Program-made: the position numbers and the translations under genes
The notes under the pieces: generated by a model
Seen by the model: the letters and a program-made list of their open reading frames with translations, nothing else
What the model was told of the DNA's origin: nothing
Database searches by the model: none
In this document: positions 1 through 64,000 of the stretch, piece after piece
Numbering within the stretch: the stretch's first letter is position 1
Layout: every line of letters begins with the position of its first letter
Assembly (NCBI GenBank): GCA_028716245.1
Contig: JAQUQW010000005.1
Coordinates: forward strand, 288-64,287
Length of the DNA stretch: 64,000 nucleotides
Reading direction: 5' to 3'
From: Candidatus Omnitrophota bacterium
GTDB lineage: Bacteria; Omnitrophota; Gorgyraeia; Gygaellales; Profunditerraquicolaceae

Positions 1-5
1 CACAT

Positions 6-76
6 TGCCCTGTCGTCTAATGGTAGGACACAAGATTCTGGATCTTGTTATCATGGTTCGAGTCCATGCGGGGCAG
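6..76 (+). tRNA. tRNA-Gln (anticodon CTG), 5' end at window edge
   Basis: Cloverleaf read by eye: acceptor TGCCCTG/CGGGGCA (one G-U), anticodon stem CAAGA/TCTTG with loop TTCTGGA, T-arm CATGG-TTCGAGT-CCATG. Confidence 0.7.
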
Positions 77-351
77 AAATAGTTTTAAAAATTTATTGAC
101 AAATAAAATATACTGAAGTAAACTTTTTTTAAAGAAGAACAGGTTCTCATACCGGGCAGAATTTAGACAGTAGCGAAAGCTACGGGACTTCTCTTGTTTT
201 TAAACATTTTAAAAGGATCCCAAAATATGAGAACTGGCGTCTTCTTTTTTTATTGCGATTTTTCAGCGTGGCCTTCCGAAAAGTTCTCATCTGAATCTTA
301 TCCAGCCTTTTTAAGTTTAATAAATAGCTTTGTAAGAAATCAAAAACACAG

Positions 352-1623
352 ATGAATATCTGGTCCAACCTTTTCTATAAATACCGTAAATTCTGGAAAG
401 CACTGAAATTATATTTATTGCTTGCTGGTCCGGGTATTATTGTAATGATTGCCGATAATGATGCCGGTGGTATTACAACGTATGCCGTAACCGGGGCTAA
501 ATATAAATATCATCTGCTTTGGTTTCTTATTCTTCTAGGCCCGATTGCTTATTTTGTCCAGGAAATGACCGTCCGCTTGGGAACCGTAACTAAGCGCGGT
601 CATGCTGAAGCTATTTTTCATTCTTTCGGACCTTTGTGGGGATGGTTTTCCTTACTAGATTTGGTTTTAACAGATTGGCTGACTTTGGTTACAGAATTTA
701 TTGGAATGACGGCAGCCATGAGCATTTTTCACATTCCACCGGTAATAACCGTAATCGTCGTATGCATAATAATGGGTGGAATGGTTATTCAGGGCCGTTA
801 CTGGACATGGGAAAAAATTGTCATGGTTTTTTGCGCTGTTAATTTGGTCTATATTCCTGCTGCCTTCATAGTGCATCCCTCGGTTAAAGATATTCTTTAT
901 AATAGTGTAATCCCGCATTTTCCTCCCGGTGGTTTTAATAATGAGATTTTCTTTATGTTGATGGCTAATATCGGGACTACCATTGCCCCTTGGATGATAT
1001 TCTTTCAACAAAGTGCCGTTGTAGACAAGAACATGAAAGAAAAAGACATGGGGTGGGGTAAACTCGATACCGCTCTGGGCTCACTTTTTACTGTACTGGT
1101 TGCAGTTTTTATTATTATCGTTACCGGAACTGTATTGTTTGGTCAAAATATCGAAAGCGCAGCTCAAGCTGCAATTCAGCTCATGAACGTAAATAAGAAT
1201 CTTGGGACGCTTTTAGCCATTGGACTTTTTGATGCTGGGTTATTGGGAGCTATTTGTATTTCTCTAGCTAGTTCATGGGCATTTGGCGAGGTTTTTGGCT
1301 GGGCGCATTCATTAAATCACAAGATCAAAGAAGCTCCGTGGTTTTACGCATTTTATTTTTTCGCTTTAGTTACGGCCGGAACAGTAGTTTTAATCCCCGG
1401 TGCTCCGCTAGTTTTAATTACACTCTTTGTTCAGGTAATCGCGGTTACTTTACTGCCTGCGGCGCTTGTTTTCTTAATCCTGCTTCTTAATGATGAAGGG
1501 ACGATGGGTAAATTCAAGAATACATTGCTTCAGAATACCGTTAATATTTCGATAGTAGCAGGTATAATTATTTTATCAACCTTATACGGAATCAGTGCGT
1601 TATTTCCGAATATTTTTAAGTAA
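352..1623 (+). CDS. Nramp (SLC11) family divalent-cation transporter, NRMT-like (probable Mg2+ transporter)
   Basis: 423 aa, ~11 TM. It aligns to MntH TM1/TM6, but the canonical DPGN is DAGG and MPH is APW. Asn-to-Gly and Met-to-Ala are the substitutions I recall for Nramp-related Mg transporters. A ~275 nt untranslated leader lies upstream. Confidence 0.75.
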   Translation: MNIWSNLFYKYRKFWKALKLYLLLAGPGIIVMIADNDAGGITTYAVTGAKYKYHLLWFLILLGPIAYFVQEMTVRLGTVTKRGHAEAIFHSFGPLWGWFSLLDLVLTDWLTLVTEFIGMTAAMSIFHIPPVITVIVVCIIMGGMVIQGRYWTWEKIVMVFCAVNLVYIPAAFIVHPSVKDILYNSVIPHFPPGGFNNEIFFMLMANIGTTIAPWMIFFQQSAVVDKNMKEKDMGWGKLDTALGSLFTVLVAVFIIIVTGTVLFGQNIESAAQAAIQLMNVNKNLGTLLAIGLFDAGLLGAICISLASSWAFGEVFGWAHSLNHKIKEAPWFYAFYFFALVTAGTVVLIPGAPLVLITLFVQVIAVTLLPAALVFLILLLNDEGTMGKFKNTLLQNTVNISIVAGIIILSTLYGISALFPNIFK

Positions 1624-1872
1624 CCTTTTGCAGGAGATAAATATGGGATTATCCTCAAATAGCTTTATTTTTAACCATATAAAAAAGTTTTTTAGTGATA
1701 CATTTTCTGCGATTCATGCAATTAATACCAAATATGCTACTCCGCAATTAAGGACAAGTAGGGCAGTAAAAATTGCTTTATTGTGTTTGCGGATTTATTT
1801 GATTGTCTTGGTTGGGTTGTTATTCTTCAAATTCTATACGACACTGACAGCCAAGTAAATTAGGGACTATCT

Positions 1873-3153
1873 ATGAACGAAACTAACCAGGTAAATAATA
1901 GGGAGATAGGAAAAAGCTATTTTTTAAGTGAAATAGTGAAACTACCGGTTTTCTTGCATGATAATAAAATCGGCAAGCTTACGGATTTTTTAATTGTAGA
2001 TAAAGATAAAATTGCGGAAGTAACGCATCTTTGTATTGCCCGGCCGTTTGGTGAGCCAGCCTTGCTTGTGCCCTGGGAAAAATTAAAATCTTTGTCGGAT
2101 AAAAATATTATTATCGATATTGAAACTATAGAACAATATACTGCTAACCCTCCAGAAGGAGCAATATTGTTAAAGGATTATATTCTCGATAAAAGAGTAC
2201 TTGATGGTGAGGGCAGAGAAGTAGAGATGGTTTATGATGTAAAATTAGTTTTAAAGAATAGTAAGTTATATGTTACCGATGTAGATTTAAGTAAATACGG
2301 CTTGCTTCGTAGAATTGGTTTAAAGTGGTTGGCCGATTTTATTTATAACCTAGCCGCAAAGATCAGGAGTCAGACAGTTTCATGGAGCTATGTTGAGCCG
2401 CTACCGGAACAAATCAGTAGTTTTAAAGGAGACCTTAAGTTAAAGGTGCTGAAAGAGAGGCTGGCTGATATGCCGCCAGTTGATTTGGCGGATATTCTGG
2501 AAGAAATGGATCCTGCTCAAAGAGTCGCTATATTCGGGGAGTTAGATACTGAGCATGCTTCTGATACCTTAGAAGAGTTAGACCCAAGGGTTCAGAGGGA
2601 CATGATAGCTTCACTGAAGAAGGAGCGTGCAGCACAGCTCATTAATGAGATGACTCCTGGACAGGCTGCGGATATTTTATCCGTATTGCCTTGGTGGGAG
2701 GTAAAAGCTATCCTACAATTGCTTAATAAAGAGAATGCGATTAAGATCCAGGATATTTTAGAGAAACAAGAAGAAAAGATTGTTGATTTTGCCGCAACAA
2801 ATTTTCTAAAATTTACTCCTGAGAGAACAGCTTTACAGGCGCGCAGGGCTTTTCAGCGGGCAGCTAAAGGTAAAGAAGCAATAATGTATCTTTATATTTT
2901 GGATGAACAGGAAAAATTATTAGGGGTAATAGATCTTAAAGAACTTTTAATAGCCGAAGATGAAGTTTTGCTTAAGGATGTTATGGTTTCCAAAGTAATT
3001 ATCCTTACTCCCGAAAGCACGCTGAAACAAGCTTCAGAAATGTTTGCAAGATATTCTTTTCGCGCGTTACCTATTATAGATAAATCCGGAAAAATGCTCG
3101 GAGTTGTTCCTTACCGAGATGTTATGAATTTGAAGCATCTTTATTTAGGATAG
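1873..3153 (+). CDS. Soluble MgtE N-terminal domain + CBS-pair protein (Mg2+-sensing regulatory module without a transmembrane domain)
   Basis: 426 aa. The central acidic helical region matches the MgtE_N signature (DMPPVDLADILEEMDPAQRVAIFGELD...). The C-terminal tandem CBS region reads VMVSKVIILTPEST...ALPIIDKSGKMLGVVPYRDVM. No TM segments. Confidence 0.65.
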   Translation: MNETNQVNNREIGKSYFLSEIVKLPVFLHDNKIGKLTDFLIVDKDKIAEVTHLCIARPFGEPALLVPWEKLKSLSDKNIIIDIETIEQYTANPPEGAILLKDYILDKRVLDGEGREVEMVYDVKLVLKNSKLYVTDVDLSKYGLLRRIGLKWLADFIYNLAAKIRSQTVSWSYVEPLPEQISSFKGDLKLKVLKERLADMPPVDLADILEEMDPAQRVAIFGELDTEHASDTLEELDPRVQRDMIASLKKERAAQLINEMTPGQAADILSVLPWWEVKAILQLLNKENAIKIQDILEKQEEKIVDFAATNFLKFTPERTALQARRAFQRAAKGKEAIMYLYILDEQEKLLGVIDLKELLIAEDEVLLKDVMVSKVIILTPESTLKQASEMFARYSFRALPIIDKSGKMLGVVPYRDVMNLKHLYLG

Positions 3154-3164
3154 AAGGAGGCTAC

Positions 3165-3350
3165 GTGCAAGCCATTTTAACTATTTTAGGAATAGCTGGG
3201 TTACTTTCTTTAATAGGTTGGCTTATAAAAATAGATAACACTCATAAAGACAATGAACTTTACCTCTATAAAGAAATTAAATATCTTAGGGTAGAAAACG
3301 CGAAGCTACAGGACAATATAAAGAATATACCTGCAAAGTGCATGGTTTAA
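3165..3350 (+). CDS. small membrane protein (1 TM + coiled coil), hypothetical
   Basis: 61 aa ORF with GTG start and a strong AGGAGG RBS 6 nt upstream; hydrophobic N-terminus. Confidence 0.45.
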   Translation: MQAILTILGIAGLLSLIGWLIKIDNTHKDNELYLYKEIKYLRVENAKLQDNIKNIPAKCMV

Positions 3351-3480
3351 ACCCCACCTTTTATTCCAAAGAATAAATTCAATAAACTGGAATCTACCTT
3401 CTGCTGGTCCAATCACAACTTGGACTGCAGATCTGTGTGGAAAGGGGAAGTTTCAGGCCCAGCCTTTTTTCTTTTATAAT

Positions 3481-4227
3481 ATGACAAGAGGCCAGTTTGA
3501 TCCTAAGGGTGATTATAAAGCTTTACCAGATGGTGATAAGCAATCCCAATATCAGGAACAAATTCTCTTGAAATATGGTTTTACAGATAATATAGAGCTG
3601 GCTGCCCAAACTATTTATCAACAGAATTATATTAAGCAAGGAAATTTAAGAGCGCATGACGCAGGTTTAGGCGATAGCCTTTTTCTGTTACGATATTGCA
3701 CTTGTCATGAAAAAGAAGAAGGATGGTTCCCAGATATTGACGGTATGCTTCAACTTAAAGTGCCAACTGGCAAGTATCAACATCTTGATCCAAACAAGCT
3801 AGGTACAGATTTAAATGGCGCTACTTCTAGTCCAGGAGCCTGGACACCAGGAATCGGCATAGATATGACTAAAAAGCTTAAACCCTTCATTCTTCATTTT
3901 GATTATATCTATAGTTTTCCGCGGGAGGTACGGGGTGATGGTGTTAATAGCGATTACGCTAATTTTATTAATTCCGATTTTTCTATAGAGTATTTTTTAA
4001 CCAAAGGTTTTAGCCTTATGTTAGAAGCAAATACTTTTTGGCAGAAGGATAAGTATCAGAATGGGACAAGACAACCATCCACAGGTATAAGATCTTTGAC
4101 TATTTCTCCTGGCATAGGCTGGGCAAATGATAAGATTCAGACAGAAATAGCATATCAAAGAGTTGTTCTGGGCAAAAACACAACCGCTAATGATTCAATA
4201 GTCTTAACTTTAGTATGTTCATTTTGA
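3481..4227 (+). CDS. outer-membrane beta-barrel-like protein, possibly N-terminally truncated or a pseudogene
   Basis: 248 aa rich in alternating aromatic beta-strand patterns, with a C-terminal ...LVCSF (terminal Phe typical of OMPs). No signal peptide. The frame stays open upstream without an ATG. Confidence 0.35.
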   Translation: MTRGQFDPKGDYKALPDGDKQSQYQEQILLKYGFTDNIELAAQTIYQQNYIKQGNLRAHDAGLGDSLFLLRYCTCHEKEEGWFPDIDGMLQLKVPTGKYQHLDPNKLGTDLNGATSSPGAWTPGIGIDMTKKLKPFILHFDYIYSFPREVRGDGVNSDYANFINSDFSIEYFLTKGFSLMLEANTFWQKDKYQNGTRQPSTGIRSLTISPGIGWANDKIQTEIAYQRVVLGKNTTANDSIVLTLVCSF

Positions 4228-4448
4228 AGCTTGAAAATATAACCTTAGTATTATGTTTATGGTATACTAAAATAGCCAGTTCTTTAGATAGCTGTTTCGC
4301 ATCTTCCGTATACAGCCAGTTGCATATTTTGTCCAATAGGCGCAGAGTAGGGATATATAGTATATTAGGGCTGGACTTAACCGTTTAGCCCTCTTTGCTT
4401 ATTCGCTAAATTGCTTGTAATTTTAGGATTAGAGAGGACAATGCATTT

Positions 4449-5216
4449 ATGACTAAAACGGCAAAAAATAGAGTTCCCCACATCATTTTCCTGTATTGGG
4501 TAATCAAAATAGTATCTACAACATTAGGAGAGACCGGTGCAGATATGTTTTCCATGACCTTTAATTTAGGCTATGGAGATACTGTTATGATATTTATGGC
4601 TCTGTTTCTTGTATTTCTTGCAATTAAACTTTCCTTGAGAGGGTACCACCCCTGGGTTTATTGGTTAACTTTCACCGCATCAGCTATCGCAGGGACCGCA
4701 ATATCTGATTTTATAGATCGTACATTAGGACTTGGTTATACATTGGGTTCTGCCGGTCTGATAGTGATGCTATTGATAGTCCTTGCAGTTTGGTATAAGA
4801 AGGAAAAGTCGATAAATGTAGAACATATTACTACGCCTACTGCGGAGATCTTTTATTGGACAGCATTTTTATTTGCAAATACATTGGGAACTGCCGCAGG
4901 GGATTTATTTGCTGATAACTTGGGGCTTGGATTTGCGCATAGTGCGATTGCGATATCCGTGGTACTTGTTATTGTAGCCCTACTACACTTCTATACCAAA
5001 GTCTCCAATGTATTGTTATTCTGGGTGGCTTTTGTTTTAACAAGGCCATTTGGCGCTACATTTGGAGATTTTCTTACTAAGCCCATTACGAAGGGTGGCA
5101 TTAACCTTGGTACAGTGAATTCTTCAATAGTTATTTGTATAATCTTATTTTTTGCAATTACTAAAGAGAATAAATTAGAAAAAGGGAGGTGGAAAATACC
5201 TAAACAGGAACTCTAA
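4449..5216 (+). CDS. hypothetical polytopic membrane protein with internal duplication
   Basis: 255 aa, ~6 TM. Two halves share a GETGADMF / GTAAGDLFAD motif. Confidence 0.5.
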   Translation: MTKTAKNRVPHIIFLYWVIKIVSTTLGETGADMFSMTFNLGYGDTVMIFMALFLVFLAIKLSLRGYHPWVYWLTFTASAIAGTAISDFIDRTLGLGYTLGSAGLIVMLLIVLAVWYKKEKSINVEHITTPTAEIFYWTAFLFANTLGTAAGDLFADNLGLGFAHSAIAISVVLVIVALLHFYTKVSNVLLFWVAFVLTRPFGATFGDFLTKPITKGGINLGTVNSSIVICIILFFAITKENKLEKGRWKIPKQEL

Positions 5217-5281
5217 CTTGTTTGTAATTCTGGGATCTGTGATAAAATACGTAAAGTTAAATAAACTAAAAGGAGGAAGCG

Positions 5282-5779
5282 ATGAAAGTGTCAAGAAATG
5301 TGTTTCTCGGGTTAGTCGTGGTGGGGATATTGGGTTTTGTTTCAGGGGTATCATTCGCAGAAACTGCAACATCAGCACCAGCGGCAACTCCAGTAGCAGC
5401 AGCAAAGAAAGCAAGACATGAAGCTAGAATTAAGCTTCTGCAGGATTCCGCAGCAGCTCTCCAGGTGACAAATCCAGATTTAGCAATAAAATTGACTGAT
5501 ATTGTGAACGGGCAGTCAAATGAGAAAGCGGAAGGCAGTAAAGAAAAAGTAGCAAAAGGTTCAGCTGAATGGAAAGCCAAACATGATGCAAGAATCCAGC
5601 TTTATAAAGATTCCGCAGCAGCTCTTCAAATTAATCATCCGGATTTAGCAAAGGGTTTAATGGCTTTGACAGTGCCAAAGCAGAAGACTGCAATGCAAAA
5701 GTCGGCTGAAGAAAAGAACGAGAAAGAAGAAACGGGGGAGAAGGTAGAGCCTAAATCAGAACAAGGCGAGACTAAATAA
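5282..5779 (+). CDS. secreted repeat protein, hypothetical
   Basis: Signal peptide, then two ~45 aa internal repeats (ARHEARIKLLQDSAAALQVTNPDLA / AKHDARIQLYKDSAAALQINHPDLA). RBS GGAGG upstream. Confidence 0.55.
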   Translation: MKVSRNVFLGLVVVGILGFVSGVSFAETATSAPAATPVAAAKKARHEARIKLLQDSAAALQVTNPDLAIKLTDIVNGQSNEKAEGSKEKVAKGSAEWKAKHDARIQLYKDSAAALQINHPDLAKGLMALTVPKQKTAMQKSAEEKNEKEETGEKVEPKSEQGETK

Positions 5780-5800
5780 AAGGACTGTTATATAGTAAAT

Positions 5801-5838
5801 AGCGGCAGGGCTAAAAAATCCTGCTGCTATTATTTTTA
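5801..5838 (+). terminator. rho-independent terminator-like hairpin
   Basis: AGCGGCAGG / CCTGCTGCT stem followed by a T-run ATTATTTTTATA. Confidence 0.5.
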
Positions 5839-5885
5839 TAAGTAATAAGTTGTAATTGTAATGCTCCCCATTAGTCAAGGGGTTT

Positions 5886-6488
5886 TCAAGTTAGAACCGG
5901 CTCTTTGTTGAGACACGTTTCAAAGCACTGTTTTGGCGTCATGTTGTTTAAGCTTTGATGCGGGTAATCCGTATTGTAGTTGTTGATCCATTTATTGAGC
6001 GCGATTTCAAAGTCAAACGGGTTATCCCAGTCATAGCACCAGACAATGTCTTCTTTGATGGTACGCATGACCCGTTCGGTATCAGAATTGCCTTTGGGAT
6101 TCGACCAGGTGGTGAATATCTGTTTGATTCCCATGACTGCGCAGTTCATCATGAATCGCTGGGACGTGGGTTGGCAGCCGTTGTCGGAGATCAAGAATAA
6201 CTGTTCTTTTTCCGTCTCTTGAATCCCCTTGGGGAATCGGGAATCAACCGCTCGGTTCAATGCTTTAAGCCAATCTTCGGTTTTAGACTGTAATCCAAGA
6301 TGGTAGCCGACAATCTCCTTGGTGTACCAGTTAAGAACCACGGTAAGATAGAGCCATCCCCAGCCGGTCATTTTGATTTTGGTCATATCAATACCCCAGA
6401 AGTGGTTAGGGCGAGCGGCATGAGGCTTGGGACGCAGAGGGGCATTAAATTTATCTCTAATAAGCCTAATTCTTGTAATTATCCCCAA
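5886..6488 (-). mobile_element. IS3-family transposase OrfB remnant (rve integrase core only; no OrfA/HTH)
   Basis: 200 aa with DDE/rve core motifs (HFWGIDMT..., ...SDNGCQ..., ...NPKGNSDTERVMRTIKEDIV...). The N-terminal ~90 aa and OrfA are absent. I could not identify flanking inverted repeats. Confidence 0.65.
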
Positions 6489-6674
6489 TTTCCTATATAA
6501 TTAGTTTATTAGTATTAAGAGATACAGTTATTACCTATAGCAACGCGCGCAGGATATAATTATATCTAATATTTGCAGGAGCAGGGCCATAAAAAATAGT
6601 ATTATGCAGGAAATTGTAGTATTATACGGAAGAAAGACTAGAACAATAAACAGCATAAAAAAGGAGGGAGCAGG

Positions 6675-7106
6675 ATGAAAACTGTTAAAACATTAGGGGC
6701 TGTCTTAGGTGTTTTTTTATTTCTCGGAGGGTATGTTTGTGCTCAAGCACAGTCAAATACCCAAACTCAACCAACCTCTACAGAACAGCCAGGTGTACGG
6801 AAACCACTAACCGTTGATGATGTGGTTCAAAAAATGAAAACAGATCTTGATTTAACCCAAGAGCAAGCAGACGCCCTTAAGCCCATTATTGAACAGAACA
6901 GGGCTAAACGAAAAGAACTCAGGGAAACCCTGAAACAGCAGGGGGCCGATAAAGATATTATCCTTAGTCAAATGAAAAAATTAACTCAGGAATTGGACCA
7001 GCAGTTAAGTAAAATCTTAAGTCAAGATCAGATGGATAAATTCAAAGCTATGAGAGTCCAGAGGAGTCTTCAGGGAGAAAAAAAACAAAGCGGGATGTCG
7101 CGCTGA
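6675..7106 (+). CDS. periplasmic Spy/CpxP-like (LTxxQ motif) protein
   Basis: Signal peptide, two LTQEQ / LSQDQ helical motifs, K/E-rich. Confidence 0.45.
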   Translation: MKTVKTLGAVLGVFLFLGGYVCAQAQSNTQTQPTSTEQPGVRKPLTVDDVVQKMKTDLDLTQEQADALKPIIEQNRAKRKELRETLKQQGADKDIILSQMKKLTQELDQQLSKILSQDQMDKFKAMRVQRSLQGEKKQSGMSR

Positions 7107-7156
7107 ATCCTGGCCGGGAACATTTCTGATTTTGCAAAAGAAAGAGAGATGCGGAG

Positions 7157-7621
7157 ATGAATAAATTTGGCATAGTTTTTTTGACTGCTTTATTTGGGGT
7201 ATTGTGCATTGGTTACGGGACTTCATATAGCGCAGATGGGCCGGAAGCAAAACAAAAGTTAATCGAGCAATTATTCAAAGAGGTGCCGCCAAAAGACGGC
7301 GTGAAAGAAATAACCTGCGAGCAGTTCCAGAAAATTCGTAACTCGGGAGCAGATTATGTCTTGGTCGATGTTTTATCGCCGGAAAGTTATGCGAAAGGCC
7401 ACATAGGGGGCGCCATTTCTTTTCCTGTTAAAACGATAGATGATAAAACCGTTTCCGCGAAATTGCCTAAGAATTTGTTTGTCGTTGTATACTGTGGTAG
7501 TTTTCAATGCCATGCAAGCACGATCGCCGCCAAGAAATTATCCGGGTTTGGATATAAGGTTTTCGATTATAAAGGTGGTTTAAGGGAGTGGCAGGAACGG
7601 GGGAACGCGCTTGTAAAATGA
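7157..7621 (+). CDS. secreted rhodanese-domain sulfurtransferase
   Basis: Signal peptide and a rhodanese fold with catalytic Cys loop (VVVYCGSFQCHAS). Confidence 0.7.
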   Translation: MNKFGIVFLTALFGVLCIGYGTSYSADGPEAKQKLIEQLFKEVPPKDGVKEITCEQFQKIRNSGADYVLVDVLSPESYAKGHIGGAISFPVKTIDDKTVSAKLPKNLFVVVYCGSFQCHASTIAAKKLSGFGYKVFDYKGGLREWQERGNALVK

Positions 7622-7633
7622 CGAGAATAAAAA

Positions 7634-8062
7634 ATGGCTAAGACGCAAGGGATCGAGAAGATCAGCCAGGAATCAAGAAGATCAAGCGCTTTTAAAGATT
7701 TAGCCGTGTTAGCTTCTGTTGTTATTGTTACCTTGTTGCTTTCCTATTTCTTCAATGTATTTATATTTCTTGTAGAGTTTTTTCAAAAACATCCCCAATC
7801 GATAACTTGGATAGATGAAATTATCACTGGTTTTTTAGCTTTAAGCATTGGTTTTGCGGTTTTCTCTTGGCGCAGATGGCGGGAACTAAAAAAGGAAACC
7901 ACTGAACGTTTAAGATTGCAAAAAGAACTCATTAGAATTGCCGAGACAAAAGCAGAAACCGAAAGAATTATTTGCAGAGAGCTTAAGTGTGACATTGAAG
8001 TGTATAAAAAGATCGAGCAAGATGTTATATCTGGTCAGGCTAAAGCAAAAGGAGTAACTTGA
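7634..8062 (+). CDS. hypothetical membrane protein
   Basis: 142 aa, two TM helices and a C-terminal coiled coil. Confidence 0.4.
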   Translation: MAKTQGIEKISQESRRSSAFKDLAVLASVVIVTLLLSYFFNVFIFLVEFFQKHPQSITWIDEIITGFLALSIGFAVFSWRRWRELKKETTERLRLQKELIRIAETKAETERIICRELKCDIEVYKKIEQDVISGQAKAKGVT

Positions 8063-8078
8063 TACAGAAGGAGGAAAA

Positions 8079-8516
8079 ATGCGAAGGAACTCGTTGGCAT
8101 TATTTATCGTTATGGTTTTTGTATTCGCCGGCTGTGAATCCGCCGGGCCAAAGACAGCCACAGGAGCGGTTGCCGGAGGGTTAATTGGCGCCACTGCCGG
8201 AGGCATAATCGGCTACCAAAGCCATAATGCCCTTGCCGGCGCCGGTATTGGCGCTGTAGCCGGAGCAGTTGGCGGCGGATTAATCGGAAACGCGATGGAC
8301 AAAAAAGATAAAGAAGCAAGCGCGGTTAATCCTTACTATATACCGGTAACCAAGGTCGTGGAAATGGTTTCCCAGGGCACTCCGGATTCGCTAATAATTA
8401 GCGAGATCCAGAGGACGCACTCAACCTATCGCCTTAGCTCAGAAGCCATCACTTATTTAAAAAAGAATAAAGTAAGCGACCAGGTTATCGATTATATGCT
8501 GGGAACAAGCAAGTAG
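8079..8516 (+). CDS. glycine-zipper lipoprotein
   Basis: Lipobox FAGC, GxxxG-rich segment GAVAGGLIGATAGGIIGY...GAGIGAVAGAVGGGLIGN, RBS GGAGG. Confidence 0.6.
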   Translation: MRRNSLALFIVMVFVFAGCESAGPKTATGAVAGGLIGATAGGIIGYQSHNALAGAGIGAVAGAVGGGLIGNAMDKKDKEASAVNPYYIPVTKVVEMVSQGTPDSLIISEIQRTHSTYRLSSEAITYLKKNKVSDQVIDYMLGTSK

Positions 8517-8552
8517 GTTTCTTTATTTGCCAAATAGAATTGTCAAAAATAA

Positions 8553-10268
8553 ATGGATGAAGGGATTACGATAAAAATTGCCGGCCAGGCCGGCCAGGGG
8601 ATCCAAACAATAGGCACCGCACTTTGTAATATCTTTAAAAGAAACGGGTCCCATATTTTTGCCAACCAGGATTATATGTCCAGGATACGCGGTGGAAATA
8701 ATTTTTTCCAGCTAAGGGTCTGCGGTAAACCAACCCATACTTTACGCCAAAAATCGGATATAACGGTAGCTTTGGATAAACAAAGCGTGCAATTGCACCG
8801 TAATGATGTTGCCAGCGGCGGGATTATTGTTTTTGATAAGGCTAAATTTAATCTTTCCGGAGAGGACAAAGTGCTTTTTAATATCCCATTCTATGATTTA
8901 GCCAATTCCATCGGTGGAAGCGACCTTTTTATCAATGCTGTTTGTTGCGGAGCAGTGGCAGGCCTGGCGCAGGTAAATCCGGATTGCCTTGAGCGGGCAA
9001 TCAGAGATTTATTCGCGGATAAAGACGAGGAAATTATCAGTAAGAACATAAAAGCAGCCCAGGCCGGTTATAATTTTGCCAAGGATAACTTTAGAAATGA
9101 TAAATTCAAGGTAGGATCAGCGCCGGCCGGAAAAAATTTATTAATGAATGGCAATGACGCGATCGCCCTGGGGGCAATCCGGGCAGGTTGTAAATTTTAT
9201 TCAGCCTATCCGATGAGCCCTTCGACAAGTATCATGAACGTAATCGCTAAGTATGCAAAGAGATTTAATATTTTGGTTGAGCAGGCAGAGGATGAAATTG
9301 CCGCCATCAATATGGTTATCGGCGCCTCTTTTGCCGGAGCCCGCTCAATGACCGCTACTTCCGGAGGAGGACTGGCTTTGATGGTCGAGGGATTGAGCCT
9401 TGCCGCAATGACCGAAACGCCCATTGTTGCCGTTGATGCCCAGCGTCCGGCGCCGGCTACGGGATTCCCTACGCGTACCGAACAAGCAGATTTGAATTTT
9501 CTTATTCACGCCGGGCACGGTGAGTTTGCCAAGGCAATCTATGCTCCCGGCACTATCCAGGAGGCTTTTTATCTGACAGTTAAAGCATTTAATACCGCGG
9601 AAAAATACCAGATTCCGGTTTTGATCATGACCGACCAGCATCTGGCGGATTCGCTGCAGGATATTGAAGGGTTTGATTTAAATAAAGCTGGCGTGCAAAG
9701 GTTTATTATATCAAAAGAAGATTCTCAGAAAGCGTCCGGTTATAAAAGATACCAATTAACTGACTCTGGGATATCCCCGCGGGCTATCCCTTCTTGGATT
9801 GAGGATGTTATCTATGCTGATAGTGATGAGCATAATGAAGAGGGGCATATCACCGAAGATGCGGATACGCGCATACAAATGGTGAAGAAAAGATTTTTTA
9901 AAAAGATGGCCGGGCTTAGGCAAGAGATAGAGAAGCCGACTCTATATAATGCGCAGAAGGCGCAAACTCTCCTGTTGGGGTTTGGTTCAACCTACGGGGT
10001 ATTAAAAGAAGCTTCCGAGGCTTTGGGTAAAGATTTCGGGTTTGTGCATTTATCGCAAGTATGGCCATTCCCCGGTTTGGAATTAAGCCCATTGCTAAAA
10101 AATAAGAAGAAGATTTTAACGGTAGAAAATAACGCAGGCGGCCAGCTTGCCGGACTGCTGATGCGGGAAACAGGCATTAAAGCCGACAACTCCATATTAC
10201 GGTATGATGGAAGGCCGTTTAATCTGGATCAGCTTATTGAACAAATAAAAGAAATACAAAATCAATGA
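8553..10268 (+). CDS. korA: 2-oxoacid:ferredoxin oxidoreductase, fused gamma-alpha subunit
   Basis: 571 aa with an N-terminal POR gamma-like domain, then an alpha domain (YPMSPST..., AINMVIGASFAGARSMTATSGGGLALM). The adjacent beta subunit makes a 2-subunit OFOR. Confidence 0.8.
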   Translation: MDEGITIKIAGQAGQGIQTIGTALCNIFKRNGSHIFANQDYMSRIRGGNNFFQLRVCGKPTHTLRQKSDITVALDKQSVQLHRNDVASGGIIVFDKAKFNLSGEDKVLFNIPFYDLANSIGGSDLFINAVCCGAVAGLAQVNPDCLERAIRDLFADKDEEIISKNIKAAQAGYNFAKDNFRNDKFKVGSAPAGKNLLMNGNDAIALGAIRAGCKFYSAYPMSPSTSIMNVIAKYAKRFNILVEQAEDEIAAINMVIGASFAGARSMTATSGGGLALMVEGLSLAAMTETPIVAVDAQRPAPATGFPTRTEQADLNFLIHAGHGEFAKAIYAPGTIQEAFYLTVKAFNTAEKYQIPVLIMTDQHLADSLQDIEGFDLNKAGVQRFIISKEDSQKASGYKRYQLTDSGISPRAIPSWIEDVIYADSDEHNEEGHITEDADTRIQMVKKRFFKKMAGLRQEIEKPTLYNAQKAQTLLLGFGSTYGVLKEASEALGKDFGFVHLSQVWPFPGLELSPLLKNKKKILTVENNAGGQLAGLLMRETGIKADNSILRYDGRPFNLDQLIEQIKEIQNQ

Positions 10269-11128
10269 ATATAAACGACTTAAAGAGCAATGATGAAATC
10301 GCTTGGTGCCCCGGCTGCGGAGATTTTGGAATTTTAAATGCCTGCAAAAAAGCCCTGACTGCGATTAATAAACAGCCTAAGGATATTTTATTTGTCTCCG
10401 GAATCGGCCAGGCAGCCAAGTTGCCGCACTATATAAGGTGCAATTGTTTTAACGGCCTTCACGGCAGAGCCCTGCCTGCTGCCGCGGGCGCAAAAATTGC
10501 CAACAATAATTTAACTGTAATTGTTACCACCGGCGACGGGGATTGTTATGGCGAAGGAGGCAATCATCTTTTGCATAATATCCGCAGGAATGTGGATATA
10601 ACCGTTATTGTTTGCAATAATCAAATTTACGGTCTCACTAAGGGGCAGGCTTCACCGACTACCGATCTAGGATATGAAACCAAGGTTCAGGTCGATGGCG
10701 TAGTCTTGGAACCTTTGCATCCGCTGGAGATGGCTATTGCTTTAGGCTGCGGGTTCGTTGCCCGGGGGTATTCAGCCGATTCTGAGCATCTTTCTTGGCT
10801 GATAACCGAAGGGATAAAACATAAAGGGTTTTCCTTGATTGATGTATTACAACCTTGTGTTAGCTTTAATAAAAAAAATACTTATGAATGGTACGCCAAG
10901 AGGGTATATAAAGTAAATGCCGATGCCTCGTATAACCCCCAGGATAAGGCAGCCGCATATCAGAAAGCAGCACAGTGGGGGGAGAAGATCCCCATCGGTT
11001 TAATTTATCGGCAGGAGAAGGAAACGTATGAGGATAGAAGAGGGATGAATAGAAAAAACTCTTTGATTAATGAAGACATTAAAGATATAGATATAAGTAA
11101 GGAGCTGGGAGAATTTATTTATCCTTGA
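10265..11128 (+). CDS. korB: 2-oxoacid:ferredoxin oxidoreductase beta subunit (TPP-binding)
   Basis: 287 aa; TPP motif VTTGDGDCYGEGGNHL; 4 nt overlap with korA. Confidence 0.8.
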   Translation: MNINDLKSNDEIAWCPGCGDFGILNACKKALTAINKQPKDILFVSGIGQAAKLPHYIRCNCFNGLHGRALPAAAGAKIANNNLTVIVTTGDGDCYGEGGNHLLHNIRRNVDITVIVCNNQIYGLTKGQASPTTDLGYETKVQVDGVVLEPLHPLEMAIALGCGFVARGYSADSEHLSWLITEGIKHKGFSLIDVLQPCVSFNKKNTYEWYAKRVYKVNADASYNPQDKAAAYQKAAQWGEKIPIGLIYRQEKETYEDRRGMNRKNSLINEDIKDIDISKELGEFIYP

Positions 11129-11231
11129 TTCCTCTTGTTTTATTCATTATTTAGAGTAAAATAGTTTTAGTTAAGATATTTAGAACAATTAAACTGTCCC
11201 TTTCCGGAATAAAATCCGCGTATTTATTATA

Positions 11232-11519
11232 ATGAAAAAAATATTTTTACTAAAAATTGTCTTGATTGTTATTATCGCTATTTCCTTGGCTACTTTTTTT
11301 AAGGCCAGCTATGATAATGATGATTCAACGCTTGATTTCTTATCCGGCTGCAATAAATTTTTATTATACGCATGTTTTTTATTGATTTTATTGCCTTGCA
11401 TCGGCGTATCTTATGTAAGTATCGACAATTTTACCTATTCGGAATTACTTGTTTCTTATTTATCGAGCAAGGAAAAGTCGCCTCCCCTTTTAATTTTTGC
11501 GCAATACCCTAAAATATAA
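11232..11519 (+). CDS. hypothetical small membrane protein
   Basis: 95 aa ORF, 2 TM. Confidence 0.3.
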   Translation: MKKIFLLKIVLIVIIAISLATFFKASYDNDDSTLDFLSGCNKFLLYACFLLILLPCIGVSYVSIDNFTYSELLVSYLSSKEKSPPLLIFAQYPKI

Positions 11520-11559
11520 TTATTTCCTAAGCTAAATTCAATACTAGAAGGAGTTTAAT

Positions 11560-11853
11560 ATGAAAAGGACAAATTTAACTTTATTTGGGTTCATAGTTAC
11601 CTTGGTTGTCGGGTTGACATTAGCGTTCTCGCAAAAAACATTATTAGCTCAACAAGATAGAGCTAAAGAAACAACCACGGCCAAAAGTTCTTCTAAGGAA
11701 CCGAAAAAAAGCAAGCACAAGATTAAGAAGCTGCTGAAAAAAGGAAATAAAAGCGCAGAATTAAAAGAGAGCAAGAAAACGCAAACGAAGGAAATACCGA
11801 AAGCAGATAAGAAAGAGGTTGGAGAAAAAATAGACGCTAAAAAGGATAAATAA
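11560..11853 (+). CDS. lysine-rich secreted protein, hypothetical
   Basis: Signal peptide, K/E-rich tail, RBS AGGAG. Confidence 0.4.
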   Translation: MKRTNLTLFGFIVTLVVGLTLAFSQKTLLAQQDRAKETTTAKSSSKEPKKSKHKIKKLLKKGNKSAELKESKKTQTKEIPKADKKEVGEKIDAKKDK

Positions 11854-11905
11854 AAAACCGAAATAAGGATAGTTTAGGGGTACTAATTATAAGGAAAGGA
11901 CTAGA

Positions 11906-12319
11906 ATGAAAAAGATACTTTTTACATTAATTGCGGTTACATTTATTAACTCTCTGTGTTTCGCCCAGCAGGAATCAACAGCAGCCAAAGAGCCTCAAAA
12001 ACCAGCTGGATCGGCAACTGCGCCTGTCGCGGTGGCTCCTGTTTCTGTTCCGGCTCCGGTTCTAAGTAAAAGTATTACCGGTAAAGTTGAGACGGTATCA
12101 ATTGGCGACCTCAGTAAAGGGATAAAACCGGAGATTGTGGTTATCGGCGAAGACGGCCAAAAACTGAGTTTGGTAGTAAAGCCCGGTACTCCTATTGTTG
12201 CCAAAGATACAAAAATAATCACTCTAACGGAAATAAAGAAGGACGATAAAGTTACCGTAGAGTATATAACTAAGCAATCCGGTACTCACAGGGCAGAGTC
12301 GATCAAATTAGTAGAATAA
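11906..12319 (+). CDS. secreted protein, hypothetical
   Basis: Signal peptide and a P/A-rich linker; RBS AAGGAAAGGA. Confidence 0.45.
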   Translation: MKKILFTLIAVTFINSLCFAQQESTAAKEPQKPAGSATAPVAVAPVSVPAPVLSKSITGKVETVSIGDLSKGIKPEIVVIGEDGQKLSLVVKPGTPIVAKDTKIITLTEIKKDDKVTVEYITKQSGTHRAESIKLVE

Positions 12320-12330
12320 TAAAATTATTA

Positions 12331-12369
12331 TAGATTACGGCACGGGATAATCGTGCCTGCCGTAATCTA
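12331..12369 (+). terminator. strong intergenic hairpin (TAGATTACGGCACG...CGTGCC.GCCGTAATCTA), possible terminator or repeat
   Basis: ~13 bp stem read by eye; no T-tract follows. Confidence 0.35.
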
Positions 12370-12375
12370 AAAGCC

Positions 12376-13311
12376 ATGAAAACAAAAACCACTTTTTTAT
12401 TAATTTTCATTATTATTTTTGGGATAGTTGTGTTTTTTTCATATAAGGCATATAAGATATATGAAGAAAATTTGAGTTTCAATAGGGAACAATGTATCCT
12501 TAACAAGAAAAAAGAGGGGTGGTTGCGCCTCAAGAAGAGCCTTGAGAACAAAATCGGGAATTTTAAAGGCGAGGTTGGTTTAGTGGTTGAAGATTTAAAT
12601 ACAGGGTGGGTAATCTCGTTTAATGAGGATACTTTAATCCCCTCAGCAAGCTTGGTCAAGGTTCCCATCATGCTTTCTTATTTTTATGCTGCCCAGGAAG
12701 ACAAGGTCAATCTTAAAGACAATATAAAACTTAAATCTTTTGAGATGGTGTCCGGTTCAAAGGTGCTGGGAAAATTTCCGGTTGGCTCTCAATTTATGGT
12801 TGAAGAATTATTTGATCCGATGATTACCGTAAGTGATAATGCCGCCGCAAACGCGTTGATAGATTTATTGGGGTTTGATACCTTGAACGCATATTTTAAG
12901 AAAATGGGATTAAAAAATACTAATATTGCCCGCAATATGTTAGATTTTAGAGGCAGAAGAGAAGGCCAGGAAAATTATACTACTGCCGCTGATATGGCGT
13001 ATATATTGGAAAAGCTTTACCGCCGGCAGTTTTTAAATCAGGAAATATCTGAGAAGTGCCTCCTCCTGTTGAACCAGCAGAAGATTAATGACCGCATTCC
13101 CAGAGATCTTCCTAAAGACGAGGTTTCTGTCGCGCATAAGACGGGCCTAGAAAGGCATATTTGCCACGATGCGGGAATAGTGTATACCCAGAAAGGTAAT
13201 TTTTTAATCTGTGTTTTGGTAAAACATGGGAACAGGTATGCCTTGCCCGCCAAGAAGCTGATTTCCGATATCGCGTTATCCACCTACAATTACTATAAAA
13301 ACTTTAATTAA
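12376..13311 (+). CDS. class A beta-lactamase-like serine hydrolase with N-terminal membrane anchor
   Basis: SxxK (SLVK), SDN, and KTG (HKTGLE) motifs in class A order and spacing; N-terminal TM helix. Confidence 0.6.
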   Translation: MKTKTTFLLIFIIIFGIVVFFSYKAYKIYEENLSFNREQCILNKKKEGWLRLKKSLENKIGNFKGEVGLVVEDLNTGWVISFNEDTLIPSASLVKVPIMLSYFYAAQEDKVNLKDNIKLKSFEMVSGSKVLGKFPVGSQFMVEELFDPMITVSDNAAANALIDLLGFDTLNAYFKKMGLKNTNIARNMLDFRGRREGQENYTTAADMAYILEKLYRRQFLNQEISEKCLLLLNQQKINDRIPRDLPKDEVSVAHKTGLERHICHDAGIVYTQKGNFLICVLVKHGNRYALPAKKLISDIALSTYNYYKNFN

Positions 13312-13390
13312 ATTTTTCTCATTGACAAAGCAATGCTTGGCCTTAAAATGAAAAAGAGGACAGGTTTTGCTTTTTTTATGCGGAGATTAA

Positions 13391-15946
13391 ATGGTAATTA
13401 AAGAAGAAGAATTGAAAAATATTCAAGGTCTTACCGAGAAAGAGGCCTTGGAGAGCATTAAAAAATACGGCTATAATGAAATCCCCTCTCAGAAAAAGCG
13501 CAGTATTTTTGTAATATTCTTTAGCGTGGTAAAAGAACCCATGCTGCTTCTGTTAATCGGAAGCGGGCTGATTTATCTATTTTTAGGTGAACCAAAAGAT
13601 GCCTTGATGTTGCTTTCTTTTGTATTCGCGGTGGTGGGTATCACCTTTTATCAGGAGAGAAAAACCGAAAGGACTTTGGAGGCTTTACGGGACCTTTCCA
13701 GCCCCAGGGCTTTGGTTATCCGCGACGGAATCCGCAGAAGAATCGCCGGAGGCCAGGTGGCCAAGGGTGACATTATAATTCTTCAAGAAGGAGACCGGGT
13801 CCCTGCCGACGCTATGATCATATCCTGTTCTAATTTATCAGTAGATGAATCTTTGTTAACCGGAGAATCGGTGGCTGTGCGTAAATGTGAATGGGATGGA
13901 GAAGTCAGCATTAAAAGGCCGGGCGGGGATGACCTTCCCTTTGTCTATTCAGGAACTTTAGTCGTGGCCGGGCGGGGCCTGGCAAAAGTCAGCTCTATCG
14001 GGATGCATACTGAAATGGGTAAAATCGGCCGCTCCCTGCAGAGTATTCGTCAAGAGGATACTCTTTTGCAAAAAGAAATAGGAAAAATTGTGCGTAATTT
14101 TTCTATTGCCGGAGTAATACTTTGTTTATTGGTAATCGTGCTTTACGGTTTGTCGCGCGGGAACTGGTTAAACGGCGTTCTTTCCGGCTTAACCTTGAGC
14201 ATGGCGATGCTGCCGGAAGAGTTTCCGGTAGTTTTAATCATCTTCCTTACTTTAGGCGCCTGGAGAATTTCCAAAAGCCAGGTCTTGACCAGGCGTACCC
14301 CGGCCATCGAAACCCTGGGGGCAGCCACGGTTTTGTGCACGGATAAGACCGGAACGCTTACTCTCAATGCCATGCGTTTAACTGCCCTGTGCGTTAACGG
14401 TGTTCATTATGATGTCGGGGTTAAAAAATCTGACGGCTTACCGGAAGCAGTGCATAATCTTATGGAATATGCTATTTTGGCCAGCCAAAAAGATCCTTTT
14501 GACCCGATAGAAAAAGAAGTAAAACGCTTGGGTGAGCTTTATTTGTTAGGCTCTGAACATATCCATAATAACTGGAGGATGATCAAAGAATATTCCTTAT
14601 CTAAGGAGCAATTGGCTTTATCTCATGTCTGGGAATCTCCGGATAAACAAAATTATATTATTGCCGCCAAGGGATCTCCCGAGGCAATCGCTGACCTTTG
14701 CCATCTTAATAAAGAACAGTATGCCCGATTAGTTAAATGCGTAGAAGAGATGGCCAGGCGGGGATTGCGTATTTTAGGGGTAGCCAGGGCATCTTTTAGA
14801 AAAAAAGAACTTCCGGATTTACAGCATGATTTCACATTTGAGCTGGTGGGTTTACTGGGATTCATCGACCCGGTGCGGCCGGCTGTTACTTCCGCTATCA
14901 GGGAAGCCCATGACGCGGGTATGCGCGTGATTATGGTTACCGGAGATTATCCGGGTACCGCTATCCATATTGCCAGAGAGATCGGCTTAAAAAACCCTGA
15001 GACTTATATAACCGGGCAGGAACTGGAGGAAATGGATCACCTTGTGCTCAGGGAAAGGATAAAAACAGTGAATATCTTTGCCCGGGTGGTTCCCGAGCAA
15101 AAATTGTTTATTATCAACGCCTTGAAAGCTAACCAGGCGATTGTAGCCATGACCGGAGACGGGGTTAACGATGCCGCGGCTCTAAAATCGGCAGATATCG
15201 GTATTGCTATGGGGGAGCGGGGCACGGATGTGGCTCGTGAGGCGTCAGCATTGGTATTGCTTAATGATGATTTTTCATCGATTGTGCAGGCAGTCAAGCT
15301 TGGCAGGAGGATTTTTGATAACCTGAAGAAAGCCATTGCCTATATTTTTGCCATCCATGTGCCGATTGCCGGGATGTCATTTTTACCGGTTTTGTTTAAT
15401 TTACCGATCGTGCTTTTGCCCGCGCACATCGCTTTTTTGGAATTGATTATCGATCCGGCATGCTCCACGGTTTTTGAAGCCTGTCCCGATGAGAATAATA
15501 TCATGAATAGGCCGCCGCGCAATTTGCGGGAATCCTTATTTAGTAAAAAGGCGTTTATTTTCAGCCTGCTGCAAGGGCTGGGCATATTAACCGTAGTGTT
15601 TTTGGTATTCATGTTGGCATTATATCTGAAGAAAGGGGAACTGGAGGCGCGCACATTATCTTTTACCACCCTGGTGTTTGCCAATATAATGCTAATTATA
15701 ACCAATCTTTCCTGGTCTAAAAATCTGGCCGGTATTCTTAAAGCGAAGAATAAAGCCTTGTGGGTGGTGGTATTAGCGGCAATAAGCGCGCTTTTCTTGG
15801 TGATTTATCTTCCGGTATTACGCAACCTCTTCCATTTTTCCGTTTTATCCGCGGCGGATTTATTAATCACTTTGGCCAGCGGGGTGGTAAGTTTATTGTG
15901 GTTTGAAGGTTTTAAGGCGTTGAATAAGAATAGGATGACAGTATAA
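13391..15946 (+). CDS. P-type cation-transporting ATPase (type II-like)
   Basis: 851 aa with DKTGTLT phosphorylation motif, TGDGVNDAAAL hinge, and ~10 TM. Confidence 0.9.
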   Translation: MVIKEEELKNIQGLTEKEALESIKKYGYNEIPSQKKRSIFVIFFSVVKEPMLLLLIGSGLIYLFLGEPKDALMLLSFVFAVVGITFYQERKTERTLEALRDLSSPRALVIRDGIRRRIAGGQVAKGDIIILQEGDRVPADAMIISCSNLSVDESLLTGESVAVRKCEWDGEVSIKRPGGDDLPFVYSGTLVVAGRGLAKVSSIGMHTEMGKIGRSLQSIRQEDTLLQKEIGKIVRNFSIAGVILCLLVIVLYGLSRGNWLNGVLSGLTLSMAMLPEEFPVVLIIFLTLGAWRISKSQVLTRRTPAIETLGAATVLCTDKTGTLTLNAMRLTALCVNGVHYDVGVKKSDGLPEAVHNLMEYAILASQKDPFDPIEKEVKRLGELYLLGSEHIHNNWRMIKEYSLSKEQLALSHVWESPDKQNYIIAAKGSPEAIADLCHLNKEQYARLVKCVEEMARRGLRILGVARASFRKKELPDLQHDFTFELVGLLGFIDPVRPAVTSAIREAHDAGMRVIMVTGDYPGTAIHIAREIGLKNPETYITGQELEEMDHLVLRERIKTVNIFARVVPEQKLFIINALKANQAIVAMTGDGVNDAAALKSADIGIAMGERGTDVAREASALVLLNDDFSSIVQAVKLGRRIFDNLKKAIAYIFAIHVPIAGMSFLPVLFNLPIVLLPAHIAFLELIIDPACSTVFEACPDENNIMNRPPRNLRESLFSKKAFIFSLLQGLGILTVVFLVFMLALYLKKGELEARTLSFTTLVFANIMLIITNLSWSKNLAGILKAKNKALWVVVLAAISALFLVIYLPVLRNLFHFSVLSAADLLITLASGVVSLLWFEGFKALNKNRMTV

Positions 15947-17070
15947 TGCTTTTAATCCTTCTAGCGGCAATTTTTATCCGCCCTTTTATTTCTTCACAAG
16001 CCTTTCCTTATTTAAATTTTATTTATTCTACAGGGCTCCTAATCTTTTTGGGAATATATGTAATCTACAAGAAACTATTATTCTCAAAGCTTCAGGTTTT
16101 AATCTATCCTGTTCTTTTGTTCATTTTAGCGTTATTTATCTCCCTGATTTTTTCTCAAAATAAAGTAAATAGTTTAGCGGAACTTTATAAATATATAACC
16201 GGACTGCTTTTATTTCTTATCGCTGCTTCTCTCTCAGAGGATGATAAATCATTAGCGATACAGGCAATTATGCTCACCGGATTAGCGGTCAGCCTTTTGG
16301 CGATATATCAATATTTCTTAGGTTTTAGCCGGGTATCAGATTATTTAGTAAATAACAACGGGCTTTTGTTTCCTTTTGCTTCGGATTACCTGGCCCGCAG
16401 AAGAGTTTTTTTGCCTTTTGTGACCCCCGGGGTTTTAGGCGGTTATTTAGCCATGGTGATCCCGCTGTTTTTGATTAACAAAAATAGAATTTGGCTGATC
16501 CTGCCGGTATTTTTGGCCCTGTTTCTTACGGGATCTTTGGGGGCATTTTTAAGCTTATTTTGCGCCTTGATTATTTGTTTCTGCTTGAGGGGGAAAATAA
16601 AGAAGAGTAAAATTGCCATTCTTTCCGGGTTATTTATATCGATAATTATTATCTTTATTTACCGCTCGGCGACACGGATTGAACATATTCAGCCTTTCTT
16701 CTCCACGGTTATGAGATTAAATTATTGGAAGGAGGCCTTAGGAATAATTCAGGCGCATCCTTTGGCCGGCGTAGGTTTAGGTAACTTTAATCTCAAGGCC
16801 AGCCGCTATGCGCATAACTCTTATTTACAAATCTGGGCGGAGATGGGGATGTTAGGTTTGTTTGCTTTTAACTGGATCGCCTATACGGTTCTTAAATCTT
16901 GCATTAAAAACCTGGCACAATTGCCTTATAAAAGACAAACCGCCTGCCTGCTTGTGGCAAGCCTGGTTTTTTTAATCCATAATTTTTCAGATTTTACGTT
17001 TTTTCTTCCGGAGGTGGTTTTTGTGTGGTGGGTAATTTTAGGGCTGATTACATCCTTAGATAAAAAATGA
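15946..17070 (+). CDS. O-antigen ligase / Wzy_C-domain membrane protein
   Basis: 374 aa polytopic membrane protein; Wzy_C-like loop AHNSYLQIWAEMGMLG. Confidence 0.65.
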   Translation: MLLILLAAIFIRPFISSQAFPYLNFIYSTGLLIFLGIYVIYKKLLFSKLQVLIYPVLLFILALFISLIFSQNKVNSLAELYKYITGLLLFLIAASLSEDDKSLAIQAIMLTGLAVSLLAIYQYFLGFSRVSDYLVNNNGLLFPFASDYLARRRVFLPFVTPGVLGGYLAMVIPLFLINKNRIWLILPVFLALFLTGSLGAFLSLFCALIICFCLRGKIKKSKIAILSGLFISIIIIFIYRSATRIEHIQPFFSTVMRLNYWKEALGIIQAHPLAGVGLGNFNLKASRYAHNSYLQIWAEMGMLGLFAFNWIAYTVLKSCIKNLAQLPYKRQTACLLVASLVFLIHNFSDFTFFLPEVVFVWWVILGLITSLDKK

Positions 17071-17146
17071 AAATACTACAGCCGTAAAAGGGTTTCTTTA
17101 AGTGCGGCAAGTATGATAGAATTAAATGGAGAATTAAAAATGATCG

Positions 17147-18095
17147 TTGTTTCCGATTTTGATTTATGGTAAGGGGGACAGAATGCTTAAATATTGGGTT
17201 ATTTTTACCGCCGCTTTAACCTTTGGTATAGTTTTTACATCCTTGTTGGCGAAACTCTCTTTAAAATACAGAATCTTTAGGGTAAAAGACATTCCCTTGG
17301 TGGGAGGTTTAGGGATGGGGCTGGCTTTTGTTTTTTCTTTGAGTTTAGGTCTTTATGCTTTTGATCTTTCTGTATCCAGGATATTGGCGGTATCCTCGGC
17401 CGGTTTATTCATGCTATTTTTAGGCATAGTTGATGATTTAAGAGAGCTGTCAGTAGCGCAGAAATTTTTGGGGCAGGCAATTTGCGCGGTATTATTAATT
17501 TCCTTCGGGGTAAGGACCGATATTATGTATTTAGGTTTTTGGCCAAACGCCGCAATTTCCTTTCTTTGGATTTTAGGCATAACCAATGCTTTTAACCTGC
17601 TTGATATTATGGATGGCCTAGCCGCGGGGACCGCTTTAATTGTAAGCAGCGCATTTCTAGCAATGGGTTTTTTGAGCGCGGATCCGAATGTGCAGGTGCT
17701 CAGCCTGATTTTATGCGCAGCCAGCTTGGGGTCCTTATTTTTAATCTTCCTCCGGCCAGAGTCTATTTGGGCAACTCGTTGCTTCTGTTGCCTTAATGAC
17801 GCATTATGCGTCTGCAAGCAATATTTTTGCCCTGCTTGGCCCGGTGATGATTCTTGGATTGCCGATCATCGATACCGTGTTACTGATTATTTTTAGGTTG
17901 GCCAAAGGAAGGCCGCCTTTTAGTAAAAGTAAAGACCACATTGCGTTAAAAATCGGCGCCCTGGGATTTTCACCGGCGGCAACAATTTCAATCATGTATT
18001 TATTATGTTCTGTTTTTGCCGGCTGCGGGGTTATTTTGACCAGGGTAAATAACCTATTGGCGGGGCAGTCATCACTATTTCTGTTTTTCTATTGA
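17147..18095 (+). pseudogene. WecA/MraY-family polyprenyl-phosphate N-acetylhexosamine-1-phosphate transferase, disrupted by two closely spaced frameshifts
   Basis: The NAFNLLDIMDGLAAG motif is in frame a. The conserved FN-LPPARVYLGNS block is in another frame (17743-17778). The C-terminal part (ORF 17796..18095) is in a third frame. The breaks lie next to a T6 run at 17737-17742. Confidence 0.6.
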
Positions 18096-18134
18096 GCATA
18101 GGCATATTCTTAAAGCTGATGAAGATCAAAGCAA

Positions 18135-19427
18135 ATGACTAAAAAAAAGATTATTATTTTGGGAGCCGGACTTGCGGGTTTAAGTGCCGCCTGGCATCTT
18201 AAGCAAAGGGGGATTGAGGCTACTGTATTTGAAAAAGAAAATAGCGTTGGAGGCCTGTGTCGGTCCAAGCAGGTCAAGGGCTTTGTTTTTGATTGTGACG
18301 GACACCTTCTGCATTTTCGAAACAATTATACGCTTGAATTGGTGAAAAAATTATTAAAAGGTAATTTAGTGCGTCATGAACGAAACGCCTGGATCAACAA
18401 TTTTGGTATTTTTAGCCGCTATCCTTTTCAGGCCAACCTGCATGCGCTCCCCAAGCCAATCGCCAATGAATGTTTGTGGGGGTTTATTCGTGCCACCGAC
18501 TCCCGGGCCAACAGCAGCCAGGAGAATTTTTTAAAATGGATACATACTACTTTTGGCAAAGGCATCGCCAGGCATTTTATGATCCCTTACAATAAGAAAT
18601 TCTGGACGCATCCTTTGGGTCGGATGAGTTGTCCCTGGGCAGATAAATTTATCCCTCAGTTTGGCCTATCGGAAGTGGTTAATGGATTTTTTGAAAATAG
18701 CAGTAATCATTTAGGTTATAATGCTTTTTTTTGGTATCCCAAAAAAGGAGGGATAATCCAGCTGCCGATGGCCTTTGAAGAACAGATCGGTGAAGTTTCC
18801 AAGAATTGCTGTGTCAGCGGGATCGATCTTAAAAAGAAGGAGATAACCGTAAAAGGCAGGGGCAAGGAGAGCTTTGACACCTTGATTTTAACAATACCTC
18901 TTCCCGAGTTGATCAAAATAATCAAGCCGCTACCCGGCCGGATCCTTGATAGTTTCAATAGGCTGCGCTGGAATTCGATTTTTAATTTAAATCTGGGCGT
19001 AGAAGGGGTTTGCCAAGAGGGCAAGCATTGGGTGTATTTCCCGCACAAAGAGACAGTCTTTTTTAGGGCAGGATTTTTTCATAATTTTTCCAGTGGTACC
19101 ACTCCTTTCGGAAAAAGTGCATTGTATACAGAAGTTTCATATCCAAAGAACAAACTTATCAACAGGGAAAGGATGGTTAAACGGATTTTAAATGATCTTC
19201 ATAAGGTAGGAATTTTAAATAAAGATAACAGGGTGGTGGCCTTAGATACCAATGATATAAAATACGGTTATCCGATCTATGACCGGTATTATCCCCGGGC
19301 AACTGCGGAAATAAAGAAATTTTTATCGTCTAATAACGTAATTGCCTGCGGGCGTTATGGAGGCTGGCAGTACATGTCGATGGAAGACGCGCTCTTAGAC
19401 GGCAAAGAAGCAGCCTCAACCGTTTAA
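18135..19427 (+). CDS. FAD/NAD(P)-binding oxidoreductase (amine-oxidase / UDP-galactopyranose-mutase-like)
   Basis: N-terminal Rossmann GAGLAGLSAA...E; 430 aa; sits in a glycan cluster. Confidence 0.5.
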   Translation: MTKKKIIILGAGLAGLSAAWHLKQRGIEATVFEKENSVGGLCRSKQVKGFVFDCDGHLLHFRNNYTLELVKKLLKGNLVRHERNAWINNFGIFSRYPFQANLHALPKPIANECLWGFIRATDSRANSSQENFLKWIHTTFGKGIARHFMIPYNKKFWTHPLGRMSCPWADKFIPQFGLSEVVNGFFENSSNHLGYNAFFWYPKKGGIIQLPMAFEEQIGEVSKNCCVSGIDLKKKEITVKGRGKESFDTLILTIPLPELIKIIKPLPGRILDSFNRLRWNSIFNLNLGVEGVCQEGKHWVYFPHKETVFFRAGFFHNFSSGTTPFGKSALYTEVSYPKNKLINRERMVKRILNDLHKVGILNKDNRVVALDTNDIKYGYPIYDRYYPRATAEIKKFLSSNNVIACGRYGGWQYMSMEDALLDGKEAASTV

Positions 19428-19450
19428 ACCGGCAAACAATCCTAAAAGAA

Positions 19451-20302
19451 ATGCTTTCAATAATAGTTGTAACTTTTGATAGCGGTAGATATATCAAACC
19501 GTGCCTGGATTCTATATTTAGGCAGGGGTATGAGGATTTGGAAGTAATTGTTGTTGATAACGGCTCAAGGGACAGAACTTGCGATTTTATAAAAGAAAAT
19601 TATCCTAAAGCCAGGTTAATCACAAATAAGCAGAATTTAGGCGCCTGCCATGCGAAAAATCAAGGTATTGAAATTGCTTCGGGTGGATGGGTCTTAACCT
19701 TGGATTGTGACGTTGTATTAGGGGACGGGTTTATCCGGGAGATTATGGAATTTGCAAATAATTCCAGAGATTCAATAGGTATGATCCAGCCAAAGATTTT
19801 AACTCAAGGCAAAAAAGAGATTTATTCCTGCGGCATACATTTTTCTTGGTTAAGCAGGTTCCATGATATCGGTAAAGGTTTAGCGGATACGCAAAGATTT
19901 AACGTTGCGCTCCCTATTTTTGGAGCTTGCTGCGCGGCGGCTTTATATAGGCGCAAGATGCTTGAAGACGTAAAAGACAGGCATGGTTACTTTGACGAAA
20001 GGTTCTTTTTCCTTTTTGAGGACGCGGATTTATCCTGGCGCGCGCAAAAAAGAGGATGGCTTTGCATGTATTGTCCTAAGCCAATGTGTTTTCACAGCGG
20101 AAACAGTTCAGCTACGGATAAAAAAACCCGGCAAATTTTAAGTTTTAGCAACCGGCGGTTGGCAATATTTAAAAACCAAAATCCGGCACTCATTTTATTA
20201 ATGTTTCCGTTGTACCTGGTTTATGACCTGCCTAGATTTCTAATACTGGCTGCGAAATTTAAGTGTAAATTTCCGAAATTCAGCGATTATAATCCATGGT
20301 GA
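19451..20302 (+). CDS. family 2 glycosyltransferase
   Basis: GT-A fold; VVDNGS and LDCDVV (DxD) motifs. Confidence 0.75.
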   Translation: MLSIIVVTFDSGRYIKPCLDSIFRQGYEDLEVIVVDNGSRDRTCDFIKENYPKARLITNKQNLGACHAKNQGIEIASGGWVLTLDCDVVLGDGFIREIMEFANNSRDSIGMIQPKILTQGKKEIYSCGIHFSWLSRFHDIGKGLADTQRFNVALPIFGACCAAALYRRKMLEDVKDRHGYFDERFFFLFEDADLSWRAQKRGWLCMYCPKPMCFHSGNSSATDKKTRQILSFSNRRLAIFKNQNPALILLMFPLYLVYDLPRFLILAAKFKCKFPKFSDYNPW

Positions 20303-21204
20303 TGGTGAGCGTAGTTATCGTGACTATCAGGGCAAAAGATTATCTTAAGTCCTGCCTGGATTCTCTCAAGCAGCAGGGCCACCTTCCTTTTGAAATAATT
20401 GTCATTGATAATTCTCTTAAACCGGGCCTGGCTCAGGATATCCATAAACTATATCCATCGGTTAAGATTTATTCCGGATCCAGTGATTCATTTTACGCCC
20501 AGGCTTTGAACAAAGGCATAAGCTTAACCAGGGGGGAATTTATTCTTTGCCTCAACGATGATGTGGTTTTAGATAAAGATTTTATTCAGCAGGCGCTAAA
20601 GGGTTTTCTGATAAAGGATAACATCGGTATGGTGAGTGGTAAGATTTTGCGTAGCGACGGGAAAACTCTGGACAGCACCGGCTTATTTTTAAGCTTCTGG
20701 CGTGTGGCTAAAGAGCGTGGCTATGGCCAGCCGGATTCAGGGCAATTTGAGAAAGCAGGTTTTATCTTTGGCGTAACCGGGGCCGTAGCTTTTTATCGGA
20801 AACAAATGCTGGAGGATATTAAAGATACAAACGGTTATTTTGATTCAAGGTTTGGCATGTTTTACGAGGATTTGGATGTTTCCTGGCGGGCAAAACGCCG
20901 CGGCTGGTTGGCTTATTACCTTCCCGCTGCTTTGGCCTATCATGTGCGCGGAGGGTCATTTCGTCCTGATTCCGGCATCGGCAAAGCCATTGCGCGTAAA
21001 TATTTAAATGACCGGCTGCACTATGATTTAATTAAAAACCGGTATCTTACCATATCAAAAAATGAAACTTTCTGGGGTTTTCTTCTTCACCTTGTCCCGA
21101 TATTAATTTATGATTTGTGTGCCTGGGGCTATGTTTTAATTTTTTGCCCGGCAGTTATAAAGTTATTTTTTAGGAGATCAAGAGAATTGCGGAATAAACT
21201 ATAA
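20296..21204 (+). CDS. family 2 glycosyltransferase (paralog of the preceding gene)
   Basis: Same architecture (VIDNS, LNDDVV), with alignable C-terminal halves (FYRRKMLEDVKD.../FYRKQMLEDIKD...). Confidence 0.75.
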   Translation: MVMVSVVIVTIRAKDYLKSCLDSLKQQGHLPFEIIVIDNSLKPGLAQDIHKLYPSVKIYSGSSDSFYAQALNKGISLTRGEFILCLNDDVVLDKDFIQQALKGFLIKDNIGMVSGKILRSDGKTLDSTGLFLSFWRVAKERGYGQPDSGQFEKAGFIFGVTGAVAFYRKQMLEDIKDTNGYFDSRFGMFYEDLDVSWRAKRRGWLAYYLPAALAYHVRGGSFRPDSGIGKAIARKYLNDRLHYDLIKNRYLTISKNETFWGFLLHLVPILIYDLCAWGYVLIFCPAVIKLFFRRSRELRNKL

Positions 21205-21213
21205 GAAAAGTTT

Positions 21214-21241
21214 TTGACAATTTAAAGTTATACTCTAGAAT
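21214..21241 (+). promoter_or_regulatory. sigma70-like promoter of tRNA-Leu (TTGACA-16-TAGAAT)
   Basis: -35 TTGACA at 21214-21219, 16 bp spacer, -10 TAGAAT at 21236-21241. The tRNA starts 16 nt downstream. The block TATACT.TAGAATAGCAG is shared with the tRNA-Glu promoter. Confidence 0.6.
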
Positions 21242-21257
21242 AGCAGGTAGAATTTAT

Positions 21258-21338
21258 GCGCGGGTGGTGGAATGGCAGACACGCAAGCATGAGGGGCTTG
21301 TGCCGAAAGGCTTGGGGGTTCAACTCCCCCCTCGCGCA
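21258..21338 (+). tRNA. tRNA-Leu (anticodon GAG), type II with long variable arm
   Basis: Acceptor GCGCGGG/CTCGCGC, anticodon arm CAAGC-ATGAGGG-GCTTG, T-arm GGGGG-TTCAACT-CCCCC. Closely parallels the E. coli tRNA-Leu layout. Confidence 0.75.
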
Positions 21339-21350
21339 AATAAATACAAA

Positions 21351-21419
21351 TAAATAGGGACAGCGACCATTTTTTAAGAACCCTTGGATTCGTAAAAAAT
21401 GGTCGCTGTCCCTATTTAT
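21351..21419. repeat. perfect palindrome (25 bp arms TAAATAGGGACAGCGACCATTTTTT, 19 nt loop); bidirectional terminator-like element / MITE-like pair of the IRs that bound the 49476-51752 insertion
   Basis: Arms at 21351-21375 and 21395-21419 are exact reverse complements. It sits between tRNA-Leu (+) and the 3' end of the minus-strand response regulator. Confidence 0.7.
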
Positions 21420-22354
21420 TAAGGCTTTTCCTGCCGCTTATCTTTGACGTAGTTGCTTTTTTCCATACTTTTGGCAAGTTTCTTTAACTCCGCACCAATC
21501 TCACCAATCTGGGCCACATGCGAGATCTCACGCATTTCATTAGTCACTACGCCGATAGATATTGACAGCAGAGGGATTTTATGGATTTTACTTTGGCGGT
21601 CATAGCCGATGATAAAGCCGTTCTCCCTGTCCTCTTGGTTGTAAAATGACGCAGAGACATTGTCAAAGTCATGAATTATCTTTTCACAGATTTTATTTGC
21701 AAAATCCGGAGTAGTTATAACCACAAAATCATCGCCGCCGATGTGCCCAACAAAATCCTCGGGCCTGCCGTATTCTTTGATAGCGCCCAGCAGAATGCGG
21801 GCGGTTTCCCGGATTACATTATCGCCGTGTTCAAATCCGTATTTGTCATTGTAGGCTTTGAATTTATCTAAATCAGCATAGCATACCGCGAACTGCTTTT
21901 TACTCTCGATGCGCTTGGAAAGTTCATTAAGGATGGCCACGTTTCCGGGCAGCCGGGTAAGCGGGTTTGCTTCAAGGTCTCTTTGCGTGCGCCGTAAGAC
22001 CATGCGTATTCTTGCCAGAAGTTCTTTTGGTTCAAAAGGCTTAACCACATAGTCGTCGGCTCCGGAGTCAATGCCGCCGATTTTATCGCTGACCTCGCCT
22101 TTGCCGGTAACCATAATTACCGGCAGGTGCTGCAATAGCAAATCTTTTTTAACTAAGTCGCATACTTGGCGTCCGTCCATTTTAGGCATTTTGTAATCCA
22201 GAAGCACCAAGTCCAGAGGTTTGGAGCGGATAATCTCCAAGGCTTCTTGGCCATCTACTGCTTCAATAATTTCGTAATTTTCTTCGCAGAGGGTAAGTTT
22301 AAGGATATCTCTTATATCCGGGTCATCATCAGCAATAAGTATTTTTATGCTCAT
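21419..22354 (-). CDS. response regulator, REC + GGDEF domain (motif variant GGDDF, I-site RxxD present)
   Basis: REC with DDD...D...K; GGDEF domain with HIGGDDF preceded by RPED at the canonical I-site position. Confidence 0.8.
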   Translation of the reverse strand: MSIKILIADDDPDIRDILKLTLCEENYEIIEAVDGQEALEIIRSKPLDLVLLDYKMPKMDGRQVCDLVKKDLLLQHLPVIMVTGKGEVSDKIGGIDSGADDYVVKPFEPKELLARIRMVLRRTQRDLEANPLTRLPGNVAILNELSKRIESKKQFAVCYADLDKFKAYNDKYGFEHGDNVIRETARILLGAIKEYGRPEDFVGHIGGDDFVVITTPDFANKICEKIIHDFDNVSASFYNQEDRENGFIIGYDRQSKIHKIPLLSISIGVVTNEMREISHVAQIGEIGAELKKLAKSMEKSNYVKDKRQEKP

Positions 22355-22358
22355 AGTT

Positions 22359-23837
22359 TTATTCGCCAGCCTTAAGAGTAAAGCTGAAAGTTGAACCTTC
22401 GCCGAGTTTGCTTTTTACCCAAATTTTGCCCTGGTGGGCCTCGACAATGTGTTTAACCAGAGTCAGCCCAAGGCCGGTGCCTTTTACCTGCTGATTAATA
22501 GTGTTGTCTACGCGATAAAATTCTTCAAATATATGTTCCTGAGCTTCTTGCGGAATCCCAAAGCCAGTGTCTACAACATCAATCTGGGTTATTTTATTGG
22601 CGCAGTTTGCGTTGATATTAATTTTGCCGTTTTCCGGAGTAAACTTTAGTGCGTTACCGACCAGATTAATAAACACTCTTTCGATCTGGCCGCGGTCAGC
22701 CAGTATCTTTTGGCAATTAGCAGCTAGATTACTGCCAAAACTGATATTTTTTGTTTTTAGTTGTTCGCAAAGTAAGTCGGCAACCTTCTCGATGATAGTT
22801 TTTAAATCCAAACTTTCAATTTTCATATCCACCTTGCCGGATTCAATGCGCGAGATATCCAATAAATCGTTTACCATATGTACCAATTCATCGCTGTGGC
22901 GGTTTATTTTCTCAAGTCTGTTTCTTATTTCATCCGGTATTGTTCCCAGTTTACCGGTAAGTAAAATAGCCGCGTAACCCTTGATCGATGTAAGGGGGGT
23001 CCTTAATTCGTGCGACACGCTGGAGATAAAATCGCTTTTACGTTTGCTTATCTTTTTTCCTTCTTCTAAGGCTTGAGTCAACTGGCGGGTTCTTTCCTCA
23101 ACCTTCATCTCTAATTCCTGCTGCGACCTCCATGTTTTTTCAAAAAGGCGGGCGTTATCTAAAGTCTGGCTGATTTGATTGGCCAATATGCTGATAAATT
23201 CCTGGTCCCCTTTGGTGATGGAAGTTTCTCTATTTTGCGTGCCTACAAAGATGAAGCCCCGGTCTCCCTCCTGAGTGAGCACCGGGCAGATAACAAATGA
23301 ATGCACTAGAAACATCTGGCGGATTTTATCCTTTGATAAGAAGCTCTCGGGCGTAAATTCAGAGGAGGCGCTTACGCCGTTTTGAATTAGGTCCAGAAAA
23401 TAATCTTTGCCGGCATTAATTGCAGTTTCTATCTTTACCGATTCTTCGTCGCTGTATCCCAAGCGTAAGTACGGGCGGAACTCTCTTTCTAAGCTCTTCC
23501 ATAAAAAAGCCAGCGATCTCTCAAATCCCAGCTCTTCCAGGTATTTATTATCTATTTTCTTAAAAATCTGTTTTTCTTCCAGGGTCGTATTTATTTCCCG
23601 GGAAAGTTTTTGCAGCGTATCTAACCCTGAGATTTTTTTATCCAATTCTTCCTGAGCCTTGTTCAACTCCATATCCGTGCGCATGATCAGTTTGGCTTGT
23701 TCATCCATCTCTTCAAGAGAAAGGTTTAAGGCGCTTATCCTGTCCTTTGCTTCCTTTAAGCGTTGTATTTTAGAAAGCAAAGATATCCCCAGAGCGGTGA
23801 CAATTAAACAAATACTAATGAAGATAAAGGAAAGCAT
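22359..23837 (-). CDS. sensor histidine kinase (TM, coiled coil, GAF, HisKA, HATPase_c)
   Basis: H-box SHELRTPL; N, G1 (DTGFGI), and G2 (GTGLGL) boxes. Confidence 0.85.
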   Translation of the reverse strand: MLSFIFISICLIVTALGISLLSKIQRLKEAKDRISALNLSLEEMDEQAKLIMRTDMELNKAQEELDKKISGLDTLQKLSREINTTLEEKQIFKKIDNKYLEELGFERSLAFLWKSLEREFRPYLRLGYSDEESVKIETAINAGKDYFLDLIQNGVSASSEFTPESFLSKDKIRQMFLVHSFVICPVLTQEGDRGFIFVGTQNRETSITKGDQEFISILANQISQTLDNARLFEKTWRSQQELEMKVEERTRQLTQALEEGKKISKRKSDFISSVSHELRTPLTSIKGYAAILLTGKLGTIPDEIRNRLEKINRHSDELVHMVNDLLDISRIESGKVDMKIESLDLKTIIEKVADLLCEQLKTKNISFGSNLAANCQKILADRGQIERVFINLVGNALKFTPENGKININANCANKITQIDVVDTGFGIPQEAQEHIFEEFYRVDNTINQQVKGTGLGLTLVKHIVEAHQGKIWVKSKLGEGSTFSFTLKAGE

Positions 23838-23838
23838 T

Positions 23839-25026
23839 TTATTGATCTCCTATGGCTAAAATATTTATACTCTGGTTGCGGAAATAGGTCTTGCCCAAAT
23901 AATTGATGGATCTAAGCGGAGCCTGTTCTCCTTTGGTGTAGATGCCTATTAACGGGGTGTCTTTACCGAATACTTCTTTAATCACATCGAGCTCTATATC
24001 ATTCTGCCTGCCTAAAAGGGAAAATCTGGCGGCAGAATCAAATACCATCACGAACTTTATTTTTTGCCCTCCCAGGTTTCTCTTTGCTTCTGCGCAGGCG
24101 GCAACCGCAGCTTGCAGGCGGGAATCTACGGTGCTAATCATTAATCTTATTTTACTGTCTTGGGGAACGTCTCCCTGGGTAACTAGCGATCCGTCGTCTT
24201 TTATTGAGATTATATTGCGCAGGAGGTATTCCTTTTCTCCTTGCAGATAAATCCCTATAGGATAGGAAATAGATATGCGTTGTAATTCTTTGGCAAGTTC
24301 TGCCGTATCTTTAGCAAAGTAATCTTCATAAAGCTTTACTGCCGGAGCCCCGTCGATCTCCTGAATAACATTACTGTTTGATTGGGTAACGCAGCGCATT
24401 TTACCCAAAGCAAACCAGCCATGTTTTATGCCGAACCCAAAATTGAATTTTCCGCCAAAAAGTATCCCGCAGCAGGATCCAGAAAGCAGTTCGCCGTTAA
24501 CGTATTGAAATGTTTTTTGATTGGCAAAATTATCCGCAGCCGAGGCCCCGATTAGAGGAAAGCTTCTTCCCAAATTTTCCTGCAAGCCATTGATTAAATT
24601 TGTTCCTTCAGTTATTAGTTTATCCGAGAAGATTATACTTAAGCTCCTGCGCACATTTTTGAAACCATACAATAATTTATTGGCCAACTCTTTGCCCAAT
24701 GTAAACGAAGTGTCCTTGTTAATATTTTTGACCGAGGCGATATTAAAAAAAGTCTGTTGGTTTAAGCTAATGAGTAAAACAGCAAATCCATATTTAAATA
24801 TACCTTTATTGGTCAGGAGCCCCTCGCTGCTGCAGCCAAATATCGGGATTTCTCCCAGCAGGTTATTAACGGTTCTTAATACCAAAGGATGTGCAAATTC
24901 TGGGGAGGTAAAAATAAAGGCCAGGCTTGCCGGCACCTTTCCCAATCCGATTACCGCCTGTCCCATCGCCTCATTAGCAGCTTGGATATGTTCTTTGAGC
25001 TGGCTAAAACCAAAACTTATCTTCAT
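23839..25026 (-). CDS. FIST-domain sensory protein
   Basis: 395 aa; FIST_N/FIST_C-like pattern (..FIFTSPEF.., ..PIFGCSSEG.., ..SGSCCGILFGG..). Adjacent to the HK gene, 2 bp intergenic. Confidence 0.55.
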   Translation of the reverse strand: MKISFGFSQLKEHIQAANEAMGQAVIGLGKVPASLAFIFTSPEFAHPLVLRTVNNLLGEIPIFGCSSEGLLTNKGIFKYGFAVLLISLNQQTFFNIASVKNINKDTSFTLGKELANKLLYGFKNVRRSLSIIFSDKLITEGTNLINGLQENLGRSFPLIGASAADNFANQKTFQYVNGELLSGSCCGILFGGKFNFGFGIKHGWFALGKMRCVTQSNSNVIQEIDGAPAVKLYEDYFAKDTAELAKELQRISISYPIGIYLQGEKEYLLRNIISIKDDGSLVTQGDVPQDSKIRLMISTVDSRLQAAVAACAEAKRNLGGQKIKFVMVFDSAARFSLLGRQNDIELDVIKEVFGKDTPLIGIYTKGEQAPLRSINYLGKTYFRNQSINILAIGDQ

Positions 25027-25078
25027 GGGAATTTAGTATATAACGCAAATATATGAGGGTCAATTGAATTTTTGTTGC

Positions 25079-25107
25079 TTGACTGTTGGCGCTCTTTATA
25101 CTAGAAT
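25079..25107 (+). promoter_or_regulatory. sigma70-like promoter of tRNA-Glu (TTGACT-17-TAGAAT)
   Basis: -35 at 25079-25084, -10 at 25102-25107. The tRNA starts 16 nt downstream. The TATACTAGAATAGCAG block is conserved with the tRNA-Leu promoter. Confidence 0.6.
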
Positions 25108-25123
25108 AGCAGAAAAATAATTT

Positions 25124-25198
25124 GGCCCCATCGTCTAGCCTGGTCTAGGACGTCAGGTTCTCAGCCTGTAAACACCGGTTCAAATCCGGTTGGGGCTA
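25124..25198 (+). tRNA. tRNA-Glu (anticodon read as CTC)
   Basis: Acceptor GGCCCCA/TGGGGCT, D-arm GTCTAGCCTGGTCTAGGAC typical of tRNA-Glu, T-arm ACCGG-TTCAAAT-CCGGT. The anticodon loop TTCTCAG has one mismatch at the stem base. Confidence 0.65.
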
Positions 25199-25238
25199 TG
25201 ATATTAAAAAAATAAGGACACCCCGCGCTTATAAGGAA

Positions 25239-25517
25239 TTGCGCGGGTGTGTTTCCGTAGACAAGGAGGGGTTAATGCGCCAACATTTAGGGTTTTTAAA
25301 GGCTTCCAGTATAGTGGTTAAGGTTGCTGCCTGGATTTTTTTATTTTTCGGCATGGTGGGAGGAATTTCCCTGTTCTTAGGTTTAGTTCCGAATAATCCA
25401 CGCTGGATGGGGATTATTGTATTGGCATTTTATATATTTATGTTTTTCTTTTTCTCTTTAATTGCCAAGATTGCCGATCTTTTAGTTAAGATCGTAAATG
25501 AAATAAAGAAAGAATAG
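25239..25517 (+). CDS. hypothetical small membrane protein
   Basis: 92 aa, 2 TM; RBS AAGGAGGGG. Confidence 0.45.
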   Translation: MRGCVSVDKEGLMRQHLGFLKASSIVVKVAAWIFLFFGMVGGISLFLGLVPNNPRWMGIIVLAFYIFMFFFFSLIAKIADLLVKIVNEIKKE

Positions 25518-25731
25518 CTTTTTATGCGTTTTCCGATACAGAATTAGCTGTATATATTGGAATTCTAGCAGAGTTACTGCATTATCCGCTGGAAGAGTAA
25601 AGCTTACCAGTACTCAGTTACAAAATCAATCCTAAATCTTAGGGTAAGATTTTCTTTCCGTCCAATCTACCTTGACAAATTAACAAATAAGCGTTATATT
25701 CATAAAATGAAATGTCCAATCTGGAGGATTT

Positions 25732-27810
25732 ATGGGTATTGTCCATAAGCTTAAGCCTGAAGTTTTGAACTTTATTCTCGAAAATAAACAAAGAGATTCT
25801 ACCTTAAGCTGCCGCACTTTAACACAGTTAATTCTTGAAAAACTCCAAATCAAGGTTTCCAAATCAAGTATTAATAGTATTTTTAAAGAACATAATTTGA
25901 GTATGCCTGTTGGCAGGAGGCAAAAAGTTAAGAAGAGAAAGTTCAACCTGCCTATCTTGCCGGTTATTGAAGGGACTAAAGCTATTACGCTGGTTACTGC
26001 GCCGCAAAGAATAGAGCCGAAGGTAGCCGAAGGAGCAGGTAAAGAAGGAATTATTAAGAAAGAAAAAAAAGAAGAGATTAGTTTGGAAGAAAAACGCATC
26101 AAGGAAGCAGAAGAGTGGGCTATGAAATTGCAAGATGAGGAGCGGGCAAGAGTAGAGCAGCGGTTGAATCTTGAAAAACAGAGAGTAGAAAATGATGCAA
26201 AGAGAAAAGCTGATGAGGCGGAAGTAAAAGTTCTTTTGGAAGAGGCAGCCAGGGTCAAGGCTCAAGAAGAACTAAAGTTACGCCAACAGGAGAAAGCCGC
26301 TCAAGAAGCAGCGGAGAAAAAACGATTAGAAGAGAAAAACCTTAAGCGCATCGAGGAGGAGCGGGCTGCGCAGGAGGCTGCTAAGAAGGCCGAAGAAGAG
26401 AAGGCTGCTCAAGAAGCAGCGCTAAAGGCTGAAAAAGAAAAATGGGCAAGGCTTGCGGAAGAAGAGCTTAAGGTCAGGCAGCAAAAGGAAAAAATGCCTC
26501 AAGAGAGGATTTGTTCGGGGGCAATATTGCTTAAGGCATTGGATTCTCTGATTGGCGGCAGCAGAGAAATTAATGCGGCTATTTGTAAGAAATTAGGGGT
26601 TGCCCCGGAAGAATCTTTGAACCTTACGGAAGCGGTAATATTCAGGTCTTTATTCGGTAAAGACAATCTTGCCGGGCTTTGCGATTTAATTGGCCAACAA
26701 TATTCTCAAGAGAGGCTGGATAATTATTCTAGCCAGATCAAGGGGATTGAAAATATCAAATCAGAAATCAACGGGATTATCTCCGCTGCTTTTACCGAGG
26801 CCAGAGGGGTGAAGGTGCATTTTATCGACGGAAGCGTTATTCATCTGGATGGCCAGCTGCATTCTACCTGGTCTACCCAGTACGTCCCTTATGATTTTTC
26901 AAGCCCAGCCTCTGAACTGAAAAACAGCTTAAATAAATATTTTTTTGAAAACCGGCCTTTAGTTTTATTTTCCGCTCCCGGCTATGATATTGCGCCAAAA
27001 GATTTTTTCAGCCTACTTTTGAATATCGGTTCAACCGATAAATACCCGGATAACTTAATTTTATTCGGAAATAAATTGGAAGAGATAGAAAAAATATCTT
27101 TAGGTAATAAAAATAAATATTCCCTGGTTTTTGGCCTTTGGCCCTGGCAATTTACCAGCAGCCGCAAAGTCAGGAAAATCGGGAATTTTGATTTAAGGCG
27201 CATTGAGGGCATAGATAAGGACCTGTATCTGGCGGAGATTGAGATTGATTTATTGCGGGTACCTTTGGATCAAAGCGTAACCTTAAAAGGCTGCGCTATA
27301 AAAACTACCCCCGCGGAAAAAATCCGTTTGGTTGTCCTTAGCAATCCTGAAAAGCCGCTGAGCCTAGATGAACTGGCAGGGATATATTTAAACCGTTGGC
27401 CTAATTTTGAGGAGGCATTTCAGGATTTTAATCGTAAAATCGAACTTTTTTCTTATACCGGCAACGAACAAAAGTTTCTTTCCAAAGATAGGTTTGAGTT
27501 TGGCGCGCAAGGATCGAATCTAGAATTGAGGGATATCTTTGCCAATTATATTAGAATGCTGGATCTTTATCTGCGGTGGCATTTTTTGCCGGCAGAATAT
27601 ACTGAAAAGGACCTTTCTTTTACCAGTAAAAATTTCTATCAAATCCCGGTACTTATTACTGTCGGCCCCGGTAAAATTAGAGCAAAAATACAGCTTGACC
27701 AGGGGCATGAATTCCTGAAAGATTTGAAATATCTTGTCTGCCGGCTTAATGAGCGGCAGATAGATTTGCTAAATGGGACGCGCCTTTATTTTGAGACTGT
27801 TCTCAAATAG
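25732..27810 (+). CDS. large hypothetical protein: N-terminal HTH, K/E/A-rich coiled coil, C-terminal domain possibly DDE-transposase-like (IS4-type Y-R-E-K-like signature)
   Basis: 692 aa with an N-terminal HTH-like segment, ~150 aa of AEEEKAAQEAA-type repeats, and a C-terminal YLNRWPNFEEAFQDFNRK block resembling the IS4 Y(2)R(3)E(6)K signature. I did not find terminal inverted repeats. Confidence 0.5.
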   Translation: MGIVHKLKPEVLNFILENKQRDSTLSCRTLTQLILEKLQIKVSKSSINSIFKEHNLSMPVGRRQKVKKRKFNLPILPVIEGTKAITLVTAPQRIEPKVAEGAGKEGIIKKEKKEEISLEEKRIKEAEEWAMKLQDEERARVEQRLNLEKQRVENDAKRKADEAEVKVLLEEAARVKAQEELKLRQQEKAAQEAAEKKRLEEKNLKRIEEERAAQEAAKKAEEEKAAQEAALKAEKEKWARLAEEELKVRQQKEKMPQERICSGAILLKALDSLIGGSREINAAICKKLGVAPEESLNLTEAVIFRSLFGKDNLAGLCDLIGQQYSQERLDNYSSQIKGIENIKSEINGIISAAFTEARGVKVHFIDGSVIHLDGQLHSTWSTQYVPYDFSSPASELKNSLNKYFFENRPLVLFSAPGYDIAPKDFFSLLLNIGSTDKYPDNLILFGNKLEEIEKISLGNKNKYSLVFGLWPWQFTSSRKVRKIGNFDLRRIEGIDKDLYLAEIEIDLLRVPLDQSVTLKGCAIKTTPAEKIRLVVLSNPEKPLSLDELAGIYLNRWPNFEEAFQDFNRKIELFSYTGNEQKFLSKDRFEFGAQGSNLELRDIFANYIRMLDLYLRWHFLPAEYTEKDLSFTSKNFYQIPVLITVGPGKIRAKIQLDQGHEFLKDLKYLVCRLNERQIDLLNGTRLYFETVLK

Positions 27811-27917
27811 CCGGCAGTTGATTTTTAATCGCCATTAAAATATTTATTGACTTGAACTGCTTTATTTGATAGTATCTAGCAAACCACACGTCATTGTGAG
27901 CGTGAAAGGAGTTGTAG

Positions 27918-28823
27918 ATGAGGCGCAAAAACCCGTCGGTTACTCTTGTCTGTGTATTATCGGTTTTATTTTTATGCTTATCCGGCTGCGACCAGGTTAA
28001 AAAGTTAAAAATTCCTCCCAAAGCTAAATCCTGGCAGCCACAGGGAACGGTGGTTGCCTACGTTAATGACCTGCCTATTACTTCAGAGCAGTTAGACCAG
28101 GAAATCAGCACTTATAATGAATCTACAAGTAATCCCGAAGCTAAAATCAATACTCGCGAACAGAAAGTTGCCTACTTAAACGAAGAGTTAATCCGGCGCT
28201 ACCTTTTGTATTTAGAGGCAAAGGCCAGGGGTCTGGATAGGCAGCCGAAAACCCAGGAACTCTTGGGAAACCTGGAAGTTAATATTTTAGCCAGCCAGAT
28301 TCTCCATGACGAAATAGATAATATAACGGTTACCTCCTCGGAAATTGAGGAATTTTACAATACCTTTAAAGACCAGTACCGTCAGGAAGAAGAAAGAAAA
28401 ATCAGGGAGATTGTTTTGGATAGCGAGACAGAAGCAAAAGATATTCTTATAGAGTTGCTTAAAGGCGCGGATTTCGCTACCTTGGCGATGCAGCGTTCAA
28501 AAGCGCAAAGCGCCTCAGCCGGAGGGGATTTAGGGTTCATCAAAAAGGGCAAGCGCGGCGCGGATTACAGCCGTTTTGATGAAATAGCTTTTTCGCGTTC
28601 ATTGGAAGCAGGCCAGCTAAGCACCGTTTTTAAGGAAAAGAACGGTTACTACATAATAAAGATAGAAGCGATAAAAGGCGGCCAGGTAAGGGCTTTATCC
28701 GAAGTATGGGATGAGATTAAAAGGAGCGTTCTGTTCCTTAAGCAGCAGCAAAAATTAAAGGAAATTACCACGGGCTTATTAAAGAAAACTAAAGTAGTCA
28801 TATACCAGGACCTGATAAAATAA
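27918..28823 (+). CDS. PpiC/parvulin-type peptidyl-prolyl isomerase lipoprotein (PrsA/SurA-like)
   Basis: Lipobox LSGC and a parvulin domain (GGDLGFIKKGKRGADYSRFDEIAF...). Confidence 0.7.
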   Translation: MRRKNPSVTLVCVLSVLFLCLSGCDQVKKLKIPPKAKSWQPQGTVVAYVNDLPITSEQLDQEISTYNESTSNPEAKINTREQKVAYLNEELIRRYLLYLEAKARGLDRQPKTQELLGNLEVNILASQILHDEIDNITVTSSEIEEFYNTFKDQYRQEEERKIREIVLDSETEAKDILIELLKGADFATLAMQRSKAQSASAGGDLGFIKKGKRGADYSRFDEIAFSRSLEAGQLSTVFKEKNGYYIIKIEAIKGGQVRALSEVWDEIKRSVLFLKQQQKLKEITTGLLKKTKVVIYQDLIK

Positions 28824-29728
28824 TGAAAATAGAATTAAGAAGAAAATTCCCCCTGATTATCGCGGTTGTCTGCGGGATCGCGGCGATAATCTTGCTCAAC
28901 CTTTATCTTAAGAGCAGAGAAGGTGAAATCTGGGATAAGATGAGGCAAGCGGAACAAAAGGCCCAGGCTGCCAAACCAAAAGTGACCATGGGGGTTGTAC
29001 TGGTGGCAAAAAGAGAGATTCCGGTGCAGACGCCGATTACCGCCGAAGACCTTACATTTAGACAGGTGCCAATGGAATATATCCAGCCCGGCGCAGTTAC
29101 TTCTCTTGAACAGGTTATCGGCCAGATTGCTTCCGGTCCGATCGGCGCCGAAGAGCAGATACTGAGCACAAAACTTCTTCCTCCCGGAAATATCGGAAAG
29201 ACCCTTTCGGAAATTACGCCTGAAGGCAAGAGAGCAGTAACTGTTTCCGTGGATAACCTTGTCAGTATTGCCGGTTTACTAAAACCCGGAGATTACGTGG
29301 ATATATTCGCGCTCATTGCTTTGCCTAAGAAGACCATATCGCAGACAAAAGAAGAATCAGATCCGCGCTTAATCTCGCTTTTTCAAGGGGTGCAAGTATT
29401 GGCAATGGGAAATGAGCTGGTTGCTTCAAAATCTAAAACAAAAGAAAATGCGGCTACCGCGGCGCAAACCGTTACTTTCGCGCTTACGCCTCAAGAAGCG
29501 GTGTTACTTTCTTTTGTCCAGGAACACGGCAAGATTAAATTAGCCCTGCGTTCCTCGCAGGATACCAAGGTTGAGGCGGTTGCACCGGCTGATTGGGATA
29601 CCCTATTAAATTATTTATCCACCAGCCAGGGGGAGAAAGCCGGTTTGGAAGGCCAGCCGGTAGTTGAGATCTACCGCGGCTTGCAAAAAGAAATTGTTCC
29701 CCTATCAGCATCGAACAAACAAAAATGA
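28823..29728 (+). CDS. cpaB: Flp pilus assembly protein CpaB/RcpC (SAF + CpaB domains)
   Basis: N-terminal TM, SAF-like domain (REIPVQTPITAEDL...), CpaB C-domain; 1 nt overlap with the upstream gene. Confidence 0.75.
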   Translation: MKIELRRKFPLIIAVVCGIAAIILLNLYLKSREGEIWDKMRQAEQKAQAAKPKVTMGVVLVAKREIPVQTPITAEDLTFRQVPMEYIQPGAVTSLEQVIGQIASGPIGAEEQILSTKLLPPGNIGKTLSEITPEGKRAVTVSVDNLVSIAGLLKPGDYVDIFALIALPKKTISQTKEESDPRLISLFQGVQVLAMGNELVASKSKTKENAATAAQTVTFALTPQEAVLLSFVQEHGKIKLALRSSQDTKVEAVAPADWDTLLNYLSTSQGEKAGLEGQPVVEIYRGLQKEIVPLSASNKQK

Positions 29729-31377
29729 GGAATATTCTTAAACTCACATTTCTACTGTTTTTTATTTTGTCCGCGGCGCAGGCCTATCCGGAAGAGTTGA
29801 AAGTTATAACTTTATACGTCGCAGAAGGCAAGGTTGTGTCCGTAAATACTCCTACCCGGGTGGTGATCAATAATCCTAATGTTATTGACGTTACTTCAGT
29901 AAGCAAGGAGGATATGTTGCTGGCGGCCAAAAGTCCAGGCACAACCAATTTAGTCTGGTGGGATGCCGCCGGGCAGCATTCATTGCGGGTAGAGGTTTTT
30001 CAGGAAGATATGAATTTGGTTAAAAAAAGGATAGATACCTTATTAAAAGAATTGAACCTTCCCGGGGTTTTTACGCGAGGCTCGGATAGCGAAGGCAAGG
30101 TTTTACTTTTAGGAAGCGTAAAGCAGCCTGCGGATTTAGAGCGTATCGATACGGCATTAAGTTCGCTTAAAGGGAAAACCGCCAATCTTATCCAGCTAAA
30201 GGAAGAAAGGGCGGTAGTAGAGATTAAAGTGCAAGTCCTGGAATTAAATAAAGATGCCACCTCGAGTTTAGGTTTTAGTTTTCCAGGTTCCATCGATATT
30301 ACCGACATCGGCTCGCCAGGACTAGCTGCCGCAGGCACAAGCTGGGGAAAGTTATTTAAGGTATCGAATGTAGGCCGTGGTGCTTTTAATTTGACATTGG
30401 ATGCTTTGGTTCAGGAAGGCAAGGCGCGCATACTTTCTCAGCCCAGGCTTGCTTGCCAAAGCGGCAAGGAAGCTGAGTTGTTAGTCGGCGGAGAAAAGCC
30501 GATATTTAATACCAGTATAGCGGCTACAAGCGGAGCCAGCGGCACAAATATAGAATATAAAGAATTCGGCATTAAATTAAAAATAAAACCCACAATAACC
30601 GAAGATAAACAGATTAAATTGGCATTGAATGTGGAAGTCAGCGACGTGGGCACAGCGGAAACCATCGGTTCAACGGGCGGGAGCACGACTACGACTACGG
30701 CCTTGGCGTATCCTTTAAGCAAACGCAACGCATCCACCCAGCTTTTTGTTAATGACGGCCAGATGATGGCTATCGGCGGGTTGATCAAGCAAAAGACCGA
30801 GGAGGATGTCCGCAAAACTCCTTTCCTGGGGGATGTACCAGTGTTGGGATTATTTTTTAGGAAAAAGTCAACCAAGGTAGGAGGTGGTCAAGGAGAGAGA
30901 GGCGATACAGAGCTGTTGATTACGCTTACCCCTACTATTATAAAAGAACAACCCGTGCTTGCTGAAACAGCTAAGGCCCAGGCGTCCCCTTCAGCCGTCA
31001 ACGTACCTATAACCAGAGAAGGCGCTAAAAGCGCAGAGTCCTTGCCCGCTAAAACTAAAGTACTTTCTCCTGCCGAAATAACCAGCCAGGCGTTGTCCGA
31101 ATACATGCACAAAATTAGCAAACGCATACAGGACAATTTCGTTTATCCTTGGGCAGCCAAACAAGGCAAAATGCAGGGAACGGTAAGATTAGGTTTGCGG
31201 CTTGATTCTATGGGCACGCTCTTAGAGGTTGAGGTTAAACAGTCATCAGGATACAACATATTTGATGAGAACGCAGTGAGTATGGTTAAAAAATTATCTC
31301 CTTATCCTCCGTTTCCTGCACAGCTCAAGCAAAAGGAACTCCGGGTAGATCTCCCTATCGTCTATAAACTGGATTAA
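29725..31377 (+). CDS. cpaC: Tad secretin CpaC/RcpA with C-terminal TonB_C-like domain
   Basis: Signal peptide, BON-like N-domains, and a secretin domain (...FLGDVPVLGLFFR...TELLITLTP...). A ~140 aa C-terminal extension reads YPWAAKQGKMQGTVRLGLRLDSMGTLLEVEVKQSSGYNIFDENAVSMVKKLSPYPPFP, like a TonB C-terminal domain. Confidence 0.75.
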   Translation: MRNILKLTFLLFFILSAAQAYPEELKVITLYVAEGKVVSVNTPTRVVINNPNVIDVTSVSKEDMLLAAKSPGTTNLVWWDAAGQHSLRVEVFQEDMNLVKKRIDTLLKELNLPGVFTRGSDSEGKVLLLGSVKQPADLERIDTALSSLKGKTANLIQLKEERAVVEIKVQVLELNKDATSSLGFSFPGSIDITDIGSPGLAAAGTSWGKLFKVSNVGRGAFNLTLDALVQEGKARILSQPRLACQSGKEAELLVGGEKPIFNTSIAATSGASGTNIEYKEFGIKLKIKPTITEDKQIKLALNVEVSDVGTAETIGSTGGSTTTTTALAYPLSKRNASTQLFVNDGQMMAIGGLIKQKTEEDVRKTPFLGDVPVLGLFFRKKSTKVGGGQGERGDTELLITLTPTIIKEQPVLAETAKAQASPSAVNVPITREGAKSAESLPAKTKVLSPAEITSQALSEYMHKISKRIQDNFVYPWAAKQGKMQGTVRLGLRLDSMGTLLEVEVKQSSGYNIFDENAVSMVKKLSPYPPFPAQLKQKELRVDLPIVYKLD

Positions 31378-31378
31378 T

Positions 31379-33556
31379 ATGGCCCAGATTATTTCTATTT
31401 TTAGCACCAAAGGCGGCGTAGGAAGGACCTTTATTGTCACCAACCTTGCCATTGCCTTAGCGCAAAAAATAACCAAAGGCAAAAAGGTTTTACTTTTTGA
31501 TACTGATTTACAGTTGCCGGGCAATATGGCGATGCTCTTGAATTTAAAGCCAAAAAAGCCCTTGGTTGATCTTATCCCCGAATGGCGTAAAGGTAATTAT
31601 ACGCCCTCCCAGATTGGCGAATATATCCTTCATTATCCCGCCGCAAGTATGGACCTGCTTCCCCTGGTCTTAACTGCCGAAGAAAGGCCGTATGTAGATG
31701 AAAAATTTATCTCTTGCGTTCTGAGCGATTTGATTAAGGAATACGAATTTATCGTTTGCGATAGCGGCAGGACATTTAATAAAGCGCTTGTGGCTATCCT
31801 TGAACAGACAAATTTGATTTTGCTGGCGATTAATCCCGACATCCTTTCGGTTTATCAGGCAAAAGAAGATATCAAGACACTGCAGTCACTATATTTTCCC
31901 GCCAAGATGATGCGTGTGGTTTTAAACCGCGCGGAAAGCACCGGCGCGGTATCCTGGCAGGAGGTAAGGGCGGCTTTGCCCTGCGATATCATCAGCCGCA
32001 TCCCGTCGGAGGGCAGGGTTGTGGGCTCGGCCTTAAACCGCGGCATACCCGTTGTGTTGGATAGTCCGCGCTCGCGCGTAAGTATTGTGCTGGATAAATT
32101 AGCTGAAGATTTAATCGCTCACCCGGATTTTTTTATCTCCCATAAAAAATTGGAAGCAGCTGTTCCGGCTGTGGAAAAAAAGAAAGAATTTTTAGAAGAG
32201 GATACCTCTTCTTTGGAATCCCTTTCCTTGGGCGGCCGTAAGCCCATTGAGAGAAAACTTACCGGCGAAGAGAAAATAGACGACTTAAAACAACGGGTGC
32301 ACAAGCGCGTTATTCAGGAATTGGATCTACGGCGCCTGGATCGCGTAGCCGGGGACCTGACAAAAATCGCGGATTTACGCCAGAAGACAATGAAAGCGAT
32401 TAATATCGCGCTAACTGATGAAGCCGGGGCGCTTATTTCTTCGCGGGAGGAGCGGGAGCGCCTGATCAAGGAGATCAGTGACGAAATTTTGGGCCTGGGC
32501 CCTTTGGAAGATTTGATCAATGACCCCGAAATTACCGATATTTTAGTTAACAATAAGAGCCAAATCTACATCGAAAAGCACGGCAAGTTAGAGTTAGTTT
32601 CCAAGCGTTTCGTATCCAATGATCAGGTGCGCCAGATAATCGAGCGCATTATCGCGCCCTTAGGCAGGAGGGTGGATGAGTCGGTGCCGATGGTTGACGG
32701 CCGGCTTTCCGACGGTTCGCGGGTTAACGCGATCATTCCTCCGCTTTCCCTTACCGGGCCGACGCTGACGATCAGGAAATTCAGCCAGGAGCGGCTTAAG
32801 GTTAATGATTTAGAACGGCTGAATGCTTTAAATAATACAATGGGAGAATTTCTTAGAGCCTGCGTTGTCTGCCGCAAGAATATAATTATTTCAGGAGGCA
32901 CCGGCTCAGGAAAAACTACGGTTTTAAATGTGCTCTCCGAGTTTGTTCCCGAAGGAGAAAGGGTGATCACGATTGAAGATGCCGCGGAATTAAAGCTCGA
33001 CCACCAGCACTGGATCCGCCTGGAGTCGCGGCCGCCGAATATTGAAGGGAAAGGGGCGATTTTCGTGCAAGATTTGTTCAGGAATTCTCTGCGCATGCGG
33101 CCTGACCGGATTATCATCGGAGAATGCCGCGGCCAGGAAGCTTTGGATATGCTCCAGGCGATGAACACCGGCCACGACGGCTCGATGACTACCATCCATG
33201 CTAACTCCACCCAAGATGTCTTAGCGCGCCTGGATTCGCTGATCCTGATGAGCGGTATCGAGATTCCCCTGCGGGCAATCCGCGAGATGATTGCCTCAAG
33301 CATCGATATGATCGTCCATACCGCCCGTTTTTCCGACGGCTCAAGAAAGATTACCCAGATAACCGAAATTACCGGGATGGCCGACGAGATGCATATCGGA
33401 TTAAACGATATATTTATTTTTGAGCAGTCCGGTATTGACAGCCAGGGAAAAGTCCAGGGAGAGTTTAAAGCCACAGGAATATTGCCGACCTTTCTAGATG
33501 ACCTACGCAAAAGTGGCAGTATCTTTTCAGAAGAAGTATTCAAAAAGAAAGAGTAA
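31379..33556 (+). CDS. fused CpaE/TadZ-like (MinD/ParA-fold) + CpaF/TadA secretion ATPase
   Basis: N-terminal KGGVGRTF deviant Walker A (CpaE-like). The C-terminal T2SSE ATPase has GGTGSGKTT, a DxxE box, an RPDRIIIGECRGQEA Asp box, and an NTGHDGSMTTIHANS His box. One 725 aa ORF. Confidence 0.8.
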   Translation: MAQIISIFSTKGGVGRTFIVTNLAIALAQKITKGKKVLLFDTDLQLPGNMAMLLNLKPKKPLVDLIPEWRKGNYTPSQIGEYILHYPAASMDLLPLVLTAEERPYVDEKFISCVLSDLIKEYEFIVCDSGRTFNKALVAILEQTNLILLAINPDILSVYQAKEDIKTLQSLYFPAKMMRVVLNRAESTGAVSWQEVRAALPCDIISRIPSEGRVVGSALNRGIPVVLDSPRSRVSIVLDKLAEDLIAHPDFFISHKKLEAAVPAVEKKKEFLEEDTSSLESLSLGGRKPIERKLTGEEKIDDLKQRVHKRVIQELDLRRLDRVAGDLTKIADLRQKTMKAINIALTDEAGALISSREERERLIKEISDEILGLGPLEDLINDPEITDILVNNKSQIYIEKHGKLELVSKRFVSNDQVRQIIERIIAPLGRRVDESVPMVDGRLSDGSRVNAIIPPLSLTGPTLTIRKFSQERLKVNDLERLNALNNTMGEFLRACVVCRKNIIISGGTGSGKTTVLNVLSEFVPEGERVITIEDAAELKLDHQHWIRLESRPPNIEGKGAIFVQDLFRNSLRMRPDRIIIGECRGQEALDMLQAMNTGHDGSMTTIHANSTQDVLARLDSLILMSGIEIPLRAIREMIASSIDMIVHTARFSDGSRKITQITEITGMADEMHIGLNDIFIFEQSGIDSQGKVQGEFKATGILPTFLDDLRKSGSIFSEEVFKKKE

Positions 33557-35859
33557 TGAATTTCTTCCGCAAAAACCAACCACTAAACCAACGCAGCCAG
33601 ATTGCCGTGATTATCACCTTTGTCATCGCGGTGATTTTTTTATTTATCGCGGTATTTATAAACCTCGCCAAAGTAAGTCAGACTAAGACTACAACCAGCA
33701 CTGCCGCGGATAAGGCCGCTTTGAGTTTAGCTTCGCAGCTGGGCAGTATGAGCCATTATTATAAGGATAAAGTGTTAAAGCTAAGCGGTTCGTCTTGTGC
33801 CACTCCTCCCTGCCAGGCATGTGACACTGATTGGTTGAGTTTAGCGACAATAATAGTGGCAATAGTTGGAGTTGCAGTTGGTATTTTTATTCCTCCAGTA
33901 GCACTTGGTGCCGCCGTTATAATGGGTGCGATTGCTATCAATTCGGCATTGCTCGGTGGAATAAACACGAAATTTAAGGAAATGACTGGATACAATGCTT
34001 CTCGAGAGAGTACATTATTCCAGGCCCTTCGCGATACCCAAAGCGATGATGTTGAGTTAAAAAGTATGGGGGCAGGCCTTTTTCGTGATGCGGAAACCGG
34101 CAAGGTTTACGATTTAAGTACTATTCCTGAAATGCGCAATGAAAAGAAAGTAAGCAGATTTGCCGCTTGGTATTATTTTTTGAGGCTTCCTTTGGTAGGC
34201 GACGAGGCGATGAAAAGAAGTTTAGATATATTTTTATTGGAGGGGATAAGGAGGTTTGTTGATGTGGATGAGTGGGATTCCAACCAATGGAAGATTAATA
34301 AGTTATCTTATGTGATTGGACCAGGTAATGGAAGCAGCAATTACGATGTGACCTGCTCCGCATCCTGCCCGGATTGGGTAAAAACCCCCGCGCAAGGACT
34401 GTTAAGAATGGTAAGGATGGATACTTCGGATAATGTCTACGGTGGATTTTTAAAGGATAAACTTCTTAGCTTATTACAGCGGTTAGAATGCGCATATGGT
34501 TTAACCTTTTGTAGCTCATTAGGGATATGCAGCAGTCTGACAGTAAGTTGCGGCGACGTAAATAACCTGATTGAAGATTTGAGAGAGTTTTTGTTAAGAA
34601 GCAAAGAGGTGTTAAACCTGCCGGTTTCTAAGCGGCTCGAACAATTAACACAATGGTTTCCGCTATGGTATAATTTTAAATATCATTGCGATCATCGATG
34701 GTTTAAAGACAGCTCGGGTAACTGTATCGATCCAAATAGCGACCCCAACCTAAATGACGACTATAAATACGATATTTATTTGCGCTTGACCCGCGACCAG
34801 ATTAAAATTAAGAGTTGGATTGCCGAGCTGCAAACTTTAAACAATAATAGAATTGTTCCGGATATAGCAAAGAAACACGGGGAATGTACTTGGGGCAGAG
34901 GTGCTTCAGTTAGTAGTACCTGTTATACGCAATACGGTTGCAGCACTTCTGAATGCGGTTGTCACTGTTGCGGCAGCGATTGCAGCGATTGTTGCTGTAA
35001 TACCTGTTGTTATCCGTCTTCTAGAAAATCACCCTGTGCTTGGGAAGGAACATATTATACTTGCGATCAGAATCCGCCCGTCTGTAGGAGTGGAGATTTA
35101 TATGGCGCAGTCCCAGGCTGGTGCGGTTCTCGCGCAGACCATGCAGGGTGCCATAGTAACTGTGGATGTGATGTCCAAAATTTTGATACTACTACTGGTG
35201 GAGCAAAAGATTTCCAAGGCCAGTTATCCTGGCGTCCTCCTATGGCGGGAAATTCGGATGGCACTGATAAGCCGACTGAAGTTGATCAGGCAATCAGAAT
35301 CCTGGGTGCCTTAAATGATGATCTCGCCAGGATAAAGACGTCTATTGGTGATTTAGCGGATAGCGTAGCGGCTAATCTGTCCAACACAGACGCTAAAAGA
35401 AATGAGATTATTTATGCCTGGAAGGATAAGCCCAAGGCGGATGGCAGCCAGCAATTTTCTCACTTTGTCAAAGTAAAGATTACTGGTTACCCTGAGAAAT
35501 TACCCAATATTACTGAAAGTACGGGATGGGGGTGGGTAGGAATTATTCCTGCTCCACAGAAGTGCCGCACGTTAAACGATTACCAGGGTGATTTTACGAT
35601 AAGCACCTGGCGTTATGACCAGGATCAGCCAACGGATATAGCCGGATGGAAACTGAAGCGCAGGAAAACACCCTCTACCGCTGAATTTGTCCCTGCACAA
35701 TTAGAAAAAATAGTAGCGGATGTCCAGGATAACGCTAAGATAGATTCAACCCAAAGTTATGTTGCTTCGATTTTAGACTACTCGATTGCCAGTTGCAGCC
35801 AAGCGCATTACGGACCGGAAAAAAGCGACATTTATATAACCGGAACTCAATGTGAATAA
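33556..35859 (+). CDS. TadG/TadE-like large pilus-associated protein with cysteine-rich region
   Basis: N-terminal TM followed by AADKAALSLASQ (Tad PF13400-like). 767 aa. A Cys cluster reads CGCHCCGSDCSDCCCNTCCYP. Confidence 0.5.
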   Translation: MNFFRKNQPLNQRSQIAVIITFVIAVIFLFIAVFINLAKVSQTKTTTSTAADKAALSLASQLGSMSHYYKDKVLKLSGSSCATPPCQACDTDWLSLATIIVAIVGVAVGIFIPPVALGAAVIMGAIAINSALLGGINTKFKEMTGYNASRESTLFQALRDTQSDDVELKSMGAGLFRDAETGKVYDLSTIPEMRNEKKVSRFAAWYYFLRLPLVGDEAMKRSLDIFLLEGIRRFVDVDEWDSNQWKINKLSYVIGPGNGSSNYDVTCSASCPDWVKTPAQGLLRMVRMDTSDNVYGGFLKDKLLSLLQRLECAYGLTFCSSLGICSSLTVSCGDVNNLIEDLREFLLRSKEVLNLPVSKRLEQLTQWFPLWYNFKYHCDHRWFKDSSGNCIDPNSDPNLNDDYKYDIYLRLTRDQIKIKSWIAELQTLNNNRIVPDIAKKHGECTWGRGASVSSTCYTQYGCSTSECGCHCCGSDCSDCCCNTCCYPSSRKSPCAWEGTYYTCDQNPPVCRSGDLYGAVPGWCGSRADHAGCHSNCGCDVQNFDTTTGGAKDFQGQLSWRPPMAGNSDGTDKPTEVDQAIRILGALNDDLARIKTSIGDLADSVAANLSNTDAKRNEIIYAWKDKPKADGSQQFSHFVKVKITGYPEKLPNITESTGWGWVGIIPAPQKCRTLNDYQGDFTISTWRYDQDQPTDIAGWKLKRRKTPSTAEFVPAQLEKIVADVQDNAKIDSTQSYVASILDYSIASCSQAHYGPEKSDIYITGTQCE

Positions 35860-38430
35860 CAAAAAACTTTTTTTCTTCAGTCTTTTATATTTTTTTTTCT
35901 GTTCGGCGCCGGCCTAGCGCAAGCAAAATCCGCAATTGATATCCTGGTTTTTTCCCCCCACCCCGACGATGAAACCCTCGCCTGCGGCGGCTCCATTAGC
36001 AAGGCAATCAAAGAAAATAAAAAGGTAAAAGTTATCTTTATGACTAACGGTGACGCGTATCCGGAGTCCGCGTCGATTTGGTTAAAAAAGAAGCCGCAAG
36101 AGCTTACTGCCGAAGATTATATTGTTTTTGGCAAGGAGCGCAAAAAAGAAGCGTTGCGTGCAATAAAAATACTTGGGTTGAAGCAAAAAGACGCGATTTT
36201 TTTGAATTATCCGGATAATGGGTTGTTTTCTCTTTGGACGCAAGAAGAATTTCCGGGTAAAAAAAAATATAGTAAAAGAAACCTGCTCAACGATATTAAG
36301 AATATCCTAAGCGATTACCAGCCCAAAATAATTTATCTTCCCCATCCCGCGGATAATCATAAGGACCATCAGGCAACAACACTTTTCGTCTATCTTGCTT
36401 TAAAAGAATTAAAGGATGCAGATAAGAATAATAGCTGGATAGATTCTTTAGAGCCCTATTATTATCTTGTTCACCGGGCTCTCAACGATAATCTTTTTCA
36501 GGTACCTGCGCGCCGCCAAGACATTGTTGATTTCAAGCAGCAAAAGTTAAAAGCGTTGAACCAATACCACACTCAATTAACCAGCGATAAGGAATTTTTG
36601 GAGGGTTTTATTAAGGATAGTGAATTATTCTGGGACGTGCCAAAAGATAAGCCAGTATATCTTAATAATCTTGAGACGGAATGGCAAGGAATAGCCGAAT
36701 ATATGCGGAGCAAGGGTTATAATGTGAATTTTGCTCCCGTAGTAGATGTCGCGGATAATATTGAAAACATGAACAATCCTTTGGTGAAAAAACAACGGAT
36801 GTATTCGCAAGACCCGCGAGTTGTCAGCGAAGTGGCTTGCGCGATAATCAGCGGAATGATTAAAGGCAAGATAATCCCGGTGCTAAAACATTTTCCCGGC
36901 TTAGGCCGAGTCGATGATGATACCCATCTTATGTTGCCTAAAGCAACCGTATCCGATACGGAACTTTATAAAAGAGATCTTTTTCCTTTTAGCGAACTCA
37001 TTAAGAAATATCCCGGTATATGGATAATGATTGACCATGCGATTTATCCCGGTTTAAGTGATAAGCCTGCTTCGTTATCTTATGAAATTCAAACTAAACT
37101 TTTGCGCGAAAAGTTGGGTTTTAAAGGAATAATTGTCGCGGATGAGCTATTAGGAATGCGGGCAATCAAGGAATATGCTTTAAGAGAGGCAATTAGAGAG
37201 CCTGTTATCGGCGAGATTGTAGCCAGGGCATTTGAAGCCGGAACGGATATTGCCGTAATTTATCCGCCTTGCGGTAATACCGAAAGAGTTGTTTCTGATA
37301 TAATTAAAAACGTAAGGCAAGCGGTAAAGGAGGGCCGGCTCGATGAAAAAAGCATCAATGAATCAGTTATCCGGATACTCAAAGAAAAAGAAAAGATTTT
37401 TGGCAGGCGTCTGGTTTATTTAGTAAAAAAAATGCCGCTTGCCGAAAAAATCGGGCAGAAGCTCGTATTCGATTATCATAACGATATAGGCGTATTTAAT
37501 AAATATAATATCGGCGGGGTTTATCTGCACGACCATAATGCCATAGATAAAACACAAAAAGATACTAAAATACCGCTATTTATAATCGGCCAACATGAAG
37601 GGGGCATAATTAGCCAGTATACGGTTAATAGCCGCAGTGCTTACGTGATTGGTAAAGAGTTCGAGGTGCTGGTAAAAAAAGATAAGGCGGATGTCGGGGG
37701 GAATATGCGCCTGCTCTGTTTAGCCGCGCATCCCGACGATGAAGACGGCGAAGCGCTGGTTTATTTCCGCGAAAAATTGAATTACCAAACTTACCTGCTT
37801 TTGGCTACGCGGGGAGAAGGGGGTAGGGATAAAATAAGTTCCGCTCTTGGCGATGAATTGGGGATTTTGCGCACCAAAGAGGAGGAGAAAGCCGCTTCGA
37901 TTTTAGGGGTAAGAAAGGTTTATTATTTAGGCAAGACAGATTTCGGTTACACCCTCTCAGTCGATAAGTCTCTTGAAAAATGGGGTAAAAAAGATACCCT
38001 GGAAAAATTAGTTTATTTTATCCGCCTGATCAGGCCGCAGATAATCATTACCAAACACAATGACTCGGATCCCAAAGAGCACGGTCAGCATCAAGCTTTG
38101 GTTATGCTTGCCAAAGAGGCGTTTGATTTAGCCGGCGACCCAAAAGCTTATCCCGGGATGATCAGGGATGGGTTATTGCCCTGGCAGCCGCTTAAGTTTT
38201 ATCAACGCTCAACAAACAATGAAGCGGATGCGGCAGATAACCAACTTAAAATTAATTCCGCAGAATATATCCCGGCGGAACGGAAAACAATTCATCAGAT
38301 CGCTTTTAAGTCATTGACCCAGCACCGCAGCCAGAGTAATTGGGAGCATTTAAGGACAAATATCCCAAAGCTAATCCGCTATCAATTGGTTAAATCCGGA
38401 AGCTGTTCAGAGAAAGAAAATTATTTTTAA
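35852..38430 (+). CDS. three-domain exopolysaccharide-modifying enzyme: PIG-L/LmbE deacetylase, GH3 (NagZ-like) hydrolase, second PIG-L deacetylase; 5' end frameshifted in a T9 tract
   Basis: A GTG at 35852 encodes the signal peptide MNNKKLFFFSLLYFFF. A single-T gap in the run 35890-35898 shifts into the long frame (...LFGAGLAQA...VFSPHPDDE...). The intact ORF is listed from 36040. GH3 motif KHFPGLGRVDDDTH; second deacetylase AAHPDDEDGE. Confidence 0.7.
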
Positions 38431-38443
38431 AAGGGAGGATAAA

Positions 38444-38995
38444 ATGAATATAGGAAAATATAATTTGCGCAAGGCAAGTATAAATATTTTTGCAGCGTTA
38501 CTTTTTATTACCGCCAATGCTTATGCCCAAGACCCGGAAAAGGAAATGTTCGATAAAGGCAATGACTATTTTAAAAGTAAGCTCTACGATAGGGCGATTA
38601 GCGCGTTTAATACCGCCATTCAGATTAAGCCGGGTTATAGCGCCGCGTATTATCACCGGGGGCGTGCCTACGCTGAAAACGGGGACATTGACCAGGCAAT
38701 CTCTGACTACGCCAAGGCAATAGAACTCAACGCTAATTATACAAAGGCATATTATCGGCGTGGCCTTGCCTATGCTAAAAAGGGTGATCTTGATCAGGCA
38801 ATCTCTGACTACGCCAAGGCAATAGAACTGGATCCCAAATTAGCCGGGGCTTATAATAACCGGGCCAGCGCGTATTTTCTAAAGCAGGAATACAATAAAT
38901 GCTGGGAAGATGTCCACAGGTTAGAAGCGTTGGGCGAGAAACCGCATCCTGAATTCCTTGAGCAATTGAAGAAGTTATCCGGCAGGGAAAGGTGA
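38444..38995 (+). CDS. secreted TPR-repeat protein (TadD-like candidate)
   Basis: Signal peptide and at least 4 TPR units; exact internal 35 bp duplication (38693-38727 = 38799-38833). Confidence 0.6.
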   Translation: MNIGKYNLRKASINIFAALLFITANAYAQDPEKEMFDKGNDYFKSKLYDRAISAFNTAIQIKPGYSAAYYHRGRAYAENGDIDQAISDYAKAIELNANYTKAYYRRGLAYAKKGDLDQAISDYAKAIELDPKLAGAYNNRASAYFLKQEYNKCWEDVHRLEALGEKPHPEFLEQLKKLSGRER

Positions 38996-40603
38996 ATTAG
39001 GCGCGGCGGTTTTCCTTACATAGATATTTATTTCTGTGTTGGGGCGTTCATGCAGATTGAGCATCTGCGTAACGGCTAATTTGCGGTGCCATATAAAATT
39101 ATCAAGCCATTTCAAAAAAGATGATTTTCCTTTGAAGGAAGGCATAAGATAGGATGGCGAAGGAAGAATCTGGGGCCTATAGTGGGTAATTTTCAGGTAA
39201 TACTCATTCACGTAGGGCATTATTTTTAGTTCGCTTTCTTTTTGCATCTCAGTTTCCTTATTCTGAAATCTACCCAAGAGAATAATTTCCGGTTTGTACT
39301 TTTCTAATACGGTTATAAGGTAGGCCGGCCGCAGGTTTTTAGTGAATATTCTTTTGGCGGAGATAACCGCTAGTTCAGGCGGGACCGCAATACCGGCATA
39401 AAAAGCAAAAATCGGCATATCGGTGAATATCCAGCGCACGCTTCGGCGATAACCTGACAATAACTCAACTGTTTTGCGTTCTTCCGCCGTCGTTTTATCC
39501 TTCAGGTCCATGAGCATGCCATTATATTTAAAAGGCAATCTTAGCAAGATCAGGATTATCAGGCTTAAGATTAACCAACGCATCCACCTTTTCTTTTTCC
39601 TCACGGCAAAAAAGCATTCGCTAAAACCAATTGCCGCCAGCCAACTCGCCGGGATTGCAAGAAGAAGATAGTAATACTGCCGGACAGGTTTATAATTAAG
39701 CAGGATGGCCAAAGCCGCCGCCAACCATAAGACCGGGAAAAAAGACCGGTATTTTTTTTCTCTGCAGAGAAGGATTATGCCAATCAGGGCAAGCAGAAAA
39801 ATATCCCAGTCCCGGAACAGCACTTTGTTACAGACAGCAAGAAACGTATCTTGATTATATCCGGGGATTAGCCCTTTGCTTGCAGTATAGTGGGGCTTAA
39901 TTAATTGCTGAATTAACATATAAAAATTAAAATGGAAAAATGTTATAATAATGGCAAAGTAAATCATGAAGGAACTCCCGAGCCACAGCGTAACAGGCAA
40001 AAGGGAGTGATTTCTGTCCTTTAAATTTGTTTTTTCGATTTGAGCTATTTCTAATATAATGAGCGGTATGAGAAAAATTGTAATTAACTTGATTTGTAAA
40101 GAAAGCGCCAGAAGAATTCCCGATAACACTAAAAAGTGCTTTAAATAAAATTTTTTATAAAGATGTATAAAATAAACTGAAAGCATCGCCAAGCTCAAAG
40201 CGGGAAGGTCGTTGGCGATCGAAATACTCAAGCGCAGGTAAGTGGCAGATAAAACTAAAAATATAATTGCCACAAGCGCGCAAAAACTTCCGCGCAGGCC
40301 TTTAACGGTTTGATAAAGCGCCCAGAGAAGCATGCCTGAGAAAACAAATATTAAGGTGCGCCCGGAGGCAACCGACTGGCCGAATAATTTAAGCCAAAAG
40401 GAAAGAATAACCGTCAATAAGGGTGGCTGGTCGCTCCAGATTTCTTTATAAAGAGAAAACCCCTTTAGGAAGAGGGAAGATTTCATCAATTCGTTCCCTT
40501 CGTTGGGGATAAATTCAAAGGTTTCTTTAATGGGAGATTTTACGATGAAGAATAGGGCAATTAAAATAATGAAGAAAAAAATGGCGGGTAAAAAACGACG
40601 CAT
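38975..40603 (-). CDS. GT-C fold glycosyltransferase, ArnT/PMT (GT83/GT39)-like
   Basis: 542 aa, ~12 TM; N-terminal loop ...IPNEGNELMKS (DE-like motif) typical of polyprenyl-P-sugar-dependent GT-C enzymes. Confidence 0.6.
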   Translation of the reverse strand: MRRFLPAIFFFIILIALFFIVKSPIKETFEFIPNEGNELMKSSLFLKGFSLYKEIWSDQPPLLTVILSFWLKLFGQSVASGRTLIFVFSGMLLWALYQTVKGLRGSFCALVAIIFLVLSATYLRLSISIANDLPALSLAMLSVYFIHLYKKFYLKHFLVLSGILLALSLQIKLITIFLIPLIILEIAQIEKTNLKDRNHSLLPVTLWLGSSFMIYFAIIITFFHFNFYMLIQQLIKPHYTASKGLIPGYNQDTFLAVCNKVLFRDWDIFLLALIGIILLCREKKYRSFFPVLWLAAALAILLNYKPVRQYYYLLLAIPASWLAAIGFSECFFAVRKKKRWMRWLILSLIILILLRLPFKYNGMLMDLKDKTTAEERKTVELLSGYRRSVRWIFTDMPIFAFYAGIAVPPELAVISAKRIFTKNLRPAYLITVLEKYKPEIILLGRFQNKETEMQKESELKIMPYVNEYYLKITHYRPQILPSPSYLMPSFKGKSSFLKWLDNFIWHRKLAVTQMLNLHERPNTEINIYVRKTAAPNSPFPAG

Positions 40604-40650
40604 AATGAAATTAATTTTATCCTATATTTATTGTTAGCGCAAGTCCAATA

Positions 40651-41724
40651 ATGAATTACTTAAGATTTCTTTTTATTCTGTCAAAAAACCGGTTGGGGAT
40701 TATTCCTTATCCGTCCCTGGTTACTTTTATCGTTACCTGGAGATGCAACCAGCGGTGTTTAATGTGCGGCATATGGAAAAAGGGGAAAAAATATGAAATG
40801 GCATTAGATGAGATTGGCGGCATATTCAGCCGGTTAAGGCCGTTGGATGCTGTGCGGATAACCGGAGGAGAGCCATTTTTAAGAGACGACCTTACGCAAA
40901 TAATTGACCTTATCGATAAATATACCAAACCCCCGGTAATTCATATTACAACCAACGGCACGTTGACAAAAAGGGTCCTGGATTTTATAAAAAATGTTAA
41001 AAATCCGCAAAATATCCATATAAAAATATCAATTGACGCGCTGAAAGAAGAGCACAACCGGATAAGGGCGGATAATGAATCATACGATAAAGCGATGTTA
41101 ACCTTAACCGAATTATCGGGTTTAAAACAAAAATACGGGTTTTATCTGGGGGTCAATCAAACAATAGTATCACAGGAGTGTTTCAATGATTATCAGGGCT
41201 TAAGGGGGATTTGCAATAAATACCATGTAAAATTATATCCGGTATTAGCCTATTCCAGTCCGCCGCTTTATGCGGCGGATGATTATTCTGACAAAATTCC
41301 GGAAGGATGTAAAACAAGCGTATTGGGGGGTTTTTCTCAACAGCAGATTATAGAGATGTTCAACATATTTGAAAAAGACCCGTCAGGATGGGATAATTTT
41401 GCTGAAAAGATAACCGCCAAATATTATCTTAAAAAAATACGCGAGCATTTATTGCGCGGGAAAAACCATACTCAACCAGAATGCGTTGCTTTGCGCAGCC
41501 ACTTACGTATACTTCCCAATGGCGACGTCCCGGTGTGCCTGTATAATCCCGCAATCGCAGGAAATTTGTTGGCAGAGTTGAATTTTAAAAAATTCTGGTT
41601 CAAGAATAAAAATATTGCAAAATACCGGCAGGATATCCGCAGGTGCCCAGGCTGTTGGGCAAAGTGCGAAGTCATTCCTAACGGGATATATAGCGGTGAT
41701 ATTATCAGAGCCATTTTTAGTTGA
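40651..41724 (+). CDS. radical SAM protein (CxxxCxxC) with Cys-rich C-terminal (SPASM-like) region
   Basis: WRCNQRCLMCGIW cluster near the N-terminus; C-terminal CPGCWAKCE. Confidence 0.7.
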   Translation: MNYLRFLFILSKNRLGIIPYPSLVTFIVTWRCNQRCLMCGIWKKGKKYEMALDEIGGIFSRLRPLDAVRITGGEPFLRDDLTQIIDLIDKYTKPPVIHITTNGTLTKRVLDFIKNVKNPQNIHIKISIDALKEEHNRIRADNESYDKAMLTLTELSGLKQKYGFYLGVNQTIVSQECFNDYQGLRGICNKYHVKLYPVLAYSSPPLYAADDYSDKIPEGCKTSVLGGFSQQQIIEMFNIFEKDPSGWDNFAEKITAKYYLKKIREHLLRGKNHTQPECVALRSHLRILPNGDVPVCLYNPAIAGNLLAELNFKKFWFKNKNIAKYRQDIRRCPGCWAKCEVIPNGIYSGDIIRAIFS

Positions 41725-41739
41725 GTAAAAGGGAGTAAG

Positions 41740-42477
41740 GTGCTTAAATTTTCGGTCATCATCTCGGTATACAATGAAGAACAGGCAGCCGCCCAGCTCT
41801 ACTATTCTTTAAAGAAAGTTATGGATGGATTAGGGCAAGCTTATGAAACTATTTTTGTAAATGACGGTTCAACCGACAAGAGCCTGGATATGCTAAAGAG
41901 TATTAACTTAAGCCCGGCGAATTTAGTCATTGTCGACTTAGATAAACATAGAGGACAATCTACGGCTTTGCAGGCGGGGTTTGATATTTCCCGGGGAAAG
42001 TTTATCATTACCATGGATGGCGACCTGCAGAATGATCCTGAGGATATCCCCCGTATGCTGGATAAGCTGCAAGAGGGCTATGATCTTGTTTGTGGCTGGA
42101 GGCATAACCGAAAAGATCCCCGGATTAAGGTAATTATTTCTAATCTTGTTTCTTTTTTTCTTCGGCTTATGGTAAAGCAGAATATCCATGATTTTGGCTG
42201 TCCCATGAGAATCTTAAAAAAAGAAGCCTTAAAGGATGTCTATTTGTCTAAAGGAATGCATAGATTTTTTACTTTACTAATGTTTAAATTGGGATATAAG
42301 ATTGGAGAAGTTGAAGTGAATCATCGTCCACGAAGATTTGGAAAGTCAAAATACAATATACACAACAGATTATTTGAGTGCCTATTTGTTTTTTTACGCA
42401 TTTCATTATATGATATCCGTAACTTAAGGGAATACCATGAACCGGATTATAAGATTAAGGGGGTAATTAGAAAATGA
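41740..42477 (+). CDS. GT2 polyprenyl-phosphate glycosyltransferase (DPM1/ArnC/GtrB-like)
   Basis: SVIISVYNEE, DGSTDKS, and TMDGDLQNDPEDIP motifs; 245 aa. Confidence 0.8.
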   Translation: MLKFSVIISVYNEEQAAAQLYYSLKKVMDGLGQAYETIFVNDGSTDKSLDMLKSINLSPANLVIVDLDKHRGQSTALQAGFDISRGKFIITMDGDLQNDPEDIPRMLDKLQEGYDLVCGWRHNRKDPRIKVIISNLVSFFLRLMVKQNIHDFGCPMRILKKEALKDVYLSKGMHRFFTLLMFKLGYKIGEVEVNHRPRRFGKSKYNIHNRLFECLFVFLRISLYDIRNLREYHEPDYKIKGVIRK

Positions 42478-42815
42478 AGATTATTAATTTAAGCAAAAAC
42501 GCGGTCTTAGCAGATAAGGCAAGGATGGCGGATACCTTCTGGAAGCGGCTGGTAGGGTTGCTTAACCGCAATTCACTGGAAAAAGGAGAAGCACTCGTTC
42601 TAAAACCGGCAAACAGTATACATACATTTTTTATGGGTTTTCCCATAGATGTCTTATTTTTAGACAAAAATGGAAAGGTTATTGGTTTGTTTCCTGTGTT
42701 TAGGCCTTTTCACATTACCTCTGTTTATTTTGGCGCTTCTCTAGCTATTGAACTGCCCGCGGATACCCTCCGGCTTACTCAAACAAAATTAGCGGATAGC
42801 ATTAAAATCGAATAA
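42474..42815 (+). CDS. DUF192 (COG1430) family protein
   Basis: 113 aa; ...RLVGLLNRNSLEKGEALVLKP.NSIHTFFMGFPIDVLFLD...; 4 nt overlap with the upstream GT2. Confidence 0.5.
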   Translation: MKIINLSKNAVLADKARMADTFWKRLVGLLNRNSLEKGEALVLKPANSIHTFFMGFPIDVLFLDKNGKVIGLFPVFRPFHITSVYFGASLAIELPADTLRLTQTKLADSIKIE

Positions 42816-43065
42816 ATAAATGTCCAATTAAACAATAAATTCCTAAAATAATGTCCAATCTGTATAAAATCGCCCACCAAATGAAAAAATTCATCATAAT
42901 TCAAAAAACCGAATCTTAGATTTATTCTATACGCGAGTCATCCTTAAAAAATTATTAAAAAACCTGGAATTAAGCGAATAAGGGCCAAAAATAATCAGTT
43001 TTGGATTGATCCTTTTCTGCGACTTTAACATCTTGGAAACGCTTTCTTTTGTGAGGCATATCTAC

Positions 43066-43094
43066 TTGACAAGCACTCTTCAGCGTGGTAATCT
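43066..43094 (+). promoter_or_regulatory. sigma70-like promoter of the pilin cluster (TTGACA-17-TAATCT)
   Basis: -35 at 43066-43071, -10 at 43089-43094, just upstream of the first pilin-like ORF. Confidence 0.5.
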
Positions 43095-43098
43095 TTAA

Positions 43099-43365
43099 GT
43101 GCAAAATAAAAAGGTGTTTCTCGACGATAATAAGAGTTTAAGAATGAATTATTTTATGCAGTTTATAATGGCTTTTAAAAAGGCCGATAGAAGCCATCTT
43201 GCGCAAAAAAATTTTTCTGATAAAAAAGCGCAATCAATATTTGAATATGTCATATTAACGGCAGTTGTAGTGACGACTGTTTTAATTTTTGGGCCGTATT
43301 TCGGTAAGATAAAAGATTCTTGTGACAAAGCTTTTAATGCCGCGGTTACGGAGATAGTAAAATGA
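43099..43365 (+). CDS. divergent Flp-type pilin-like protein (true start probably internal)
   Basis: ...KKAQSIFEYVILTAVVVTTVLIF... pilin-like segment. Confidence 0.4.
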   Translation: MQNKKVFLDDNKSLRMNYFMQFIMAFKKADRSHLAQKNFSDKKAQSIFEYVILTAVVVTTVLIFGPYFGKIKDSCDKAFNAAVTEIVK

Positions 43366-43505
43366 GAAACAAAGCGCAAAGCACAATTGAATACGCGTTA
43401 TTAATTGCCATTGTGGCAGCGGCATTTTTGGCGATGAATGCGTATATGCAGCGTTCGGTACAGGCAAATTTTAACGTAATTGAAGAGCAGATAAATGCGC
43501 AGTAA
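43362..43505 (+). CDS. Flp-family pilin (47 aa; below the ORF-track size cutoff)
   Basis: MRNKAQSTIEYALLIAIVAAAFLAMNAYMQR...; ATGA overlap with the upstream gene. Confidence 0.6.
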   Translation: MRNKAQSTIEYALLIAIVAAAFLAMNAYMQRSVQANFNVIEEQINAQ

Positions 43506-43526
43506 TTAGAAGGAGGGAGGTTAAAG

Positions 43527-43694
43527 ATGCGTAACAAAAAGGGCCAGAGTATCTTGGAGTACGTGATTGTATTAACCGTCATAGTTATAGCGGTTGCTCT
43601 AGCGGCGACCAAGTGGATTAAACCCGCGGTTGATCAGGGATTAAATGATGCTTCAAAAAGTATTAATAATGCTACAGGGCAATTGCCAAAATAA
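43527..43694 (+). CDS. Flp-family pilin (55 aa) with canonical G/XXXXEY site
   Basis: MRNKKG|QSILEYVIVLTVIVIAVALAA...; RBS AGGAGGGAGG. Confidence 0.7.
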   Translation: MRNKKGQSILEYVIVLTVIVIAVALAATKWIKPAVDQGLNDASKSINNATGQLPK

Positions 43695-43717
43695 TTATTT
43701 TAGGGGAGGTGAATAAG

Positions 43718-44071
43718 ATGTTTAACAAAAAGGGCCAGAATACAGCGGAATACGCGATACTTATCGCGTTGATAATCGCGGCAGCAGTGGGAATGCAGAC
43801 TTACGTTAAAAGGGGCTTACAGGGAAGGGTGCATGAGGCGGTTAGGAATACCGGCCAGGCACTACCAGATGTGGGAGGTGCCAGTTTGAGTTTTAGCGGC
43901 AACCAGTATGAACCGTATTATACTGAGTCTGACACAAAAGTAAAAAGCGCCAGAACTGCTCAGGAAACACTGGGTAACCGCGGCCAGATTACCCGCTCTA
44001 ACGTACAAGAAGCAACCACGGTTGATATTGGAGGAACTGAGAAAGTCAATAGCACAGCCGGAGCTGATTAA
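43718..44071 (+). CDS. Flp-type pilin with ~80 aa C-terminal extension
   Basis: MFNKKG|QNTAEYAILIALIIAAAVGMQTYVKRGLQGR...; RBS GGGGAGGTG. Confidence 0.65.
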   Translation: MFNKKGQNTAEYAILIALIIAAAVGMQTYVKRGLQGRVHEAVRNTGQALPDVGGASLSFSGNQYEPYYTESDTKVKSARTAQETLGNRGQITRSNVQEATTVDIGGTEKVNSTAGAD

Positions 44072-44084
44072 GGAGGTGAATAAG

Positions 44085-44429
44085 ATGTTTAACAAAAAGG
44101 GCCAGAGCACATTGGAATACGCATTGATAACCGCGGTGATAATTGCCGGGCTTTTACTGATGCAGCATTATATGAAGCATGGTTACGCCGGAAGATTGAA
44201 ATCAGCCAGTGATGATATCGGCGAGCAATATGACCCTAGCAAATATAATGCAACATTTAACGTAACCAACAAGAGTTATACGCAACAGACTGCTACAGGC
44301 GGAGCCACAACCCAACAGTATCTTGATTTAGGCGATGGTTCTAATGCTGGTAGGGTGCAGAAAAAAGAGAGTGTTGCCAACGAAACGATTGATGCCTGGG
44401 GCCAGAATGAGAGCTTGTATAGTAAATAA
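44085..44429 (+). CDS. Flp-type pilin with C-terminal extension
   Basis: MFNKKG|QSTLEYALITAVIIAGLLLMQHYMKHGYAGR...; RBS AGGAGGTG. Confidence 0.65.
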   Translation: MFNKKGQSTLEYALITAVIIAGLLLMQHYMKHGYAGRLKSASDDIGEQYDPSKYNATFNVTNKSYTQQTATGGATTQQYLDLGDGSNAGRVQKKESVANETIDAWGQNESLYSK

Positions 44430-44763
44430 AACAATCGGGATACGCAGGGCGCAAAGCGTAGCTGAATATAGCGTTTGTTTGGCACTAGTTTTAGCCGCGC
44501 TTTTGGGGATGCAGATTTATGTAAAAAGAGGCTTGCAGGGAAGATACAAAGAATTGGTTGACCAGGCGGCTAAACAGGCCGCAAGCGCGGCTCAATTGGC
44601 TACAAGCCCGAAACAATATGAGCCGTACTATGTTCAGGACAGATTTAGAGTCAGCCAGTCTAAAATAACCAATGAAACTAGCAGTTCCCCCGGCAAAATG
44701 AATCGGGATTTTGTTGAGGATAGCACGGCAGTTAAAGGCACAGCCACAAGGGATGTGCAATAA
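44407..44763 (+). CDS. Flp-type pilin-like protein with C-terminal extension (start uncertain)
   Basis: ...IRRAQSVAEYSVCLALVLAALLGMQIYVKRGLQGRYKE... Confidence 0.5.
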   Translation: MRACIVNKTIGIRRAQSVAEYSVCLALVLAALLGMQIYVKRGLQGRYKELVDQAAKQAASAAQLATSPKQYEPYYVQDRFRVSQSKITNETSSSPGKMNRDFVEDSTAVKGTATRDVQ

Positions 44764-44764
44764 A

Positions 44765-45940
44765 ATGCGTAAAAGAGCCCAGAGCATAAATGAATATGTG
44801 TTGGTGATTGCCCTAGTTACCTTAGCTGGTATAGGTATGCAGATTTATATTAAACGGGGCATACAGGGTATAGTGAAGACCTCTGCCGACAGATTAGCCG
44901 GTGAAAAAGGAGATTCAGTTGTGTATACGGGCAGTGCCAAAAGCATTTTACCCCGTGCGCAGTGGAATCCCGTTGCCATCGCGTACGCGGATAATAAGCT
45001 CAACGGCGGATTTTTTGTGGCTGAGGTAACCGGCAACCAAGTTTATTATAATCTTTATTCCGATAGCAGCAACCTTAATAATAAAACAGTTATTGGCGGG
45101 CAGGACTTAGCCAGCGGTGATTTTACCAGTTATGACTGGGAGGGTTATGTTGACGCGGTTTATGATAAAAACGGCAATTTAATTCAGAGTTTTACTCCCA
45201 AGCAGGCAAGGGCTGACTATGCTCCATATGAAATACTCTCATTAAATACTGCGGCGAATAAATCCATGGTCCAAAGTGGAGTGATGGAATTAGGCCTGGT
45301 TGCCTTTGACCAGAAAGATCATCCGTTGAAATTTACGGCGGACAAAAAAGTTATCGTACATACTGTTTCAAAGCATAGCATCAGCCCGCAAAATTTAGCC
45401 GCGGCGAATTGGCATCCGGCGATGACAGCGTATCAGGTGAAAATGGTACAAAATAATATTCCAGGATTTATCCAGGCAGAAGTGCAAGGCAATATGGTCT
45501 ACTATTATACATTCACCACCGATATCAAAAACAAGATACTTTTCGGCGGAGAGAATCTGCACACGGGGGATTTTACCCAATTCGGACCGGATGGTTTTCC
45601 CATCTCAACCGTAGATAGTAATCTCACTGTGCTCAGGACCTACAGCGGTTATGTAACCGATCCGGTAACCAAGGAGATTACGGGTATAATCGGCAGCGAC
45701 GGCAACATTTATGGGCAAAACCAGATAGTAACAATAAGCCCGGTGCTTCCAACCACTGGCCCGGCAACGGTTGCTTCTCCGATGACAACAAAGACCATCG
45801 ACCATGACACGACTCATGTTACCGGAGCATGGACCGCGGTTTATAAATTGGAAAACGCAAACACATTCGGCGCTAGGGACAAAACCGGTTTAAATAATAA
45901 TAATTTAAATGCTGGTAACAACGTGACGGGGCACCAATGA
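44765..45940 (+). CDS. giant Flp-type pilin (391 aa) with duplicated ~130 aa C-terminal repeat module
   Basis: MRKRAQSINEYVLVIALVTLAGIGMQIYIKRGIQG..., then two homologous blocks (...FFVAEVTGNQVYYNLYSD...GGQDLASGDFTSYDWEGY... / ...FIQAEVQGNMVYYYTFTTD...GGENLHTGDFTQFGPDGF...). Confidence 0.6.
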   Translation: MRKRAQSINEYVLVIALVTLAGIGMQIYIKRGIQGIVKTSADRLAGEKGDSVVYTGSAKSILPRAQWNPVAIAYADNKLNGGFFVAEVTGNQVYYNLYSDSSNLNNKTVIGGQDLASGDFTSYDWEGYVDAVYDKNGNLIQSFTPKQARADYAPYEILSLNTAANKSMVQSGVMELGLVAFDQKDHPLKFTADKKVIVHTVSKHSISPQNLAAANWHPAMTAYQVKMVQNNIPGFIQAEVQGNMVYYYTFTTDIKNKILFGGENLHTGDFTQFGPDGFPISTVDSNLTVLRTYSGYVTDPVTKEITGIIGSDGNIYGQNQIVTISPVLPTTGPATVASPMTTKTIDHDTTHVTGAWTAVYKLENANTFGARDKTGLNNNNLNAGNNVTGHQ

Positions 45941-46326
45941 TAACACGGGTTAGAAAACACAGATTAAACAAAGCAAAGGCGCAATCGACATTAGAATACG
46001 CCGTAGTCGTTGCCTGCGTAGTGGCAGCGCTTTTAGGTATGCAGTTTTACATCAGGCGGGGAATACAGGGGAAATTAAGGCAGGCAGCGGATGAGACCGG
46101 TGAGCAGTATACGCCGTTGAACGTGGATTCGAATATTACCACGCAAACAACGTCGACTACAACGGTAACGCAAAGTTTAACTCCATTAAACAGGGCGCCC
46201 GGCGTTCCTTTAAATGATGAGTATGATTTACCTGTATACGGAATAAAGACAGATACAAGTATTGATGAAACCACTACAAAAGACGGACAAGAAACATTAG
46301 GAGAGTTTGAAAATGGCTTATTTTAA
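45937..46326 (+). CDS. Flp-type pilin with Thr-rich C-terminal extension
   Basis: ...KAKAQSTLEYAVVVACVVAALLGMQFYIRRGIQGK...TTQTTSTTTVTQS... Confidence 0.6.
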   Translation: MITRVRKHRLNKAKAQSTLEYAVVVACVVAALLGMQFYIRRGIQGKLRQAADETGEQYTPLNVDSNITTQTTSTTTVTQSLTPLNRAPGVPLNDEYDLPVYGIKTDTSIDETTTKDGQETLGEFENGLF

Positions 46327-47326
46327 TAAAAAGGCGCAGAGTTTGACTGAGTTAGCTACTTTTGGCTCGGTACTTTTATTGGTGCTCTCCTTTTTTATCA
46401 GTTATGGGATGCGTTATAATTACCAGCAGGAGATACAGATGCGCGCTTTTCGCACCGCCCTTGCGCAGGCCTATACTAATACCAACCGGCCGGATGCCTC
46501 AGCTTCGGTTGTGTTGGTTGATGATAGGCATATACCGGATCCCCGCGATATGTTTGGCGCGGGTAGTATCGTTCCGGTGGAAGGCGGCGCTGAGGTAACC
46601 TGGGGCAATACTATGCAGGATGGATATCTCAATGTTACCAATCCTCCGCTTTTGCCCACGATAAAATACGTATTTAATGATCGGAATCCTGCAAACAGAG
46701 CGGAACGTGAATATAAAACCGCCGGTTATAATTATATTGATAATGCTTATCCATTCTATGTTATATTGCCTGGTAATACCGCGCCACAGTTAATAACCTG
46801 GGTAAATGTAAGGAATTACCAGCCTACCCCGGATTCGCCGCAACAGGCTATGGTATTGTTACCGAATCAAGATAAAGAGGTAATTACTGAGCTTTATTTG
46901 AAGACGGCGGGCCCGACGCCGGGATATATAAAATTTCAGATTATCGGAGTCAGGACTAATCCGCCCAATGGCGGTGATGGGACGCCCATTGACCAGATAT
47001 ATTTATTAAGTCCATCTTCAGGAGAGATCAACCCTAATTATATGCAATTAAATAATGATGTTGATATGAATGGTACTCCCGATGTAACTCCTGCTAATAT
47101 TCAAGGGCTATTATTGGAGGATAAGCAGGATATCCGGCGCAGCGGAACTATTACAATACAAGAGACTCCCGGGAAAACTATAAGCACCAGCACATACAGT
47201 TTTAAGGATAAAGCCGGGAATCCCACGACAATTACCCATAAAATTAGGAGTAGTTCAGGGGTGGAAGAGATTAATTTTCCTTTTGAGAGGGGAGGTGTTC
47301 CTTCGACATGGACAACACAAAAGTAA
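46313..47326 (+). CDS. TadE/TadF-like pseudopilin (339 aa)
   Basis: MAYFNKKAQSLTELATFGSVLLLVLSFF (TadE-like N-terminus), then a large periplasmic domain. Confidence 0.55.
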   Translation: MAYFNKKAQSLTELATFGSVLLLVLSFFISYGMRYNYQQEIQMRAFRTALAQAYTNTNRPDASASVVLVDDRHIPDPRDMFGAGSIVPVEGGAEVTWGNTMQDGYLNVTNPPLLPTIKYVFNDRNPANRAEREYKTAGYNYIDNAYPFYVILPGNTAPQLITWVNVRNYQPTPDSPQQAMVLLPNQDKEVITELYLKTAGPTPGYIKFQIIGVRTNPPNGGDGTPIDQIYLLSPSSGEINPNYMQLNNDVDMNGTPDVTPANIQGLLLEDKQDIRRSGTITIQETPGKTISTSTYSFKDKAGNPTTITHKIRSSSGVEEINFPFERGGVPSTWTTQK

Positions 47327-47565
47327 AAGCCCAAGTTGCGCTTGAGTTTGTCACCGCTTTTATTTGCACCATTCTTTTCTTGGTGGCAACCGCGCAAATA
47401 TTTGTCTGGTTCGGAAACACCATCGTTAACCGGAATAAAGCGTATGAAGAGACTCGCGCTGCACAGTGGCAATGGTTTAATCAGCCCGGTGATCCAATTA
47501 ACCCGGTGATAGTGGATTTCTATAATCAAAGCGATTATCCTCTAGATATATTCCATAAGAAATAA
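47308..47565 (+). CDS. TadE-like small pseudopilin
   Basis: MDNTKVKAQVALEFVTAFICTILFLVATAQIF... Confidence 0.5.
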   Translation: MDNTKVKAQVALEFVTAFICTILFLVATAQIFVWFGNTIVNRNKAYEETRAAQWQWFNQPGDPINPVIVDFYNQSDYPLDIFHKK

Positions 47566-47568
47566 AAA

Positions 47569-47739
47569 ATGAAAAAAAAAGGGATGAGCGTGGTAGAATA
47601 TAGTTTATTGATTGCCATAGTGATTGCCGGACTTTTGGCAATGCAGGTTTATGTTAAACGGGCGGTTAATGGACGCTGGAAGGAAACCGGAGATGTGTTT
47701 GGTTTTGGCAGGCAGACGGATAAAACGCTTCTAAAATGA
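47569..47739 (+). CDS. Flp-family pilin (56 aa); A9 homopolymer in codons 2-4
   Basis: MKKKG|MSVVEYSLLIAIVIAGLLAMQVYVKRAVNGRW...; ATGA overlap with tadB. Confidence 0.7.
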   Translation: MKKKGMSVVEYSLLIAIVIAGLLAMQVYVKRAVNGRWKETGDVFGFGRQTDKTLLK

Positions 47740-48581
47740 GACTACTAATTATCTTGCTTATTTTCGGATCGATCGGCGGTTTGGCCTATGAATTAATTCC
47801 CCTGCTTTTAGGCCGCTATTCTCAACTCCAGAGTAAACGCATGGAGAAAGCCTCCAAAGAGCTGCATCAGATGTTTATTTATACCGAAAAACACCGTTTA
47901 CTGCCGATGTTTACGATTACGCCTCTGGCGTTGGGCGCGCTGGGATTCATTATTTCGCATAACCTGCTGGGTGTTTTGGTGGGCGCGGGACTGGGTTTGT
48001 TATTGCCCCGGATATGGATTAAAAATGTTGGGCGCAAAAGGCAGAATGATTTTGCCAGGCAGCTGGTAGATGCGCTTATGCTTCTTTCCAGTTCTCTTAG
48101 GGCAGGGATGAGTTTACCCCAGGCATTTGAAGTACTTACCGAAGAGATGCCCGCGCCAATCAGTGATGAGTTCGCCTTGGTGATCAAAGAAAATAAAATG
48201 GGCGTGACTTTAGAGGATTGTTTGGCGCATCTCAAGCAAAGGATTCCCCTGGATGATTTGGAATTATTGACTACCGCCATAAGCATTTCCCGGGAAACCG
48301 GAGGTGACTTGACTGAAATTTTCGCCAACTTAGTGCAGACCATCAGGGAAAAAAGAAAATTAGATGACCGGGTAAAAGTACTGACTGTGCAGGGCCGCCT
48401 GCAAGGGGCGATTATGGGGCTTTTGCCAATCGCGTTCGCGATTTTCATTTATTTCATTAACCCGCACAATTTTGACATAATGTTTAGTGATAAAACCGGC
48501 CAGATGCTGCTTGTTTGGGCGGTGGTTTCCGAAGTAATCGGGGTAATCCTTATCCGGAAATTAAGCCGGGTGGAGATATAA
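47736..48581 (+). CDS. tadB: Flp pilus assembly inner-membrane protein TadB (T2SSF domain)
   Basis: 281 aa, TM-cytoplasmic domain-TM topology, T2SSF-like. Confidence 0.75.
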   Translation: MRLLIILLIFGSIGGLAYELIPLLLGRYSQLQSKRMEKASKELHQMFIYTEKHRLLPMFTITPLALGALGFIISHNLLGVLVGAGLGLLLPRIWIKNVGRKRQNDFARQLVDALMLLSSSLRAGMSLPQAFEVLTEEMPAPISDEFALVIKENKMGVTLEDCLAHLKQRIPLDDLELLTTAISISRETGGDLTEIFANLVQTIREKRKLDDRVKVLTVQGRLQGAIMGLLPIAFAIFIYFINPHNFDIMFSDKTGQMLLVWAVVSEVIGVILIRKLSRVEI

Positions 48582-48583
48582 AG

Positions 48584-49468
48584 ATGGAACTGGCGCTGAT
48601 TATTTTATTTTTGTTTACCAGTATCGGATTTGTGGCTTATTACGTTTCCAATCGAAAGCTGGTCGAAGAAGTGCATTTGCCTTCCGAGATTACCGGCGGA
48701 CCGGGGTCGGGGCTTAAGAAGGCATTTAATTTTAAAAATATTTTAAGCGGGCCAGCCAGTTTTATCGAGCGTTTGTTCGGCAAATCAAGCCTTTCTTTAC
48801 CTACGAGCGATTTGCATAAACGGTTAACTTCCTCAAATAAAATAATGAGCGTCAGCCAATTTATGGTATTCAAATTTTTAATGGCCGCGGCAGTGCCGTT
48901 GGCTGCCCTGATTATCGCTCAAGCAAAACCAGCGTTGCTGCTGCTTTGCGCCGGCATCGGTTTTATTTTACCGGATATCTGGCTGAATAAGCGGATCAAG
49001 AAAAGACGCGCCTTGATTGTAAAAGACCTGCCTTTGGTAATCGACCTTTTGAATATTTGCGTGGGGGCCGGTCTGGATTTTATGGTGGCGGTTAACCGGG
49101 TAATCCAGGAATTCAGGCCTTGCGCGCTTATTGAAGAAATGAAGATAATGACCAACGAAATCCAAATGGGCATTTCCCGGCGTGACGCGTTAAAGAATAT
49201 GTCCGCCCGCATTAATAACCCTGAGATCAGCTCGTTTGTGAGGACTCTTCTGCAGGCAGACAGGATCGGCACGCCGATAAGCGAGGCATTGAAGATGCAG
49301 TCAGAGGAGATCCGCCTGCGCTGGTTCCAAAAAGGCGAAGAAATGGCTTTGAAAGCCCCGATTAAGCTCTTATTCCCCCTGCTAATATTTATCCTTCCGG
49401 TGGTTCTAATCATTGTGGCCGGCCCTATTTTGATCCAGTTTACCAAGGGCGGGATGATGAAGTTTTAG
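48584..49468 (+). CDS. tadC: Flp pilus assembly inner-membrane protein TadC (T2SSF domain)
   Basis: Starts at MELALIILFLF; T2SSF-like (GAGLDFMVAVNRV...). Confidence 0.75.
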   Translation: MELALIILFLFTSIGFVAYYVSNRKLVEEVHLPSEITGGPGSGLKKAFNFKNILSGPASFIERLFGKSSLSLPTSDLHKRLTSSNKIMSVSQFMVFKFLMAAAVPLAALIIAQAKPALLLLCAGIGFILPDIWLNKRIKKRRALIVKDLPLVIDLLNICVGAGLDFMVAVNRVIQEFRPCALIEEMKIMTNEIQMGISRRDALKNMSARINNPEISSFVRTLLQADRIGTPISEALKMQSEEIRLRWFQKGEEMALKAPIKLLFPLLIFILPVVLIIVAGPILIQFTKGGMMKF

Positions 49469-49594
49469 AAATAGTAAATAGGGACAGCGACCATTATTTT
49501 GGATAAGACGGGGCCGGATCTAATAGATTCGGTCCTTTTATTTTAGTTAGATTTCATCTATTGCTGCGTCTATTGCGATAGAAAGGGGGCTTAA

Positions 49595-50107
49595 ATGAGC
49601 GCAAAAGATATTTCTGCAGAAGTAGTGGCAACAAAGATTCTGGTGGTACGTGGCAGGAAAGTGATGTTGGATAGGGATTTGGCGGAGTTGTATAGCGTAA
49701 AGACGCGGGATTTGAATAAAGCAGTCGAAAGGAACAGGGATCGTTTCCCGAATGACTTTATGTACCAACTTACAAGAGAAGAAGTTACAATCTTGAAGTT
49801 CCAATTTGGAACATCAAGTTGGGGTGGAACGAGAAAACCTCCGAATGTTTTTACTGAGCAGGGCGTCGCGATGCTTTCTGGTATATTGCATTCTAAACGT
49901 GCAGTGCAGGTTAACATCGCTATTATGCGGGCATTCGTTAAGCTGCGCGAGGTGTTACTAACGCATAAGGATTTAGCCCAGAAACTTGAGGAATTGGAAC
50001 AAAAATACCAATTGCATGAAACAGATATCCAGGTAATATTTGAGGCGATTAAAAAATTGCTTGAGCCACCGGATGAGCCTCCAAAGCCGCGGTTTGGGAT
50101 GAATTGA
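49595..50107 (+). CDS. ORF6N (KilA-N-like) domain protein
   Basis: ...VVRGRKVMLDRDLAELYSVKTRDLNKAVERNRDRFPNDFMYQLTREE... followed by a coiled-coil C-terminus. Confidence 0.65.
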   Translation: MSAKDISAEVVATKILVVRGRKVMLDRDLAELYSVKTRDLNKAVERNRDRFPNDFMYQLTREEVTILKFQFGTSSWGGTRKPPNVFTEQGVAMLSGILHSKRAVQVNIAIMRAFVKLREVLLTHKDLAQKLEELEQKYQLHETDIQVIFEAIKKLLEPPDEPPKPRFGMN

Positions 50108-50153
50108 GACCGCATTTATGATCTCAAAAATGGTTCGCTATCCCTAATTAACT

Positions 50154-50498
50154 CTATTTATCTGCTTTGGCGGCGCCAAAACCTTCTACTACCCTCTCTT
50201 TTACCCTGGGCGGCTTCATTAGTTGACGGATCGCTTCAAAAATATTCTGTATTGCTTCATCATGCTTTCCGATTCTTCGTTCCAGCACTCCTAATTTATG
50301 TATTAACTCCTTGTGCGCAGATAGAATCTGACGCAGTTTCACAAATGCCCGTATAATTAGAATATTAACTCCTATGGCTCTTTCGCTATTCAATACGCTT
50401 GATAGCATAGCTACACCATGTTCAGTAAAAGCATACGGTAGATATTTGATATGCTTGTCTCTTCTAGAAGCTGCGGGTTTTGCTTTGTTTAAGGTCAC
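50154..50498 (-). pseudogene. truncated ORF6N-domain paralog (C-terminal half only), convergent with the intact copy
   Basis: YAFTEHGVAMLSSVLNSERAIGVNILIIRAFVKLRQ aligns to NVFTEQGVAMLSGILHSKRAVQVNIAIMRAFVKLRE of the 49595 protein. Confidence 0.5.
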
Positions 50499-50516
50499 AA
50501 TCTGGGGTTGGGTTAA

Positions 50517-51515
50517 TTAATTTTGTTGATAATGTTTGCCGTTACAGGTTAGCTCCTTTCTTATCCGGATTAAAGCAGTGGTCCATAGCAAAAGCGACTT
50601 GGGATTGGAAGCGCAACGGTTGCGGCGCAATAAATCTCGGGTAATACAGCACATTGCTTCCACCGAATTTGTTGTAGTTGGTAAGTTTAATTCCGGATGC
50701 GCCTGATATGCCCTGTAATATCTGATAGATTGAAGGAACTCGCGTACCATAGCTTGAATGCGTTGAGTCCCACAATAACTCTGGGACAGCTGAATCAAAC
50801 GTGTTAGCAGAACATTTAGATGCGGTCTGCTTGAAGCTTCCAGGGCTTGGCGGATTAAATAATAGATTTCTTCGCGGACGCCTCCGCCTTTGAGCATCCG
50901 TCTTTCGCGGCCTCGTTGAATTTGGAGCTTCAAAATCAGATGGAAATGGCAAAGTTGGAGAATCCATCCTTCTCTCTTGGCTATACGTTTCATGCCTTGC
51001 AGATTGTCGACGACCAAGGCTTGAATTCGAGATCGTGGTTCTGGAGGGATAGCTGTAAAAGCCCGTCTCCATTTGTAAGCTCCTTCTTTACCCGGAAGAA
51101 GAATCGGATCCAGGAAAACAGCCGTTTTGCCCGAGCAAGACTTTAATGCGGTGAGATATAGGATCCAAGGTTTGCTGTGAAAATGGAACCAAAGGCCATC
51201 TGCTAAAAGGACACGCGGCCCGGAAGGCAATTTTTGAGGGGCTGGATGAGCAACAAAACGTTGCAGTAATTGTCGAAATCGATAGCGGAAAGCCAGTAAC
51301 TCTATTCCGGGACGCCGTTGAACTAAATGAATAAGCGTATACTTCTCCAGGAAAATCTGCTTCAAAACATTCAGAGGGATACGGATAATCGGCCGTCCAC
51401 GTTTCTTGAGACGAATCGACCATGTTCGTTTACAGGAAGAACATTGCCTACGCCGCTGACCAAAACGATAAACTTTTGCATTACAACAAGGGGATTTCGC
51501 ATGTTTTGTCTTCAT
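50517..51515 (-). CDS. putative DDE transposase with N-terminal zinc ribbon (IS1/IS1595-like)
   Basis: N-terminal CCNAKVYRFGQRRRQCSSCKRTW; candidate catalytic blocks LLADGLWFHF, LVVDNLQGM, NSVEAMCCITRDLLRRNR. Family assignment is tentative. Confidence 0.45.
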   Translation of the reverse strand: MKTKHAKSPCCNAKVYRFGQRRRQCSSCKRTWSIRLKKRGRPIIRIPLNVLKQIFLEKYTLIHLVQRRPGIELLAFRYRFRQLLQRFVAHPAPQKLPSGPRVLLADGLWFHFHSKPWILYLTALKSCSGKTAVFLDPILLPGKEGAYKWRRAFTAIPPEPRSRIQALVVDNLQGMKRIAKREGWILQLCHFHLILKLQIQRGRERRMLKGGGVREEIYYLIRQALEASSRPHLNVLLTRLIQLSQSYCGTQRIQAMVREFLQSIRYYRAYQAHPELNLPTTTNSVEAMCCITRDLLRRNRCASNPKSLLLWTTALIRIRKELTCNGKHYQQN

Positions 51516-51831
51516 GAATGCGAATTATCCCACAAGAAATTGATTTTCTATACGGAAAAAACACTTTAATGCGAAAATTTTTCAACAGAATTTCTTAATC
51601 CGAACCCAAAATGCGACTTCAAGTTAAAATACTCTTCTAAAGATCGCCAAAATAAAAATCCCCGACAAAACGTCAGGGCTGATTTATCATATTAGAAATA
51701 GTTAAGAATAACTATTATTTTACTACAGAAAAATGGTCGCTGTCCCTATTTATTATGTCCAGTCTGAATTTTAAAGATAAATTATTGTCCATTCTGACTT
51801 AATATTTGTCCAATCAGGTTAAGTTACTTTT

Positions 51832-51899
51832 GAAATAGGGGACGGTTATATTTTTCTTGAGCTCAGTATTAGAAAAATAGAACCGTCCCCTTTATTTTT
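51832..51899 (+). terminator. long imperfect hairpin (AAATAGGGGACGGTT...AACCGTCCCCTTTATTTTT) with T-run
   Basis: 10 bp perfect core GGGGACGGTT/AACCGTCCCC with extended imperfect pairing; a T-rich tail follows. Confidence 0.4.
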
Positions 51900-52015
51900 A
51901 TAGATCTTGCGGGGTTTTTGGGCCTCAGGTTGGCCAACCTGTTATCATCTTAAGCGAACCAAAGTTACTTCCTTTTCGCCAAAAGAAAACGTTACCAAAA
52001 TAGACGATTTTTTAC

Positions 52016-52044
52016 TTGACAGCGTCTATGCGGGGTGTTATATT
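52016..52044 (+). promoter_or_regulatory. sigma70-like promoter upstream of the giant ORF (TTGACA-17-TATATT)
   Basis: -35 at 52016-52021 and -10 at 52039-52044, ~165 nt before the ATG at 52211. Confidence 0.5.
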
Positions 52045-52210
52045 TGGGTGTAAGTTGAAATGCCTTTTTTATTTGAAAACTTAGTAAGAAATTTTAAAAA
52101 CATTTTAAAATCCGGTAATCTCTTATGAAAAGAAGCTTCATTAAAAAAATGAAAAGTCTTGGGGTAAGGGGAAATATTTATTTTTTATTTAATACTATAG
52201 AAAATAAAAG

Positions 52211-55200
52211 ATGAATATAAATCAGCAGCCGACAGAAGACAGTATTGAGCAACCCAAAAAAGAATTCAAGTCGAGTTTTAAGACTTGGATCCGCGCGGTT
52301 GCTTTTATTGTTATCGCGGTATTCCTGCCGGAGCAGGCGGCCCAGGCAATGGGCTATGATCCCACCACAATCTGGAACCATTCTTATTTTGTAAACCAGG
52401 GTAAAAATGGATTTTTAACTTATCTTGTCGCGGACAATATCAAGCGTTCTCTGGACTCCCTTTCATACAAACAATTAAATCAGGTTCAACTGGATAAAAA
52501 TTTAGTGGTTGAAACTGCGCCTCTTAAAGAATCAGAAACCAGTACGAAGGCCTCTGAGCCAAGCAAAGTGGACCAAAGCAATTTTTATGACAAAATCGGC
52601 AATGCCCTGCAAAGTGGCAGCGCGGAAATTATCCGCTTTGCAAGCAACGGCCTGAAGAAAACTTCCCTACCCGATCAATCCTCCCCTACCACAAGGCAAG
52701 GAACCGCCTCCAGCCAGAAACCGTCACTTTATTTGACCGGCTCAGTAGTAAAACAAATCAGCCTGTGGCTTAAGGATCCAAAGACACAGGTTGATAACAA
52801 CTGCGGTATAAACGCGCTGAATGCTTTATTTGTCCAATCAGGGATTAAACTTAGCCGCGAAGAATTGGCAACCCGGGCAATTATGGTTGATTTTCTCTCA
52901 GGCAATCTAAGGGAATTTAAGGGTGAACTTGCCCTGTCCCTGTTTGCCCTGCAAAAAACCGCTGTATCTTTTGGCCTCAAAACCGCTTTAGTCAAAATCC
53001 CCGCGGCATCATTGCAAGGGGGCCAAGCAATCTCTTCCCTAGTTCCCTTTATTACTTATCTCTTATCTGAACACTTCGTCTTAGTAACCCGCGTCACCAA
53101 TGATAAAATTTATTATAAAGAAGATAAAGAAGAAGCCAATATGCCCAAGGAGATTTTCCTTAAAGGCTTCACCGGCAATTGCTTGCTGCTTGATTCTAAG
53201 CTATTGCAAGGGAGCAAGGCAATTTCCTTACTTTCTGACAAAGAAGCATTGGAAATTAGCGGTAAGGAGAGTTTTTTCGACAGGTATAATTCATTGAAGT
53301 CGTCTATTAGCAACACAGCTAAATCCAGCATATCCAGCATATCCAGCATTAGTTCTACCGCCCAATCTTATGTTTCCAAAGCCAGCAGCACCTATACTGC
53401 CGCAAGCAATGTCTACAACACAGTTAAGTCTGTAACTGGCATTTCCATAAGCTCTATTGTGACAAGAAGCTCCATCCCCAGCAATCCTCTAAGCGCCATC
53501 AGTGTTCCTGTAACCACATATAACTATCTGGCTAGCCCCTCCACCAAAGGAAATTTAGGCAAAAGCTATGGCGCTGCAAATACCCTGCAAACCGATTTCG
53601 CTTTAACCGTACCCAAGCGTGCATATGATTTTACCGGCTGGGTAGATACTGTCAGCGGCCTTAATTCAAACCTGGGAACCAAGCTTTATCAGAGCTCCAG
53701 TCTAGTCAGATCCATCTCCGATGCTTATTCTGGGGCCAAAGGAAGAACCGAGTCCTCTTTAAAGCAAACCTACGGAATAGGGACTTATAATAATTTTATT
53801 AAACCCACAGAATATTTCGTTGCAGATACCGCAATTACTACGGCTGCTACTTTAGGTATCGGTTCAGCTGTTGGCCTTGCGGGAGGTACACTTAGCCGGG
53901 TTGGCTCTGTCAGCCGTATTGCCGAACCTATCATTTCTCGTTTGCCTCAACTTAGCCGTATCACAGAAATAGCCGGCCCAAAGGTAGGCCAGGGCCTTGA
54001 GTGGGTAGGGACAAAGGGTTGGAGCGCGGGAAAATGGATGATGAATCCTGCGACTGGAAGATGGGCGATAGCAAAAACAGCGATTAAATATTCAGGTTTA
54101 TCTTTTGTTCCCGCTACCCCTCAGTATTGGGCTACCAGCGCCGCATTCACAACCTATAATTATTTAAATAATTCTTCCACGGTGGGTAATGTACGTAAAA
54201 GTTTTACGGCCGACGCTAAAGTTCGCGAAGGAGTAGTTATTAGTGTAGCGGAGAATGTCGCGGGAATGCCTAATGGGATACTTGAGATAGGAACTTGGGC
54301 AACAGGCGGGTTAACAGGTTTTGACCAGAAAAAGTACTTGAATTTGAGGGCTCAATATTATGATAATACCGATTTAGTTAAATCCTTGAATAAATCATAC
54401 GGTGATTGGAAGCAAAAAGAAATAGCTGATCCTTTAATTGCAATATATGGGCAAAACAAATATAACACTGCGGTGAAGCCGCAAATTGAAGTTGGGGGAT
54501 TTGTGGGAAGCTTATTTGTTCCTATTGCCGGAGAGGAGAAAATATTAACAAAGGCCGGGTCTATAATAAAGGCAGGCAAAATAGCTGATGCAGTAATCGA
54601 TGTGAGCAAAGGAGTTAGAGGGATTAGGGGAATAGATGTTGCGGTTGATTTGAACAAAGGGATTAAAGCAACCAGGACAGTGTCTTATGCAGACGACACT
54701 TTGAGATTAACGCAGAAATCATATACGCCCATCAGAAATTGGGGACAAAGTCAGAGATTGGTTACGTCGATACACTCCTCAAGTTTAACTTCAAGAATTT
54801 TACCTCATTCGACACAAATCACTTTGGCTAATTCAAGGGCGCTTAACTTAATAACTAGATACGAACCGATTAATCTTATGAAGCAAAAAGTTTCAAGGCC
54901 GATATATAATTATCTGGAACGAAAAACTCTTAAACCAATATCTGATTCTTTAAAACCGTCTTATAAGTATGTAGCTAAGAACAATCCTGTTTCTTTAACT
55001 AAGCTGGGCGAATATAAATCTACAGCAGGGAAGTTAATAGGTGACCGTATTCCGCTAAGAATGAAAAATGTTTTTGCTGAAGAAAGCGCATCGGTATCGC
55101 TTGGTTCTTTAGATAAATCAGCAAGATTGTTGTATCAAGGTGGGAAAGGGCTATATCAAGGTGGAAAATGGTTTGGCAAGAATCTTATTACCGAATTTGT

Positions 55201-58200
55201 GCCTCGCCTGCTATTCTACGGGAGTGTATTCGGAACGCTTGATGCTGCATTTATCTATAAAGATAATCAATTTAATCAAGCAACAGGTGAGCTCTCAGGC
55301 AATAATCCTCTTCTTTTTTGGCTAAGAGCGACAGAATTGAATATGGGTTTTCAGATTCTAGGGGCGAAAAAGGCATTGTGGGATAAAGACTTATTCGCCG
55401 CAGAGAAGTATAAAGGATTAGCCGATAAAATGTCTAAAATTTCCATGGGCGGCCAGCTTGGAAATGGTGTTTATTTATTTGTTAATCCTCAGGATATTCA
55501 GGATCCTAATTTACGTAAAGCAGTAGAAATGATCCCCAGTCCTGTAAGGAGAGCCATTGCTATTCCTGTCCAGATGGTTGCTACCAGCGAAGGGTTTGCC
55601 AGTTTTCCTGCTATGACCACGTATTCAACCGCTTATTATACTCAAGCGGGTTATAATAAAGAAGGATATTGGGGATGGAATGGTGCATTATCAGGATTTT
55701 TCCGCGGCGCGGTTGTTATCCCCAGCGTGGCGATGTTTTCGTTTACCACTTCAGTGCTTGCTGCGGGTATAAATACATTTACTTTTGGAGATCGATATAA
55801 GAATGCGCAAATTAGCAATTGGGTTATTAATTCTTTGGGAAAACCAGTCGCGAGTTTTATCGCTCGCAGAGACGTGGATTTTAAAACTTACGCTCAGCCT
55901 GAATATATTGACATTGCGCATAGAGACGCGGCCGCCAGCCAGGATAAATATGAGGGAGCTGATTATTTTTTCGGCAATCTTTTTATGATGGGAGGTTTTA
56001 GGCAAGCAGTTGGTTTAAAGCGGCCCGAGGCAAAAGATGTTTCAGGCAGGCGTCATTTTGACACCCCGCTTATTGACGCTGGCCAAAGAGTTTCAGGCGC
56101 ACTGCTTACCCCGATGCATCTTACAACTGCTCCTATTTACGGAGGTTATAGTCATTATGCCGGAAAAGTAGCGGAAACAAGAATAGGAAAGTTTTTAGGT
56201 TTAGATGTTACGCAGAGCCGCGGTTTAAAGAATAGCATAGCGGCGCAATACAAAGAAGTTGGCCAGGGCATTTTAGGGATTAGCTCCTTTACTTTAGGCA
56301 ACCTGAATAAAATAGCAAAGTCGGAAGTAAATCTGGCACGGATATCCCTTCCTTTGGAGATAGCCCGGAAGATAAATGAACGGAGAGAAGAATTGAATGG
56401 GGTAACTCTAAAAATAGGTGAAGTGGAAGAGCAAATTCGTTTAAATGAACGTAATTTTCTTCGTAAGCCAGATTCCGAAAATTCACAAAAGAAGAGAGAG
56501 TTATCCACAAAGAGAGCGGAATTAACGGCTTATAAAATGAAGTTAAGTAACTTAGTTGAAGTTGAGGGAATAAAACAAAAGATAGTTTCGCTGGAAATCG
56601 CCGGGAGGTTTGGAACTAAAGATTATAATCAAGCTGTTGAGAAGTTTGTGAAAGCGGATTTAGGCGGCGGAGTTGAGGGTATTCTAAATAGGCAATTTAG
56701 GACGGATCTATTGAATAAATATAAGCGCGTTAAAACAGAAGGAGATGGTAACGGATTAAGCCGGGCTTGGAATAAAATAAGCACAAATTCAGAATACAAT
56801 CGGGCGGTGAAAACTTTGGATGCTATCAAGGATATAGACATCGGGAAAATAGATGAAGTTATTAAAGATACGCAAAATCAAATACAAAAATCAATTGAAG
56901 CGTTAGACAAAACCTCAAGACTTGCCTATCTGAAAGAAAACGGGCTAGGGAGCATTGCGGGATTGAATGATAATTCAAGGCGAGAATTGGCCAGAAAATT
57001 TTATGAAGATGGTGTTACTGCTGAAACGATTAAAGAAAAAGGTTTTTGGGAAAATTGGCAAGAATTCGGGCAGGGCTTAAGCGGGATCAGCCAAGAAAGA
57101 ATGAATGACGGGATGCGGGAATTATTTAAGCTGAGAGTACTTAAGTTTGACCAGGAAAAGATGGAAAAAGGTATTGATTCCGGGTTTAGAGTCGATTTCG
57201 AGGCAGGAAAAGAACTTAAAGCGGGCACAGCTGAGCGGAAGATTTTTGATACTCTGGAAAAAATGAATGCTAAAGGGTATAATTTTCAAAATTCAGTTGG
57301 TGATTTAATAAAAAACTGGGATTGGAAGAAAATTTCCGAAGATTCAGTAAGATTCGCGGAAAGTAAGGATGAGTTAGCCAACATATTGTCCACCCACTCG
57401 TCAATATTAAAGAATCCCGATGCAATGAATAATCCAGAATTTAGGGGGTTAGATAAATTACTTAAAGATTCCAGAGGGAAAACTGAACTGGGTATATTCT
57501 TAGCTTTAACTACTTTTAAACACTCCGGCGGCCGGGAAAGTCTTGGTTTATTTGCTTCTCCCAACGAATTAAAACGGGTATATGAGAAAGTATTGGAGAA
57601 AAATTTAGGAGGAGAAAAAATCAGTTTCGGAGAAGGGGTGGATGGAATCAAGGTTAAGCTTGGCGGAGTAGATTATACTTTTGTAAAAATTACCGAAGAA
57701 AGTATTAAATCTTCTTACTTAAGTAATAATTTAGACAAATTAAATGAGATTTTTAAAGATAAAATTATCCTTACCGATATCTCCACTTTACAGAATCTTA
57801 ATATGCAAAAAATCGTTCCTTCACAAGGGGAGGCGGAAAAGCAGTTGGCCAAGCGGCTGGCTGAAATTATTTATGACCGGGCAGTTATAATCGATGAAAT
57901 CCATCAGGTTTCTCAATCCCCTTACCATATAGTTGGTTTTGACGGCAAGACTCTTGCAGAGTTTTTAAAACCTGCCGAGTATGAAAAATATGTTGATGTT
58001 GCTGAAAAAATAGACAGAAAATTCCAAGAATTGGCTAACCTTGAAGAAGTTACAAATAATAAGGGTGAGCCAGTCACAACAGTCAAAGGCTATGGTAATT
58101 TAGGGGATAGATTAATTAAAATGGAATATGTTGATGAATATAAAGGTCTTACGACAGCAGGAGAGAATGAATTCAAGAGATTATTAGGCGATAAATTTGT

Positions 58201-61200
58201 AACGCAAGCAGAGAATAAAGATTTCAGTATTGAACGGCTTTTGGTAAATTCTTTTGTCAGGAACCTGTTTGAGAAAGAAGAACAGGAAGGTGGTTTTGGC
58301 CTGAAGAAAAACGAGAGGCAGGAAGACGAGGTCCATCCGGTGCATTTTGGAAAAATTAATGAAAAAATGCAGTGGTCAACTCCGGAAGAGGCAATTTCGC
58401 GCTGGGTTCTGGGTTTCCGGATGAAAGATATCAAGACGAAAGATAAAGATAATAACATTATTGATATTCCAGTAAGGGAAATTATCAGTAAAATAAAAAT
58501 AAGCGAAGAGTCAGTAAAAGTCTCCCCGATTTCGGTTCTTGCCAATTTCAAATCCTCTAAAACATTTTTCTCGGCCACTCCTTTCTACGCCGAGACTATG
58601 TCTGATCTTTTAGGGGTAAAGTACCAAGGCGACGCGGCTAAATTTATGGCCAAGGTTAAATCTGATTTAGAAGGCAGGATAGAGAAGGGGAAAGTCGGAG
58701 TAGGGGATTATGGAGAAATGATTAGGGATGGTAAGTTTAAATTAGCCGACGATAGGCCGAATATTATTCTGCCGGCTTTACTGACACATATTCCTGATTT
58801 TCTGAATAAAGTGTCTAAGGCTGCTGGCGGGAGAGATGTTTTCTATATTGAAGTTGATGATACTGTTTCTAAAATAGTAGATGGCCAGAGAGTAGAGAAA
58901 TTAGAATTATTAAAGGAACCATCAGGGGAAATAATCAAGCCGAAGGATCAGCTTGAAAAGAGAGTGAATGAGGGCAAAAATATAGTGGTGGTCTTCAGTC
59001 CGTCTAAATTAACCAGCTTTAGTTTTGATGTTAAGAAAGCCGAAGGAACTCAAAAAGAAGCCCAGTATACACTTATTATGGATAAGGATACTTCAGCTAC
59101 TGATTATTGGCAGGCCTTGAGAAGGAATAGAGAAAACCTGGAAGATTTTAATGTTATCTTCAATGGCCCAGCGGGTGAAGAGCCATTAAAGGATATCTGG
59201 AAGGATACTATATGGAAAGATAGTTTAGTAAAAACCGAGAATTTAAAAAAGAATGACGCTTTGGTCAAGGCTATAACCGAAACCCATCAGGATGCCATGG
59301 CTGGCCGGTTTGTTAGGTTCACGGAGGTTTTTCCGGAAAGGGCTGATCTGGCTTACCAGCTGCTCAAAGCTTTTCAGAGCAAACACGCCAAAGACACTGA
59401 TATTACTCCGGATAAAATACGCTCTAATGCTTATCGGCAGATTATTAGCGGCTTCAACAGTGACATTACATTCTTTAATGATGTCATCAAAGATTTTTCT
59501 CCTTTGCTTCTTTCCAAGGAAATAACTGAAGGCAGCGGAGAAACGAAGCATACTTTAAAATTTAAATTAACTTCCGCGGAAAAGAGATTTTTTGAGGATT
59601 ATCTTAAACAAGACAAGATTTTCAGAGACAGGAATGGCTTAGATTCAAGCAGAAGCACAGGGGTTGATAAAGCCAAGGTAAAATCCGAGTTAGAAGCCAT
59701 AGCCAGGTTTAAAGGCATACCTAACCTTGAAGCTGCCCGGTTTAGGGATTATTTGGCGCAAAGATATTCAACTAAAGAATTACTTAGGAAAAAAGTTTCT
59801 TCCCCGGAATCCAAGGAGGCTATAGTAGTGGCACAACAGAAAATTCAAGATGCGCTGGAAACTAAAAATGGAACAACTCCCAAAGAATTAGCCGCCGATA
59901 TAAGACAAGATTTAATCGGGCGTGGTTACACTGAATCAGCGGTTGCCGGAGTCTTAAGCCAGATGTATCCTTCCTTGAAAGAGAGTAATTGGCTAGCAAG
60001 GCGAGGGATAAATGCTAATTATATTGGTCAAGGCGTATTAGGATTTGGGCAGGCATTCTTGTTTATCAATAATCAGGAAAATAAAGAGAAAGATTGGTTT
60101 ACAAAACTTATAGAAAAATTAAATTTTTCCTTGGGTTATGGCAAAGCAATTGGCACTATTCAGTCTTTTAGCGGTGAGTTTGAACCCGAATTTAAGGAGT
60201 TTTTATCAAAATACTATGAAACTGATGGCGCAAAGGGAAATATGCGGACAGCGTTAAGGTCATCCTTAGATAAGATGATTGCCGCATCAGTAAGGGGCGT
60301 GTGGGAGTCGAGAAAAAATTTAGAATTCTACCAATATATGAAGGATATGGCGGGAAAAAACATCCCAGCGGAAGATAAATTAGAAGAGCTTAAAAAGATA
60401 AACGGCTATTTAGACATGATGTCTGTATTGGGGGCCGACGGGAAAGAATCGATAGAGAAGGCTTTTAAAGAAAAATTAAAAAATGAAAAAGCATTAAAAG
60501 ACGAAATAAGCAGGCTCGATAAATTATTGAATCACCAAATAGCCAGGACAAATGAATTGAATGTTTTGAAAGCAAGATTGGGGAGGCTCAATGATGTAGA
60601 TGAGCTGCAAGTAGCTTTATGGGCGCAGAAATTTGTAAGCCCTGCGGAAAAAAGATCCGGGATAATGAATAAGATAATGACAGCGCTGGGGATGAAAGAA
60701 AAGTTAAATGTAGCTGACTTGGCCGAGGACATTCGTGAGGAAGTAAATGAAAACATAGATGCCGTTGTTAAAGAAGGAAAAATCCCCGAGCTGGTAGTTG
60801 TTTTTGGCAAAGCTAACAGCAGGGAAATTAAGGATACAGTAGCAATTCAAAATAAATACTATGAAAAAAATAAGATAGCTAAAGTGCAAATTCCGGTATT
60901 CCTTGATGAATCGGTGAAAAGCAGCCTGATAAGTTCTTTAGGGATATTCTACAATCAAGATAATCCTTCTTTGGGGGTATCCAGCAGATATTATTCCACA
61001 GAATTCTTGATGGAATATTTGGTTAAACCTTTACAGAAACAAATTTTTGAGGACAGAGGGATCAAAGGATTTGTGATGCCTGTTGGGAAAATACCTTTGT
61101 CAGCCCGGGAACACGGTATTGTTACCAATATTTTAGGAGAAGGTTCAGCGCAGGCCAAAGGCGCTTTCATAAGCACCCATCCTTATACTACAGGGTGGAT

Positions 61201-64000
61201 GGGCGGCGTTATATCAACCATCGGACTAATACCTTTATTTGGTAGATTATGGGATTTCTTCGGAACAGGATTTAAAACTGCATTGCAGAGAGTAATGAAC
61301 CATGAATTAGGGCACGTTCATAGGTTAGGGCACGATGCGAAAGCAGCATATTCCGTAATGTCTTCTTCTGAGAAAGAAGATGGCTCGTTCTGGTCTTGGA
61401 AATGGCACTTCTGGAGGAAAGATAATACTTATCAGCCGGAGCATCTTGAGACAATCAAAAAAGATATCGCTCAATTAACTGGTGGAAAAGGTTCGGCAAC
61501 CAGTTCGGATGTTTTTGTATTACAACAGGTAACGGCAGATTTACTTAAAGGAAAAGAATCATTAGCAAAGATATCTAGCCGTAGTGAACTTTATCGAATA
61601 GGTGGCAACCTCAAAGCTGTTGCTTATTATTTAGAATCCCTTTCTTCCGCTGAAAAAAAAGAGATATTTGCCAGGATAGATGCATTTGCGGATATTTTAA
61701 GAGGCCATCCTAAAGAAGATATCATGGGTTATAAGAAAAACGGGTTTGATGCGTCAGCTCATAGTATGGATAAAATAGTCGGATTTTTTAATCTGTTAAG
61801 TAATACAGAACTCAACCCCTCTGAAAAAAGTTTTAAGGAAACCCTTTTGAGCCAGAATTTGCTTGTGGGAACAGAGAGTAACTATCAAGCAAACGGTGAA
61901 TGGTATATTATTGGTTTGGTTAGAGGCTCTTCATTAATTACCCATGAGTTAAGACATATCGTTTACCGGGCAATTGAAGCATATAGAAATGCCGTTAATA
62001 CAATGTGGAATAATATTCCAGTAGATAAACAGAAGATCATCGCGGAGCTCTTAACTAAAATCGGAGGCTATGATTTTAAAGGAGAAGAAGGACAGGCTCT
62101 GCTTGTGCGTGAATACGCCGCATATTTAGCAGATTGGCCTGCTTTCCAAGAATACTTGAATAAAAAAGAGCATGCTTCGGAAGATAGGCTATTTTTCGAG
62201 CAACAATCTCGGAATCTTCTATCTATTGAAGAAAATAATGCCCAGGCAATAAGACAATTTTTTAAAGAAAATTCTGATGAACTAGGTACTTCGGCTGAAG
62301 ATAAACGCGACGGCGGCATGGTTAGAGGCGGGCAGGCGAATGTATTTATAAATGGTGAAAACGTAAATAAACAAATTTTTGATAAAGAGGCCGTTAATTC
62401 TTATCAGCTGGCCATAGAAAGATTGGGAGAAGCGTCACTAGGTATTAACGCATTTAATAAATATGGAAATGGGACAGCTTCGGTCAATCAGAATTTTGCC
62501 ACGCCATTGTATGATCATTTAGCTAAGCTGGTAAGCGAGAATAAAATAGCCGAGGCTAAACAAGCCATAAATAATTTGGTCGGGTTTATTTACAGGCAAT
62601 GGGGCGCGGGGATTATCGACACCGACCATAAGTATTTACTGGATTATGGAGTGGATGGGAATGGCGAAATAATTTGGCTTGACCCGGGCAAGGCTTCTTC
62701 CAGAAAGACAGATTTTGTGATTGACTCGTATCGGGAGAGCGGAGACATTAAAGGTTCTTTACTTGGATTAAGCCAGGAATTATATAATTATTATATAGGA
62801 TTGACGGCTAATTTTGCTGATGAATTCCAGAAACATTGGCCCGAAGGATCTCTGACAGATGCAGACTATATGTTTGACGGCGGAACAGTGGAAACTGTGG
62901 CCAAATTGATTGCCGAATACAGAGTAGTGTTGCCGGTTAACGAAGCCATAGCGAAAGTAAGAGGATTGGGTTATTCTGAAGAATTAATAACTAAGGCAAT
63001 CGGTTACAATATTGGATTAGGAAGCGGGTTTTCTAACAATCCTTTGGATCGCGGCGGTAATAAGCAAGACAAGACAGGGCAGCGGCCGGCATCTCCAGCG
63101 CTTCCGTTGGCTCCGGGAGGGCAGAATGTGCCAGGCGTTAATGTTGTTAGCCATAGCGGGGTTGCAGGCAGCTCCAATCAGGCCTTAGTTGGCAGCAGGC
63201 CCGTATTACCTAATAATAGCGGGATTGAAACGATCATTCCCAGCATAAGACTTCAAGCTATTGGTGTTTTAACCAGCTTTACCAGCGGTTTGGCTCCGCC
63301 CGCGGCCCTCGCCAAAACTTTTATCTCAAATGTATCAAGTAGTGTAGCAAATGCAGTAAGAAGTGCAGTTGAATTAGCTGAGAAACTCTCAGGTGCCCAG
63401 AGTGCAAACTCCGGAAATGGAGAAAAAGGGCAGGATGCGAGAAGTGCGTCCGGCAATAATATAGGTAAGAGAAGTGAAGTAACTTCAACAGGAACCAATG
63501 GTGAGGCAAAATATGCCGAAACCCGAGGTTCTATTCGTGCGTATAGCTTCCCCGCTAGCTTTATTAATGATTTAAAGAAGTTAATCAGCATTCTTCAGTT
63601 CAAAAATCCGTTAATTCCCGTATTAAATCAATTTATTAATAAATTATCAGGGGTCAGCTCCTGGCTGTCCTCAAAGACAGTTCTGGCCTACAGGAGCACC
63701 CTTGATTTAAATAATGCTGAAGCCATTCCTTCTTTACGCGATGGGGGAGATGAAGGGGCTCTTGAGATTTATGAGGTCATTAAAAAGATCGGTAATTTAG
63801 TTGAAAAAATGGTCGAGGATCTTAAGAGCAAACGAAGGCCGGGTGAAACTATCGCAGGGAGATATCCTGGCGAGAAGAATAGACGCATAAGGGATGCAAT
63901 AACTCGTAACGCAGAGGATAGTATAAAGTCGATGCGCAGATTAGGGATGACCAAGCCTTTGTCTATAGATGAAGTAGGTTTAAATAACGACGATGATTTT
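52211..64000 (+). CDS. giant ORF, 5' portion (at least 3,930 codons, runs off the window); predicted signal-anchor and surface or secreted protein
   Basis: ATG at 52211 preceded by an in-frame TAA. I read the frame as open to 64000. The ORF track shows no complete + strand ORF over this 11.8 kb, as expected if one incomplete ORF spans it. Also present: an N-terminal hydrophobic segment, a Ser-rich 9 bp tandem repeat, and two HExxH motifs. Confidence 0.7.
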   Translation, partial: MNINQQPTEDSIEQPKKEFKSSFKTWIRAVAFIVIAVFLPEQAAQAMGYDPTTIWNHSYFVNQGKNGFLTYLVADNIKRSLDSLSYKQLNQVQLDKNLVVETAPLKESETSTKASEPSKVDQSNFYDKIGNALQSGSAEIIRFASNGLKKTSLPDQSSPTTRQGTASSQKPSLYLTGSVVKQISLWLKDPKTQVDNNCGINALNALFVQSGIKLSREELATRAIMVDFLSGNLREFKGELALSLFALQKTAVSFGLKTALVKIPAASLQGGQAISSLVPFITYLLSEHFVLVTRVTNDKIYYKEDKEEANMPKEIFLKGFTGNCLLLDSKLLQGSKAISLLSDKEALEISGKESFFDRYNSLKSSISNTAKSSISSISSISSTAQSYVSKASSTYTAASNVYNTVKSVTGISISSIVTRSSIPSNPLSAISVPVTTYNYLASPSTKGNLGKSYGAANTLQTDFALTVPKRAYDFTGWVDTVSGLNSNLGTKLYQSSSLVRSISDAYSGAKGRTESSLKQTYGIGTYNNFIKPTEYFVADTAITTAATLGIGSAVGLAGGTLSRVGSVSRIAEPIISRLPQLSRITEIAGPKVGQGLEWVGTKGWSAGKWMMNPATGRWAIAKTAIKYSGLSFVPATPQYWATSAAFTTYNYLNNSSTVGNVRKSFTADAKVREGVVISVAENVAGMPNGILEIGTWATGGLTGFDQKKYLNLRAQYYDNTDLVKSLNKSYGDWKQKEIADPLIAIYGQNKYNTAVKPQIEVGGFVGSLFVPIAGEEKILTKAGSIIKAGKIADAVIDVSKGVRGIRGIDVAVDLNKGIKATRTVSYADDTLRLTQKSYTPIRNWGQSQRLVTSIHSSSLTSRILPHSTQITLANSRALNLITRYEPINLMKQKVSRPIYNYLERKTLKPISDSLKPSYKYVAKNNPVSLTKLGEYKSTAGKLIGDRIPLRMKNVFAEESASVSLGSLDKSARLLYQGGKGLYQGGKWFGKNLITEFVPRLLFYGSVFGTLDAAFIYKDNQFNQATGELSGNNPLLFWLRATELNMGFQILGAKKALWDKDLFAAEKYKGLADKMSKISMGGQLGNGVYLFVNPQDIQDPNLRKAVEMIPSPVRRAIAIPVQMVATSEGFASFPAMTTYSTAYYTQAGYNKEGYWGWNGALSGFFRGAVVIPSVAMFSFTTSVLAAGINTFTFGDRYKNAQISNWVINSLGKPVASFIARRDVDFKTYAQPEYIDIAHRDAAASQDKYEGADYFFGNLFMMGGFRQAVGLKRPEAKDVSGRRHFDTPLIDAGQRVSGALLTPMHLTTAPIYGGYSHYAGKVAETRIGKFLGLDVTQSRGLKNSIAAQYKEVGQGILGISSFTLGNLNKIAKSEVNLARISLPLEIARKINERREELNGVTLKIGEVEEQIRLNERNFLRKPDSENSQKKRELSTKRAELTAYKMKLSNLVEVEGIKQKIVSLEIAGRFGTKDYNQAVEKFVKADLGGGVEGILNRQFRTDLLNKYKRVKTEGDGNGLSRAWNKISTNSEYNRAVKTLDAIKDIDIGKIDEVIKDTQNQIQKSIEALDKTSRLAYLKENGLGSIAGLNDNSRRELARKFYEDGVTAETIKEKGFWENWQEFGQGLSGISQERMNDGMRELFKLRVLKFDQEKMEKGIDSGFRVDFEAGKELKAGTAERKIFDTLEKMNAKGYNFQNSVGDLIKNWDWKKISEDSVRFAESKDELANILSTHSSILKNPDAMNNPEFRGLDKLLKDSRGKTELGIFLALTTFKHSGGRESLGLFASPNELKRVYEKVLEKNLGGEKISFGEGVDGIKVKLGGVDYTFVKITEESIKSSYLSNNLDKLNEIFKDKIILTDISTLQNLNMQKIVPSQGEAEKQLAKRLAEIIYDRAVIIDEIHQVSQSPYHIVGFDGKTLAEFLKPAEYEKYVDVAEKIDRKFQELANLEEVTNNKGEPVTTVKGYGNLGDRLIKMEYVDEYKGLTTAGENEFKRLLGDKFVTQAENKDFSIERLLVNSFVRNLFEKEEQEGGFGLKKNERQEDEVHPVHFGKINEKMQWSTPEEAISRWVLGFRMKDIKTKDKDNNIIDIPVREIISKIKISEESVKVSPISVLANFKSSKTFFSATPFYAETMSDLLGVKYQGDAAKFMAKVKSDLEGRIEKGKVGVGDYGEMIRDGKFKLADDRPNIILPALLTHIPDFLNKVSKAAGGRDVFYIEVDDTVSKIVDGQRVEKLELLKEPSGEIIKPKDQLEKRVNEGKNIVVVFSPSKLTSFSFDVKKAEGTQKEAQYTLIMDKDTSATDYWQALRRNRENLEDFNVIFNGPAGEEPLKDIWKDTIWKDSLVKTENLKKNDALVKAITETHQDAMAGRFVRFTEVFPERADLAYQLLKAFQSKHAKDTDITPDKIRSNAYRQIISGFNSDITFFNDVIKDFSPLLLSKEITEGSGETKHTLKFKLTSAEKRFFEDYLKQDKIFRDRNGLDSSRSTGVDKAKVKSELEAIARFKGIPNLEAARFRDYLAQRYSTKELLRKKVSSPESKEAIVVAQQKIQDALETKNGTTPKELAADIRQDLIGRGYTESAVAGVLSQMYPSLKESNWLARRGINANYIGQGVLGFGQAFLFINNQENKEKDWFTKLIEKLNFSLGYGKAIGTIQSFSGEFEPEFKEFLSKYYETDGAKGNMRTALRSSLDKMIAASVRGVWESRKNLEFYQYMKDMAGKNIPAEDKLEELKKINGYLDMMSVLGADGKESIEKAFKEKLKNEKALKDEISRLDKLLNHQIARTNELNVLKARLGRLNDVDELQVALWAQKFVSPAEKRSGIMNKIMTALGMKEKLNVADLAEDIREEVNENIDAVVKEGKIPELVVVFGKANSREIKDTVAIQNKYYEKNKIAKVQIPVFLDESVKSSLISSLGIFYNQDNPSLGVSSRYYSTEFLMEYLVKPLQKQIFEDRGIKGFVMPVGKIPLSAREHGIVTNILGEGSAQAKGAFISTHPYTTGWMGGVISTIGLIPLFGRLWDFFGTGFKTALQRVMNHELGHVHRLGHDAKAAYSVMSSSEKEDGSFWSWKWHFWRKDNTYQPEHLETIKKDIAQLTGGKGSATSSDVFVLQQVTADLLKGKESLAKISSRSELYRIGGNLKAVAYYLESLSSAEKKEIFARIDAFADILRGHPKEDIMGYKKNGFDASAHSMDKIVGFFNLLSNTELNPSEKSFKETLLSQNLLVGTESNYQANGEWYIIGLVRGSSLITHELRHIVYRAIEAYRNAVNTMWNNIPVDKQKIIAELLTKIGGYDFKGEEGQALLVREYAAYLADWPAFQEYLNKKEHASEDRLFFEQQSRNLLSIEENNAQAIRQFFKENSDELGTSAEDKRDGGMVRGGQANVFINGENVNKQIFDKEAVNSYQLAIERLGEASLGINAFNKYGNGTASVNQNFATPLYDHLAKLVSENKIAEAKQAINNLVGFIYRQWGAGIIDTDHKYLLDYGVDGNGEIIWLDPGKASSRKTDFVIDSYRESGDIKGSLLGLSQELYNYYIGLTANFADEFQKHWPEGSLTDADYMFDGGTVETVAKLIAEYRVVLPVNEAIAKVRGLGYSEELITKAIGYNIGLGSGFSNNPLDRGGNKQDKTGQRPASPALPLAPGGQNVPGVNVVSHSGVAGSSNQALVGSRPVLPNNSGIETIIPSIRLQAIGVLTSFTSGLAPPAALAKTFISNVSSSVANAVRSAVELAEKLSGAQSANSGNGEKGQDARSASGNNIGKRSEVTSTGTNGEAKYAETRGSIRAYSFPASFINDLKKLISILQFKNPLIPVLNQFINKLSGVSSWLSSKTVLAYRSTLDLNNAEAIPSLRDGGDEGALEIYEVIKKIGNLVEKMVEDLKSKRRPGETIAGRYPGEKNRRIRDAITRNAEDSIKSMRRLGMTKPLSIDEVGLNNDDDF

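Follow-up and report, generated by a model that had tools for sequence, protein, structure and literature searches.

The gene at 31379..33556 (+ strand, stop codon included) in the 64,000-nucleotide stretch of Omnitrophota DNA analyzed here (the window), termed tadZA, encoded a 725-aa protein with an ATG start, in which a TadZ-like ParA/MinD ATPase was fused to a TadA/CpaF motor ATPase. We consider it likely that TadZA is a natural fusion inherited under selection, composed of a TadZ/CpaE-type module without an atypical receiver domain (ARD), a flexible linker of ~45 residues, and a complete TadA/CpaF hexameric motor. The frame at 31379..33556 (+) contained no internal stop codon.

The N-terminal module (aa 1-250; 31379..32128, + strand) was recognized as a TadZ-like ParA/MinD-fold domain without an ARD from Pfam, NCBIfam, AF2, Foldseek, and residue conservation. 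Pfam CbiA/AAA_31/ParA matched aa 2-191, and NCBIfam MinD-type models matched aa 1-252. The AF2 model of this domain (pLDDT 88.5) was closest in Foldseek to 3EA0 (TM 0.83-0.89), followed by MinD, FleN, and FlhG, with a TM of 0.74-0.80 against MinD. Every nucleotide-binding residue was retained. K11, G12, G13, G15, T17, N22, D41, D43, D128, G130, P153-D154, N183, and P209 were invariant or near-invariant, and K11, G12, G13, G15, N22, D41, D43, G130, P153, N183, and P209 were invariant in Omnitrophota and Bdellovibrionales. The deviant Walker A motif KGGVGRT, to which the initial annotation had drawn attention, was indeed present at aa 11-17 (31409..31429, + strand) in the sequence and the family alignment, and fits the TadZ/CpaE consensus K/RGGxGx[ST] (bioRxiv 10.64898/2026.07.08.737194). 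Position 16 was R in 75, K in 39, and I in 1 of the 115 family members, the K variant (KGGVGKT) being of the canonical MinD type and indistinguishable from MinD. An ARD was not found, in that the ParA fold begins at residue 2 and the stop-to-stop frame opens only 10 codons before the ATG, too few to encode any additional N-terminal domain. The canonical TadZs of five comparison loci (L008, L009, L010, L013, and L014) carry extensions of 120-180 aa. Without an ARD, unlike canonical TadZ/CpaE, the N-terminal half therefore corresponds to the ATPase module of TadZ only.

The linker (aa 251-295; 32129..32263, + strand) was delimited by conservation, pLDDT, and dN/dS. It opened with a conserved [HN]P[ED]xF[IV]xHQEL motif, in which F252 and L258 were at least 87% conserved, and the remainder was charged, variable in length, and predicted with low confidence (linker pLDDT 34-54; pTM of the full-length model 0.43). 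Conservation was 0.51 in the linker versus 0.66 in the N-domain and 0.81-0.83 in the TadA part. Behind the linker lay a helical bundle (aa 296-371; 32264..32491, + strand) equivalent to CpaF NTD1, assigned from its predicted helices (296-314, 317-323, 327-348, and 356-371), its invariant columns (L303, K304, H308, and I312), and the CpaF scheme (PMC11300603). NTD2 and the catalytic CTD of TadA/CpaF (aa 372-725; 32492..33553, + strand) were identified by Pfam T2SSE, PDB matches, and conservation. The T2SSE ATPase had been described at the outset as complete, and this was borne out by a Pfam T2SSE match on aa 372-646 (E 8e-62) and by conserved catalytic motifs: the Walker A GGTGSGKT (aa 506-513; nt 32894-32917), E533-D534, E582-C-R584, H599, and H607 were 100% conserved in the 115 sequences. 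The complete TadA/CpaF secretion ATPase spans aa ~296-725. The TadA half matched the C. crescentus CpaF structures 8RKD, 8RJF, and 9E24 with E 1e-115, and matched GspE-like/FlaI (1e-38) and VirB11 (1e-33) more weakly; by sequence, the closest characterized relative of the motor half is CpaF/TadA, not PilB, GspE, or VirB11. The NCBIfam model TIGR03819 (TadA-family, conjugal-transfer-associated) scored 345.5 bits on aa 333-662, under its cut-off of 373.15, and is the wrong family for this protein because the model targets a specific actinobacterial-type subfamily. Profile alignment agreed with the proposed joining of CpaE to CpaF, as ParA/MinD-type models matched the N-terminal half, and T2SSE and the TadA-family model matched the C-terminal half.

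The tadZA gene stood at the canonical tadZ-tadA place, directly after rcpA, in an operon of the order PPIase-cpaB-rcpA(::TonB_C)-tadZA-tadG-like, the genes of which overlapped or were spaced by 1-4 nt. This gene order was syntenic in seven Omnitrophota loci. The first gene of the cluster (27918..28823, + strand) encoded a PpiC-type peptidyl-prolyl isomerase, assigned by domain search and by synteny in L002-L007. It was followed on the + strand by cpaB/rcpC, encoding the Flp pilus assembly protein CpaB (28823..29728; TIGR03177 175.9 bits, cut-off 71; Pfam RcpC and SAF), and by the rcpA/cpaC secretin gene with a C-terminal TonB_C (29725..31377; Pfam Secretin, T2SS-T3SS_pil_N, and TonB_C), with 1 nt between its stop and the ATG of tadZA. 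At the 3' end, the stop of tadZA overlapped by 1 nt (TAATG) the start of a gene for a TadG-like, Cys-rich protein of 767 aa that has a pilin-type helix of the TadE/G kind at its N-terminus (33556..35859, + strand; weak Pfam Tad match, E 8.5e-4), which was found 3' of tadZA in L001-L003, L006, and L007 as well. Direct reading of the translations identified an array of ~11 Flp-type prepilin/pseudopilin genes (43099..47739, + strand), whose signature was a leader, then G/A-Q-S-x-x-E-Y, then a hydrophobic helix; the larger products of the array had no Pfam matches. Genes for two T2SSF platform proteins came after it on the + strand, tadB-like (47736..48581; Pfam T2SSF, E 4.8e-18) and tadC-like (48515..49468; Pfam T2SSF, E 6.9e-15), so placed that the pilin array, tadB, and tadC were 10-14 kb 3' of tadZA. 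No ParA-like or TadA ORF other than tadZA was found in the window, and tadZA was the only Tad (Flp, type IVc) pilus ATPase gene encoded there.

The N-domain was assigned to TadZ over MinD mainly by gene position and a moderately supported tree. It is unlikely, in our judgment, that TadA instead acquired, in a separate event, an ATPase of the MinD/FlhG type whose likeness to TadZ is a functional convergence only. The best profile matches of the N-domain were MinD models, but its scores (88.8 bits on TIGR01969 and 74.5 bits on TIGR01968) fell far under the respective cut-offs of 201.75 and 212.9 and did not rise above the level of canonical standalone TadZs (66-77 bits), true MinD scoring 369-487 bits as the control. 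The canonical KGGVGKT of 39 of the 115 family members would fit a MinD/FlhG origin, whereas other fusion representatives carried the typical TadZ motifs KGGVGTS, KGGVGAS, KGGSGVT, and RGGNGQS. Identity to true MinD (27%) was no lower than that to standalone TadZ ATPase domains (21-24%); however, a neighbor-joining (NJ) tree, built with a small outgroup sample and identities all at 21-27%, split the MinD-like trio from the fused N-domains and five standalone TadZs with 73% bootstrap, and none of 60 replicates from this small sample joined MinD to the Omnitrophota N-domains. The lack of an ARD also speaks for a MinD/FlhG origin, as does the fact that neither sequence nor Foldseek searches with the N-domain recovered E. 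rectale TadZ (3FKQ). A canonical TadZ query was likewise without 3FKQ among its matches, and the best PDB match, 3EA0, was common to the N-domain and one canonical standalone TadZ. Moreover, the module occupies the canonical tadZ place between rcpA and tadA, which argues against a recruited MinD/FlhG-type ATPase.

The N-terminal half could also serve as a nucleotide-independent scaffold or regulatory appendage (e.g. autoinhibitory or membrane-tethering), merely anchored by the fusion, instead of a ParA-type switch. In two thirds of the family an arginine stands in place of the P-loop lysine, and TadZ-type proteins are said to have very low ATPase activity, a finding attributed to Xu and colleagues in 2012. 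The NTD0 of CpaF, at the equivalent position, is disordered and is dispensable for extension (PMC11300603). Against a scaffold stand the invariance or near-invariance of K11, the G-rich loop, T17, D41/D43 (switch I), D128 (Walker B), and N183 in both Omnitrophota and Bdellovibrionales, and the dN/dS of the N-domain (0.04-0.11), which was as low as that of the motor. Since this conservation is hard to account for without nucleotide binding, we regard a scaffold as very improbable and retain the ParA-type ATPase.

The survey of homologs recovered the same fusion: over 100 independent clusters at 90% identity, drawn from separate assemblies in NCBI, JGI, ENA, and Logan, shared the architecture, with identities of 58-96% and lengths of 715-734 aa. 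The frame was intact in 115 aligned full-length homologs, and no stop codons were found in five related genomic loci, across which dN/dS was 0.04-0.19 over the N-domain, linker, and TadA part. All three parts were under purifying selection, the junction included. The claim that a CpaE-like protein and CpaF share one 725-aa frame without a stop therefore stood, and the missed stop or frameshift that the initial annotation had considered as a way in which the gene might be split was excluded, because the frame was kept, far beyond chance, in these homologs and loci at such low dN/dS and in more than 100 independent assemblies. Although tadZ and tadA are separate and adjacent in the five canonical loci, in keeping with the initial description of CpaE and CpaF as usually separate neighbors, and although the linker was the least conserved stretch of the protein, there is practically no chance that sequencing or assembly joined adjacent cpaE and cpaF in error (a lost stop or compensating frameshift at ~32100-32300), given that the uninterrupted architecture and length recur across the clusters, the linker is under constraint in loci without stops (dN/dS 0.12-0.19), the linker-containing segment varies by whole codons only (86-96 aa across the family), no internal Met at aa 250-380 is conserved across the family, and a stop lost in this sample conflicts with the intact orthologs in L001 and L007, which were 93-94% identical.

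To follow the fusion further, 1.84 billion proteins were scanned exhaustively. Of the 150 best representatives at 50% identity, 72 had a ParA-like N-domain ahead of TadA, and among these 150 the fusion was borne by Omnitrophota, Bdellovibrionota, and one Spirochaetota MAG. By BLASTP, a Bdellovibrionales fusion protein was collinear over residues 17-725 (40% identity, E 1e-172); the comparison on this side was with Bdellovibrionales and Bdellovibrio sp. MAG proteins. The fusion is the rule both in Bdellovibrionales and in this clade of Omnitrophota, and not a peculiarity of one genome. In an NJ tree of TadA domains, FHA-TadA proteins were interleaved, separating the Omnitrophota from the Bdellovibrionota fusion blocks; since the two blocks are parted in this way, a single origin of the fusion was not established.

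For the Omnitrophota TadZA, we infer ATP binding, dimerization, hexamer geometry, and a partner. The linker would tether the ParA/MinD module to the N-terminal helical bundle of the TadA/CpaF motor. As for CpaF, the TadA part would hexamerize beneath the TadB/TadC platform and power Flp pilin polymerization, and probably retraction too. The ParA-like part would bind ATP, form ATP-dependent sandwich dimers through the signature lysine K11, and hydrolyze ATP slowly, with R or K at position 16. Up to three N-domain dimers could be formed per hexamer, in place of the NTD0 of CpaF. The tethered N-domains may thereby act as a built-in positioning and assembly hub, the role of free TadZ/CpaE elsewhere, and the fusion would set a 1:1 stoichiometry and ensure the joint arrival of motor and hub. 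As the module lacks an ARD, the localization cue would need a separate partner, which might bind the TadZ module and linker in the manner of RomR in B. bacteriovorus. A RomR-like gene was not identified within the window. A bolder proposal is that the ARD-less TadZ::TadA fusion represents an ancient, distinct Tad subtype of lineages that are predatory or depend on a host (Omnitrophota, Bdellovibrionota, and others), spread by descent or whole-system transfer, and that the six tethered ParA modules, through ATP-dependent dimerization, act as a direct gate on motor assembly or on the extension/retraction state, beyond positioning. We hold this to be rather doubtful; if true, finding the fusion in a genome would mark a contact-dependent lifestyle, predatory or epibiotic.

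Omnitrophota are an uncultured group of mostly ultra-small cells, believed to live by predation or parasitism, and the Tad machine is regarded as a key device for their attachment to hosts (PMC10066038). V. archaeovorus LiM in co-culture expresses its Tad complex (PMC10066038). The TadZ-TadA fusion of Bdellovibrio was recently shown to be essential for prey invasion and controlled by polarity (bioRxiv 10.64898/2026.07.08.737194). This kind of fusion is thus already known, and what is new here is its Omnitrophota member, which places the Tad motor of Omnitrophota in the same kind as that of Bdellovibrio. As the architecture is widespread and no oddity of Bdellovibrio, results from the tractable Bdellovibrio system should be transferable. 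Database names, among them 'septum site-determining protein MinD' and generic 'T2SS/T4P/T4SS ATPase', are also corrected by the finding, which makes this Tad subtype easy to recognize by sequence in metagenomes; no new mechanism comes to light.

TadZA can be set against four known systems. MinD/FlhG (FleN) has the same fold and a deviant Walker A with the signature lysine, but the TadZA chain runs on into the linker and TadA and so has no free C-terminal membrane-targeting helix, and its genomic setting is a Tad pilus locus rather than min or flagellar genes. FHA-TadA fusions likewise place an N-terminal regulatory module ahead of the same motor; in them it is an FHA phosphopeptide-binding domain, whereas in TadZA it is a ParA/MinD ATPase. 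Canonical TadZ/CpaE and TadA/CpaF (Aggregatibacter, Caulobacter, and Pseudomonas) carry out both activities, encoded in the same order within rcpC-rcpA-tadZ-tadA-tadB-tadC loci. The canonical TadZ/CpaE, however, has an ARD, while the ATPase module of Omnitrophota TadZA has none and is covalently joined to the motor, where CpaF has its disordered NTD0. The Bdellovibrio-type TadZA comes from another phylum, with N-domain identity of only ~21-24%. In the Bdellovibrionales locus (RcpC-secretin-TadZA-TadB (T2SSF)), tadB adjoins tadZA on the 3' side, whereas the window has the tadG-like gene there and tadB/tadC ~14 kb downstream, behind the pilin array; the TonB_C domain on the secretin of the window is a further difference. 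The 'atypical TadZA fusion ATPase' of B. bacteriovorus tad locus 1 is described in a preprint of July 2026 as lacking an ARD, bearing the motif K/RGGXGXS/T and a flexible linker, and binding the polar hub RomR through its TadZ module and linker (bioRxiv 10.64898/2026.07.08.737194). As in Omnitrophota TadZA, an ARD-less TadZ module, linker, and TadA are thus held in one polypeptide, and the gene order RcpC/CpaB-secretin-TadZA is common to the window and the Bdellovibrionales locus.

The tadZA gene (31379-33556, + strand) was read as a single ORF with an ATG start and 725 codons without an internal stop, its stop-to-stop frame opening just 10 codons 5' of the ATG. From sequence alone, the initial annotation had described it as a single-frame fusion of a KGGVGRT ParA-fold protein (CpaE/TadZ) with a T2SSE ATPase (CpaF/TadA), and both the ORF read-out and the profile matches bore this out. 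The KGGVGRT motif occupied residues 11-17 (nt 31409-31429). Pfam placed CbiA/AAA_31/ParA at residues 2-191 and T2SSE at residues 372-646 (E 8e-62), and NCBIfam matched MinD-type models to residues 1-252 and TIGR03819, a TadA-family model, to residues 333-662. With TadZA as query, a word-indexed search across 5.8 billion proteins recovered over 100 clusters that were 58-96% identical to it. Leaving aside a handful of fragments and a single unrelated multi-domain protein (1,183 aa), these clusters covered the whole query, measured 715-734 aa, and carried the same domain pair; the named members were Candidatus Omnitrophota MAGs. The frame was continuous in an alignment of 115 full-length members, where the linker segment (query 245-335) ranged only from 86 to 96 residues. 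Compared codon by codon, tadZA and its counterparts at five genomic loci (L001, L003, L004, L005, and L007) were free of stops, and dN/dS, taken where synonymous sites were unsaturated, was 0.04-0.11 in the N-domain (residues 1-250), 0.12-0.19 in the linker, and 0.05-0.08 in the TadA part. The intact clusters, the continuous frame, the stop-free loci, and the purifying dN/dS exclude a missed stop or frameshift that would split the gene in two. No Met was conserved at positions 250-380 of the homologue alignment, and there was therefore no conserved internal start able to give a separate TadA. At the level of sequence, TadZA was shown to be one polypeptide-coding frame under selection, with both nucleotide-binding sites intact and within a Tad operon, and the fusion is normal for this Omnitrophota lineage.

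Residues 1-250 were predicted with confidence to adopt a ParA/MinD fold (AF2 pLDDT 88.5, pTM 0.89). The nearest solved structure was 3EA0, a Chlorobium ParA-family ATPase (TM 0.83-0.89), followed by MinD, FleN/FlhG, Soj, and BcsQ. Invariant or near-invariant residues were K11 (the signature lysine), G12, G13, G15, T17, N22, D41, D43, D128, G130, P153-D154, N183, and P209. When Bdellovibrionales proteins were added, eleven of the listed nucleotide-binding residues stayed invariant and T17, D128, and D154 dropped out of the invariant columns. The linker (residues 251-295) opened with a conserved [HN]P[ED]xF[IV]xHQEL motif, in which conservation of F252 and L258 was at least 87%; the remainder was charged, poorly conserved, and predicted at low confidence (pLDDT 34-54). 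Residues 296-371 were predicted helices with L303, K304, H308, and I312 invariant, and the rest of the protein matched the C. crescentus CpaF cryo-EM structures 8RKD, 8RJF, and 9E24 (E 1e-115). Since query residue ~354 aligned with CpaF residue ~129, the helical bundle 296-371 corresponds to CpaF NTD1. The ParA module and linker sit in place of CpaF NTD0, which in Caulobacter is disordered and dispensable for pilus extension (PMC11300603). In the TadA part, the Walker A GGTGSGKT, E533/D534, E582/R584, H599, and H607 were conserved in 100% of the 115 members. The full-length model (pTM 0.43) gave no fixed arrangement between domains.

We further investigated if the N-domain was TadZ. In five canonical loci from a genome scan (L008 Vicinamibacterales, L009 Motiliproteus, L014 Solibacteraceae, L010 Hydrogenedentales, and L013 Alphaproteobacteria), the order was cpaB-rcpA-tadZ-tadA-tadB-tadC, in agreement with the annotated premise that CpaE and CpaF are normally encoded by separate adjacent genes. 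Apparent full-length TadZA matches at L008 and L009 were really two adjacent ORFs, tadZ and tadA, and not fusions; L011 ('Neptunomonas') was a 2.4-kb contig, too short to judge. TadZ of the canonical loci was a separate protein of 378-443 aa with a 120-180-residue extension before the ParA domain, weakly receiver-like in 2 of the 5 loci, as expected for an atypical receiver domain (ARD). The N-domain held the same gene position as tadZ but lacked the ARD. Profile libraries could not discriminate a TadZ from a MinD origin: against MinD models with cut-offs of 202-213 bits, the fused N-domain scored 75-89 bits and canonical TadZs 66-77 bits, both far below the cut-offs, whereas a true MinD control scored 369-487 bits. 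The best PDB match, 3EA0, was common to the N-domain profile (6e-26) and a canonical TadZ (2e-22), and neither retrieved E. rectale TadZ 3FKQ in the PDB search. N-domain raw identities were uniformly low (21-27%). In an NJ tree of 75 ParA-type domains (60 replicates), the three MinD-like sequences were split from all fused N-domains and the five standalone TadZs with 73% bootstrap, and the Omnitrophota N-domains formed a clade (98%) that grouped with MinD in 0 of 60 replicates. From these comparisons we conclude that the N-domain is TadZ by position and probably by function; its descent from TadZ is likely, with moderate support from sequence. The annotated fusion was confirmed as an observation, and its interpretation was supported, with three refinements: the ARD is absent, sequence support for descent from TadZ is no more than moderate, and this genome is not alone in having the fusion.

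The tadZA gene was the fourth in a tightly packed cluster on the + strand, after a PpiC-type isomerase (27918-28823), cpaB (28823-29728; TIGR03177 175.9 bits versus a cut-off of 71), and an rcpA-type secretin bearing TonB_C at its C-terminus (29725-31377), and before a Cys-rich 767-aa protein with a TadE/G-like N-terminus (33556-35859). Its junctions were TAA-t-ATG upstream and TAATG downstream, and this order was kept in seven Omnitrophota loci with 68-94% TadZA identity. Further downstream (+) were about 11 ORFs whose leaders are of the Flp type (G/A-Q-S-x-x-E-Y and then a hydrophobic helix; 43099-47739), tadB (47736-48581), and tadC (48515-49468). Besides tadZA, no ParA-like or TadA-like ORF was present in the 64-kb window, nor was a prepilin peptidase (TadV/Peptidase_A24) seen anywhere in it. 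A nearly complete Tad/Flp machine is thus encoded in the window, with the fusion as its sole ATPase gene. One of the loci, L005 (CAZQEY010000015.1), is labelled 'uncultured Planctomycetales', but its TadZA identity of 74% and its synteny of the Omnitrophota kind point to probable mis-binning or mis-classification.

Several neighbouring features were also observed. The secretin carried TonB_C at aa 471-549 (E 5e-17), making it a secretin::TonB_C fusion; it aligned over nearly its full length, TonB_C included, with those of the Omnitrophota loci L001-L007, matches in non-Omnitrophota loci ended at ~residue 384, and TonB_C was absent among the Pfam families listed for the Bdellovibrionales secretin gene. 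The 767-aa protein combined a TadE/G-like N-terminal helix with a very Cys-rich centre (e.g. CGCHCCGSDCSDCCCNTCC); it was kept downstream of tadZA and diverged fast (38-57% identity where TadZA had 81-94%), and may be a pilus-tip or adhesin protein. Directly 3' of the tad cluster and syntenic in Omnitrophota loci, a 796-aa fusion (36040-38430, +) of a GH3 N-terminal glycosidase domain (NagZ-like) and two PIG-L-type deacetylase domains suggests a cell-wall-processing enzyme. An operon (21419-25026, -) containing a FIST sensor, a histidine kinase, and a GGDEF-domain response regulator is kept on the upstream side of the tad cluster in L004, L005, and L007 and is a candidate for c-di-GMP regulation of the pilus. 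The Flp-type prepilin/pseudopilin array directly 5' of tadB and tadC was unusually large (~11 paralogues, 47-409 aa). Between the tad genes and a giant ORF, two ORFs on opposite strands (49595-50107, +; 50154-50498, -) had a near-identical 33-residue motif in common and adjoined a 332-aa ORF (50517-51515, -) without a Pfam match; this region may be a mobile-element remnant. The giant ORF (52208-64000, +; more than 3,931 codons, running past the window end), which adjoins the Tad/pilin cluster, had no Pfam match in either half and fits the Omnitrophota 'giant ORFs' of published papers, where they are placed flanking secretion/pilus genes.

Family knowledge suggests how such a protein would work. 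The ParA-type part would bind ATP and form sandwich dimers through K11. TadZ hydrolyses ATP slowly, and the K16-to-R change in most members (of the 115, 75 had Arg at residue 16, within Walker A, 39 had Lys, and 1 had Ile) suggests the same here. The TadA part would form a hexameric motor under TadB/TadC, driving both Flp polymerisation and retraction, because CpaF is bifunctional (PMC11300603). Tethered by the flexible linker, the hexamer's six N-domains could pair or reach a partner and would act as a built-in version of the TadZ/CpaE hub. A hub of this type may be the 'outer cytoplasmic ring' seen in Caulobacter by cryo-ET and not assigned to a protein (PMC12637624).

With the window protein as query, the spread of the architecture was surveyed in 1.84 billion 50%-identity representatives by an exhaustive HMMER scan. 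Among the best 150 representatives, 72 combined an N-terminal ParA-like domain with TadA; they were about 620-940 aa (mostly 640-790), with Walker A variants that included KGGVGKT and its -QT, -KS, -TS, and -AS forms, KGGSGVT, and RGGNGQS, and named carriers included Bdellovibrionales, Bacteriovoracia, and Spirochaetota MAGs. In a TadA-domain-only NJ tree, fused proteins fell into two large blocks, Omnitrophota with many unnamed clusters and Bdellovibrionota with a Spirochaetota MAG, and proteins with an N-terminal FHA domain sat between them. This topology is compatible both with one old fusion in a poorly resolved tree and with adjacent genes having fused independently two or more times. The FHA proteins, a sizeable TadA/CpaF clade without a ParA module (P0185, P0221, P0260, P0170, P0254, and P0231), mark the TadA N-terminus as a hotspot for regulatory fusions.

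A TadZA fusion has been described in Bdellovibrio bacteriovorus (bioRxiv 10.64898/2026.07.08.737194), which makes the window protein a new phylum-level member of a known architecture. Besides that preprint, full-text literature searches, mostly at title/abstract level with text in part, returned no title, abstract, or examined text describing a natural TadZ/CpaE-TadA fusion; it is unmentioned in a 2026 Omnitrophota genome preprint and in Seymour et al. 2023 (PMC10066038), where Omnitrophota TadB and TadC group with Bdellovibrionales. The fusion helps annotation and lets Bdellovibrio results be carried over to Omnitrophota, without mechanistic surprise. A Bdellovibrionales homologue (P0138) aligned with residues 17-725 of the window protein at 40% identity (E 1e-172) and had relatives with the fusion, more than 120 of them, in Bdellovibrionales, Bdellovibrionaceae, and Bdellovibrio sp. 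Its locus order, Flp-peptidase A24-...-RcpC-secretin-TadZA-TadB, agrees with the published B. bacteriovorus tadZA-tadB unit, depletion of which abolishes prey invasion (bioRxiv 10.64898/2026.07.08.737194). According to the same preprint, B. bacteriovorus TadZA's TadZ region has no ARD, bears a K/RGGXGXS/T Walker A-like motif, and is connected to TadA through a flexible linker, and TadZ plus linker is both required and enough for binding the polar hub RomR. Since the ARD is absent from the Omnitrophota protein, its spatial cue would have to come from another protein, as from RomR in Bdellovibrio.

What the first reader, a model, noticed from the sequence alone, without database searches (positions are those of the whole stretch)
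35852..38430. PIG-L deacetylase / GH3 hydrolase / PIG-L deacetylase tri-domain secreted enzyme adjacent to the Tad machinery
Two LmbE/PIG-L-type zinc deacetylase domains (SPHPDDE and AAHPDDEDGE, each with downstream H..DH) flank a NagZ-like GH3 domain (KHFPGLGRVDDDTH). By analogy with bifunctional exopolysaccharide-processing enzymes such as PgaB or PelA (deacetylase plus hydrolase), this looks like a processing enzyme for a GlcNAc-containing polymer or glycan. Its architecture is different from those and, to my knowledge, undescribed.
Basis: partly seen in the sequence, partly recalled or inferred. Interest (0 to 1): 0.7.

Follow-up and report, generated by a model that had tools for sequence, protein, structure and literature searches.

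The report
Tad-locus GlcNAc enzyme, permuted, frameshifted
An uncultured Omnitrophota bacterium carries, inside its Tad pilus gene cluster, an exported enzyme with two GlcNAc deacetylase domains around a rearranged GlcNAc-cleaving domain, and making it needs a conserved reading-frame slip at a run of nine T's.

Summary
The three domains are real. Pfam gives PIG-L twice (E 4.5e-51) and Glyco_hydro_3 (E 9.4e-45). The catalytic residues of all three are intact, and the AlphaFold2 model is confident (pLDDT 92).

- **Frame break.** The gene is not one open frame from 35852. The GTG and the first half of the signal peptide lie one frame away from the enzyme. The frames meet at a T9 run (35890-35898). 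This TTATA-T9 junction is invariant in seven independently assembled lineages. The gene is under purifying selection (dN/dS about 0.17). Programmed recoding, either transcriptional slippage or a -1 frameshift, is therefore much more likely than a sequencing error or a pseudogene.
- **Permuted GH3 domain.** The GH3 barrel is circularly permuted. The canonical first ~100 residues follow the rest of the domain (hhalign 98.6%). An otherwise invariant substrate-binding Asp is Gln.
- **Location.** The gene sits inside the Tad locus, not beside it. It is translationally coupled to a fast-diverging TadG-like gene. This arrangement holds in about a dozen Omnitrophota lineages.

The family is small (roughly 70-100 clusters) and is labelled almost entirely Omnitrophota. 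I found no description of it in the searched literature.

The domain chemistry is well supported: exo-β-GlcNAc removal plus de-N-acetylation outside the cytoplasm. The substrate is inferred. Candidates are a host or own cell-wall glycan, or a glycan built by the neighbouring GT2/GT-C pair. The PgaB/PelA analogy holds only loosely.

The parts
35852..35898 (+). 5' segment in the zero frame: GTG start overlapping the stop of the TadG-like gene (GTGAATAA). It encodes MNNKKLFFFSLLYFFF, the n-region and first half of the h-region of a signal peptide.
   Evidence: This frame stays open and encodes M-x-(N/K)-K-K plus hydrophobic residues in 7 loci. The enzyme frame has stop codons in this stretch in L001 and L002.
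35890..35898 (+). T9 slippery run, part of the invariant TTATATTTTTTTTT from 35885. A -1 shift, or one extra U in the mRNA, joins the start segment to the enzyme frame.
   Evidence: invariant 14-nt block in 7 loci; one of only three runs of 9 or more bases in 64 kb; the motif occurs once per locus and is absent from the 83 other loci.
35915..35917 (+). Zero-frame stop (TAG). It would end a 21-aa peptide if no slip occurs.
   Evidence: The zero-frame tail after T9 is not conserved between loci, whereas the -1 frame is.
35899..35925 (+). Rest of the signal peptide in the enzyme frame: LFGAGLAQA, with an A-x-A cleavage site before KSA.
   Evidence: Homologues with uninterrupted genes have equivalent signal peptides.
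35935..36636 (+). PIG-L/LmbE (CE14-type) deacetylase domain 1: HPDDE at 35959-35973, HKDH at 36358-36369.
36652..37410 (+). GH3 NagZ-type catalytic core, equivalent to Pfam profile positions 107-314. It carries KHFPGLGRVDDDTH (36886-36927, Asp-His dyad D357/H359) and the nucleophile D431 (37141-37143).
37420..37668 (+). Permuted GH3 segment, homologous to the canonical N-terminus of GH3. QHEGG (37591-37605) replaces DQEGG.
   Evidence: hhalign 98.6%, E 1.3e-15, to aa 6-88 of canonical GH3. A de-permuted construct extends the Pfam match to profile position 53 and adds 10 bits. Three β-strands here complete the barrel in the model. Asp is invariant 44/44 in canonical relatives, against Gln 63/72 here.
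37705..38430 (+). PIG-L/LmbE deacetylase domain 2: HPDDE at 37729-37743, HGQH at 38080-38091. Stop TAA at 38428-38430.
33556..35859 (+). Upstream partner: a 767-aa Cys-rich TadG-like protein. Its stop overlaps the enzyme's GTG.
   Evidence: Weak Pfam Tad hit, E 8.5e-4, below cutoff. It sits immediately upstream of the enzyme gene in 11 of the 14 loci where the upstream side is held. It diverges as fast as the enzyme does.
27918..33556 (+). Tad core upstream: PpiC-type rotamase, RcpC/CpaB, secretin fused to TonB_C, and a TadZ-CpaF fusion ATPase.
   Evidence: The same order is seen in L001, L005, L011, L012, L013 and L016.
38444..42815 (.). Downstream cassette: TPR protein (38444-38995, +), PMT_2 GT-C glycosyltransferase (38975-40603, -), radical SAM/SPASM (40651-41724, +), ArnC/PgfS-like GT2 (41740-42477, +), DUF192 (42474-42815, +).
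   Evidence: PMT_2 and/or GT2 follow the enzyme gene in 10 of 13 informative loci.
43362..49468 (+). Remainder of the Tad locus: Flp-type pilins (43362-43505, 43527-43694), pseudopilin-like ORFs, TadB (47736-48581), TadC (48515-49468).

Best explanation
The gene encodes a Sec-exported, three-active-site GlcNAc-processing enzyme that is an accessory component of the Omnitrophota Tad pilus locus.

**Shown**
- The domain order is: signal peptide, CE14-type zinc deacetylase (BshB/TT1542-like), circularly permuted NagZ-type GH3 exo-β-N-acetylglucosaminidase, then a second and distantly related CE14 deacetylase (LnmX/diacetylchitobiose-deacetylase-like).
- Catalytic residues are intact in all three domains.
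- The gene follows and overlaps a fast-diverging TadG-like gene within the Tad operon in many lineages.
- In this clade the start plus half of the signal peptide are one frame away from the enzyme, across an invariant T9 run.

**Inferred**
- Full-length protein is made only when RNA polymerase adds one U at the T9 run. This would work as in Shigella mxiE. Alternatively the ribosome slips -1 on U UUU UUU. Either way the run sets the enzyme dose relative to the TadG-like protein.
- After export the enzyme acts at the envelope or the cell-contact zone on glycans ending in β-GlcNAc. The GH3 pocket removes terminal GlcNAc, and the two deacetylases convert GlcNAc to GlcN on two different substrates or positions.
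- My preferred substrate is a GlcNAc-bearing cell-wall or surface glycan met during Tad-mediated attachment: peptidoglycan-type fragments or surface glycans of the host or prey.
- In that reading the TadG-like protein and the enzyme form one exchangeable host-interaction cassette.
For: - **Domains and residues:**
- **Permutation:**. Only about 27 of 1.84 billion representative proteins span the permuted junction in one stretch. Only about 236 of about 340 NagZ residues align structurally.
- **NagZ motif and dyad definition:** PMC4974736.
- **Tad embedding and 4-8 nt gene overlap:**
- **Cassette behaviour:** in L011 and L013 the Tad core proteins are 76-94% identical to the window's (most 84-94%), but the TadG-like protein is 50-57% and the enzyme 47-62%.
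- **Recoding:**
  - Invariant TTATA-T9 in 7 loci.
  - No canonical start in the enzyme frame.
  - dN/dS 0.17-0.18, and pN much lower than pS in the stretch upstream of the first ATG.
  - No general homopolymer problem in the window.
  - Six other lineages have uninterrupted genes.
  - 9T/9A runs and mxiE are documented slippage precedents (PMC1088944).
- **Predator precedent for deacetylating prey peptidoglycan:** PMC4876506 and PMC7511926.
- **Omnitrophota Tad systems linked to predation or parasitism:** PMC10066038.
Against: - No activity, localisation or expression data exist. The substrate is inferred from domain families and neighbours only.
- A NagZ-type pocket is exo-acting, so it cannot by itself breach a wall.
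- A Sec signal peptide takes the protein only to the periplasm. Nothing shows it crosses the outer membrane to reach a host.
- The divergence shared with the TadG-like gene could be simple hitch-hiking in a recombined block.
- Ten of 13 informative loci have a GT-C/GT2 pair next door, which fits a self-made substrate equally well.
- The barrel permutation rests on profile alignment, secondary-structure order and partial structural alignments. I could not superpose coordinates.
- The Asp-to-Gln change in the sugar-binding loop could alter or weaken GlcNAc binding.
- The recoding mechanism (RNA polymerase or ribosome) is not resolved.
Confidence: 0.5

Rival explanations
1. Self-glycan editing. 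The ArnC/PgfS-like GT2 makes a polyprenyl-phosphate-HexNAc. The PMT_2 GT-C enzyme transfers it in the periplasm to a pilus-associated protein (the TadG-like protein or pilins) or to an envelope lipid. The tri-domain enzyme then de-N-acetylates the sugar to a cationic GlcN, on the lipid carrier or on the product, and trims unmodified β-GlcNAc. This follows the logic of ArnC-ArnD-ArnT and of PIG-L acting on GlcNAc-PI.
For: - PMT_2 and GT2 genes follow the enzyme gene in 10 of 13 informative loci.
- The best NCBIfam matches of the GT2 are ArnC (7e-42) and PgfS (2e-33), both below their cutoffs.
- From established knowledge, the founding PIG-L activity is on a lipid-linked GlcNAc.
Against: - L005, L012 and L013 keep the enzyme in the Tad operon without PMT_2 or GT2 in the flanks.
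- The PMT_2 gene is usually on the opposite strand.
- No flippase was identified.
- The Caulobacter Tad pilus shows no glycan density (PMC10710030).
- The role of an exo-GlcNAcase in such a pathway is unclear.
Confidence: 0.25
2. Catabolic salvage. This would be a periplasmic enzyme that breaks down chitooligosaccharides or muropeptides to GlcN, GlcNAc and acetate for nutrition, like the archaeal Dac/GlmA and Thermotoga CbsA/NagA pathways. Its place in the Tad locus would be incidental or reflect co-regulation only.
For: - The nearest solved relatives of the GH3 part include Thermotoga CbsA/NagA.
- The nearest of domain 2 include the Pyrococcus and Thermococcus diacetylchitobiose deacetylases.
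- The C-terminal extension of long-form homologues weakly resembles a domain of exo-β-D-glucosaminidase GlmA (E 0.008).
Against: - Start/stop overlap with the TadG-like gene and conserved position inside the Tad operon hold across proteins only 39-51% identical.
- No sugar transporter, kinase or deaminase genes are nearby.
- Rapid divergence and modular gain and loss of domains are unusual for a housekeeping catabolic enzyme.
Confidence: 0.12
3. Own-wall remodelling. The enzyme would locally modify the bacterium's own peptidoglycan so that the Tad machine can be assembled through it. This is by analogy with the dedicated wall enzymes of flagella and of type III and IV secretion systems.
For: - The gene is conserved inside the machine's operon.
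- The closest structures, B. subtilis NagZ and M. tuberculosis LpqI, act on peptidoglycan fragments.
Against: - Known machine-associated wall enzymes are lytic transglycosylases or endopeptidases that open gaps. An exo-GlcNAcase plus deacetylases would not.
- A housekeeping assembly factor would be expected to evolve with the core, not 30-45 identity points faster.
Confidence: 0.08
4. The frame break is an assembly error, an inactivating mutation or DNA-level phase variation. Alternatively, translation starts at a non-canonical codon (the ATA just before the T run, or the CTG chosen by NCBI), so that no recoding is needed.
For: - Homopolymers are error-prone and are classic phase-variation sites.
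- NCBI annotated a CTG start that gives 828 aa without a signal peptide.
Against: - Exactly T9 is found in 7 independent assemblies from different samples, with proteins as low as 47% identical.
- Other runs of 8-9 bases in the window break no ORF.
- dN/dS is 0.17, with no further frame breaks.
- The GTG-frame peptide is a conserved signal-peptide start, while the enzyme frame carries stop codons there in L001 and L002.
- Phase variation would predict a mixture of T9 and T10 among lineages.
Confidence: 0.05

Closest known systems
NagZ-type GH3 β-N-acetylglucosaminidases (B. subtilis NagZ/YbbD 4gyj, M. tuberculosis LpqI 6gfv, Thermotoga CbsA/NagA 5bza/3wo8)
   Same: - Same KHFPG-x-G-x4-D-(S/T)-H motif with the Asp-His dyad.
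- Same Asp nucleophile, Arg and Lys-His substrate residues.
   Different: - The barrel is circularly permuted: canonical residues ~1-100 follow residues ~100-330.
- The invariant Asp of the D-x-E-x-G loop is Gln.
- The domain is sandwiched between two deacetylase domains.
- There is no GH3 C-terminal sandwich domain.
CE14 / PIG-L / LmbE zinc deacetylases (BshB1 6p2t, BC1534 2ixd, TT1542 1uan, MshB 1q7t, LnmX 5bmo, diacetylchitobiose deacetylase 3we7/4xm1)
   Same: - HPDDE metal and base motif in both domains.
- The downstream zinc-binding His is present.
   Different: - There are two copies, only 24% identical to each other, fused to a glycosidase and exported. The characterised relatives are single-domain and, from my own knowledge, mostly cytoplasmic.
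- Domain 2 has HGQH instead of H-x-D-H.
Archaeal chitin pathway: diacetylchitobiose deacetylase (Dac) plus exo-β-D-glucosaminidase GlmA
   Same: It combines a PIG-L-type deacetylase with an exo-glycosidase to process GlcNAc oligomers stepwise. Domain 2 resembles Dac.
   Different: - There the enzymes are separate cytoplasmic proteins, and the glycosidase is GH35-type and specific for GlcN.
- Here there is one exported polypeptide with a GH3 NagZ-type pocket, encoded in a pilus operon.
PgaB / PelA bifunctional exopolysaccharide-modifying enzymes
   Same: A periplasmic protein combining de-N-acetylase and glycoside hydrolase activities on a GlcNAc-type glycan.
   Different: - Those use a CE4 deacetylase and an endo-acting GH153/GH166 domain.
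- They are encoded with a synthase and exporter.
- None of these features is present here.
GlyA1 subfamily of GH3 with permuted domain topology (PMC5104943)
   Same: A GH3 enzyme whose sequence order departs from the canonical one.
   Different: In GlyA1 whole domains are reordered, with the sandwich domain before an intact barrel. Here the barrel itself is cut and rejoined.
Programmed transcriptional slippage at 9T/9A runs (Shigella mxiE, Thermus dnaX, IS elements; PMC1088944)
   Same: A run of nine T at the junction of two overlapping frames. One extra nucleotide fuses them into the long product. It lies in an operon for an envelope-spanning machine, as mxiE does.
   Different: - Slippage has not been demonstrated here.
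- The site lies inside a signal peptide.
- A -1 ribosomal slip on U UUU UUU would give the same protein.
ArnC-ArnD-ArnT and related aminosugar modification systems
   Same: An ArnC-like GT2 and a PMT_2/ArnT-type GT-C lie next to a de-N-acylase.
   Different: - From my own knowledge, ArnD belongs to the CE4-type deacetylase superfamily and acts before flipping.
- Here the deacylase is PIG-L-type, exported and fused to a glycosidase.
- The trio is absent from some loci.

Membership tests
GH3, NagZ-type β-N-acetylglucosaminidase | Significant match to the GH3 N-terminal catalytic domain (PF00933) | tested here: met
   E 9.4e-45, 153.8 bits against a cutoff of 27, but only profile positions 107-314.
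GH3, NagZ-type β-N-acetylglucosaminidase | KH(F/I)PG(H/L)G-x4-D(S/T)H motif with the Asp-His acid/base dyad | tested here: met
   KHFPGLGRVDDDTH at aa 346-359. K, H and H359 are invariant, and D357 is D in 65 and N in 8 of 73. Motif definition from PMC4974736.
GH3, NagZ-type β-N-acetylglucosaminidase | Catalytic Asp nucleophile after the seventh β-strand | tested here: met
   D431 lies at the position of the conserved S-D of CbsA/NagA in the pairwise alignments and is invariant in 73/73.
GH3, NagZ-type β-N-acetylglucosaminidase | Canonical N-to-C order of the (β/α)8 barrel | tested here: not met
   The N-terminal ~100 residues are relocated to aa 524-606. Only about 236 of about 340 residues of single-domain NagZ align.
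GH3, NagZ-type β-N-acetylglucosaminidase | Invariant Asp of the D-x-E-x-G sugar-binding loop | tested here: not met
   Asp in 44/44 canonical relatives. Gln in the target and in 63/72 family members, never Asp.
GH3, NagZ-type β-N-acetylglucosaminidase | Hydrolysis (or phosphorolysis) of terminal β-GlcNAc | not testable with these tools
   Needs an enzyme assay.
PIG-L / LmbE (CE14) zinc deacetylase | Significant PF02585 match | tested here: met
   E 4.5e-51, in two stretches.
PIG-L / LmbE (CE14) zinc deacetylase | (A/P)HPDD(E) motif supplying the His and Asp metal ligands and the Asp general base | tested here: met
   - Domain 1: H37, D39, D40.
- Domain 2: H627, D629, D630.
- Domain 2 motif invariant in 63/63.
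- Domain 1 degenerate in a minority of members, for example P0025.
PIG-L / LmbE (CE14) zinc deacetylase | Downstream H-x-D-H with the third metal ligand | tested here: inconclusive
   Domain 1 has the canonical D-N-H-K-D-H, aligned to BshB1, TT1542 and BC1534. Domain 2 keeps both His residues but has Gln for Asp (HGQH).
PIG-L / LmbE (CE14) zinc deacetylase | LmbE-like α/β fold | tested here: met
   [not shown]
PgaB / PelA-type exopolysaccharide-modifying enzymes | CE4 (NodB) deacetylase domain | tested here: not met
   No CE4/Polysacc_deac hit. The deacetylases are PIG-L type.
PgaB / PelA-type exopolysaccharide-modifying enzymes | Encoded with a polysaccharide synthase and export genes | tested here: not met
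   The neighbours are Tad genes, a GT-C, a small ArnC-like GT2 and a radical SAM enzyme. No processive synthase or exporter was found.
Programmed transcriptional slippage / frameshift site | Slippery run of nine or more A or T at the overlap of two frames that together encode one protein | tested here: met
   T9 at 35890-35898. The signal peptide is split across the two frames.
Programmed transcriptional slippage / frameshift site | Site and both coding parts conserved among diverged orthologues | tested here: met
   Invariant TTATA-T9 in 7 loci. dN/dS 0.17.
Programmed transcriptional slippage / frameshift site | Heterogeneous mRNA (U10), or a frameshifted protein, observed | not testable with these tools
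   Needs RNA-seq reads or protein data.
Tad (Flp) pilus locus component | Conserved position within the Tad operon across lineages | tested here: met
   It lies directly after the TadZ-CpaF gene or the TadG-like gene in all 14 loci whose upstream side is held (L001-L006, L009-L013, L016 and the window); L014 and L015 lack upstream flank but carry PMT_2/GT2 or PpiC downstream. The distant P0073 (L007/L008) lies at a contig end, so its upstream side is unknown.
Tad (Flp) pilus locus component | Homology to a known Tad protein | tested here: not met
   No Tad family matches the enzyme. I found no equivalent in the searched literature.

The most novel reading that the evidence does not exclude
The Omnitrophota Tad-like apparatus and this cassette form a host-attack module.
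- The exported enzyme and the variable TadG-like protein would be presented or secreted by the pilus machine, much as a type II secretion system pushes folded periplasmic enzymes through its secretin.
- There they would strip and de-N-acetylate GlcNAc on the host or prey wall.
- The permuted GH3 barrel with Gln in place of the invariant Asp would have a new sugar specificity.
- The T9 run would be a genuine programmed slippage switch that meters the enzyme relative to the adhesin.
Probability: 0.15. Interest if true: 0.85.

Novelty: new variant of a known kind. Interest (0 to 1): 0.62.

Why it matters
- **Omnitrophota biology.** Omnitrophota are widespread, uncultured, mostly ultra-small bacteria thought to live as predators or parasites. 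Their Tad pili are the main genomic clue to this (PMC10066038). An enzyme conserved inside that operon, coupled to its most variable gene, is a concrete candidate for what happens at the contact site. It can be expressed and assayed without culturing the organism.
- **Enzymology.** This appears to be the first GH3 catalytic barrel that is itself circularly permuted. It also carries a changed sugar-binding residue and sits between two different CE14 deacetylases. It is a natural test of barrel plasticity and possibly of a new specificity.
- **Gene expression and annotation.** A T9 run conserved in seven lineages, splitting a signal peptide between two frames, is a clean candidate for programmed recoding in an uncultured phylum. 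It also explains why public annotations truncate this protein or strip its signal peptide (796 or 828 aa instead of 859).

Tried and rejected
- **Single-ORF reading from 35852:** rejected by three-frame translation.
- **Start at ATG 36040 (the mechanical ORF):** rejected. It removes the HPDDE motif of domain 1, yet that stretch is under purifying selection.
- **Sequencing error or pseudogene:** rejected.
- **Downstream RNA structure as a frameshift stimulator:** none is conserved. MFE is -5 to -12.6 kcal/mol over 70 nt, with different folds in each locus.
- **Permuted segment alone against Pfam:** no significant hit. A family profile was needed.
- **afdb50 fold search:** the library was unavailable.
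- **Literature searches** for the architecture, for LmbE with Tad pili, for CE14 with GH3, and for GH3 circular permutation. They found only the GlyA1 domain-order permutation and nothing on this family.
- **Flp pilin glycosylation as support for the self-glycan idea:** the Caulobacter Tad pilus structure shows none.
- **Accessory domains of long-form homologues:**
  - The C-terminal extension gives only a weak hit (E 0.008) to the middle domain of GlmA and GH42-type enzymes.
  - The ~160-aa insert is mostly helical with no match.
  - Both are absent from the window's protein.
- **NCBIfam:** no equivalog-level match for the enzyme, the TadG-like protein or the PMT_2 protein.

Full report
**1. 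What is at the coordinates**

The mechanical ORF list gives 36040-38430 (+, 796 aa). The open frame actually extends back to 35860, directly after the TAA stop of the upstream 767-aa gene.
- SPHPDDE, with HPDDE at 35959-35973.
- KHFPGLGRVDDDTH at 36886-36927.
- AAHPDDEDGE, with HPDDE at 37729-37743.

The first HPDDE lies upstream of the first ATG/GTG/TTG in that frame. That frame reads VNNKKLFFFSLLYFFFCSAPA and stops at TAG 35915-35917. Adding one T to the T9 run at 35890-35898 joins the two frames. The result is a textbook Sec signal peptide, MNNKKLFFFSLLYFFF-LFGAGLAQA|KSA, and an 859-aa protein. NCBI annotated the same gene as an 828-aa 'PIG-L family deacetylase' from a CTG start, without a signal peptide. 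The contig is labelled Candidatus Omnitrophica (P0001).

**2. The frame break is conserved, not an error**

I fetched the gene from independent assemblies: JGI 3300009538 (L001), two Logan runs (L002, L003) and three GTDB MAGs (L011, L013, L016). All seven loci, including the window, share the same arrangement:
- A GTG overlaps the stop of the upstream gene (GTGAnTAA in six of the seven; in L016 the GTG lies about 20 nt before that stop).
- A conserved M-x-(N/K)-K-K-plus-hydrophobic peptide ends in ...LYFF(F).
- An invariant TTATA-T9 block follows.
- A zero-frame stop comes about 18 nt later.
- The rest of the signal peptide and the enzyme lie in the -1 frame.

The 14-nt block is invariant, while the flanks average 79% column identity. 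The enzymes of these loci are as little as 47-62% identical to the window's. In L001 and L002 the enzyme frame has a stop codon upstream of the run, so it cannot supply the start. The zero-frame tail after the run is not conserved, but the -1 frame is.

Further evidence points the same way:
- The window has only three homopolymers of 9 or more bases, and no other run of 8-9 breaks an ORF.
- Among the window, L001 and L002, dN/dS is 0.17-0.18 with dS 0.32-0.55.
- The stretch between the run and the first ATG also shows pN much lower than pS.
- Six more distant lineages have an ordinary uninterrupted start and signal peptide, with no T run.
- No conserved RNA structure follows the run.

Runs of 9 T or A are the documented length for bacterial transcriptional slippage. 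Shigella mxiE is made by inserting one extra U at such a run (PMC1088944). A -1 ribosomal slip on U UUU UUU would give the same protein. I conclude that this is programmed recoding, mechanism unresolved, specific to one clade of the family.

**3. Domains, residues, fold**

On the reconstructed protein, Pfam gives PIG-L (E 4.5e-51, two stretches) and Glyco_hydro_3 (E 9.4e-45).

GH3 part:
- Its closest solved sequences are NagZ-type β-N-acetylglucosaminidases: Thermotoga CbsA/NagA, B. subtilis YbbD and M. tuberculosis LpqI.
- The motif KH(F/I)PG(H/L)G-x4-D(S/T)H, which marks the Asp-His dyad of NagZ enzymes (PMC4974736), is present.
- K346, H347, H359 and the nucleophile D431 are invariant in 73 family members.

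Deacetylase domains:
- Domain 1 aligns to BshB1, TT1542 and BC1534, including D-x-H-x-D-H.
- Domain 2 aligns to LnmX, archaeal diacetylchitobiose deacetylases and MshB. It keeps HPDDE (63/63) and both His residues of HGQH, with Gln for the usual Asp.
- The two domains are only 24% identical to each other. They come from different PIG-L subfamilies and probably differ in substrate.
- Domain 1 is degenerate in a minority of homologues, but not in the window's protein.

**4. The GH3 barrel is circularly permuted**

- The Pfam match covers only profile positions 107-314 of 316, in the target and in all homologues tested.
- The sequence that follows (aa 524-606: MPLAEKIGQKLVFD...GGVY...PLFIIGQHEGG) looks like a canonical GH3 N-terminus.
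- Moving it in front of the core extends the Pfam match to profile position 53 and raises the score by about 10 bits.
- A profile of this segment from 72 family members aligns to residues 6-88 of canonical GH3 proteins, with hhalign probability 98.6% and E 1.3e-15.
- In the model this segment is confident and contributes three β-strands. Without them the barrel would have only five.
- Searching 1.84 billion representative proteins with the junction (aa 440-606) found only about 27 that match across it in one stretch. Nearly all carry PIG-L domains. Ordinary GH3 proteins match in two out-of-order pieces.
- The Asp of the D-x-E-x-G loop is invariant in 44/44 of the closest canonical relatives. 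In the permuted family it is Gln in 63/72 and never Asp. From memory of NagZ structures, this Asp binds the 4- and 6-hydroxyls of the -1 sugar, so the subsite may be altered.
- The only published 'permuted' GH3 I found, GlyA1, has reordered whole domains around an intact barrel (PMC5104943).
- I could not superpose coordinates, so the three-dimensional claim is strongly supported but not proven.

**5. The family**

About 73 clusters at 90% identity share the PIG-L plus GH3 combination. The modular plan is: signal peptide, PIG-L 1, GH3 core, GH3 permuted piece, an optional ~160-aa helical insert, PIG-L 2, and an optional ~250-aa C-terminal domain. The window's protein is the minimal form.

Among one genome per GTDB species, only six loci carry the family. 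Four are labelled Omnitrophota and two are 'uncultured Planctomycetales/Planctomycetia' MAGs.

The C-terminal domain of long forms gives only a weak hit (E 0.008) to the middle domain of exo-β-D-glucosaminidase GlmA and GH42-type enzymes.

**6. Genomic context**

The gene lies inside a Tad-like locus. The order is:
- PpiC rotamase
- RcpC
- secretin fused to TonB_C
- TadZ-CpaF fusion ATPase
- TadG-like 767-aa Cys-rich protein
- the enzyme
- TPR protein
- PMT_2 GT-C glycosyltransferase (opposite strand)
- radical SAM/SPASM
- ArnC/PgfS-like GT2
- DUF192
- Flp-type pilins and pseudopilin-like ORFs
- TadB and TadC

In all 14 loci whose upstream side is held, the enzyme gene directly follows the TadG-like gene or the ATPase gene, usually with a 4-8 nt overlap. 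This holds down to 39% protein identity. L014 and L015 have no upstream flank but carry PMT_2/GT2 or PpiC downstream, and the distant P0073 sits at a contig end. PMT_2 and/or GT2 follow in 10 of 13 informative loci, but are absent from the flanks of L005, L012 and L013.

In L011 and L013 the core Tad proteins are 76-94% identical to the window's, most of them 84-94%. The TadG-like protein is only 50-57% identical and the enzyme 47-62%. The enzyme also switches between short and insert-containing forms. The two genes therefore behave as a fast-evolving or exchangeable cassette within a conserved machine.

The main Omnitrophota papers discuss Tad loci in the context of predation or parasitism, but they do not mention this enzyme.

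**7. Interpretation**

Well supported:
- It is an extracytoplasmic enzyme with one exo-β-N-acetylglucosaminidase site and two distinct GlcNAc de-N-acetylase sites.
- It is dedicated to the Tad system of Omnitrophota.
- It is co-expressed with the TadG-like protein.
- In this clade it is gated by recoding at T9.

Inferred: the substrate. I favour GlcNAc-bearing cell-wall or surface glycans met at the pilus-mediated contact with a host or prey. My reasons:
- The enzyme stays in the operon even where the GT-C/GT2 pair is missing.
- It co-diversifies with the putative adhesin.
- Predators such as Bdellovibrio are known to deacetylate prey peptidoglycan (PMC4876506, PMC7511926).

The main rival is editing of a glycan installed by the adjacent GT2/GT-C pair (ArnC/ArnD/ArnT-like logic). 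Catabolic salvage and remodelling of the bacterium's own wall are less likely.

**8. Verdict**

This is a real, conserved and undescribed variant built from known domain families. It has three unusual features: the tri-domain order with a permuted barrel, integration into a pilus operon, and a conserved slippery-run recoding site. Function beyond the domain chemistry remains hypothesis.

Noticed in passing
window 52208-64000 (+): A giant open reading frame of at least 3931 codons starts near 52208 and runs off the end of the window. It has a Peptidase_C39-like domain near its N-terminus (E 5.5e-7). A similar giant C39-containing ORF follows TadC in L005.
   Followed up: partly
window 33556-38430 compared with L011 and L013: The TadG-like gene and the enzyme gene form a divergent island (47-62% identity) between Tad core genes that are 76-94% identical. 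PMT_2, radical SAM and GT2 are present in some of these near-identical loci and absent in others. This suggests cassette exchange or diversifying selection.
   Followed up: partly
window 29725-33556 (+): Two unusual fusions in the Tad core: a secretin with a C-terminal TonB_C domain (29725-31377), and a single 725-aa protein joining a TadZ-like CbiA/ParA ATPase to the CpaF/TadA T2SSE ATPase (31379-33556). Both fusions recur in all related loci.
   Followed up: partly
window 21419-25026 (-): A FIST-domain protein, a histidine kinase and a response regulator with a GGDEF domain lie divergently upstream of the Tad locus. The same trio sits upstream of the Tad loci L005 and L006, which suggests c-di-GMP control of the pilus.
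   Followed up: no
window 40651-41724 (+) and 33556-35859 (+): A radical SAM/SPASM maturase-type enzyme lies in the cassette with the TadG-like protein. That protein has an extremely Cys-rich stretch (for example CGCHCCGSDCSDCCCNTCC). This could be a maturase-substrate relationship. It was not examined.
   Followed up: no
window 36259-36267 (+): A second slippery-length run (A9, encoding Lys-Lys-Lys) lies in frame inside the enzyme gene. It is not conserved in L001 (P0002 reads DKKRY there). Slippage here would truncate the protein.
   Followed up: partly
window 43362-44071 (+): The small pilin-like ORFs give weak hits to Flp/Fap pilin and also to the archaeal Class III signal peptide model. 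All are below the curated cutoffs.
   Followed up: no
P0126, P0127, P0130: A few proteins outside the PIG-L family seem to carry the same permuted GH3 (profile from about position 84-134 onward, followed by the relocated N-terminal piece) without a recognisable PIG-L domain. The permutation may therefore predate or outlive the fusion.
   Followed up: partly
long-form homologues, e.g. P0043 aa 960-1184: The ~250-aa C-terminal domain of long-form family members weakly resembles (E 0.008) the glutamine-amidotransferase-like middle domain of Thermococcus exo-β-D-glucosaminidase GlmA and GH42-type galactosidases. It is absent from the window's protein.
   Followed up: partly

Follow-up and report, generated by a model that had tools for sequence, protein, structure and literature searches.

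A candidate lipid-linked glycosylation system with an exported PIG-L/GH3 enzyme in the Tad pilus locus of one Omnitrophota lineage

The Tad pilus locus of a Candidatus Omnitrophota MAG houses, at 38975-42815 of the window (i.e. the whole stretch of 64,000 nucleotides that was analysed), genes for a GT-C membrane glycosyltransferase (PMT_2), a radical SAM/SPASM enzyme, a short ArnC/GtrB-like GT2 glycosyltransferase and a DUF192 protein. With a probability of about one half, a lipid-linked periplasmic monosaccharide system has been recruited into the Tad operon of one Omnitrophota lineage and glycosylates its pilins. A sequence-only reading had placed these four genes, had named their families and had set them inside a Tad locus, all of which is borne out by the ORF list and by Pfam, NCBIfam, PDB sequence and Foldseek matches; its bounds were too narrow, the conserved unit reaching upstream to a PIG-L/GH3/PIG-L gene at 35852-38430. 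The features of the locus are as follows.

27918-35859, + strand: upstream part of the Tad machinery, with a SurA-like rotamase, RcpC, a secretin with C-terminal TonB_C, a TadZ-TadA fusion ATPase and a TadG-like 767-aa protein (Pfam)
35852-38430, + strand: predicted exported three-domain enzyme, i.e. PIG-L deacetylase, GH3 NagZ-type beta-N-acetylhexosaminidase and PIG-L deacetylase (Pfam PIG-L twice, Glyco_hydro_3)
35890-35898, + strand: T9 run at the junction of two frames in the PIG-L/GH3 gene, a candidate site of programmed transcriptional slippage or -1 frameshifting
38444-38995, + strand: periplasmic TPR protein with a signal peptide (AYA/QD; TPR families in Pfam)
38975-40603, - strand: GT-C fold membrane glycosyltransferase (PMT_2 or 'GT39' type; Pfam PMT_2), 542 aa, predicted periplasmic transferase
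40651-41724, + strand: radical SAM/SPASM enzyme, 357 aa, an optional member of the set (Pfam Radical_SAM 1.7e-18, SPASM 7.4e-5)
41740-42477, + strand: short polyprenyl-phosphate sugar synthase-type GT2 (ArnC/GtrB/PgfS/DPM1-like), 245 aa (Pfam Glycos_transf_2, 2e-30)
42474-42815, + strand: DUF192 protein, 113 aa, without signal peptide, sharing 4 nt with the end of the GT2 gene (Pfam 4.2e-15)
43099-47739, + strand: about 11 Flp/class III-type pilin and pilin-like genes, candidate acceptors (N-terminal K-[GA]-Q-[SN]-x-x-E-Y and hydrophobic helix)
47736-49468, + strand: TadB and TadC platform proteins (T2SSF; Pfam)

RcpC, secretin, TadZ, TadA, TadB, TadC and Flp-type pilins, all in one locus, identify a Tad/Flp system, whose genes lie on both sides of the glycosylation genes: the upstream Tad gene order is that of three related loci (L001, L004 and L137), and 3' of the four genes come the 11 or so Flp-type pilin genes and then TadB/TadC. 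The TPR protein, with homologues in L001, L002, L006, L009 and L010, is probably a TadD-like Tad component and not a member of the glycosylation set. A giant ORF of a kind typical of host-interaction loci adjoins the Tad locus.

The GT-C enzyme, which had been described as ArnT-like, has a PMT_2 match above the cut-off (E 4.2e-11, 43.8 bits vs 26.1, residues 58-187; Pfam) and no match to an ArnT model in NCBIfam. The AF2 model (pLDDT 83, pTM 0.87) has the multi-helix membrane fold and C-terminal periplasmic domain of solved GT-C_A enzymes, its best Foldseek matches being STT3/AglB/PglB and ArnT (E ~1e-7, TM up to 0.57), followed by ALG12/9, Pmt4, Emb and AftA (prob 1.00); no GT-C was aligned when PDB sequences were searched with a profile. 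Identity with ArnT at the equivalog level was rejected, there being no NCBIfam match, no PDB ArnT found by phmmer or profile search and no arn neighbours. The search for homologues found 169. The first loop carries DEG in 102 of 108 GT-C homologues and NEG in the window enzyme and its closest relatives, with E35 kept and D58 invariant. As its position suggests, the DEG motif may be the catalytic Asp site, and the replacement of Asp by Asn could therefore alter the activity of the window GT-C. Some relatives have three or four GT-C paralogues.

The closest solved relatives of the GT2 are ArnC (6e-35), GtrB sll0501 (3e-25) and P. furiosus DPMS (1e-15) among PDB sequences, and the DXD motif of the GT-A subgroup is found in 'MDGDLQND'. 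As the best NCBIfam scores, those of ArnC (143 bits) and, next, PgfS (116 bits), are both below the equivalog cut-offs, the assignment is to a subgroup and not to an orthologue. The C-terminal transmembrane helices of the ArnC/GtrB form are absent, the alignment covering residues 9-221 of the 322 of ArnC, and the relatives are likewise of 233-246 aa; we take the window GT2 to be the short form, as in PpgS or DPM1. Its gene and that of the GT-C are co-directional and overlapping in L004 and L137. The families of the two enzymes agree with the logic proposed for the pair, namely transfer of a sugar outside the cytoplasm from a polyprenyl-phosphate donor.

The most constant partner of the two glycosyltransferases is the PIG-L/GH3/PIG-L enzyme, whose gene is found in the Omnitrophota GT-C loci with sufficient flank. 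As its GTG start codon and the TadG-like stop overlap, the two genes may be coupled in translation. Every one of the best PDB matches to the GH3 part is a beta-N-acetylhexosaminidase: the GH3 motif KHFPGLGRVDDDTH, of the NagZ type KH(F/I)PG(H/L)Gx4D(S/T)H, aligns with KHFPGHGKTADDSH of 5bza, and the Asp of 'VADE', in the position of the nucleophile, with 'LSDA'. The PIG-L parts match diacetylchitobiose deacetylase and BshB (PDB) and bear the PIG-L/LmbE motif as SPHPDDE in the upstream stop-free frame and AAHPDDE in the second domain. In more than 25 members of the family the signal peptide is clean and in frame, and the family is, on this basis, an exported one.

In the window, the start and the signal-peptide n-region of this gene lie in one frame and the remainder in another. 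The stop-free frame from 35860 encodes ...FFFLFGAGLAQA/KSAIDILVFSPHPDDE, and a T10 (or T7) in place of the T9 run would yield one continuous ORF whose signal peptide, MNNKKLFFFSLLYFFFLFGAGLAQA/KS, is of the textbook kind; automatic annotation shortens the gene, the called products being of 796 or 828 aa and without signal peptide. The T9 run, the only one of nine or more T in the 64 kb, and the need for one extra nucleotide recur in six distinct loci (the window, L001, L006/L007, L003, L004 and L010), and the gene is in frame in L009 and L024 (T8), L013 and L137. A conserved homopolymer of at least nine A/T that joins overlapping ORFs, in a gene with a dN/dS of 0.17, suggests programmed slippage. 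Such slippage is known at 9T/9A runs in Shigella mxiE and Thermus dnaX (PMC1088944), where, as here, a run of nine between overlapping ORFs allows one added nucleotide to fuse a functional product (PMC1088944); like mxiE, the gene belongs to an envelope-spanning secretion system. Unlike in mxiE and dnaX, the candidate Omnitrophota site lies within the part of the gene that encodes the signal peptide of an exported glycan enzyme.

The GT-C and GT2 genes are found inside Tad loci at 11 further Omnitrophota loci (10 distinct sequences; 35-86% GT-C identity), and both are accompanied by the PIG-L/GH3 gene in the Tad loci of the window, L001, L002, L003, L004, L006/7, L009, L010, L024 and L137, with partial views of the module next to pilin genes in L014 and L016. 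The order of the core genes differs between loci. None of 80 other Tad loci surveyed has any of the GT-C, GT2 and PIG-L/GH3 genes, so that the link with Tad is lineage-specific and not generic; the 18 kb of L013 contain the module and no Tad gene. Purifying selection acts on every gene of the module (dN/dS 0.17-0.31; 0.20-0.24 for the GT-C). An IS element adjoins the GT-C genes in L011. The nearest GT-C homologues outside Omnitrophota are cyanobacterial, in clusters with several GT-C enzymes and a polysaccharide deacetylase.

The expected co-occurrence with tad loci is thus seen for the GT-C and GT2 (11 further loci), while the unit of four genes once proposed does not survive, having missed the PIG-L/GH3/PIG-L gene and included an optional gene and a Tad accessory. 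The radical SAM gene is present in L001, L002, L006/7, L010 and L013 and absent from L003, L004, L009, L024 and L137. Its product has the CX3CX2C motif (C32-x3-C36-x2-C39) and the C-x12-G-x4-C of radical SAM/SPASM enzymes (Radical_SAM 67.8 bits; SPASM 23.4 bits vs a cut-off of 21.5; Pfam), and no named NCBIfam subfamily model matched at cut-off. Two of the three distant homologues examined lie within glycan clusters (the third adjoins a B12-radical SAM gene), which favours the suggested role in sugar modification over peptide maturation. The DUF192 gene adjoins TadZ-TadA, apart from the glycosyltransferases, in L004, L024 and L137, and is found in 22 of the 80 Tad loci without any module gene; it is a Tad accessory outside the sugar pathway.

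The candidate acceptors are pilins and pilin-like proteins of about 42 to about 390 aa in mature form, whose orthologous series is kept in L001-L004, L006, L009, L014, L016 and L024. That they carry Ser/Thr-rich extensions is true in part: the C-terminal parts of the ~110-aa pilins contain about 20% Ser + Thr, against a background of 10.2 +/- 2.2%, but few have dense patches, with Ser/Thr at 12 of 20 positions in the pilin of 45937-46326 and at 10 of 20 in the protein of 46313-47326, and the C-terminal part of the shortest Flp-like pilin, which may be the major subunit, is devoid of both. The pilins of L059 are equally rich in Ser/Thr, though no module is visible there, and no density for a modification is seen in the solved Tad pilus of Caulobacter.

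Pilus proteins are most plausibly the recipients of the lipid-carried sugar. According to the mechanism proposed, the short GT2 would, as its family and neighbourhood indicate, transfer a sugar from a nucleotide sugar to undecaprenyl phosphate at the cytoplasmic face. By association, the sugar would most likely be a HexNAc, e.g. GlcNAc, since the GH3 part has N-acetylhexosaminidases as its only matches and the PIG-L parts resemble GlcNAc deacetylases. The lipid-linked sugar would then be flipped (no flippase for it was identified), and the GT-C would move it in the periplasm, either while the pilus is being assembled or earlier, onto Ser/Thr of Tad pilins or pilin-like proteins. The exported enzyme would N-deacetylate and/or trim the HexNAc, leaving a free-amine (cationic) or shortened glycan, and the radical SAM/SPASM enzyme, where present, may modify the sugar or its lipid-linked form. 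Output of the exported enzyme would hinge on one nucleotide added at T9, likely by transcriptional slippage or -1 frameshifting, a dependence that would hold its level low or tunable. The scheme in its full form, in which HexNAc is O-linked by the GT-C to Tad pilins or tip proteins and the slippage-dependent enzyme gives a tunable, possibly cationic, coat to a host-attachment pilus, is unlikely to hold in every part.

The pair might instead act on a non-protein part of the envelope, such as lipid A, the LPS core, peptidoglycan or some other polysaccharide of the surface, a modification that the cell would require locally to assemble Tad, to adhere or to protect itself, and the exported enzyme would edit the envelope glycan. 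This is rather unlikely, albeit with several observations in its favour. The logic would be that of ArnC/ArnD/ArnT or FlmF2/NaxD/FlmK, in which a GT2 loads Und-P, a deacylase unmasks the amine and a GT-C transfers the sugar in the periplasm, and a deacetylase beside a GT2/GT-C pair recalls these lipid A amino-sugar pathways; ArnC is the best named relative of the window GT2, ArnT is among the top structural neighbours of the GT-C, the cyanobacterial GT-C clusters with a polysaccharide deacetylase suggest a glycan acceptor, and a PIG-L/GH3 homologue (L138) adjoins a LysM/M23 cell-wall hydrolase. However, an association with LPS or lipid A genes, which would have spoken against pilins, is not seen: among the neighbours of the module that were examined, none was recognised as arnA/B/D/E/F-like or lpx, the GT-C has no ArnT-level sequence match (none in NCBIfam), and the home of the genes is a Tad operon, in which a housekeeping modification would not be expected to remain across 35-86% identity and rearrangements. 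Moreover, deacylation by ArnD and NaxD is a cytoplasmic-face step, whereas the deacetylase here is of the PIG-L family, fused to GH3 and exported, and therefore would act after transfer.

The L138 homologue (49% identity) lies away from Tad, next to conjugative T4SS genes as well as the LysM/M23 peptidase, and has neither GT-C nor GT2 beside it, so the exported enzyme need not act on the GT-C product. It might, at the site of pilus contact, strip and deacetylate terminal GlcNAc of host or prey surface glycans or of released oligosaccharides, or scavenge amino sugars, the GT2/GT-C pair altering the cell's own surface against self-attack or having an unrelated role. The resemblance of PIG-L to diacetylchitobiose deacetylase and of GH3 to exo-hexosaminidases of GlcNAc-oligomer catabolism agrees with such a target, as do the giant ORF beside the Tad locus and the tie between Omnitrophota Tad systems and predatory or parasitic lifestyles (PMC10066038). 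The idea is improbable in that a Sec signal peptide provides for periplasmic export only, with no evident route over the outer membrane, and the co-occurrence of GT2 and GT-C with the exported enzyme in nearly all loci is left unexplained. Exo-acting enzymes of the NagZ type are, besides, poorly suited to breaching walls. Least credible, and indeed very improbable, is the absence of any functional link, i.e. a mobile glycosyltransferase cassette that was inserted in an ancestral Tad locus and persists by linkage: variable radical SAM presence and GT-C copy number, rearranged gene order and the IS element at L011 are what such hitch-hiking would leave, but several rearrangements and a divergence down to 35% identity have not removed the cassette from the Tad locus, its PIG-L/GH3 gene starts before the TadG-like gene has ended and the genes are under purifying selection.

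Glycosylation of pilins by such means has parallels, although no precedent for a dedicated Tad-pilin glycosylation system was found. TfpW, a GT-C encoded next to pilA, glycosylates the P. aeruginosa pilin (bioRxiv 10.1101/2020.04.19.049825), and is alike in being a GT-C in a pilin locus that O-glycosylates a type IV pilin from a periplasmic polyprenyl-phosphate monosaccharide donor (bioRxiv 10.1101/2020.04.19.049825). Compared by description, it differs in serving the type IVa pilus of P. aeruginosa group IV and not a Tad/Flp pilus, in being an arabinosyltransferase, with D-Araf made by a separate unlinked cluster, in having its own periplasmic tetratricopeptide-type repeat domain and in that its locus encodes no GT2, no radical SAM enzyme and no exported deacetylase/hexosaminidase as partner. 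In streptococci, GtrB/PgfS-type GT2 and GT-C enzymes (PgtC2, PgfM1) O-glycosylate extracytoplasmic Ser/Thr-rich regions with a single Glc or GalNAc (PMC12041528): an ArnC/GtrB-like GT2 makes the Und-P-monosaccharide, PgfS being the second-best NCBIfam match of the window GT2, and a GT-C transfers it outside the membrane. There, the GT-Cs are of the YfhO type, the organisms Gram-positive and the targets adhesins and membrane proteins, not pilins, whereas the window system, from a diderm, has a PMT_2-type GT-C and an exported editing enzyme inside a pilus operon.

Omnitrophota are uncultured and very small bacteria (nanobacteria), in a phylum thought to include predators and parasites, and Tad pili are their proposed host-attachment organ. 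Their Tad loci and neighbouring giant genes have been described; the main paper on the phylum contains no word beginning 'glycosyl', and in a 2026 preprint glycosyltransferases appear only as mobile cargo. As a candidate for programmed slippage beyond the usual model organisms, the conserved T9 recoding site can be put to the test. If the module does decorate the pilus, Tad pili would join the glycosylated type IV filaments, and the module would be a concrete determinant of adhesion, host range, or phage or immune evasion in these organisms.

The genes of the module, whose core is a GT-C glycosyltransferase, a short GT2 and an exported PIG-L/GH3/PIG-L enzyme, with a radical SAM enzyme as an optional member, all lie within a single Tad locus of the window, which derives from a Candidatus Omnitrophota MAG, arranged in the following order.

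Tad locus of the window and its neighbours, in order (coordinates, strand, feature)
21419-25026, minus: FIST protein, histidine kinase and response regulator-GGDEF
next: unknown protein, 692 aa
next: SurA-like rotamase, RcpC, secretin with a C-terminal TonB_C domain (29725-31377), TadZ-TadA fusion (31379-33556)
next: TadG-like protein, 767 aa
next: PIG-L/GH3/PIG-L protein, followed by a periplasmic TPR protein
38975-40603, minus: GT-C, PMT_2 (ORF and Pfam)
40651-41724, plus: Radical_SAM and SPASM (ORF and Pfam)
41740-42477, plus: GT2, Glycos_transf_2, 245 aa (ORF and Pfam)
42474-42815, plus: DUF192 (ORF and Pfam; COG1430)
next: about 11 Flp-type pilin genes (K-[GA]-Q-[SN]-x-x-E-Y and a hydrophobic helix)
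next: TadB and TadC
52208-64000, plus: ORF of at least 3931 codons, continuing past the window end

The four genes that the sequence-only reading had joined into a candidate pilin glycosylation system (GT-C, radical SAM, GT2 and DUF192) are present and their families had been correctly assigned (ORF list; Pfam). Omnitrophota homologues of the GT-C (35-86% identity) were placed on contigs and in GTDB species genomes, and their flanks were screened with the window proteins. Co-occurrence with tad loci in related genomes, the check proposed with that reading, holds for GT-C and GT2: the GT-C adjoins the GT2 and the PIG-L/GH3 fusion within a Tad locus in the homologous loci L001, L002, L003, L004, L006/L007, L009, L010, L024 and L137, and partial views of the set, next to pilin genes, are given by L014 and L016. 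Gene orders differ between these loci; in L004, L024 and L137 the GT2-GT-C pair lies upstream of the rotamase-RcpC-secretin-TadZA genes and not downstream of the TadG-like gene, and three or four GT-C paralogues with two GT2 genes are found in L002, L009 and L013. The module of L013 has no Tad gene within 18 kb, the GT-C pair of L011 neighbours an IS element where the contig ends, and in L041 a GT2-GT-C pair, 30% identical, is found elsewhere in the genome; L008 and L012 are short contigs, uninformative for co-occurrence. Cyanobacterial GT-C homologues (33-39% identity) occur in clusters with other GT-C families and a polysaccharide deacetylase, and with no Tad genes. In the reverse test, none of the 80 metagenomic loci retrieved by the TadZ-TadA protein (36-61% identity) contained the GT-C, a GT2 of the window type, the PIG-L/GH3 fusion or the radical SAM gene. 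Given the conserved co-residence in Omnitrophota and its absence from these 80 other Tad loci, the link between module and Tad locus is therefore real, conserved and lineage-specific, and is not general to Tad systems.

The grouping of the four genes as a unit is, however, not supported. The most constant partner of the glycosyltransferases is the PIG-L/GH3/PIG-L enzyme, encoded just beyond the stretch (38975-42815) first proposed. In L004, L024 and L137, DUF192 comes after TadZ-TadA and is separated from the glycosyltransferases by several genes; it is also found in 22 of the 80 metagenomic loci without glycosylation genes (within L057-L134), usually right after TadZ-TadA or TadB/C. The gene is an accessory of the Tad system; its protein, from a family of unknown function, has no signal peptide, and the literature gives no function where DUF192 is mentioned, most matches being hits to the prefix of DUF192x names. 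The radical SAM/SPASM gene is confined to some loci (L001, L002, L006/7, L010 and L013), there embedded among glycosyltransferase genes. Three homologues from other phyla (about 40-50% identity) lie between GT4-like and GT9 genes (L055), within an O-antigen-like cluster (L056) and beside a B12-radical SAM gene (L054); the two glycan-type neighbourhoods favour, by gene association, a sugar-directed role over peptide maturation.

The locus has further recurrent features. Two of them, the TonB_C domain on the secretin and the single 725-aa protein that combines TadZ (ParA/CbiA-like) with the TadA ATPase, are shared by L001, L004 and L137; in the 80 metagenomic loci, too, TadZ-TadA is commonly a full-length fusion. 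FIST, histidine kinase and response regulator-GGDEF genes are conserved as neighbours of the Tad genes in three genomes that are divergent from one another (the window; L004, 17977-21602; L137, 1875-5566, with a PilZ gene as well), which suggests that the pilus is under c-di-GMP control. The large ORF at 52208 begins about 2.7 kb past TadC, and Pfam matched nothing in its first 1930 aa; in L002 an 11285-aa gene immediately adjoins TadC, and both fit the adjacency of giant ORFs and pilus genes reported for Omnitrophota. Contig L014 (JAIWAR010000014.1) was binned with a MAG of a Methanosarcinales archaeon. It encodes Tad pilins of the Omnitrophota type together with GT-C, GT2 and PIG-L/GH3 (41-57% identity) and is probably mis-binned. 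Some Omnitrophota have been reported as predators of methanogens of the order Methanosarcinales, and co-abundance with the host is one possible reason for the mis-binning.

The GT2 matches ArnC (PDB 9hwj, 6e-35), GtrB sll0501 (3e-25) and archaeal DPM synthase (1e-15). The alignment spans ArnC residues 9-221 alone, that is the catalytic and interface part, which makes the protein a short form that lacks the membrane helices at the C-terminus; NCBIfam ranks ArnC first and PgfS second, both far under their equivalog cut-offs. The GT-C, 100% identical to an NCBI entry named 'glycosyltransferase family 39', matched no NCBIfam family, nor any sequence of solved structure when used singly or as a 40-sequence profile. 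Its AlphaFold2 model (pLDDT 83, pTM 0.87) is structurally closest to STT3/AglB/PglB and ArnT (E about 1e-7, TM up to 0.57), followed by ALG12/9, Pmt4, Emb and AftA, so that the fold, as modelled, is a GT-C of the STT3/ArnT/PMT class. The Asp of the first-loop DEG motif is present in 102 of 108 GT-C homologues; residue 34 of the window protein, at this position, is Asn, as in its closest relatives (proteins P0001-P0003 and P0006), and the enzyme is nonetheless under purifying selection. A 531-aa gene adjoining the GT-C in L003 and L004 was considered as an extra GT-C and rejected (no Pfam match; alignment to the GT-C profile by hhalign at a probability of 1.5%). Some 8 kb before the Tad genes begin, the segment 18135-21204 encodes a protein resembling flavin amine oxidases and two more GT2 (283 and 302 aa; Glyco_tranf_2_3 type); none of the three belongs to the conserved module.

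In the exported enzyme, the GH3 part matches beta-N-acetylhexosaminidases only (NagZ, YbbD, LpqI and Thermotoga NagA) and retains the KHFPG-G----D(S/T)H motif, and for the PIG-L parts the matches are diacetylchitobiose deacetylase and BshB. The family of this fusion has a sharp boundary, with 55 clusters below 1e-130 and the next matches, generic GH3, at 1e-25; its named members are all Omnitrophota. A 1028-aa homologue in L138 (ERZ27247363 k141_846524, 10001-13087) lies away from Tad genes and without GT-C or GT2, beside conjugative type IV secretion genes (TraG, TraC-like, PrgI, T4SS_pilin) and a LysM/M23 peptidase, a hint that the enzyme may serve envelope-spanning machines more broadly.

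The listed ORF of this enzyme begins at 36040, although its frame is open from 35860 and there encodes the hydrophobic core of a signal peptide and an AxA cleavage site, then the canonical SPHPDDE start of PIG-L; this open stretch has no ATG, GTG or TTG. A GTG at 35852, overlapping the stop codon of the TadG-like gene, opens VNNKKLFFFSLLYFFF in another frame, and the two frames join in a run of nine T (T9, 35890-35898); no other T run in the 64-kb window reaches this length. Read with T10 (or T7), the product begins MNNKKLFFFSLLYFFFLFGAGLAQA/KS..., a textbook signal peptide. The same T9 and the same one-nucleotide need recur in L001, L006/L007, L003, L004 and L010 (six distinct loci with the window; 41-88% protein identity to it where the match covers the N-terminal part). 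The frame is continuous without a shift in L009 and L024 (T8), L013 and L137. Across the family, ordinary signal peptides in frame with the enzyme are seen in more than 25 members, whereas the gene calls of about a dozen are truncated. Automatic calling of the T9 gene yields truncated products of 796 or 828 aa. Of the two A9 runs of the window, that at 36259, about 370 nt downstream of T9 and inside the same gene, codes for KKK and is not kept in L006, and that at 47572 lies where the last short pilin gene begins (ATGAAAAAAAAAGG).

Nine A or T is the classical run length for transcriptional slippage. Shigella makes its mxiE product by inserting an additional nucleotide in a stretch of Us (PMC1088944). 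The T9 run is a candidate site of programmed slippage or -1 frameshifting; its recurrence might also be phase variation or, possibly, a homopolymer assembly error shared between loci. The pseudogene reading was rejected for a dN/dS of 0.17, purifying selection that persists even at dS 1.4. A non-canonical in-frame start (ATA/CTG) is less likely, as L001 has an in-frame TAG just upstream and as such a start would leave the signal peptide without a charged n-region, whereas the other frame gives, in every case, a GTG/ATG + KK/RR + hydrophobic start. With the signal peptide joined across T9, the enzyme would act outside the cytoplasm and its level would probably be limited.

From family membership, the GT2 would form an Und-P-sugar, which would be flipped and its sugar transferred by the GT-C in the periplasm, with editing by the exported deacetylase/hexosaminidase; the sugar is predicted to be a HexNAc, solely from the specificity of the PIG-L/GH3 relatives. 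As acceptor, a pilin or pilin-like protein of the Tad system is the most plausible candidate, since rearranged and deeply diverged loci have kept the module within the operon. The pilins form an orthologous series kept across loci: the smallest mature Flp-like pilin (about 42 aa) has no C-terminal Ser/Thr, a second measures about 50 aa, several in the range of about 95-120 aa have C-terminal parts with 15-33% S+T (window background 10.2 +/- 2.2%), and larger pilin-like proteins complete the series. Dense patches are found in the pilin at 45937-46326 (12/20), the protein at 46313-47326 (10/20) and the TadG-like protein (9/20). Such Ser/Thr content would suit O-glycosylation without proving it, and a comparison of loci with and without a visible module does not discriminate, the pilins being equally S/T-rich in L059, the sole usable Omnitrophota-like locus without one. 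N-glycosylation was rejected: the seeming enrichment of N-x-S/T sequons in one 114-aa pilin, which has 5, is not shared by its orthologues (0 in L006). TfpW, a GT-C encoded beside pilA that glycosylates pilin (bioRxiv 10.1101/2020.04.19.049825), and the systems in which GtrB/PgfS and GT-C enzymes put single sugars on Ser/Thr-rich extracytoplasmic regions (PMC12041528) are experimental precedents for both halves of this logic.

Against pilin glycosylation count the Asn for Asp in the first loop of the GT-C and the absence of modification density from the Caulobacter Tad pilus. The modelled GT-C fold leaves protein and lipid acceptors undistinguished, and an envelope lipid or polysaccharide as acceptor, by Arn/Flm-like logic, is an unlikely alternative that still deserves weight; that the exported enzyme is host-directed or scavenging is less probable again, and linkage alone, with no functional tie, is very improbable beside the persistence of the module in the Tad operon.

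The components and the GT2/GT-C logic are already known. The main Omnitrophota paper treats Tad and contains no word starting 'glycosyl' (PMC10066038), and a 2026 preprint notes pilus genes adjoining giant ORFs and not the GT-C/GT2/PIG-L-GH3 module. What is new is the conserved seat of the module in the Tad pilus operon, its exported PIG-L/NagZ/PIG-L partner and, as a candidate, the T9 recoding site.
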